Positions 1 to 23,022 of a DNA stretch of 23,022 nt are shown piece after piece (within the stretch, counting starts at the first letter, position 1; the number at the start of each line of letters is the position of its first letter). The translations under genes were made by a program, and so were the position numbers. The notes under the pieces are model-generated. The model saw only the letters and a list, made by a program, of their open reading frames with translations. It did no database searches and was not told where the DNA came from. Source of the DNA: an uncultured Deferribacteres bacterium (GTDB lineage Bacteria; Zhuqueibacterota; Zhuqueibacteria; Zhuqueibacterales; Geothermadaptataceae); the NCBI GenBank assembly GCA_964014485.1, contig CAXHAT010000133.1, positions 1 through 23,022 on the forward strand. Direction: 5' to 3'.

Positions 1-242
1 GCAGTAACTTTCAGGTTGGGGCCGGCGGAAAGAAAATCCTGCGCAGCGCCCGTCCCGCGCCCGCCGCAGCCGATCAATCCTGCGGTCAACGGCTTGCCGT
101 CTGGCGCTTGATCAAGAAAAGCGGGCGTTGAACCTGCCAGTTTTCCGCCGCCTTCTCCGCTGCAACTGACGAGTACCGCGGTTGCCGCCGTTGCCGCCGC
201 GCCCATTTCCAAAAATTGCCTTCGGCTAAATTCTTTACTCAT
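1..242 (-). CDS. Tat-exported Gfo/Idh/MocA family oxidoreductase (5' part; runs off the window)
   Basis: Not in the ORF track; translated by hand from ATG at 242: MSKEFSRRQFLEMGAAATAATAVLVSCSGEGGG...LTAGLIGCGGRGTGAAQDFL. Shows the twin-arginine motif SRRQFL, a possible lipobox LVSC and the Rossmann motif GLIGCGGRG. Strong RBS GGGAGGAG upstream. Confidence 0.9.
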   Translation of the reverse strand, partial: MSKEFSRRQFLEMGAAATAATAVLVSCSGEGGGKLAGSTPAFLDQAPDGKPLTAGLIGCGGRGTGAAQDFLSAGPNLKVT

Positions 243-310
243 CGCTCTCCTCCCTGTGACACAAAATATGAAGAATAAATTCGCTGCTGCTCTTTCTCGC
301 TTAACTTAAA

Positions 311-339
311 AAGATAATGTCAGCGCCTGAGGCGGGCAA
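311..339 (-). promoter_or_regulatory. Putative sigma70 promoter of the oxidoreductase gene
   Basis: Minus strand TTGCCC-N17-TATCTT, about 70 nt upstream of the ATG at 242. Confidence 0.45.
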
Positions 340-417
340 GGCGAAAAACACAAGCAGGCAACAAGAGAATTTGCACGCGCGGCTTTCGCCATTTTAGTCA
401 AAATTTCTTACGAGCGC

Positions 418-1254
418 CTAACGTTGATACCGATTTCGCAAATGATTCAACAGATCGTGGTCTTGCTCGTTTTTCAATAACGCGCCCGCAAACGGCGGCA
501 TATCCTGATTGAGCTGAATTCCGCTCAACTCCTCCGCTTCCATCCTTCCAAGCGTTAATAGTTTAATCCAGTCGATCAACTCGCTGGTTGAAGGCTTTTT
601 TTTCACGCCGCGAACGTCGCGGATTTCGTAGAACAGGCGCATCGCGTCCGCCATCAATTTCTCGCCCAAATCCGGATAATGCACTTTGACAATTTCGCGC
701 ATTGTCTCTCGATCCGGGAAACGGATGTAGTGGAAAAAACAACGGCGCAGGAAAGCGTCCGGCAATTCTTTCTCGTTGTTGGAGGTGATGACAACAATCG
801 GGCGGCGCTTGGCCTTTACGGTTTCGTTCAGCTCGTAACAGAAAAATTCCATCTGATCCAATTCCAGAAGGAGGTCGTTCGGAAATTCGATGTCCGCCTT
901 GTCGATTTCATCGATGAGCAAGACAAGTTGATCATCCGTTTCAAAAGCTTCCCAAAGCTTGCCCTTTTTGATGTAGTTGCGAATTTCGTGGACGCGTTCC
1001 TCGCCAAGCTGCGAATCGCGGAGCCGAGAAACGGCGTCGTACTCATACAAGCCCTGTTGCGCCGTCGTCGTCGATTTCACATGCCAAGTGATGATGTTTT
1101 TGTCCAAAGCGTTAGCGATTTCGTGTGCAAGCAGCGTCTTTCCCGTGCCAGGCTCGCCTTTTATCAAAAGCGGCCTTTCGAGATCAATTGCCGCGTTGAC
1201 GGCGACGCGCAATTCCTGTGTTGCTACGTATGTTTCGGTTCCTTCGAATTTCAA
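418..1254 (-). CDS. MoxR-family AAA+ ATPase (short AAA_5 type)
   Basis: Walker A GEPGTGKT, Walker B LLIDEIDKAD, motifs YEYDAVSRLRDSQ, ITSNNEKELPDAFLRRC and KKPSTSELIDW. TTG start with AGGA upstream. Confidence 0.93.
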   Translation of the reverse strand: MKFEGTETYVATQELRVAVNAAIDLERPLLIKGEPGTGKTLLAHEIANALDKNIITWHVKSTTTAQQGLYEYDAVSRLRDSQLGEERVHEIRNYIKKGKLWEAFETDDQLVLLIDEIDKADIEFPNDLLLELDQMEFFCYELNETVKAKRRPIVVITSNNEKELPDAFLRRCFFHYIRFPDRETMREIVKVHYPDLGEKLMADAMRLFYEIRDVRGVKKKPSTSELIDWIKLLTLGRMEAEELSGIQLNQDMPPFAGALLKNEQDHDLLNHLRNRYQR

Positions 1255-1292
1255 TGGATTTCCTGTCTGGTTTTTACGATTCGCGCGAACGA

Positions 1293-1838
1293 CTATTTTG
1301 CAAAAACATAAAACAAAGTATAGCTTGCTTTCGAATCGTCATCATCCTCAATTTTTTGATCAAAAACATAACCTGATTTTTCGAAAGCTCGAACGCTTGC
1401 ATGGTTGTGATCCGGAATCAAGGCGAAAACCTGATCGCATCCTTTGGCGGAAACAGCGAAATTGGTGAGCAGTTCGATGACTTCTCCACCGATGCCCTGA
1501 CCCCATAAATCCTTTTCGCCGATCATCAATGCAATTCGGCGATTATCGAGATCCCAATACTCTTCTTTTAACTGTGAATTGTTCATTTTCTGCAGCCAGC
1601 ATTCGCCAATTTCACGCCCTTCATACTCAATAATGAAACAGTAAGCGGTCTGGGAAACGGTGCGATAAATTTTTTGCACTTGGCTCAAACTATATGAATC
1701 AATGTCGCCGCCTTCAACGATATAAAGCACGTCCGGGTCATTATTCCAACCGAGCAGGAAAATCCAATCGTCTTCGGTCATCGGCCGGAGACGCAATTTG
1801 TCATTTTCGAGAACGACGTCGTGTGACCGTAATTCCAT
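1293..1838 (-). CDS. GNAT family N-acetyltransferase (RimJ/RimL-like)
   Basis: LRLRPMTEDD N-terminus, acetyl-CoA motif IGEKDLWGQGIG, and NHASVRAFEKSGY. Confidence 0.9.
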   Translation of the reverse strand: MELRSHDVVLENDKLRLRPMTEDDWIFLLGWNNDPDVLYIVEGGDIDSYSLSQVQKIYRTVSQTAYCFIIEYEGREIGECWLQKMNNSQLKEEYWDLDNRRIALMIGEKDLWGQGIGGEVIELLTNFAVSAKGCDQVFALIPDHNHASVRAFEKSGYVFDQKIEDDDDSKASYTLFYVFAK

Positions 1839-2003
1839 TTATGGTCAAACGCTCCAGGTTTATGATAAGCTTGTTTTAATTTGCAAATTCCGACTGGCGG
1901 CTTTTCCTTAAGAAGCCAATCGGCGGAGTCAAACCAGACGATAAAGCAAGCAACTTCATGCGCGAAGTCAACGCTTTTAGCGCGAACTCATTGAGTGAAT
2001 TTC

Positions 2004-2336
2004 ATGGCTATGCGATTCAAAAATATTTTCCTTCACGCCGTGCGTAATCCCCGCGCCGTCATCCCTTTCATTCTCACTTTACCAAGCCATTTTCGGCTCG
2101 TCTCCAAGCTCATGGCCGATCCGCGCGTTTTACTTGTTCCGAAGCTGCTTTTCCTTGGCTCATTACTCTATCTTGTCTCGCCTTTCGACCTCATTCCAGA
2201 TTTTCTTGTGCCCGTACTCGGCTGGACGGACGACCTTTTCATCGTTCTTTCCGCAGCCAAACATCTAATCACCGTCAGCCCTCCTGAAGTTGTTGAAGAA
2301 CATGTACATGAAATTCGGGCCAAATCCGGGAAATAA
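2004..2336 (+). CDS. YkvA/DUF1232 family membrane protein
   Basis: Signature YLVSPFDLIPDFLVPVLGWTDD preceded by DPRVxxxPK. Start could be 1995, 2004 or 2010. Confidence 0.88.
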   Translation: MAMRFKNIFLHAVRNPRAVIPFILTLPSHFRLVSKLMADPRVLLVPKLLFLGSLLYLVSPFDLIPDFLVPVLGWTDDLFIVLSAAKHLITVSPPEVVEEHVHEIRAKSGK

Positions 2337-2462
2337 CGCCGTTTCCCCGCTCTTAGACAGAATACAAATTCATAATTCTCCGCGATTTGAGCGATTGCGG
2401 GTAAAGCATTCAACAATTCAAAACTTGCACTCAATACCAAGCAAAACATCAGGAAGGACGTT

Positions 2463-2648
2463 ATGAAATATCGAGTTTGCTGGAAGGAACGTTTAACCGG
2501 CAAGGTTTACAAGGACGAACTTTACACTAGCCTTGAGCGCGTCGAGGACATTATGCGCGAACTGAGCGCCGAGTATTCGCATTTCTACTGGATTGAAGAC
2601 GAAATCGGCAATTACGTTTGCTCCGACGAATACATTCTCTACGCCTAA
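2463..2648 (+). CDS. Small hypothetical protein (61 aa)
   Basis: ATG with RBS AGGAAGGA, protein-like composition, followed by a terminator-like hairpin. Confidence 0.7.
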   Translation: MKYRVCWKERLTGKVYKDELYTSLERVEDIMRELSAEYSHFYWIEDEIGNYVCSDEYILYA

Positions 2649-2692
2649 CCCGCCGATACATTTCTTTTAAAACTTCTTTACGAAAAATCAAG

Positions 2693-2744
2693 AGTTCCGC
2701 GCTCCTTCGGGCTTTGTCCTGAGGCGAGTAGCGGAACTTTTTTT
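2693..2744 (+). terminator. Rho-independent terminator
   Basis: Outer stem AGTTCCGC...GCGGAACT, inner stem CTTCGGG/CCTGAGG, then a run of T. Confidence 0.7.
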
Positions 2745-2828
2745 GTTGCCCCTTTCTCCTTGCCGCCTTATGTTTTTCCAAATTTTAAACGCTTTCTAAC
2801 ACATCATTCAGCCAAAATCCAAGAGCTC

Positions 2829-2856
2829 GTAGGGGTTCAAGATCTTGACCCCCTAC
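2829..2856. repeat. GTAG-type REP-like palindrome
   Basis: GTAGGGGTTCAAGA|TCTTGACCCCCTAC, 14-bp arms with 1 mismatch, GTAG...CTAC ends, intergenic. Confidence 0.7.
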
Positions 2857-2946
2857 ATATTGCAATGTCTGTGATTCGGAGATCATATTAAGAACAGCAA
2901 ATACTATAAGGATGGCTTTTAAAAACACAAAAGGAGAGAAAAGGAA

Positions 2947-4953
2947 ATGATACTAAAAAAGGACTTTAGGCTTTTGAGCTTGGGGGTTTTTATTATTTTC
3001 ATTGCTTCCGCAACCAAGGTTTTTGCTCAGGAAAAAGCAATCACGCCTGAAATGGTCGCCGATCTCAAAAGCGTTCGGCAAGTTGCGCTGAGCCCGGACG
3101 CCAAACATGTCGCTTACATTCTAAGCACGCCGCGCAATGCCGAAGACGAAATCGGCTCGAATTATTCAGAAATTTGGCTCGTCTCAACTGACGGCGGCGC
3201 GGCGCGTCAATTTACTTTCAAGCCGATCAACGCCAGTCAGGTGCAGTGGTCGCCTGGCGGAGAAAAAATTTCTTTTCGATCAACAAGAAAAGATTTTGAT
3301 GAAAACGCGCAAGTTTACGCCATTTCCATTCACGGCGGTGAAGCGGCGGCAGTCACCAACCACAATGCCAGCGTCGGGAGCTACGCCTGGTCGCCGGACG
3401 GCAAGATGATCGCTTTCACCAGCCGCGATCCGGAATCTGAAGAAGTGAAAAAAGCCAAAAAGCGCGGCGCGGATCAGATTGTCGTCGATGAGAATTTCCG
3501 TCACAATCGTCTCTGGGTTTGGAACGTTGAAACCGGCGAAGCGCACAAAGCTTACGACGCCGACATGACAACATGGGCCTTTACCTGGGCTCCCGACGGC
3601 GCAACACTGGCAATCCAGGCGACCGAGACTACGCTGATCGACGATTCTTACATGTACAAAAAGATTTATACCGTCGACGCGAAGGGCGGAGAACCAAAAC
3701 TTTTGTGCAAAACTGAAGGCAAGCTTGGCGGCATGGCCTTCTCCCCTGACGGCTCCCAACTTGCATTCGCCGGCGCCGTCGACTTGAGCGATCCAATTGC
3801 CCAAAGCACGTTTGTCGTTTCCGCTAACGGCGGCGAGCCTCGCAACTTGACCGAGGGCTACCAAGGCTCAGTCAACGGTATTGTTTGGGCCGACGATAAA
3901 TCGCTCCTGGCTTTCGCGACGGAAGGAACCCACTCCGTTTTCAAAACCGTCAATGTAGAAAACGGCAACGAAAAGGCGGTTCTTAGCAACGGGCCGGTCG
4001 CGGCCTCATTTGATTTTAACCGCAAATCCGGGAAATTCGCGCTGGTCGCAAGCACGCCGTCTCACCCTGCGGAAGCGTACGTCACTTCCCTGAAAAACGG
4101 CGGGGTAAAACGCTTGACCAACAGCAATCCGGAACTCGCCGAGGTTCGAATGGCCAAGCAAGAAGTCGTTACATGGAACGGGCCGGACGGCTTGGAAATT
4201 GAAGGCGTTCTTACTTATCCGCTCGATTACAAATCCGGTCAAAAATACCCACTCGTCCTGCAAATTCACGGCGGGCCGGAAGGCGTGAGCTTAAACGACT
4301 GGCGCACTCGTGCAGGTTATCCGGTGCAAGTCATCGCGGCGAACGGATATTTTGTGCTTGAGCCGAATTATCGCGGCAGCGGCGGCAAAGGCGTGGCGTT
4401 TTCAAAGGCCGATCACGACGATCTTGGCGGCAAAGAATTCCAGGACGTTTTGAATGGCGTAGACGCCTTGATCGAGCGCGGCCTTGTTGACGGCGAGCGA
4501 ATCGGAACGGGCGGATGGTCTTACGGCGGGTATTTTTCCGCCTGGGCGGCAACAAAGCATTCGAAGCGTTTCAAAGCTTCGGTCATGGCCGCAGGCATTT
4601 CGAACTGGGTTTCATTTTCCGGCACGACCGACATCCCTCACGAGATGGCGCTCGTCCATTGGAATTCGTACTGGTATACCGAGCGTGACTTGCACTGGGA
4701 GCGTTCGCCTTTGTATCACATCAAAAACGCCCAAACGCCGACCTTGGTGGTTCACGGCCAAAAAGACGTTCGCGTGCACCCCGGGCAAGGGATGGAGATG
4801 TATCAAAGTCTCAAGCACAACGGCGTACCGACAAAACTCATCCTTTACCCGCGCGAACCCCACGGCTTGACCGAGCGCGAGCACAAAATTGACTACATCC
4901 GCCGCGTCGTAGACTGGTACAATCGCTACTTGCAGCAACAAGGAACCAATTAG
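2947..4953 (+). CDS. S9 family serine peptidase (acylaminoacyl/dipeptidyl aminopeptidase), secreted
   Basis: Signal peptide (VFA-Q), WSPDG/FSPDG beta-propeller repeats, HGGP, NYRGS, nucleophile GWSYGG, Asp in HGQKDVRV, His in YPREPHG. RBS AGGAG/AAGG. Confidence 0.96.
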   Translation: MILKKDFRLLSLGVFIIFIASATKVFAQEKAITPEMVADLKSVRQVALSPDAKHVAYILSTPRNAEDEIGSNYSEIWLVSTDGGAARQFTFKPINASQVQWSPGGEKISFRSTRKDFDENAQVYAISIHGGEAAAVTNHNASVGSYAWSPDGKMIAFTSRDPESEEVKKAKKRGADQIVVDENFRHNRLWVWNVETGEAHKAYDADMTTWAFTWAPDGATLAIQATETTLIDDSYMYKKIYTVDAKGGEPKLLCKTEGKLGGMAFSPDGSQLAFAGAVDLSDPIAQSTFVVSANGGEPRNLTEGYQGSVNGIVWADDKSLLAFATEGTHSVFKTVNVENGNEKAVLSNGPVAASFDFNRKSGKFALVASTPSHPAEAYVTSLKNGGVKRLTNSNPELAEVRMAKQEVVTWNGPDGLEIEGVLTYPLDYKSGQKYPLVLQIHGGPEGVSLNDWRTRAGYPVQVIAANGYFVLEPNYRGSGGKGVAFSKADHDDLGGKEFQDVLNGVDALIERGLVDGERIGTGGWSYGGYFSAWAATKHSKRFKASVMAAGISNWVSFSGTTDIPHEMALVHWNSYWYTERDLHWERSPLYHIKNAQTPTLVVHGQKDVRVHPGQGMEMYQSLKHNGVPTKLILYPREPHGLTEREHKIDYIRRVVDWYNRYLQQQGTN

Positions 4954-4955
4954 CT

Positions 4956-6509
4956 TTGAATTTTTCATCATTTTGTAAAAGCGCTTGCCTGGTCGCAAGC
5001 GCTTTTGTTTTCTCGACATGCGCTCGCGACCGCGCGCCCAATTTCCCCGTTTTACCCGGCGAATCCGAGCCCGGAACTTTTGTTGTTCATCAGGAAAATT
5101 TCACCAGTTACGAAGAGTCTTTTTCTGCTGACTACGGTACGATTGTCGTTCCTGAATCTGAGCATAACGAGCGTTTGTTGCAACTCCGCCTCATCCGCGT
5201 TCGAGCGAAACAGCAGAACGAGAACCCGCCGATTTTTTACTTTGGACCCGGGCCGGGGCAAAGCAATTTGGCCTTCCAGCCGCCGCCAAAACTTTTGGAA
5301 AAGCATGATTTCATTATGGTCGGGTATCGCGGCGTAGATAATTTGGGGCCGATTTATTGTCCTGAAATCGATCACGCTTTTCTAGGCCAAAAAGACAATC
5401 TTGGCCAACAGACACGCGATTCGCTCTCAGCGGCAGCGGCCAAGTGCGTCGCCAATTTGCAAACCCTGGGAATAGCTCTCGATGATTATAGCATAGCAAA
5501 GGTTCTTGAAGACGTTGAAAAAGTTCGAGAAGCTCTCGGCTTTCAAAAAATCCATATTTTGGGAGAAGCGTTCGGCGGGCGAATTGCGTCGCTCTATAGT
5601 GAAAAATTCCCCGAGGTTATCGAAAGAATGGTCTTACTCGCGCCGTCTATTCCTCAAAAGACGCTGCTGACCGGAGAAGAAGTTGACTCACAACTTGTAA
5701 GCCTGGTGGAAAACTGGCAAAGCAGCCCGGCGAGCAAAAACCGGCGAATCGATTTTGGGAGCGTCTTGCAAAACGCACCGGAGCACTGGCTTATTTTCCG
5801 CATTGATCCCGGAAAAGTGCGCACAGCTTCTTACTTTATGCTTCGTCATCGCCACTCAGCAGCCATGGTTTTAGACGCATTTGCTGCAGCCGGAGAAGGC
5901 GACGCCAGCGGCCTTGCACTGCTTTCCCAAGCCTATGACATGCTCATCCCTTCTTCGGCCAATTGGGCTGATTTTCTCGCCAAAATGGAAACTTGGGAAG
6001 AATTTGGTCTTGAACAATACGCTGCTCAAGGAACCGGCGTTGGAGCGCCTTTATCGGAACTGCTTTCCGGAGCAAGCGCATTCTCTCCCGAGGGCATTGA
6101 CGAGCAACGTGCACCAACGGACACAACCAACGCAACAGAAACGTTGATTTTTACCGGCGATTTTGACGTGACAACGTCAGCGAGTGAAATTGAGCGAAGC
6201 TATCTTGCGTCAATGCCGAATGCAAAGCAAATCATATTAGTCGACCTTGGGCATACGACGGACATTTGGAGTGTAAATCCGGCGGGAATTCAAGACGCAA
6301 TTGTGAGTTTTTTCGGCGGCGCAACCATGGAAAGTCATTTTGGTTTTGATACGCCGCCAATAGAATTTGAGGTGGGAGTAAGCTTTCCAAAAGCAGCCAA
6401 GATCGCGGTAGCGCTTGCGTTATTGGTCCTGACGCTCATTGTTGGCGGTTTCATTTTCATAGCCAAGCTGTTTAAGCACAAGCCCGCCTATCGCCAGCCC
6501 ACAAACTAA
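4956..6509 (+). CDS. Alpha/beta hydrolase, TAP/S33-like, with signal or lipoprotein N-terminus and C-terminal TM helix; nucleophile Ser replaced by Ala
   Basis: PPIFYFGPGPGQS, GYRGVD, DVEKVREALG..KIHILGEAFGG, GDFDVTT, LGH, C-terminal hydrophobic helix IAVALALLVLTLIVGGFIFI. Starts 2 nt after the S9 stop. Confidence 0.85.
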   Translation: MNFSSFCKSACLVASAFVFSTCARDRAPNFPVLPGESEPGTFVVHQENFTSYEESFSADYGTIVVPESEHNERLLQLRLIRVRAKQQNENPPIFYFGPGPGQSNLAFQPPPKLLEKHDFIMVGYRGVDNLGPIYCPEIDHAFLGQKDNLGQQTRDSLSAAAAKCVANLQTLGIALDDYSIAKVLEDVEKVREALGFQKIHILGEAFGGRIASLYSEKFPEVIERMVLLAPSIPQKTLLTGEEVDSQLVSLVENWQSSPASKNRRIDFGSVLQNAPEHWLIFRIDPGKVRTASYFMLRHRHSAAMVLDAFAAAGEGDASGLALLSQAYDMLIPSSANWADFLAKMETWEEFGLEQYAAQGTGVGAPLSELLSGASAFSPEGIDEQRAPTDTTNATETLIFTGDFDVTTSASEIERSYLASMPNAKQIILVDLGHTTDIWSVNPAGIQDAIVSFFGGATMESHFGFDTPPIEFEVGVSFPKAAKIAVALALLVLTLIVGGFIFIAKLFKHKPAYRQPTN

Positions 6510-6541
6510 AGAGCGTTTGTCGCCCTTGTTCCTTCGGTTTC

Positions 6542-7573
6542 TTACCTTTCTTGCGGCGTCTTGATCACGAACAGATAATACCAGTCGTCGAAATTCGCGA
6601 GCAAGTCAATGGTGGCCGTGGTTGCGATTTCGCCAAACCATTCCTGCATGAATCGCTTTTTGGCCGGAGCGCGGAGACCGCCGTTCATTCTTAGGTGAAG
6701 CATGAAAGCCGCGAAATTATTTCTACGCTCATCGCGCGCACGAAAACCGATCGTCTCGCCAAGCGTGTAGCGAGCTCGTTTGAAAGACGCTTCGAACGCC
6801 TCCGACGCAACGCGATGCGCTTCGGTTAAACCTGAGCTTCGCGTTTTCCAAAGTTCCGAACTTTTGATCGCTTGCGCCAAATCGGCTTGGCTTGTCGTCA
6901 AGTTCACGCCTTCTGACGGCAGTTTTTCGGCGCGATACAAAATCAATCCGGCCGCTCCGCTGGCAACGACCAACTGTGCAAGCTCTTCGAGGTTGGCGCC
7001 GCCAGCTTTCGCGCTGAATTGCAGATTATCAAATGAAGTGACTTGCAAGCCGGTGCTACTGCCGCTCCGAGCTGAATCAGGTAAAACCAAGTCGCTCAGG
7101 CGAAGTCCGCTTCCGTAATTTGGAGCAGCCTGTCGCTGCGGCGCAGCAGTATCCGACGGCGGATTGTCTCGAGGAATTCGCTTGAATTCGTTATCCAAAA
7201 CACCTCGCTGAACGTCTTGTTCTTCGGGAATGTCCGTCTGGACAACTTCTCCCGGAGCGCTGAATTCATCGCCCTTGATTTTGAGATATTCATTGACCGA
7301 AACGTAAGACACAGCCTTGCCGTCAAAAATTCTGATTGCACGAACTTCGCCGCGCGGCATCTCCTGCCCGAATGTGTATCGATCCCTGCTGTGCAGCGCT
7401 TCGAAAATGATAATATCATCGCCAATTTCCAGAATTTCGCAAGGAACTTCAGTGCCGTCCTGAAGGACGATGGCTTCACTCGCGGCGTCCTTCATCATAA
7501 AACTGGCGCACGCCGTCAGACAAAACATTCCCGATAGATATAAAATCCGTGTTGCCGCAACCTTCAATTTCAT
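6542..7573 (-). CDS. Hypothetical lipoprotein
   Basis: Long ORF; ATG at 7573 with AAGGG RBS; lipobox LTAC; small beta domain IVLQDGTEVPCEILEI followed by a low-complexity linker and a helical C-terminus. Confidence 0.75.
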   Translation of the reverse strand: MKLKVAATRILYLSGMFCLTACASFMMKDAASEAIVLQDGTEVPCEILEIGDDIIIFEALHSRDRYTFGQEMPRGEVRAIRIFDGKAVSYVSVNEYLKIKGDEFSAPGEVVQTDIPEEQDVQRGVLDNEFKRIPRDNPPSDTAAPQRQAAPNYGSGLRLSDLVLPDSARSGSSTGLQVTSFDNLQFSAKAGGANLEELAQLVVASGAAGLILYRAEKLPSEGVNLTTSQADLAQAIKSSELWKTRSSGLTEAHRVASEAFEASFKRARYTLGETIGFRARDERRNNFAAFMLHLRMNGGLRAPAKKRFMQEWFGEIATTATIDLLANFDDWYYLFVIKTPQER

Positions 7574-7598
7574 TGACAAACCCTTACAGATCAAACAT

Positions 7599-7635
7599 AA
7601 AAAAGCAGATCGCCGTGAACGAACGATCTGCTTTT
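7599..7635 (-). terminator. Rho-independent terminator after the FadL-like gene
   Basis: AAAAGCAGATCG-N11-CGATCTGCTTTT perfect 12-bp stem; T-run on the minus strand. Confidence 0.8.
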
Positions 7636-7660
7636 AAATTTTCAAGAATTTTAGCCGTAA

Positions 7661-8962
7661 TTAGAAACGAAAAGACACGGTCGCGAACAATTTATTCAGT
7701 GTAACTTCTTCTTTTAAATCCGTCACAAAATTGTTCAACGCACCGCTCTCTTCCGTCCATGTGCCGTAAACATAAGCAATGTCTAACTTGATTTGCTTAT
7801 CGATCAAAAATCCAACCCCGGCGCTGTAATATTCTCTGTCTCCTACGCCGTCATTTTCAATTTCGATGGCGGGATCAAAATAGTACCCCGCGCGCAATTG
7901 CGTGAAAGTGCCGGGCAAAGTGAATTCAGCGCCAAGCCGAACTCTTTGCGTAGCCTGGTAGTTATTTCTAATTTCCTGGTTCGCGTCTTCCCGTGAAACA
8001 TCGTCGATTGGCGGATCAGTGAGAAATTCGATTTGCGTCCAATCGTTGAACTCAAGCTGTCCGGATACAACGAAATTCGCAAAAGAAACGGAAGCTCCAA
8101 CGGTTGCAGTCAAAGGCGAGCGGATTTTATACTCGACGCTGCCGTCGTCGCCTACGAATTCATCATCTTCTTCATCAAATGTCGTTTCTTCCGTCGTTTG
8201 CCAAGCTTCCGTGATTTTCAGGCGAGTCGGGGTCGAGATCGTGCCTGACAATCTGATGGCGCGGTTTAAATGATAGAGTGCGCCAAACGTCATATTGAAG
8301 CCGCTCAACTGGCTGTCGATTAAATCATCCTGCCTGTAATCGTGAAAAGTGTAAATGTCTTCCGTATCGTCTTCAAACAGCGTAAAGCTGTAGTTGTCGT
8401 TTCCGGACCAAAAATTGAGCCCAACGCCGGCGGACAGACTAGGCGAAAGATCAATCGCACCGCCGACCGTCCAATTGTTCAGGCTGCCTGTTTCCGTTTC
8501 AAGCCAAGATTGGCTGACGGAATCGTCTGGGAGAGAGTTAAATACGTCAGACAACGCAAAGTTGGAGTCGAAACTTTTTACCCGATTATAACCAAAACTC
8601 AAAACCATGCTTCCACGATAAGTCGGTACCGGATATGCAAAGCCGATTTCGCTCAATCTTGTTTTGTTAAATTCATCGTTGGTGGAAATTTCAGAATTAA
8701 AGGATGCAAGGTTTTCACGCTGAAGATGCGTTACGCCGCCGGTAAACTCAAAACGCCGTATTTGCGCCAATGCGGCTGGATTCCAAAAACTTGCGGTATA
8801 ATCTTCGCCGACTGCGCTGTACGCGCCGCCCATTGCAATCGCACGGGCGCCGACGCCGAATTGAATGCCATTTCTAAAAATATCTTCCTGTGAAAACAGC
8901 GTTGACGTAAAAACGCACAGCGCAGCCGCAGGAAGAAGCGTACGTAGCCATTTATATTTCAT
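7661..8962 (-). CDS. OmpP1/FadL-type outer membrane beta-barrel protein
   Basis: Signal peptide, GVGARAIAMGGAYSAVGEDYTASFWNPAALA hatch/NPA motif, LRAGY, IDIAY-like strand KLDIAY, C-terminal Phe (VSFRF). Confidence 0.9.
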   Translation of the reverse strand: MKYKWLRTLLPAAALCVFTSTLFSQEDIFRNGIQFGVGARAIAMGGAYSAVGEDYTASFWNPAALAQIRRFEFTGGVTHLQRENLASFNSEISTNDEFNKTRLSEIGFAYPVPTYRGSMVLSFGYNRVKSFDSNFALSDVFNSLPDDSVSQSWLETETGSLNNWTVGGAIDLSPSLSAGVGLNFWSGNDNYSFTLFEDDTEDIYTFHDYRQDDLIDSQLSGFNMTFGALYHLNRAIRLSGTISTPTRLKITEAWQTTEETTFDEEDDEFVGDDGSVEYKIRSPLTATVGASVSFANFVVSGQLEFNDWTQIEFLTDPPIDDVSREDANQEIRNNYQATQRVRLGAEFTLPGTFTQLRAGYYFDPAIEIENDGVGDREYYSAGVGFLIDKQIKLDIAYVYGTWTEESGALNNFVTDLKEEVTLNKLFATVSFRF

Positions 8963-9000
8963 TCTCTGCTCCTTGCGAGAATATAGTCACAATTATTCAA

Positions 9001-9041
9001 TTTTAACTCTGACAGGGTTCTCAACCCTGTCAGAGTTAAAA
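9001..9041. repeat. Perfect 19-bp inverted repeat (REP-like, or bidirectional terminator / mRNA stabiliser)
   Basis: TTTTAACTCTGACAGGGTT-CTC-AACCCTGTCAGAGTTAAAA between two co-oriented genes. Confidence 0.8.
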
Positions 9042-9062
9042 AATATTCTAAAAAGTTGTCGA

Positions 9063-10067
9063 TTATTTTTTCTTGCTTCGACGACTAGACGATGAAGAAG
9101 AAGACCGGGAACCGGAACTCTTGCTGCTCGACGATTTGTTGGAGCTTCTACTTACAGACGATTTCGTGCTGCTTCGAGAACTGCTTGGGCGGGAAGCCTT
9201 TGCTTTTGACCGAGACGAAGAATTTGAAGATCTGCGGCTAACAGTTCGGGTGCTCTTGCCTGAAGACCTCGACCGTTCGCCTGATGATACGGCTGATTTC
9301 GAAGACGGCCGCCTGCTTGAACGTTTTACTCTCCGACTTGAATCGCTCGCACGATCTTTTTCCGTTCTCGCGCTGCTCACGGTCGTTGAAGAACCATCTC
9401 TTCGGCGGCGGCGAACATTATCATTTGTTTCCGTACTTGAGCCGCTGCGACTCACGACTGAGCGCGGCGCAGTGCGACTGCCGGTTCTTGCAACAACGGA
9501 TGACGTATTCGAAGGATCATCGCGATTGACGGTGCGCCTGCCAAAATTGCGTCTTTTGGGCTCGCGCGGAGTGTATGATGCGTAAGAACCGCCGTAATAA
9601 TACCTGTCTCTATACCCTCTGTAACCATAGTGAGAATAAGAAGGCCAGTACGCCCCGGCGTAAAACCAGGTTGACGGCCAATAGCGGTAGGAATAAAAAT
9701 CGTAGTAGGGGTCGTAATCAAAATACGGATCATAGCCGTAGCCCCAATATCGAGAGTAGATTGAGCGATGCCTGTTGCCGTAGCGAAAACGATAGCTCGG
9801 ATAAAAGAAAGAGTCCCAGAAGGGGTCGTAGGTGGAATAATGATGAACCGGGTAGCCGCCGTAAATGTAAATATCAACGTCGCCGTCATCTTCATCTACG
9901 TAGGCTTCTTCAACATACTCTTCGTCTTCATAGCCAGGTTCGGTTTCGACGACCTCAACGGGGTCTTCTTCCGAAACCGGCGGAGCAAGCTTTGTATAGC
10001 AGCCCGAAAGCATTACAGCGAAGAACAGCGTCAAAGAAAGACCTGTCATAGTTTTAAGTTTTAGCAT
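9063..10067 (-). CDS. Lipoprotein with acidic, Tyr-rich and Ser/Arg-rich low-complexity blocks
   Basis: Lipobox LSGC, RBS GAGGGAG, ordered blocks rich in E/D, then Y/W/P/G, then S/R/K. Confidence 0.85.
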   Translation of the reverse strand: MLKLKTMTGLSLTLFFAVMLSGCYTKLAPPVSEEDPVEVVETEPGYEDEEYVEEAYVDEDDGDVDIYIYGGYPVHHYSTYDPFWDSFFYPSYRFRYGNRHRSIYSRYWGYGYDPYFDYDPYYDFYSYRYWPSTWFYAGAYWPSYSHYGYRGYRDRYYYGGSYASYTPREPKRRNFGRRTVNRDDPSNTSSVVARTGSRTAPRSVVSRSGSSTETNDNVRRRRRDGSSTTVSSARTEKDRASDSSRRVKRSSRRPSSKSAVSSGERSRSSGKSTRTVSRRSSNSSSRSKAKASRPSSSRSSTKSSVSRSSNKSSSSKSSGSRSSSSSSSRRSKKK

Positions 10068-10149
10068 GCTGCAATCTCCCTCTTGAGTTAAAAGGTTGAG
10101 AAATTTCTCGCTTCTATTTGGAATCTTGCTCCAGGTTCCTCAAGCTTAG

Positions 10150-10166
10150 TACAATGAATGTGCCAA
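10150..10166 (-). promoter_or_regulatory. Candidate sigma54 (-24/-12) promoter
   Basis: Minus strand TTGGCAC-ATTCA-TTGTA; exact GG-N10-G spacing but -12 is GT instead of GC; about 80 nt upstream of the lipoprotein ATG. Confidence 0.4.
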
Positions 10167-10335
10167 CTAAGCATCCTTAGCAACATCTCAATTTTCAAAC
10201 TTGATCTTCTATAAAAGCTACCTGCGAACACAGGAAATCTGCGCAATTCGCGCTCGTATTATACAAAAGTTTTGCGTTGGAATGTGTTGAACTGCACACA
10301 CTGAAAACTCCCTAAACAGGGTAATACCATCAAAT

Positions 10336-10971
10336 TTACTTTGACAAATCGAACCGAATTGGCAAAGTCAGAAAATGAGTGGTCGGGACTCCGTTCTTTT
10401 TTGCAGGGATAAATCGGCTCGCTTTCACCGCCCTTACAGCCGCCGCGGCGCAAACTTCACTGCCTGTTGAATTCTCCAAAACAACAGCATCTACTACGCG
10501 TCCGCGTTCATTAATTTCTGCGCTTACCTTGACTTCGCCATGCACGCCTCTTTTCTTTTCCTTTTCAGGAAATTCCGGAATCACCCAAGCAATCGGACGC
10601 GGCGGCGTGATAACCGGAGCGCCCGCGCCTTCATCGCTGAATGCGCCGCTGCCGTCTTCACCGTTATCCGCAAATAAATCCCATTCCGTCGGCTCAATGG
10701 TCTCGTCTTCAGGAATCTCGTCATCTTCAGCCGGAACGGGAATCGCCGGTTTCTGCGGCGGCGGCTTGCGCTTGCCCTGCCGCGTAATCGGAACGTTTTC
10801 TAACTCAACGCGTGTAAATTCGATATCTTGCTCGACAGTTTCGACAAGATCAAACTCAGCAGCAATTCGAAACGATAGAATACAAAATACCAAGGCCGCA
10901 GCCGTGGCGACGTCTATGTTTCTTTTATAATTCTTTCTGTCTTGATTAATGTCTTGATTAATGTCTTGCAT
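10336..10971 (-). CDS. TonB family energy transducer protein
   Basis: N-terminal TM anchor, Pro-rich linker (KPPPQKPAIPVP), TonB C-domain PEFPEKEKKRGVHGEVKVSAEINERGRV...FIPAKKNG...LPIRFDL. Confidence 0.9.
   Translation of the reverse strand: MQDINQDINQDRKNYKRNIDVATAAALVFCILSFRIAAEFDLVETVEQDIEFTRVELENVPITRQGKRKPPPQKPAIPVPAEDDEIPEDETIEPTEWDLFADNGEDGSGAFSDEGAGAPVITPPRPIAWVIPEFPEKEKKRGVHGEVKVSAEINERGRVVDAVVLENSTGSEVCAAAAVRAVKASRFIPAKKNGVPTTHFLTLPIRFDLSK
10938..10968. repeat. 12-bp tandem repeat (about 2.6 copies) in the tonB 5' end
   Basis: TGTCTTGATTAA x2 plus TGTCTTG, encoding QDIN-QDIN-QD. Confidence 0.85.
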
Positions 10972-11014
10972 AGGCCTAAAAAACGGCTAAAACTACACTC
11001 AACAGCTCGGAAGC

Positions 11015-11043
11015 AAAATACGACTCAATGACGAAAGATTCAA
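11015..11043 (-). promoter_or_regulatory. Putative sigma70 promoter of tonB
   Basis: Minus strand TTGAAT-N17-TATTTT, 44 nt upstream of the ATG. Confidence 0.45.
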
Positions 11044-11084
11044 TTCTTTAAACAATTGCTTTCCTGAAAGTTCCGCCGATTGAC

Positions 11085-11876
11085 TCAGATCATCTCAAAC
11101 GATTTTACGAGGAGCCATCCAACCTTTCCGTCACGCAGCCGAATCTCGGCCCAATCACCCGCGATTTCCTGAATTTCGAACCTGGTTCCTTCATGTAAAA
11201 GAAAGACTTCGGTCCCCGTCTCGGAAGGTTCGCTTTTAATTTGAACTTCTTCTTGCAAAACGACGCCATGACGATCAGTTGCGGCTTTGTACCACCTGAA
11301 CGCCGCCATTGAAAGCGTAATGACAACAATCGCTAAGCTGACGTTAACGACTGCGCGATAAACAAAATTACGCGTCAGTCTCGGCGCAAAAAATCGAACG
11401 GAAAGAAAAATCATGAAAGCGGCGTAAGCGAATACAGCCACCCAAATAACCAAATTCAATCGCGGCGCCAAAAACAACGCTTCTACAAAACGAATCCACG
11501 CATCTTTTGGCGGCTCTGCAATCCGATCGACCACCGCTAATTGCGCAATTTCAAGATTAAATTGCACGTCTTCATTGTCTGGCGACAGTTTCAGCGCACG
11601 CTCATAATTTAAAATTGCTCGGCCAATTTCATTCAAACGATAATGCGCGTTTGCAAGATTATAGTAAATCTGCCAGTTTTCTTTACCGCTCGCTATAATC
11701 TCATTATACAAACTGACAGCTTGCGAAAACTCCCCTTTCTCATAAAATGAGTTCGCTTGATGAAACAGGCTCGTCGCTTCGTCAGCGAAGACAAAAACCG
11801 CCTGGAGCAAAATGCTAACAATTAAAACTTTTTGAGCTCTTTTGATTCTGTGTCCAACCTGAAAAAACCTTTTCAT
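11085..11876 (-). CDS. batE: BatE-like TPR + TM + SH3 domain protein
   Basis: TPR motif YYNLANAHYRLNEIGRAILNYERALKLSP, two TM helices, SH3b motif LHEGT...W.EIRL.DGKVGW. ATGA overlap with batD. Confidence 0.92.
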   Translation of the reverse strand: MKRFFQVGHRIKRAQKVLIVSILLQAVFVFADEATSLFHQANSFYEKGEFSQAVSLYNEIIASGKENWQIYYNLANAHYRLNEIGRAILNYERALKLSPDNEDVQFNLEIAQLAVVDRIAEPPKDAWIRFVEALFLAPRLNLVIWVAVFAYAAFMIFLSVRFFAPRLTRNFVYRAVVNVSLAIVVITLSMAAFRWYKAATDRHGVVLQEEVQIKSEPSETGTEVFLLHEGTRFEIQEIAGDWAEIRLRDGKVGWLLVKSFEMI

Positions 11877-13693
11877 AACGACTTCTCAACCTCCACGATC
11901 ACATCTTGCACTCGGCGGTAAAAATCATCCATCGCCGCTTCCGCCGCATCCGATTGTGCGAAGCGTTGAAAATCGCTCTCAGCCAACAAGCTCTGATATT
12001 TTTCTATAGTTTCGGAGCTCACGCCGCTTCCTTCCATTTGCCCCGCGATTTCTTCGCTCACAAGAGCCGATTCTTCGACGTTGAGCTTGTTGCCAATAAA
12101 TTTCGTCAACGCATTTGCGGCTTCTGTGTAGAATCTCGAGACGTCACCGCTGTCCTTCGCTTGCTTCGCATCTTTGAGTTGCTTTTGAGCGATTTTCTGC
12201 GCCTTTTTGCTGCGTGCGTAAGCAACATTCGAAGTCATGTGGTCGCTGCGATTTCGGTAGGCGACCCCGCCCGCAAGCACCAGCAATGGCAAAATCAACA
12301 TCGCCCAAAAACCGGCTTCGCGAAAAATGGTACGGTTCACATCAACAAAAACGCCCGGCGTTTTCTCGATAAACCGGATATCCTGGCCGACCATTCGCAC
12401 CTCTTCCTTCGAAAGGCCGTTGCCAAGATCAGCCGCCACTTTTGCGCCGCGAGAAATATTCAGCGTGACCGGCTTCGTCGAAAGCTGCGCATATTTTTGA
12501 TCCTTGGTATCGAAATATGAAAGCGCAACGGCGGGAATCGTAAACTCTCCGGCTCTGCGCGGAATCAATAAATATTCAAAGGTCTTTGACCCGCTGACCT
12601 TATTGCCGGCGCGATTGATCTTCTCGCTCGATTTTGGATCATACACTTCGAACGCGTCGGGGAAATTGATCTTCGGCGGGGAAAGCACGCGAATATTGCC
12701 GTCGCCGCTGACGGTAACCTTCAAAGTCACGGGCTCATTCGTTTCGGAACTTGTACGATCAACGGTTCCCTTCAATGAAAACTCGCCGACGAGACCGGAA
12801 AAATCTTTTGGCTTATTCGCGGGCAGCGGAGAAACTTCAATATCGATAGCTTCGGCAGTCATGCGGTGGGTAACGTTGCGGCCAAAAAACGGGTCGTCGA
12901 AAAACGAATCCAACAAGTCCCGTCTGCTGCGTCGTTCTTTGACCCGCACACTTGCTTCCAACCCTTGCGCCGGAATCTGCTTTTTGCCGGCGCTCGTTGG
13001 GAAAAGTGCGATTTTTTTCAACGTCGCTACACGCCAAGTCACACCGTCAATCGTCTCATTGTACATTTTCGGTTGATCAAAGCCCGGAAACTCTTCCGAC
13101 CAGAAATCGCCGTAATTCGGCTGATTGGTGAACGCATAATTCGTAACCTGGACGCGCATGTACAATTTATATTCGACGACGACCGGCTCGCCCTGATAAA
13201 CTTTGCGTTTGTTCGGCACGGCCTTGAAAAACAGACTTTCCGCCAAATCCTGTTGCTGCGCGCTGCGTGAACGGCCGCGCCCGCCGGTCTGCGACGTTCC
13301 CGCCGGAGCCTTTATGATTTCAACGGCAATCGGCTGGCTCTTATATTCTTTCCCTTCAAAATTGGCAACCACCGAGCCGATGGTAAATTTTCCAAGCTTG
13401 GTTGAAGTGAAATAATAAACCAACGTCTTGCTCATGGTTCTTTGCCCGTTGGCGATCTGCAAATTTGTTTGCGAACTGCTGCCTCCAAAAACAGCAAACG
13501 CCTCCATGTTCGGAAGCGTAACGTTATCAACCGAATTCGCATCGCCGCCGGTCAATTCGACATTGAGCTGAAACTGCCGATTCAAACCGATTTGCGTCCG
13601 GTCGACGGTGACGTTAATCTGCAAATCCTGCGTGAAGCCGGTGAACGGAAATGCGAGTAAAAATATAATTTTAAAGAGTCGTGATGTGTTCAT
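11873..13693 (-). CDS. batD: BatD family protein
   Basis: Signal peptide, three BatD repeats (VDRTQIG; KVYQGEPVVVEYKLY; GLVGEF...VSGDGN...FEVYDP...LIPRRAG), DIRFI, TM helix, helical C-domain. Confidence 0.95.
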   Translation of the reverse strand: MNTSRLFKIIFLLAFPFTGFTQDLQINVTVDRTQIGLNRQFQLNVELTGGDANSVDNVTLPNMEAFAVFGGSSSQTNLQIANGQRTMSKTLVYYFTSTKLGKFTIGSVVANFEGKEYKSQPIAVEIIKAPAGTSQTGGRGRSRSAQQQDLAESLFFKAVPNKRKVYQGEPVVVEYKLYMRVQVTNYAFTNQPNYGDFWSEEFPGFDQPKMYNETIDGVTWRVATLKKIALFPTSAGKKQIPAQGLEASVRVKERRSRRDLLDSFFDDPFFGRNVTHRMTAEAIDIEVSPLPANKPKDFSGLVGEFSLKGTVDRTSSETNEPVTLKVTVSGDGNIRVLSPPKINFPDAFEVYDPKSSEKINRAGNKVSGSKTFEYLLIPRRAGEFTIPAVALSYFDTKDQKYAQLSTKPVTLNISRGAKVAADLGNGLSKEEVRMVGQDIRFIEKTPGVFVDVNRTIFREAGFWAMLILPLLVLAGGVAYRNRSDHMTSNVAYARSKKAQKIAQKQLKDAKQAKDSGDVSRFYTEAANALTKFIGNKLNVEESALVSEEIAGQMEGSGVSSETIEKYQSLLAESDFQRFAQSDAAEAAMDDFYRRVQDVIVEVEKSL

Positions 13694-13715
13694 TCAAGTA
13701 TTTTTTCGTTGTCAA

Positions 13716-14345
13716 TTACCAATCCTTCGCTGAGCGTGGGCGGCCTTTGCCTTTCTTCTTGCGCTTCTTTTGTAAATCCTGTTCCTGACCCTGCAGCGCG
13801 TTCAACAAGCGCTCCGCTTCTTCCTTCGAAATTTCTTCCGGATTCGCCGCTTGTTGTTCCTGTTGCTGCTCTTCTTCAGGCTGCTGCTGATCTTGCTGGC
13901 CTTCTTGCTGTTCCGGCTGCTCTTGTTGTTCCTGCTCCTCTTGTTCTTCCTGTTCTTGCTCTTGTTCCTGCTGATCCTGACTTTCTTGCTGTTGTTCTTG
14001 TTGCTGCTGCTGTTCTTCTAAAATCTTTTCCAAAAGCTTTTGCAGCTTCTCATCATTGGGATGCGCCTCGAGCCCGGCTTCGATTTCCCGCACCGCGTCA
14101 GCGTACTTGCCGTTAATATAAAAATTCGCCGCATTGTGGAAGAACGTCTCAACTTGCGCTTGCCTCGAATGCGCAACACCAGTAATCAGCATCATCGCAA
14201 CAAGTACTGCCGCGCATTGAAGCGCCAAACGAGAACTTAAACCCCTACTACGAAATGTTGGATTAATAGAGTGCAGGGAAGTAAAATTCCAACGATCCAG
14301 CAATCCATTAATCCAACATTCCATTAATCCAAACACCTTTTTCAT
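13716..14345 (-). CDS. BatC-like protein 2 (TPR, Q/E-rich linker, BatC C-terminal motif)
   Basis: ATGA overlap with the upstream stop, single TPR, poly-Q/E linker, ISKEEAERLLNAL...KDW tail typical of BatC. Confidence 0.85.
   Translation of the reverse strand: MKKVFGLMECWINGLLDRWNFTSLHSINPTFRSRGLSSRLALQCAAVLVAMMLITGVAHSRQAQVETFFHNAANFYINGKYADAVREIEAGLEAHPNDEKLQKLLEKILEEQQQQQEQQQESQDQQEQEQEQEEQEEQEQQEQPEQQEGQQDQQQPEEEQQQEQQAANPEEISKEEAERLLNALQGQEQDLQKKRKKKGKGRPRSAKDW
14252..14334. repeat. Inverted octamer-repeat element inside the 5' end of the batC-like gene
   Basis: Six tandem (A/T)TCCAnnn octamers at 14287-14334; 14252-14274 is a 20/23 inverted copy of 14300-14322. Confidence 0.8.
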
Positions 14346-15085
14346 TGCTTCGCGCCTCCCGTCTCGATTTCGACAATACTCTGAATCCGGGTCATGAAAT
14401 CCTGAAACGCCGCGACAGTCTCGTCGACTTTGAGACCGGCCTGCATTAAGTCATGCGCGCGTTTGTACTCCCGTTGCGCCACGAATGCCTCGGCCTGTGC
14501 TTTTAGCTTTTTCGCATACTCCGACGGCTCGACTTTCTTCTCTTGCTGTTGCTGATTTTGATCCTGCTCTTGCTGATCCGCGTTTTCCTTCAATTTCGAA
14601 CGCACGAATTCGAGATTATACTTCGCGTCTTCATCATCAGGATTGAGCTTGAGCGCGTCTTTGTAGGCCAAAATGCTCTCGGGCAGTTTGTTGAGCCGGA
14701 ACAGGCAGTTGCCCTTGTTGTAATAAATCTCACTTTGAAAAGAAGCGTCATCCGCGCCTTTCAGCGCCTTGTCATACGATTTCAGCGCTTCTTCATAATT
14801 CTTCTTTTCATAAAGCGTGTTCGCGATATTGTAATCGATCAGCGGCGAAGCGGGATTGCTCAACTGCGCGTCACGATACGCATTATTCGCCGCATCGAAC
14901 TTGCCTTCTTCGAAAAGTTTGTTCCCTTCGAGAACCTTGTCGCGTCCGTTGTTTTGGGCAAAAACGTTCGTTTCTGTAAGCAAGCTGAAGCTCAAGCTTA
15001 TGAGGATCAACAATTCAGAAAATCTTTTTTGCATAACATATCGTTTTGGCTGAACTGGTTTTTGTACTATAACAGTATTTGTCAT
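14342..15085 (-). CDS. batC: BatC-like TPR protein 1
   Basis: GNKLFEEGKFDAANNAY, YNIANTLY, YYNKGNCLF, YKDALKLNPDDEDAKYNLE. Start at 15085 (1 nt after the upstream stop) or 15034 (MQKRF signal peptide). Confidence 0.85.
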   Translation of the reverse strand: MTNTVIVQKPVQPKRYVMQKRFSELLILISLSFSLLTETNVFAQNNGRDKVLEGNKLFEEGKFDAANNAYRDAQLSNPASPLIDYNIANTLYEKKNYEEALKSYDKALKGADDASFQSEIYYNKGNCLFRLNKLPESILAYKDALKLNPDDEDAKYNLEFVRSKLKENADQQEQDQNQQQQEKKVEPSEYAKKLKAQAEAFVAQREYKRAHDLMQAGLKVDETVAAFQDFMTRIQSIVEIETGGAKQ

Positions 15086-15086
15086 T

Positions 15087-15593
15087 TTAACTGCTGATTT
15101 CGTCGCCTTGTATTTTTTCCCACTTGACAAACCCCTCAACTATATCTTGTCTACTAGTCCCAAAACCTACAAATTTACCATTCAAGGATCGCGCATCTGG
15201 GGACAACTTTAGAAAGAAAATACCAAACTGCTGTATATTTTTGTTCTTATGGTTATATTCAAATTTCAAAAATGTCGAATCGTAAAAGCCGCCGATAAGA
15301 GCAAAATGCCCATGATAACCTATATTTTTACTCCAGACTTCAAGATCACCACGTATCTTACCAAACGAACGGCTAAACTTCACTTTATAAGTATAACTAC
15401 GTTTCTTCGTATCAGGTACATCAACATCTCGCCCTTTTCCTTCCCACAAACCTTGGATAGCATTCAGTCTAACCTGATTTTGCGGTAAATATACCCGTTG
15501 AAAACCAGACCGTCTCCCAAGCCAATGATGTAGGAATACTCCAACTATACCAAGTAAACCTGTAACTAACGCAGCCTGTATAGTAATATCCAT
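15087..15593 (-). CDS. AT-rich single-TM protein with predicted beta-barrel (Cap15 / SMODS-associated S-2TM-beta-like)
   Basis: N-terminal TM helix then alternating beta strands: IQGLWEG, LKFEY, QFGIFFLKL, LNGKFVG, EGFVKWEK. Sampled 60-nt lines are 32-38% GC. Confidence 0.6.
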   Translation of the reverse strand: MDITIQAALVTGLLGIVGVFLHHWLGRRSGFQRVYLPQNQVRLNAIQGLWEGKGRDVDVPDTKKRSYTYKVKFSRSFGKIRGDLEVWSKNIGYHGHFALIGGFYDSTFLKFEYNHKNKNIQQFGIFFLKLSPDARSLNGKFVGFGTSRQDIVEGFVKWEKIQGDEISS

Positions 15594-15658
15594 GGTATCG
15601 ATTATATTGAAACGATTCTGTCAAGTATCATAATGCTCATTTAAACCGGTACATCTTT

Positions 15659-15931
15659 TTAAAATAGAATTCTATTCTGATGACTATCACTCAACCCATG
15701 GGATTCAACAATTTCAAGAACTTTTTGAAGTCGCTCGGTAGCTTTATCGCCATAATTGATCCGCCGTAGAACTTCCATGTGCAACAGCCGTTCGTGCGGC
15801 GTGCGCGAACGCCAATACGCTTTTTCGTCATCATCATCAAAACGCGAAGTCACGGAAAAAACGGTTTTATCGAGTTTGAGTGATGGAAATTCGTTTGTCA
15901 AATCTTTGTCTTTCATTTTTTGCTTAACCAC
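15659..15931 (-). CDS. Small protein resembling the partner gene of minimal nucleotidyltransferase TA-like pairs
   Basis: Pattern LDKTVFSV...DEKAYWRSRTPHERL..ME.LR.INYG....RLQKVLEIVE; overlaps the upstream stop. Family call from memory of the motif. Confidence 0.65.
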   Translation of the reverse strand: MVKQKMKDKDLTNEFPSLKLDKTVFSVTSRFDDDDEKAYWRSRTPHERLLHMEVLRRINYGDKATERLQKVLEIVESHGLSDSHQNRILF

Positions 15932-16268
15932 GCCCCTCGGCGATTGCGTTCGCGAGCGCCGTTGTCTTCATTTCCTGCTCAACCGCCGCCCATTCCCGAT
16001 TCCACGTGTCCAAATCAAAGTCCGGGTCTTCCGGCGCGTTACGCAAAGCGTCCGCTAACGAGCCGCTCGCCGGTCGAAAGCTGTTTGGATTTTTGGGAGT
16101 CGCCTGGATTTCCGCGACAACTTGTTCCGGCGTTGGGTAATCGTCTTCCGCCGCGAGCGCGCGGGTCAATATCTCAATGACCATCTCTTGCAACGAAAGC
16201 TTGCTTGCGTTCGCTTGATCCTGGAGTTGAGATTCCAGCGTTTTCGGTAAAGTTATGTTAATCGCCAT
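15924..16268 (-). CDS. RHH/CopG-like DNA-binding protein, putative antitoxin
   Basis: N-terminus INITLPKTLESQLQDQANASKLSLQEMVIEILTRAL fits a ribbon-helix-helix; acidic C-terminus; RBS GAGG. Confidence 0.7.
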   Translation of the reverse strand: MAINITLPKTLESQLQDQANASKLSLQEMVIEILTRALAAEDDYPTPEQVVAEIQATPKNPNSFRPASGSLADALRNAPEDPDFDLDTWNREWAAVEQEMKTTALANAIAEGRG

Positions 16269-16307
16269 TTCAAAACCTCATCAATTAAAGTAGAATGGCT
16301 AAATCTC

Positions 16308-16535
16308 TCATACAAAAGCCGCGACGTCCACTGATTTTGCCGCCGCGAAGCTTTTACGATGCAGTTTGATACGTTCAACTTCATGCAACGTCTCTGCTGT
16401 AAAATAACTCTCGCCACACACAGAGCAACTCACCATGGGAATATCTTCGATGACCAGCAACTCTCTCCCTTTCCTATGAGCTTCCGTTATTTTTCTAATA
16501 AGCGCATTGGGCTTGCCGCAAAGTTCACAGATCAT
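16308..16535 (-). CDS. YgiT-type (MqsA N-terminal) zinc finger protein
   Basis: MICELCG...LLVIEDIPMVSCSVCGESYFTAET, two CxxC pairs, 75 aa from ATG 16535, no HTH domain. Confidence 0.9.
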   Translation of the reverse strand: MICELCGKPNALIRKITEAHRKGRELLVIEDIPMVSCSVCGESYFTAETLHEVERIKLHRKSFAAAKSVDVAAFV

Positions 16536-16610
16536 AACTTTTTCTCTACCTCGCAGGGTTAGGCAAAATAGATTCCTCCTGACTGACAAAACGGGAACAA
16601 GTCAAAAAAA

Positions 16611-16651
16611 CTCTGCGAAAACTCCGCGTTTCAGCGCCCTTTGCGTTGAAA
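16611..16651. repeat. REP-like short dispersed repeat (CTCTGCG-type units)
   Basis: CTCTGCG..CTCCGCG..TCAGCG..CTTTGCG: four degenerate tandem units just downstream of the batB stop. Confidence 0.55.
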
Positions 16652-16666
16652 CATCCGTTCCAAAAA

Positions 16667-17698
16667 TCAAGCAAACCGTCCCTTCCACGACTCATCCACC
16701 TTCCGGCGTTCGGAGATGAGCATTTCGAGAATCAGGAAAGCCAGCGCGATGATGAGAAAGTACTGGAAACGGTCTTCATATTGCGAAAAACGAACGGCGC
16801 CGAGTTCTTTTTTTTCCATCTGTGAAATATCTTCGTAAATCAGCTTCAGCTCTTGCTCGGTTCCGCTGGCGCGATAGAATTTGCCGCCGGTGTTGAGTGC
16901 GATTTTGCGTAAGCTCAATTCGTCAAGTTTTGTCAAAACCACTTCGCCGCTTCGGTCTTTCTTGAATCCGGTTTGCCGTCCGGCGTTATCAAAAACGGGA
17001 ATCGGCACGCCCTCCGGCGAGCCAACGCCGACCGTATAAATGACGACCCCTTCCGTTTCGGCGCGTTCAACCAGCGGATCGAGTTCGCCGCCGTGATTTT
17101 CGCCGTCCGTCATCAAAATCAATACCTTGTGTTTGCGCTCCTCGGAAATGAAGGCGTTCATCGAAACTTCGAGCGCGCGGTCGATGGCGGTACCGGGTTC
17201 AGGAATAATGCCGGGTTCAAGGCTTTCCAAAAAAAGCCGCGCCGCGCCGTAATCCAGCGTCATCGGACAGTGCAAGAAAGCGTCTCCGGCGAACGCCACA
17301 ATACCGATCCGGTCGCCGCGTAGTTCTTTCAGCAGCGATGAGACCTCGTGCTTGGCCTTTTCTAACCGTGAGGGCGGCACATCCTTGGCGAACATCGAGA
17401 GCGACACATCCACAGCGACGACGATATCTACGCCTTCGCGCTGTACTTCTTCCAGCTTGGTGCCGATTTGCGGGCGCGCCAGTGCAAGGATAAAAAATGC
17501 AATCGAAGCCAACAAAAAACCGGCTTTCAAAATCTGCCGTCGCCGACTCACACCAAGCGTCAATTTTTGCAGAAGCTCAACGTTGCCAAAGCGCTCCATC
17601 GCCTTCGATTTCCAGCGGAACACGAAAACATAAAACGCGATTCCCACGGGAATCAAAAAGAGCAGGTAGAGAATATCCGGATTCGCAAATCTGACCAT
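16667..17698 (-). CDS. batB: BatB VWA domain protein
   Basis: MVRFANP N-terminus, ALARPQIG, MIDAS DVSLSM, PSRLEKAK, DRIGIVAFAG, TDGENH, YEDRFQYFL. Confidence 0.95.
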   Translation of the reverse strand: MVRFANPDILYLLFLIPVGIAFYVFVFRWKSKAMERFGNVELLQKLTLGVSRRRQILKAGFLLASIAFFILALARPQIGTKLEEVQREGVDIVVAVDVSLSMFAKDVPPSRLEKAKHEVSSLLKELRGDRIGIVAFAGDAFLHCPMTLDYGAARLFLESLEPGIIPEPGTAIDRALEVSMNAFISEERKHKVLILMTDGENHGGELDPLVERAETEGVVIYTVGVGSPEGVPIPVFDNAGRQTGFKKDRSGEVVLTKLDELSLRKIALNTGGKFYRASGTEQELKLIYEDISQMEKKELGAVRFSQYEDRFQYFLIIALAFLILEMLISERRKVDESWKGRFA

Positions 17699-17700
17699 GA

Positions 17701-18300
17701 TTAAGAGCTTTTCTGAATTCCTTTAAAATATTGATCGAGAAATTGTCGTAACGGGAGCATCGCCGGGTTTTCCAAATCCCAATGATCGATCTTGGAATAA
17801 TCGCGTTTTTTCTCCTTCGCGAAATCGTTCTCTCGTTTCGGCAGTAACGCTCCAAGATAGGCAAAAATCTTCGTCTTCATATCGGGGACGGTGTAACGCG
17901 GATTCTTTTTAAGGCAGCCTTGATAAGTGTCAAAACAATCGAAAATCATTTGATGCTGTGCGTTGATTATTTGGCAGAGCAGGTCTTCCAGTTCACCGGC
18001 GTTTTTGTTATCCGGGAACAAGAACAGCTCAAAATTCAGCTTCTCTTCCGCTTTACTTTTGAGAATCTCTTCGCGTCGATTTTTCGGCTCATCGTCCGCA
18101 TCGAAAATGACAAGATTGGTTCCGCCGCCGTCAGTATTTTCTGTAAACTTGTTTATGTACAACTTGAGCTTATCTTTTCATCCTGTTGCAATCAGATCAT
18201 ATTCCCGGCCAACAGCAAGGCCGTACTTAAATTGAATATAATCCGAAAGAAACTTTTTATCGGCGTCGCCTTCAACGAATAATCGGATTTTCCCCTGCAT
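17701..18300 (-). pseudogene. TOPRIM-like DUF3226-type protein interrupted by an in-frame TGA (codon 41)
   Basis: ATG at 18300 directly after the ATPase TAG: MQGKIRLFVEGDADKKFLSDYIQFKYGLAVGREYDLIATG*KDKLKLYINKF...; TGA at 18178-18180; the same frame continues into ORF 17701..18162 with IFDAD and GELEDLL motifs. Confidence 0.85.
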
Positions 18301-19395
18301 CTAACGAACTTCCACACCGTGTTCAAACAAATGTTCAATTTGTTGAAAATCATAAGGATACGCCTTAACAAGGTCTCTCCGGAGCTTGCGGATCGTGTAG
18401 CTGTGAACGTCGTCTTTAAAATCCCGAAAATCCGGCTGTGAAAGAACGTTTGTCAGATGCGCCAAAGCCTCGCTGCTGTGCGAGGTCGCGAAAACCTGCA
18501 CGGCATTCTCCTTCGCGGTGAGAAGAATGCTTTTCCACAATTCTTCGAGCGACGAATAATGAAAGCCGTTTTCGATTTCATCAATAAGAATAACGCTGTT
18601 TTTATTATAAACGATAGCGGTGAGAATAGATAACAACCTGACCGCGCCGTCTCCCAGGATATTCAGGGGTAAAAGTCGATCAAAGCTTTCTCCCAAATCG
18701 ACGTATATCATTCCGTTCGAACCCAGCGTAATGTCTTGTAAAAGCGGTTCGAGCTTCTGTAAAGGCTTCAGTAACCTTGTTTTAAGTTTTCTTTGAAGAA
18801 CCTTGTCTAATCTGTCAGGCAGCCCCACGTGCGCCGTGCCGGTAGAAAGAAAAACCGCGATCAATTCTTCTTTATAATTCTTTGATGGCTTGACCTTGAG
18901 TTCCCCGTTTTCGAAGGTTATTTCAAGTGAATAATCCTTCTGTGTTTTCCTGCCGTTCTTTCTGAGAGAAAACGCGAACTTCAATCCACTAACTAAATCT
19001 TGTTGTGTCGAGAGACCGAGATCAAATTTATTCACGCCGCCCTGTCGCACTTCCTGAATGTTTTTTTGAATATGAAGTGTTGTATCAAGAGGTGAGATAG
19101 ATACTGAACGCGTTAAACCCCCGGCAGTGTTCAGTTTCGCGGAAATTCGATTATTATAATCCAGTTTATAAAAAAAGAATCTGAAATCGTCTGCTTCAGA
19201 AAAAATAAGATTTCTGAGTTGGTTTAAGGCAAACAATATCTTGGGATTTGACATCCCCAACGTCAAAAAAAGCGCCTCCAGGATCGACGTTTTCCCGCAA
19301 TTGTTTTCGCCGTAAAACAAATTCAGCGGTCTAAAATCATCAATTTCGAGTGACTTGATCCCCCGAAAGTTGGTCACTTCCAATGAGCTTATCAT
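18301..19395 (-). CDS. ABC-type ATPase of the AAA_15/AAA_21 (AbiEii/OLD/AriA-like) group
   Basis: ISSLEVTNFRGIK, Walker A GENNCGKTSILEAL, signature LGDG, Walker B/D-loop ILIDEIENGFH, H-loop QVFATSHS, C-terminal EVR. Confidence 0.92.
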   Translation of the reverse strand: MISSLEVTNFRGIKSLEIDDFRPLNLFYGENNCGKTSILEALFLTLGMSNPKILFALNQLRNLIFSEADDFRFFFYKLDYNNRISAKLNTAGGLTRSVSISPLDTTLHIQKNIQEVRQGGVNKFDLGLSTQQDLVSGLKFAFSLRKNGRKTQKDYSLEITFENGELKVKPSKNYKEELIAVFLSTGTAHVGLPDRLDKVLQRKLKTRLLKPLQKLEPLLQDITLGSNGMIYVDLGESFDRLLPLNILGDGAVRLLSILTAIVYNKNSVILIDEIENGFHYSSLEELWKSILLTAKENAVQVFATSHSSEALAHLTNVLSQPDFRDFKDDVHSYTIRKLRRDLVKAYPYDFQQIEHLFEHGVEVR

Positions 19396-19444
19396 AGCGT
19401 CACACTTGTTGGGTTCACTACCTGACACTTTTTCCTGCTGTAAG

Positions 19445-19612
19445 TTTATGTCACCCCTTTCGGGGTTTCAGGGAAAGGATTTTCGCGCATTTTCTATAAT
19501 CATTCCACCCCTGTCGGGGTTCTTCTGCGAGAAAAACCCCGACAGGGGTGGAATGATTATAGAAAAAACCGAACCAAATCATCTCGATCAAACTCCGAAG
19601 GAGTGGTATAAA
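19445..19612. repeat. REPIN-like nested palindrome (four REP hairpins)
   Basis: Perfect 32-bp inverted repeat 19490-19521/19535-19566 plus outer degenerate pair 19445-19468/19590-19612; each unit has a CACCCC-N-GGGGTT hairpin. Confidence 0.9.
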
Positions 19613-19656
19613 AAGTGGCAGGTAGTGAATTGTTGGATTGGCTTTAAAGCTAAACC

Positions 19657-20649
19657 TCACGGAATCTTCCTAAACTTTGTATTCGATAGCACAATTTCCA
19701 GCAGCAATACCGCCAGCGCCGGCCACAACCATGAGACGAAAATTTCGCTGAATCGGGTGTATTCTTTCACCTCGATTTTCGTTTTTTCAAGCTGGTCGAT
19801 CTGCTCAAAAATACCGCGCAAGCTCTGCGCATCGGTGGCGCGGAAATACTGGCCGCTGGTGATGTCCGCGACTTCATTCAAAACGTCTTCATCGATGTCA
19901 ACCGGCATGCGCACGTAACGTTTGCCAAAAAACGGATCATCCACCGGGTAGAGCGCCTCGCCGTGCGTGCCAACGCCAACGGTGTAAACGCGCACGCCCA
20001 TCGCTTTCGCCACTTTCGCCGCCGTAACCGGATCGATCTCGCCGCGATTGCTGCGGCCGTCCGTGAGCAAAATCACCACCTTGCTCTTGGCCTCGCTTTC
20101 ACGCAAACGGTTGGTCGCGTTCGCAATCGCCAGGCCGATGGCCGTGCCGTCTTCGATCATGCCCACGTCGATGTCTTTCATAAATCCGAGCAGGATGCCG
20201 TAATCCAGCGTTAGCGGGCACTGGGTAAAACTTTTGGCGGCAAAAACGACCATGCCGATACGGTCATTATTGCGGCCCTTGATAAAATCCGCCGCCACGC
20301 CCTTTGCCGCCTGAATCCGATTTTTCGGTTTGAAATCTTCCGCGAGCATGCTGCTTGAAGTGTCGAGCGCCAGAATAATGTCCACGCCCTCAGTAATCAC
20401 TTCTTCCTCTGTATGCCCGCTCTGCGGACGCGCCAGTGCAAAGATGACGAGCGTCAAAACCAGGAGCCGCAGAAAGAAAAGTCCTTGTCGCAGACGCTGG
20501 CTCAAAGGCGCCTTCGTTGTTTGAAACAACCCAACGTTTGAGTAGCGCAACGTCGTAACGCGACGCTTCCTTTTCTTAAAATGCCAAAAAGCGATCAACG
20601 GAATGAAGGCGAGAAGAATGAGAAATTCCGGGTAAGCAAAACGCATCAT
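19657..20649 (-). CDS. batA: BatA VWA domain protein
   Basis: MRFAYP, ALARPQ, MIDAS DTSSSMLAEDFKPKNR, DGTAIGLAIANATNRL, SKVVILLTDG, GQYFRATD. Confidence 0.96.
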   Translation of the reverse strand: MMRFAYPEFLILLAFIPLIAFWHFKKRKRRVTTLRYSNVGLFQTTKAPLSQRLRQGLFFLRLLVLTLVIFALARPQSGHTEEEVITEGVDIILALDTSSSMLAEDFKPKNRIQAAKGVAADFIKGRNNDRIGMVVFAAKSFTQCPLTLDYGILLGFMKDIDVGMIEDGTAIGLAIANATNRLRESEAKSKVVILLTDGRSNRGEIDPVTAAKVAKAMGVRVYTVGVGTHGEALYPVDDPFFGKRYVRMPVDIDEDVLNEVADITSGQYFRATDAQSLRGIFEQIDQLEKTKIEVKEYTRFSEIFVSWLWPALAVLLLEIVLSNTKFRKIP

Positions 20650-21920
20650 CAGGCGGGAACTCCCTTTTCTTCGGTTTGTTTTTCAGGGTTCGGCGTTTCA
20701 AGCTCATTCTCATCAGACGATGCGTCATCGTGCGGCTGATTTTCAACGGGAGTCGCGACAGGCTTGGTCAAGTCGACCAGAGTAAACGCTTTTTGCATCA
20801 CCGTTTCCGCCTCTTCTTCCGCCGAATCATAGCGCGCGAATTTCGCCAAATCGCTTACGCTGAGCATTTCTTCAAGAATGTCCGAATGTTTCCGCAAAAC
20901 CGGTTCTTGCGCGAGCATGTCCATCACTTCGTAAGTCGTCAACTCCAACGCGGGAATGTGAAAACGTCGCGAAATATAAGTGCGGATGATTTCGGAGAGT
21001 CGCACAAAATATTCTTCCACCCTGCCGTCTGCAAAAAGCTTCTCTTCGCGCAATTTTGCCAACGCTTCAAACGCCAACTCGTGCGCCGGACGCGGCGGCG
21101 GAGGCGCTTTTTCAAACATGCCCTGACCACGCTTTTTCGCGCGATAATACCAAATCGCCAGCCCGATGAGCGTCAGCCCTAGCACAGCGAAAGCGATATA
21201 AAAACCTATAGTTATCCAGTCGCGCTCAATCACGGCTTGCGCTTTCAGGCCGCGCAGATCGCCTTCTTCGCTCGGCTTCACGGATTCGACATAGATTTCA
21301 ATCGGATCAGTCTGGATACGCTGACTGGCCGTGTCGCCTTCGACAAAATAATCGATAATGAGCGGCGGGATAATGAACGCGCCGGTGTCGAATGTTGAGA
21401 TCGAATATTTGACGACTTCTTCAATGCCGCTGTCCAATTTCAGCGGCTCTGCCAGGCTATAATCACGAATCTCAAAAGCGCCGAGATTGCTCCCTAACGA
21501 CGGCCACGAAATCTGCACTTTCTCGCCGTGCAAAACCTTGACGCGATATTCGATAACGTCGCCAATCTTGATCGTGCTTCTGTCAACTTCCGATGAAACG
21601 CTGAGGGCGGTTTCTTCTTGAGAAAAAGCGGGATTTGTTAAGAAGAAACATGCGCTTAAAAAAAGCCCCAAACGTAACGCAGACATCCTTGTCTGCGAGT
21701 TCTTGGAAGATCTTTGACACGCAGACAAGGATGTCTGCGCTACGCTGCCAGGCGACCACGCTTTCTCGTTACCACGCTTTGCGTGGTAATGCAGCCCCGG
21801 ACGCTTTGCGTCCATTTCTGGATTAGAAACTCTTTTTATATGAATCGACGCGAAGCGTCTAAGCCTGCATTCCAACGCAAAGCATTGGAACGAGAGAATC
21901 AAATCATTGAATCTTATCAT
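20649..21920 (-). CDS. Bat-operon membrane protein upstream of batA (BatD-like N-domain, TM helix, helical C-domain)
   Basis: VDRSTIKIGD, ISTFDTGAFIIPP, TM helix, PPPPRPAHELAFEAL, LSEIIRTYISRRF, ALELTT, DLAKFARY. TGATG overlap with batA. Start uncertain (21923, 21920 or 21686). Confidence 0.88.
   Translation of the reverse strand: MIRFNDLILSFQCFALECRLRRFASIHIKRVSNPEMDAKRPGLHYHAKRGNEKAWSPGSVAQTSLSACQRSSKNSQTRMSALRLGLFLSACFFLTNPAFSQEETALSVSSEVDRSTIKIGDVIEYRVKVLHGEKVQISWPSLGSNLGAFEIRDYSLAEPLKLDSGIEEVVKYSISTFDTGAFIIPPLIIDYFVEGDTASQRIQTDPIEIYVESVKPSEEGDLRGLKAQAVIERDWITIGFYIAFAVLGLTLIGLAIWYYRAKKRGQGMFEKAPPPPRPAHELAFEALAKLREEKLFADGRVEEYFVRLSEIIRTYISRRFHIPALELTTYEVMDMLAQEPVLRKHSDILEEMLSVSDLAKFARYDSAEEEAETVMQKAFTLVDLTKPVATPVENQPHDDASSDENELETPNPEKQTEEKGVPA
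21673..21744. repeat. GTAG-type REP doublet (REPIN)
   Basis: CGTAACGCAGACATCCTTGTCTGCG-N22-CGCAGACAAGGATGTCTGCGCTACG, 24/25 inverted; each arm is itself a hairpin. Confidence 0.9.
21764..21895. repeat. Second REPIN-like element (four ACGC-NNN-GCGT type hairpins)
   Basis: TCTCGTTACCACGCTTTGCGTGGTAATGCAG + GGACGCTTTGCGTCC ... GACGCGAAGCGTC + CTGCATTCCAACGCAAAGCATTGGAACGAGA. Confidence 0.88.
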
Positions 21921-22830
21921 CATAAACCTTGACATTTTCAGCGCGCATCATTCTGTCGATGAGTCTTTCGTAGGCGCGCTGTTGTTTGGCGCGGATGTAG
22001 TCTTGCGTCACTTGCGAGCGCACTTCTTCAAACGGCTGCGGATTTGAAACGCCGGTCGAATCGTCGCTCACGCTGTATTTTTCGATGTTGGCCTGGTAGT
22101 AAATCTCCAAATCTTCTTCCTCGTAGCCCGCGCTCTGCGCCAATTCTTCCTGCAAAAGCTTCTGCACCATCACGTTTTTCTTGGCGATAAACGCTGACTC
22201 GATCACTTCCTCGTTGCGATCCAGGCCTTTGCGTTTCGCGGTGTTGTAGAGCAAATCCGTCGCGATCATCTGCTTGAGAAATTCGACTTTCTGTGATCGA
22301 TCCTTGATTTGCGACATCATGAATGGCGGCAGTTGGCTCATCTCGTAATCGAGGTCGCCGGTGGTGATTTGGCGGTCGCCGATCTCCGCGATGATTTCAC
22401 CAGGACGTTTTTTTCGCACGGCGTCTTCGTTCAACGTCGTCGCTTCGTCCAATGCTTGCTTCGCGTCAGTGCTGCGCTGGAGACGTTCGAGACATTCGAT
22501 GATGCGTTTCTCAGACTCGTCGACAATGTCGCTCTCCGGGTGGAAGTGTTTGACGCGAATGTAGTAGGCCAGCGCGTTTTCATAGTCCTTCACGCGGTCA
22601 AAATAGATATTGCCGATGTTGAAACTGATGTTGGCCTGTTCTTCTGGCGGCAGCTTGTAATTGTTCAAATAACGGTCGTACTCGGCGATGCTCTGCTCGA
22701 ACAATTGCTGGTTGTACAATTCATTCGCCAGACTGCGAACCGCCTCGGCAGGCAAGCCGTGCGGCTCTTGCTGACAGCCCAAAGCGGCGAGTAATAAAAT
22801 TGGCGTGAGTTTAGAGAAACGCTTTTTCAT
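21904..22830 (-). CDS. Lipoprotein with TPR repeats fused to a PrsA/SurA-like chaperone domain
   Basis: Lipobox ALGC; TPRs (FNIGNIYFD...YENALAYY); IIAEIGDRQITTGDL...LLYNTAKRKGLD; PFEEVRSQV; VKVYDD. Confidence 0.85.
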   Translation of the reverse strand: MKKRFSKLTPILLLAALGCQQEPHGLPAEAVRSLANELYNQQLFEQSIAEYDRYLNNYKLPPEEQANISFNIGNIYFDRVKDYENALAYYIRVKHFHPESDIVDESEKRIIECLERLQRSTDAKQALDEATTLNEDAVRKKRPGEIIAEIGDRQITTGDLDYEMSQLPPFMMSQIKDRSQKVEFLKQMIATDLLYNTAKRKGLDRNEEVIESAFIAKKNVMVQKLLQEELAQSAGYEEEDLEIYYQANIEKYSVSDDSTGVSNPQPFEEVRSQVTQDYIRAKQQRAYERLIDRMMRAENVKVYDDKIQ

Positions 22831-22832
22831 GG

Positions 22833-23021
22833 TTATGCCGAATTATAATTGTGAAGTTTCCATTTTTCTAAATTGTTTAGAACAGCGGGGCCGAGATCAA
22901 TGTGCCTTCTTAAATGGAACAGGCAAAATGCCCAAAAACTACTTTTGTGATTGTTTTTGCAGTCTAGTTCACTACTGTCCCGGTGTTGTAAACTTCTGTT
23001 CTCCGTAAGCCTATTTATTTT
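22833..23021 (-). CDS. Possible 3' end of an AT-rich upstream gene (partial)
   Basis: Frame open for 62 codons from the window edge (KINRLTENRS...WKLHNYNSA*), with TAA 2 nt before the ATG at 22830. Confidence 0.45.
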   Translation of the reverse strand, partial: KINRLTENRSLQHRDSSELDCKNNHKSSFWAFCLFHLRRHIDLGPAVLNNLEKWKLHNYNSA

Positions 23022-23022
23022 A

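Follow-up and report, generated by a model that had tools for sequence, protein, structure and literature searches.

Two lineage-specific insertions of foreign, partly defense-like genes into a bacterial bat operon

The bat genes constitute a MoxR/VWA-type "aerotolerance" cluster, and here we analyzed a stretch of 23,022 nt (the window) in which this cluster is interrupted at two junctions. That native operons can take in foreign or ORFan genes, which are then expressed from the native promoter, was documented by Price, Arkin and Alm in 2006 (PMC1480536), in whose account insertions inside pre-existing operons are much rarer than additions at operon ends. As far as that account describes them, such insertions share with the two bat blocks the sense orientation, a presumed expression from the native promoter, an unknown mechanism and the absence of mobile-element scars, while the bat locus departs from the described pattern in that a single operon holds two internal insertions, with cargo resembling defense and toxin-antitoxin (TA) genes. 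Defense genes of atypical composition between core genes, as seen here, are also described for cDHS1/2 of P. aeruginosa (PMC10250203) and for hotspots of E. coli (PMC10121019), and the description of cDHS, like the bat blocks, includes no obvious machinery of mobile genetic elements (MGEs) at the site. According to these descriptions, the core-gene hotspots lie between transcription units, often by tRNA or tmRNA genes, span 1 to 224 kb and vary across more than 1600 genomes. The bat sites, in contrast, are operon-internal spacers of ~20 to 40 nt with inserts of 1.6 to 2 kb, and they are known from one lineage.

The bat cluster of the window lies on the minus strand and comprises batA, batB and the genes of a TPR protein BatC, BatD and a TPR/SH3 protein BatE. 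Its first visible gene (21904..22830) codes for a TPR/SurA-N-like lipoprotein of 308 aa, which gave weak Pfam matches to TPR_16 and SurA_N_3, is syntenic in two related loci (L001 and L002) and is 47% identical to L001 at the same position (tblastn). Downstream lie a DUF4381-like/BatD-like gene (20649..21671; weak Pfam matches, synteny in L001-L007), which judging from its sequence probably starts at TTG 21671 to give a lipobox-like N-terminus, and batA (19657..20649; 330 aa), which has a VWA domain and a BatA N-terminal domain (Pfam VWA 3.6e-23, BatA 1.2e-12; NF047508 2.3e-63). The gene of batB (16667..17698; 343 aa, VWA and BatA_N, NF047506 7.7e-47) encodes a protein that, for 7 of 8 loci, aligns with its relatives from the first or second residue onward, and batD (11873..13693) and batE (11085..11876) were identified by PF13584 (6.4e-41) and by TPR and SH3 domain matches with synteny, respectively. 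From 6542 to 22830 (~16 kb), every gene is on the minus strand and GC skew is negative throughout. As the initial annotation had proposed, all cargo ORFs share the strand of the operon, and none of the 10 plus-strand ORFs in the region had a Pfam match at E≤0.01.

The same annotation held that gene blocks interrupt batA-batB and batB-batC, and this was borne out: foreign genes separate the first pair by 1958 nt and the second by 1581 or 1632 nt, depending on whether ATG 15085 or ATG 15034 is taken as the batC start. Among 20 loci fetched, L012-L020 were excluded as not comparable, since these VWA pairs of actinomycetes gave matches to neither batC nor batD. In the 11 comparable loci (L001-L011), batA and batB are adjacent in 10, with a gap of 11 to 96 nt in the 8 FCB-type loci (up to 165 nt with a later L001 start), and batB and batC overlap, abut or are fused in all 10 loci that reach that far. 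At a threshold of E≤1e-5, none of the 6 cargo proteins had a homologue in the 20 loci. The GC3 values of five of the six cargo genes were about 0.48, 0.49, 0.46, 0.38 and 0.31, those of batA to batD about 0.66, 0.62, 0.57 and 0.59 (the upper bound is also given as 0.67), and base composition changes sharply at the block edges. These data supported the conclusion that both blocks are lineage-specific, compositionally foreign insertions into an otherwise contiguous operon. A mis-joining of the blocks into the operon during metagenome assembly would accord with the metagenomic origin of the sequence and with the sharp compositional shift, but we regard it as very improbable: identical bat and cargo proteins are recorded on contigs as long as 23,095 nt, with NCBI, ENA, Logan and MGnify providing between one and four sources for each protein; the junctions are clean, and the ORFs on either side of them are intact; and each block would have needed two chimeric joins.

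Consistent with the initial annotation, Pfam revealed no integrase or transposase domain in the window. Its further claim that target-site duplications are absent stood for the blocks, neither of which is flanked by direct repeats (shared 8-mers, 1 and 0, versus shuffle means of 1.07 and 0.81), and failed for a palindromic element described below. Such an absence of integrase, transposase and flanking duplication could be expected if the two spacers were a true variable hotspot, that is, recurrent acquisition sites with content that turns over among related strains by homologous recombination via the bat flanks, without any repeat. Two insertions within 3 kb of one operon, and the mosaic nature of block 2, where 1.6 kb comprises no fewer than three GC3 classes, point the same way, and Pseudomonas core defense hotspots are likewise described as free of MGE hallmarks, with flank-mediated exchange proposed there (PMC10250203). 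Nevertheless, 0 of the 11 comparable relatives, all of them distant (≤59% amino-acid identity), carry defense/TA cargo at either junction, and the cargo looks decayed rather than freshly exchanged; we therefore hold the hotspot to be possible but unlikely. The closest relative's BatB is 58% identical, the nearest match being a KSB1 MAG, and BatA, BatB and BatD are each the sole member of their 90%-identity cluster. Unrelated interruptions were observed in two relatives, namely, in L002, where a co-oriented set of ABC-transporter genes 4.6 kb long separates the DUF4381-like gene from batA, and in L009, where batA is separated from batB by an antisense purA with two unknown genes, so the bat cluster elsewhere is not immune to insertion.

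Block 1 matches the profiles of both AbiL components and, as judged from these matches, is a recognized defense system of the AbiL type, in agreement with its initial reading as defense cargo. As described for AbiL/PARIS-type ATPase + Toprim systems (PMC13064643), the gene of an ABC/SMC-like ATPase is directly followed by that of a small Toprim/OLD-like protein; block 1 differs from the systems of that description in a nonsense codon and in residing inside a chromosomal housekeeping operon, not on a plasmid. The first gene (minus strand, 18301..19395) encodes an AbiLi-like ABC/SMC-type ATPase of 364 aa (Pfam AAA_15 and AAA_21) that matched PADLOC AbiLi at 9.5e-63 across profile positions 1 to 340 of 340, and it is apparently intact. 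The second (minus strand, 17701..18300) is an abiLii-like DUF3226 (Toprim-like) gene (PADLOC AbiLii, 1.6e-08) with an in-frame TGA at 18178-18180, corresponding to codon 41. The DUF3226 match (1.5e-12) runs across this stop, which occupies a position that is Gly in all 10 homologues aligned and cuts off an N-terminal segment with invariant V-E-G...D columns. Two variants of the truncated 153-aa call are on record, one from 2 contigs and the other from 4, so the TGA is not a read error. At the end of the gene, the batB ATG follows the stop after 2 nt (TAA-TC-ATG at 17698), just as the initial annotation had noted.

MITEs are non-autonomous derivatives of DDE transposons, while HUH-type elements (IS200/IS605, REPs) show the opposite of the pattern of terminal inverted repeats (TIRs) and target duplication. 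The batA-abiLi spacer contains a 216-bp element (19414-19629; 19406..19637 with flanking repeats) that is bounded by 20-nt TIRs (19/20 matching) and abutted by 8-nt direct repeats (7/8 matching) at 19630-19637 and 19406-19413, and within which lies a palindrome with 37-nt arms (19490-19566). This TIR and target-site duplication (TSD) signature was the sole case among the window's 5 inverted-repeat pairs, and 0 of 200 shuffles gave one; the palindrome at 19445-19612 folds with a z of -11.75, matched by 0 of 200 shuffles. Thus, the element shares with MITEs its size, TIRs, direct repeat, non-coding nature and strong hairpin potential, and differs in that a single copy is seen in the window, where it is unrelated to the other spacers, and no cognate transposase was identified. 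A 69-aa ORF spanning it had no family match. Taken together, its anatomy resembles a DDE-type MITE and suggests that it inserted separately, into a batA-abiLi spacer of 37 nt.

This bears on the initial proposal that a REP-like hairpin at the head of each block served as an HUH (RAYT or IS200-605-like) substrate directing single-strand insertion or exchange. A very stable hairpin does lie directly upstream of abiLi, and the window, as in REP/BIME arrangements, has many intergenic palindromes, some of them inverted pairs of small hairpins (e.g., 21673-21744). However, the "repeat-headed" description holds for block 1 only as a palindrome, which is single-copy in the window and has the TIRs and TSD of the opposite class, and it was contradicted for block 2. 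There, the 131-nt batB-ygiT spacer (16536..16666) holds the presumed head at 16611-16651, of which neither the window nor any of 20 related loci has another copy; the spacer folds with a z of -1.2, equaled by 25 of 200 shuffles, and contains only a weak 5-bp terminator-like hairpin with a T-run (16627..16615), from a scan that gave no more such sites in total than shuffled sequences did. Moreover, comparable palindromes without cargo occur in five other spacers of the window, so the repeats are distributed independently of the inserts. One of these is a 232-nt spacer (21672..21903; DNA fold z, -12.1) with two palindromic elements, at 21764-21895 (53-nt arms) and 21673-21744 (28-nt arms); the corresponding spacers of L001 and L002 lack any palindrome. 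Since no palindrome is repeated in the 23 kb or similar to another, and no Y1/RAYT gene is present in the window, a REP/RAYT mechanism merits very little credence.

Block 2 consists of four minus-strand genes with GC3 values of 0.46, 0.63, 0.38 and 0.31 in gene order, a mosaic that could have arisen through several acquisitions at the same spacer. The first (16308..16535) encodes a YgiT-type zinc-ribbon protein of 75 aa (TIGR03831, 2.3e-11, 43.7 bits versus a cutoff of 20.2) that resembles the N-terminal half of MqsA, with Pfam MqsA_antitoxin under its cutoff; neither an HTH domain nor an adjacent toxin accompanies it. For c114 (15924..16268), with a GC3 close to the host value, a profile match (FitA-like_RHH, E 0.023), an Atlas feature score of 0.90 and structural matches (TM 0.37 to 0.46 across the first ~46 to 74 residues) give a lead only toward an RHH-like (FitA/HicB/Arc-like) N-terminus. 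The third product, c85 (15659..15916; 85 aa), belongs to a conserved family of ~70-aa proteins without known function retrieved by homologue search (29 proteins, 28 besides the window's own, 52 to 71% identity, no Pfam domain), relative to which it has a 10-aa C-terminal extension; AF2 gave a poor model of it (pLDDT 63). Records exist from 6 contigs for the YgiT gene, c114 and c168 (the last gene), versus 3 for BatA, BatB and BatD; these counts are uninterpretable without context but could mean that this cargo is also present elsewhere.

Cap15 is a CBASS effector, a cyclic-dinucleotide receptor with a TM and a beta-barrel (PDB 7N34). The product of c168 (15087..15593; lowest GC3 of the cargo) belongs to an unnamed family with 406 representatives at E≤1e-3, and its AF2 model (pLDDT 91.6) predicts a Cap15-like N-terminal TM helix and minimal 8-stranded beta-barrel, with Cap15 (7n34) at rank 4 in Foldseek (E 6e-4). 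Weak matches to PADLOC "2TM effector" models were seen for 3 of 60 family members, and among 19 longer relatives, 4 have TIR domains, some of them fused to the barrel, and 1 has a nucleotide cyclase. Unlike Cap15, c168 shows no sequence match to PF18153 and has no cyclase nearby, and the fold is generic, as de novo barrels and nitrobindins score similarly.

Co-oriented small ORFs with TA-like genes among them, packed with spacers of 0 to 131 nt, would also suit an integron-like remnant (CALIN type), in which an integrase encoded at another locus would have recombined promoterless cassettes at attC-like sites. By a comparison with attC made on structure only, however, there is a single attC-scale palindrome, whose ends are the 20-nt TIRs and whose flanking repeat is direct, not inverted; no inverted repeat is reported for the other inter-cargo spacers, which measure 39, 7, 65 and 52 nt on to batC, and IntI is absent from the window. 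We consider this origin highly unlikely.

The explanation that we favor, with somewhat better than even confidence, is ordinary intra-operon horizontal insertion followed by partial decay, and not a demonstrated repeat-driven cassette system. The bat cluster of an FCB-group bacterium would have gained accessory genes in two short intergenic spacers: an AbiL-like module (ABC-ATPase and DUF3226/Toprim-like nuclease), which at first would have begun 37 nt downstream of the batA stop codon, and a mosaic in which three or more compositional classes are represented (YgiT, RHH-like, small conserved unknown, Cap15-like TM/beta-barrel). The MITE-like element may have transposed into the batA-abiLi spacer later, in a separate event. 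Presumably only sense-oriented, terminator-poor inserts were tolerated because batB-E stay transcribed; given this and the unidirectional 16-kb neighborhood, co-orientation would reflect survivorship or strand bias rather than mark a cassette machine. The cargo is probably transcribed by read-through from upstream promoters. It also appears to be in partial decay, with likely loss of function, in view of the nonsense codon in the nuclease gene and the antitoxin-like genes without toxins, and these signs are more in keeping with relics than with a cassette array under active exchange.

Block 2 had also been said to end 1 nt from batC at 15085. Public batC calls use ATG 15034 (230 aa; P0298) or a shorter 213-aa form, none starts at 15085, and the residues after 15034 align with the signal peptides of relatives' BatC. 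The start is thus more likely 15034 than 15085, and therefore c168 probably ends 52 nt before batC, so that, of the two tight junctions described, the one at batB holds and that at batC probably does not. The TPR-containing reading frame from this ATG (minus strand, 14342..15034; NF047507, 7e-23) represents the N-terminal part of batC and, in alignment with relatives, is without the canonical BatC C-terminus. The adjacent Q/E-rich g209 (minus strand, 13716..14345) carries that C-terminal motif, as revealed by alignment and BLASTP (16/31 identical to the L001 BatC C-terminus, E 4e-5), and a palindrome with 24-nt arms (14254-14320) is located at its 5′ end.

Profile searches with Pfam and NCBIfam resolved a bat cluster on a single strand of the window, with tandem VWA genes carrying the BatA N-terminal double-TM domain, a TPR-type BatC, BatD and a TPR/SH3-type BatE. 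Read along the minus strand, the region begins with g308, a gene matching profiles of TPR/SurA-like lipoproteins (308 aa, 22830..21904), followed by a 232-nt spacer with two palindromes (21672-21903), a DUF4381/BatD-like gene, also recognized by profile matches (about 21671..20649), and batA (20649..19657). Between batA and the AAA_15/AAA_21 ATPase gene abiLi (19395..18301) lies a palindromic element of 216 bp (19414-19629), and abiLi is followed by the DUF3226 gene abiLii (18300..17701), batB (17698..16667), four small genes (16535..15087), and then batC, the Q/E-rich ORF g209, batD, batE and a TonB-C gene. The order of the bat genes is the same as in the eight related loci L001 to L008. In Bacteroides fragilis, the bat genes are five contiguous ORFs, as stated in PMC3557215 with reference to Tang et al. 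1999; in the window, this contiguity is broken by inserts of 1958 nt between batA and batB (block 1) and of 1581-1632 nt between batB and batC (block 2).

To compare this layout with that of relatives, we used the 20 loci returned by a genome-collection scan with BatB as the query, in which the closest BatB proteins came from a KSB1 MAG (58% identity) and a Caldithrix MAG (51%), followed by Zixibacteria and Bacteroidales MAGs. The comparison was confined to the 11 loci with a recognizable bat-type cluster (L001-L011), and the remainder (L012-L020), actinomycete VWA pairs in which nothing matched batC or batD, were left out. batA and batB were adjacent in 10 of the 11 loci, with a gap of 11-96 nt in L001-L008 (choosing a later L001 start would raise the upper limit to 165 nt), and in all 10 loci reaching that far batB and batC overlapped by 4 nt, were separated by a gap within 116 nt, or were fused. 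None of the six cargo proteins had a counterpart in the 20 loci by tblastn at E ≤ 1e-5. The third-position GC content (GC3) was 0.57-0.67 for batA to batD versus 0.48 for abiLi, 0.49 for abiLii, 0.46 for ygiT, 0.38 for c85 and 0.31 for c168, while that of c114 (0.63) was host-like. These results indicated that both blocks are insertions into the bat operon, and the insert distances, GC3 and strand upheld the initial annotation in its view of foreign, co-oriented cargo; the anatomy it had recorded was largely correct.

At 90% identity, BatA, BatB and BatD each formed a cluster of one. Three block-2 proteins had raw counts of 6 contigs versus 3 for the bat proteins, counts that carry no information on the context of those contigs. 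The phage collection gave no match to the whole region, and a PHROGs search returned nothing informative. The one exception to batA-batB adjacency was L009, a Pseudomonadota MAG (5186-9815), where batA and a batB-batC fusion lie 4.7 kb apart with an antisense purA and two unknown genes between them; batB and batC form one ORF in L009-L011. In the Caldithrix locus L002, the DUF4381-like gene is separated from batA by 4.6 kb of co-oriented ABC-transporter genes (ABC_tran, ABC-2 permease, ABC_transp_aux and DUF4340; 4390-8987).

Block 1 is, as judged by profile matches, a predicted AbiL-like two-gene pair. The ATPase matched the PADLOC AbiLi model PDLC02336 at 9.5e-63 over profile positions 1-340 of 340, and its partner, contiguous with it from stop to start, matched AbiLii (PDLC02338, 1.6e-08) and PF11536 (DUF3226, 1.5e-12). 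In a 2026 review (PMC13064643), AbiL is grouped with PARIS as an ABC-ATPase plus Toprim/OLD-nuclease system. Plasmid matches to AbiLi were confined to relatives of about 27% identity in 144 enterobacterial plasmid records. The ATPase reading frame is intact, while abiLii is interrupted by an in-frame TGA (18178-18180), across which the DUF3226 alignment runs with an X at the stop, and this position is a glycine in 10 of 10 aligned homologues. A restart at TTG 18162 would give a product devoid of the N-terminal segment that bears the invariant V-E-G...D columns. Two sequence variants of the truncated 153-aa AbiLii are on record, one on 2 contigs and the other on 4, so a read error does not account for the stop. 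The AbiLii effector may have been inactivated with the sensor ATPase retained.

The four genes of block 2 were less readily classified. The first encodes a 75-aa YgiT-type zinc ribbon (TIGR03831, 43.7 bits versus a cutoff of 20.2) lacking an HTH domain (TIGR03830, 23.3 versus 61.8), and no toxin partner is adjacent to it, as the 131-nt upstream spacer fits no ORF and the downstream gene is RHH-like. The most that could be recognized in the latter, c114, was an N-terminus of RHH/FitA-like type (E 0.023), for which atlas searches gave further leads, and a sequence search of the PDB gave nothing below E 0.06. c85 (15659-15916) belongs to a sharply conserved, unannotated family of about 70 aa with an invariant motif around RRINYG, the copy in the window bearing a 10-residue C-terminal extension; it had no Pfam match, a profile search of the PDB yielded spurious matches to de novo proteins only, and its AF2 model (pLDDT 63) was of too low quality for a structure search. 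On this family evidence, block 1 can firmly be labelled defence/TA cargo, and for block 2 the label is no more than a suggestion.

For c168 (15087-15593), a word-indexed search retrieved only the protein itself, while exhaustive HMMER searching found relatives in at least 406 representative clusters at E ≤ 1e-3. Its AF2 model (pLDDT 91.6) consists of a TM helix (residues 3-32) and an eight-stranded beta-barrel, and its Foldseek matches were small barrels of a generic kind, among which the Cap15 cyclic-dinucleotide receptor 7n34 ranked fourth (target-normalised TM score 0.62). The model thus shares the TM plus beta-barrel architecture of the CBASS effector Cap15, but differs from it in sequence membership, c168 having no Pfam match at E ≤ 5 and hence none to PF18153, and in the adjacent CD-NTase, no such cyclase partner being present in the window. 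Among 19 longer relatives scanned, 4 were barrel-TIR fusions (with TIR_2, ThsB-TIR and CAP12/Pycsar-TIR types), 1 was fused to a nucleotide cyclase and 14 lacked a Pfam domain; PADLOC '2TM effector' models matched weakly in 3 of 60 family members, and the plasmid search gave no match to c168. Because the barrel is sometimes fused to TIR domains, this unnamed family is a plausible candidate for a defence effector or sensor module not yet described, and its TM-barrel architecture and TIR-fused members add modestly to the interest of the locus.

At the downstream edges, each block had been proposed to end 1-2 nt before the next bat start. This coupling held at batB, whose ATG lies 2 nt after the abiLii stop and whose alignment with relatives starts at the first residues of the protein. 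At batC it probably did not: the public calls give either a 230-aa protein starting at 15034 or a 213-aa form with a later start, 15085 being used in none of them, and in the alignment the signal peptides of relatives fall on the residues after 15034, which makes a start at ATG 15085 unlikely. Thus, 52 nt probably separate the end of c168 from batC. Pfam scans of the window, including plus-strand ORFs, detected no integrase or transposase domain, no IntI integrase domain was present as in an integron or CALIN, and direct repeats flanking either block did not exceed chance, all in agreement with the initial reading of the window as free of such genes and of target-site duplications around the blocks. 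Nor did the window contain a tRNA or tmRNA as a possible integration target.

The same annotation had each block open with a REP-like repeat, placed at 19445-19612 for block 1, and proposed exchange directed by REP/RAYT events. In the batA-abiLi spacer, the palindromic element folded as DNA at −66.2 kcal/mol (z = −11.75), and none of 200 shuffles was equally stable. It is bounded by 20-nt terminal inverted repeats (TIRs) matched at 19 of 20 positions (19414-19433 and 19610-19629), and 8-nt direct repeats (7/8) abut these ends. A scan of the whole window for TIRs with target-site duplication (TSD) gave five inverted-repeat pairs, of which only that at 19414-19629 had a flanking duplication (0 of 200 shuffles). 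Removal of the element and one duplication copy leaves a spacer of 37 nt, in the same range as the batA-batB spacers of relatives. Based on the TIR and TSD anatomy and on this remaining spacer, the element is best read as an independent transposition, a putative MITE that inserted separately, rather than the head of block 1. The search for a second copy found none in the window, the 20 loci or the plasmids. As judged by structure alone, an attC-scale palindrome occurs in one spacer only, and it is the one ending in TIR and TSD. The block-2 'repeat' (16611-16651) was rejected: it had no copy in the window or the 20 loci, and its spacer folded no better than shuffles (z = −1.2).

Palindromes with arms of at least 16 nt were present in six spacers of the window: g308|DUF4381-like (two elements, z = −12.1), batA|abiLi, the batC|g209 boundary, 9001-9041, 7594-7642 and 2829-2856. 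Of these six spacers, a single one lies next to cargo. The repeats are thus spread independently of inserted genes, an outcome that the initial annotation had itself named as refuting its proposal. Palindromes of different spacers in the window shared no similarity, blastn-short of all spacers against the window and the 20 loci gave self and intra-element matches only, and the bat spacers of L001 and L002 contained no palindromes. With no multi-copy palindrome family in the window or the 20 loci and no Y1 (RAYT) gene in the window, the REP/RAYT mechanism is unsupported. The two palindromes at 21672-21903 (132 and 72 nt) are nested hairpins in a BIME-like arrangement, with a further small hairpin inside each arm, and the corresponding spacer in L001 and L002 has no such palindromes. 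The palindrome at 9001-9041, in the spacer after a 334-aa gene, is perfect with 19-nt arms, and its core is similar, not identical, to the small hairpins of the batA-abiLi element. Rfam gave no match in the window at gathering thresholds; those at E ≤ 1 were sub-threshold eukaryotic miRNA-precursor models on long hairpins and were dismissed as generic hairpin matches.

The simplest account of the locus would be two or more horizontal insertions into bat operon spacers, with the AbiL-like defence module decaying after insertion. We propose that the insertions were tolerated owing to their sense orientation and the lack of a strong terminator before batB and batC, as antisense or terminating insertions would be polar on batB to batE. 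Foreign or ORFan genes inserted into native operons and expressed from native promoters are described for E. coli and B. subtilis in PMC1480536, which also gives operon-internal insertions as rarer than terminal additions and their mechanism as unknown; the locus is a further instance of this known phenomenon. Since bat genes of Leptospira also seem to possess promoters of their own (PMC3557215), read-through is not to be assumed. Promoter and terminator scan totals in the window were not above those of shuffles (14 versus 11.7 ± 3.6 and 23 versus 18.8 ± 4.0, respectively), and thus no inference was drawn from them.

By analogy with the flank-mediated exchange proposed for Pseudomonas core defence hotspots (PMC10250203), the bat spacers could possibly be a true hotspot with such exchange, an option slightly favoured by the mosaic make-up of block 2. 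The shared orientation of the cargo says little in favour of a cassette mechanism, since the minus strand carries all genes between 6542 and 22830 and GC skew is negative throughout. We regard as quite improbable the broader idea that bat/MoxR stress-operon spacers of this lineage would serve repeatedly, and without an integrase, as docking sites for immune or TA genes that lack promoters, with sense-only capture, coupling to the envelope/oxidative-stress response, pile-up (the three composition classes of block 2), decay (abiLii) and an undescribed operon-internal cassette uptake. If close relatives showed turnover at both spacers, the defence-hotspot concept would extend to operon-internal sites and immune-gene expression would be tied to a stress operon. 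Under the preferred account of separate horizontal insertions, the locus is a useful annotated case, not a surprising one, of an AbiL-type system in a KSB1-like bacterium, to which the clean putative MITE adds modest interest.

Upstream of g308, the first gene of the cluster, 22831-23022 is non-coding only, with a promoter-like site at 22870..22842 (10/12 matches); in L001, a DUF58 gene lies directly upstream of the cluster, and the MoxR/DUF58 portion is outside the window here. Finally, batC (13716-14640 region) looks split or partly duplicated, as it encodes a 230-aa TPR protein without the canonical BatC C-terminus, which was kept in all 6 aligned relatives. The BatC C-terminal motif was found at the end of g209 (16 of 31 residues identical to the BatC tail of L001, E 4e-5), and a palindrome with 24-nt arms (14254-14320) lies at the batC|g209 boundary. 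This split may represent a third disruption of the bat operon.
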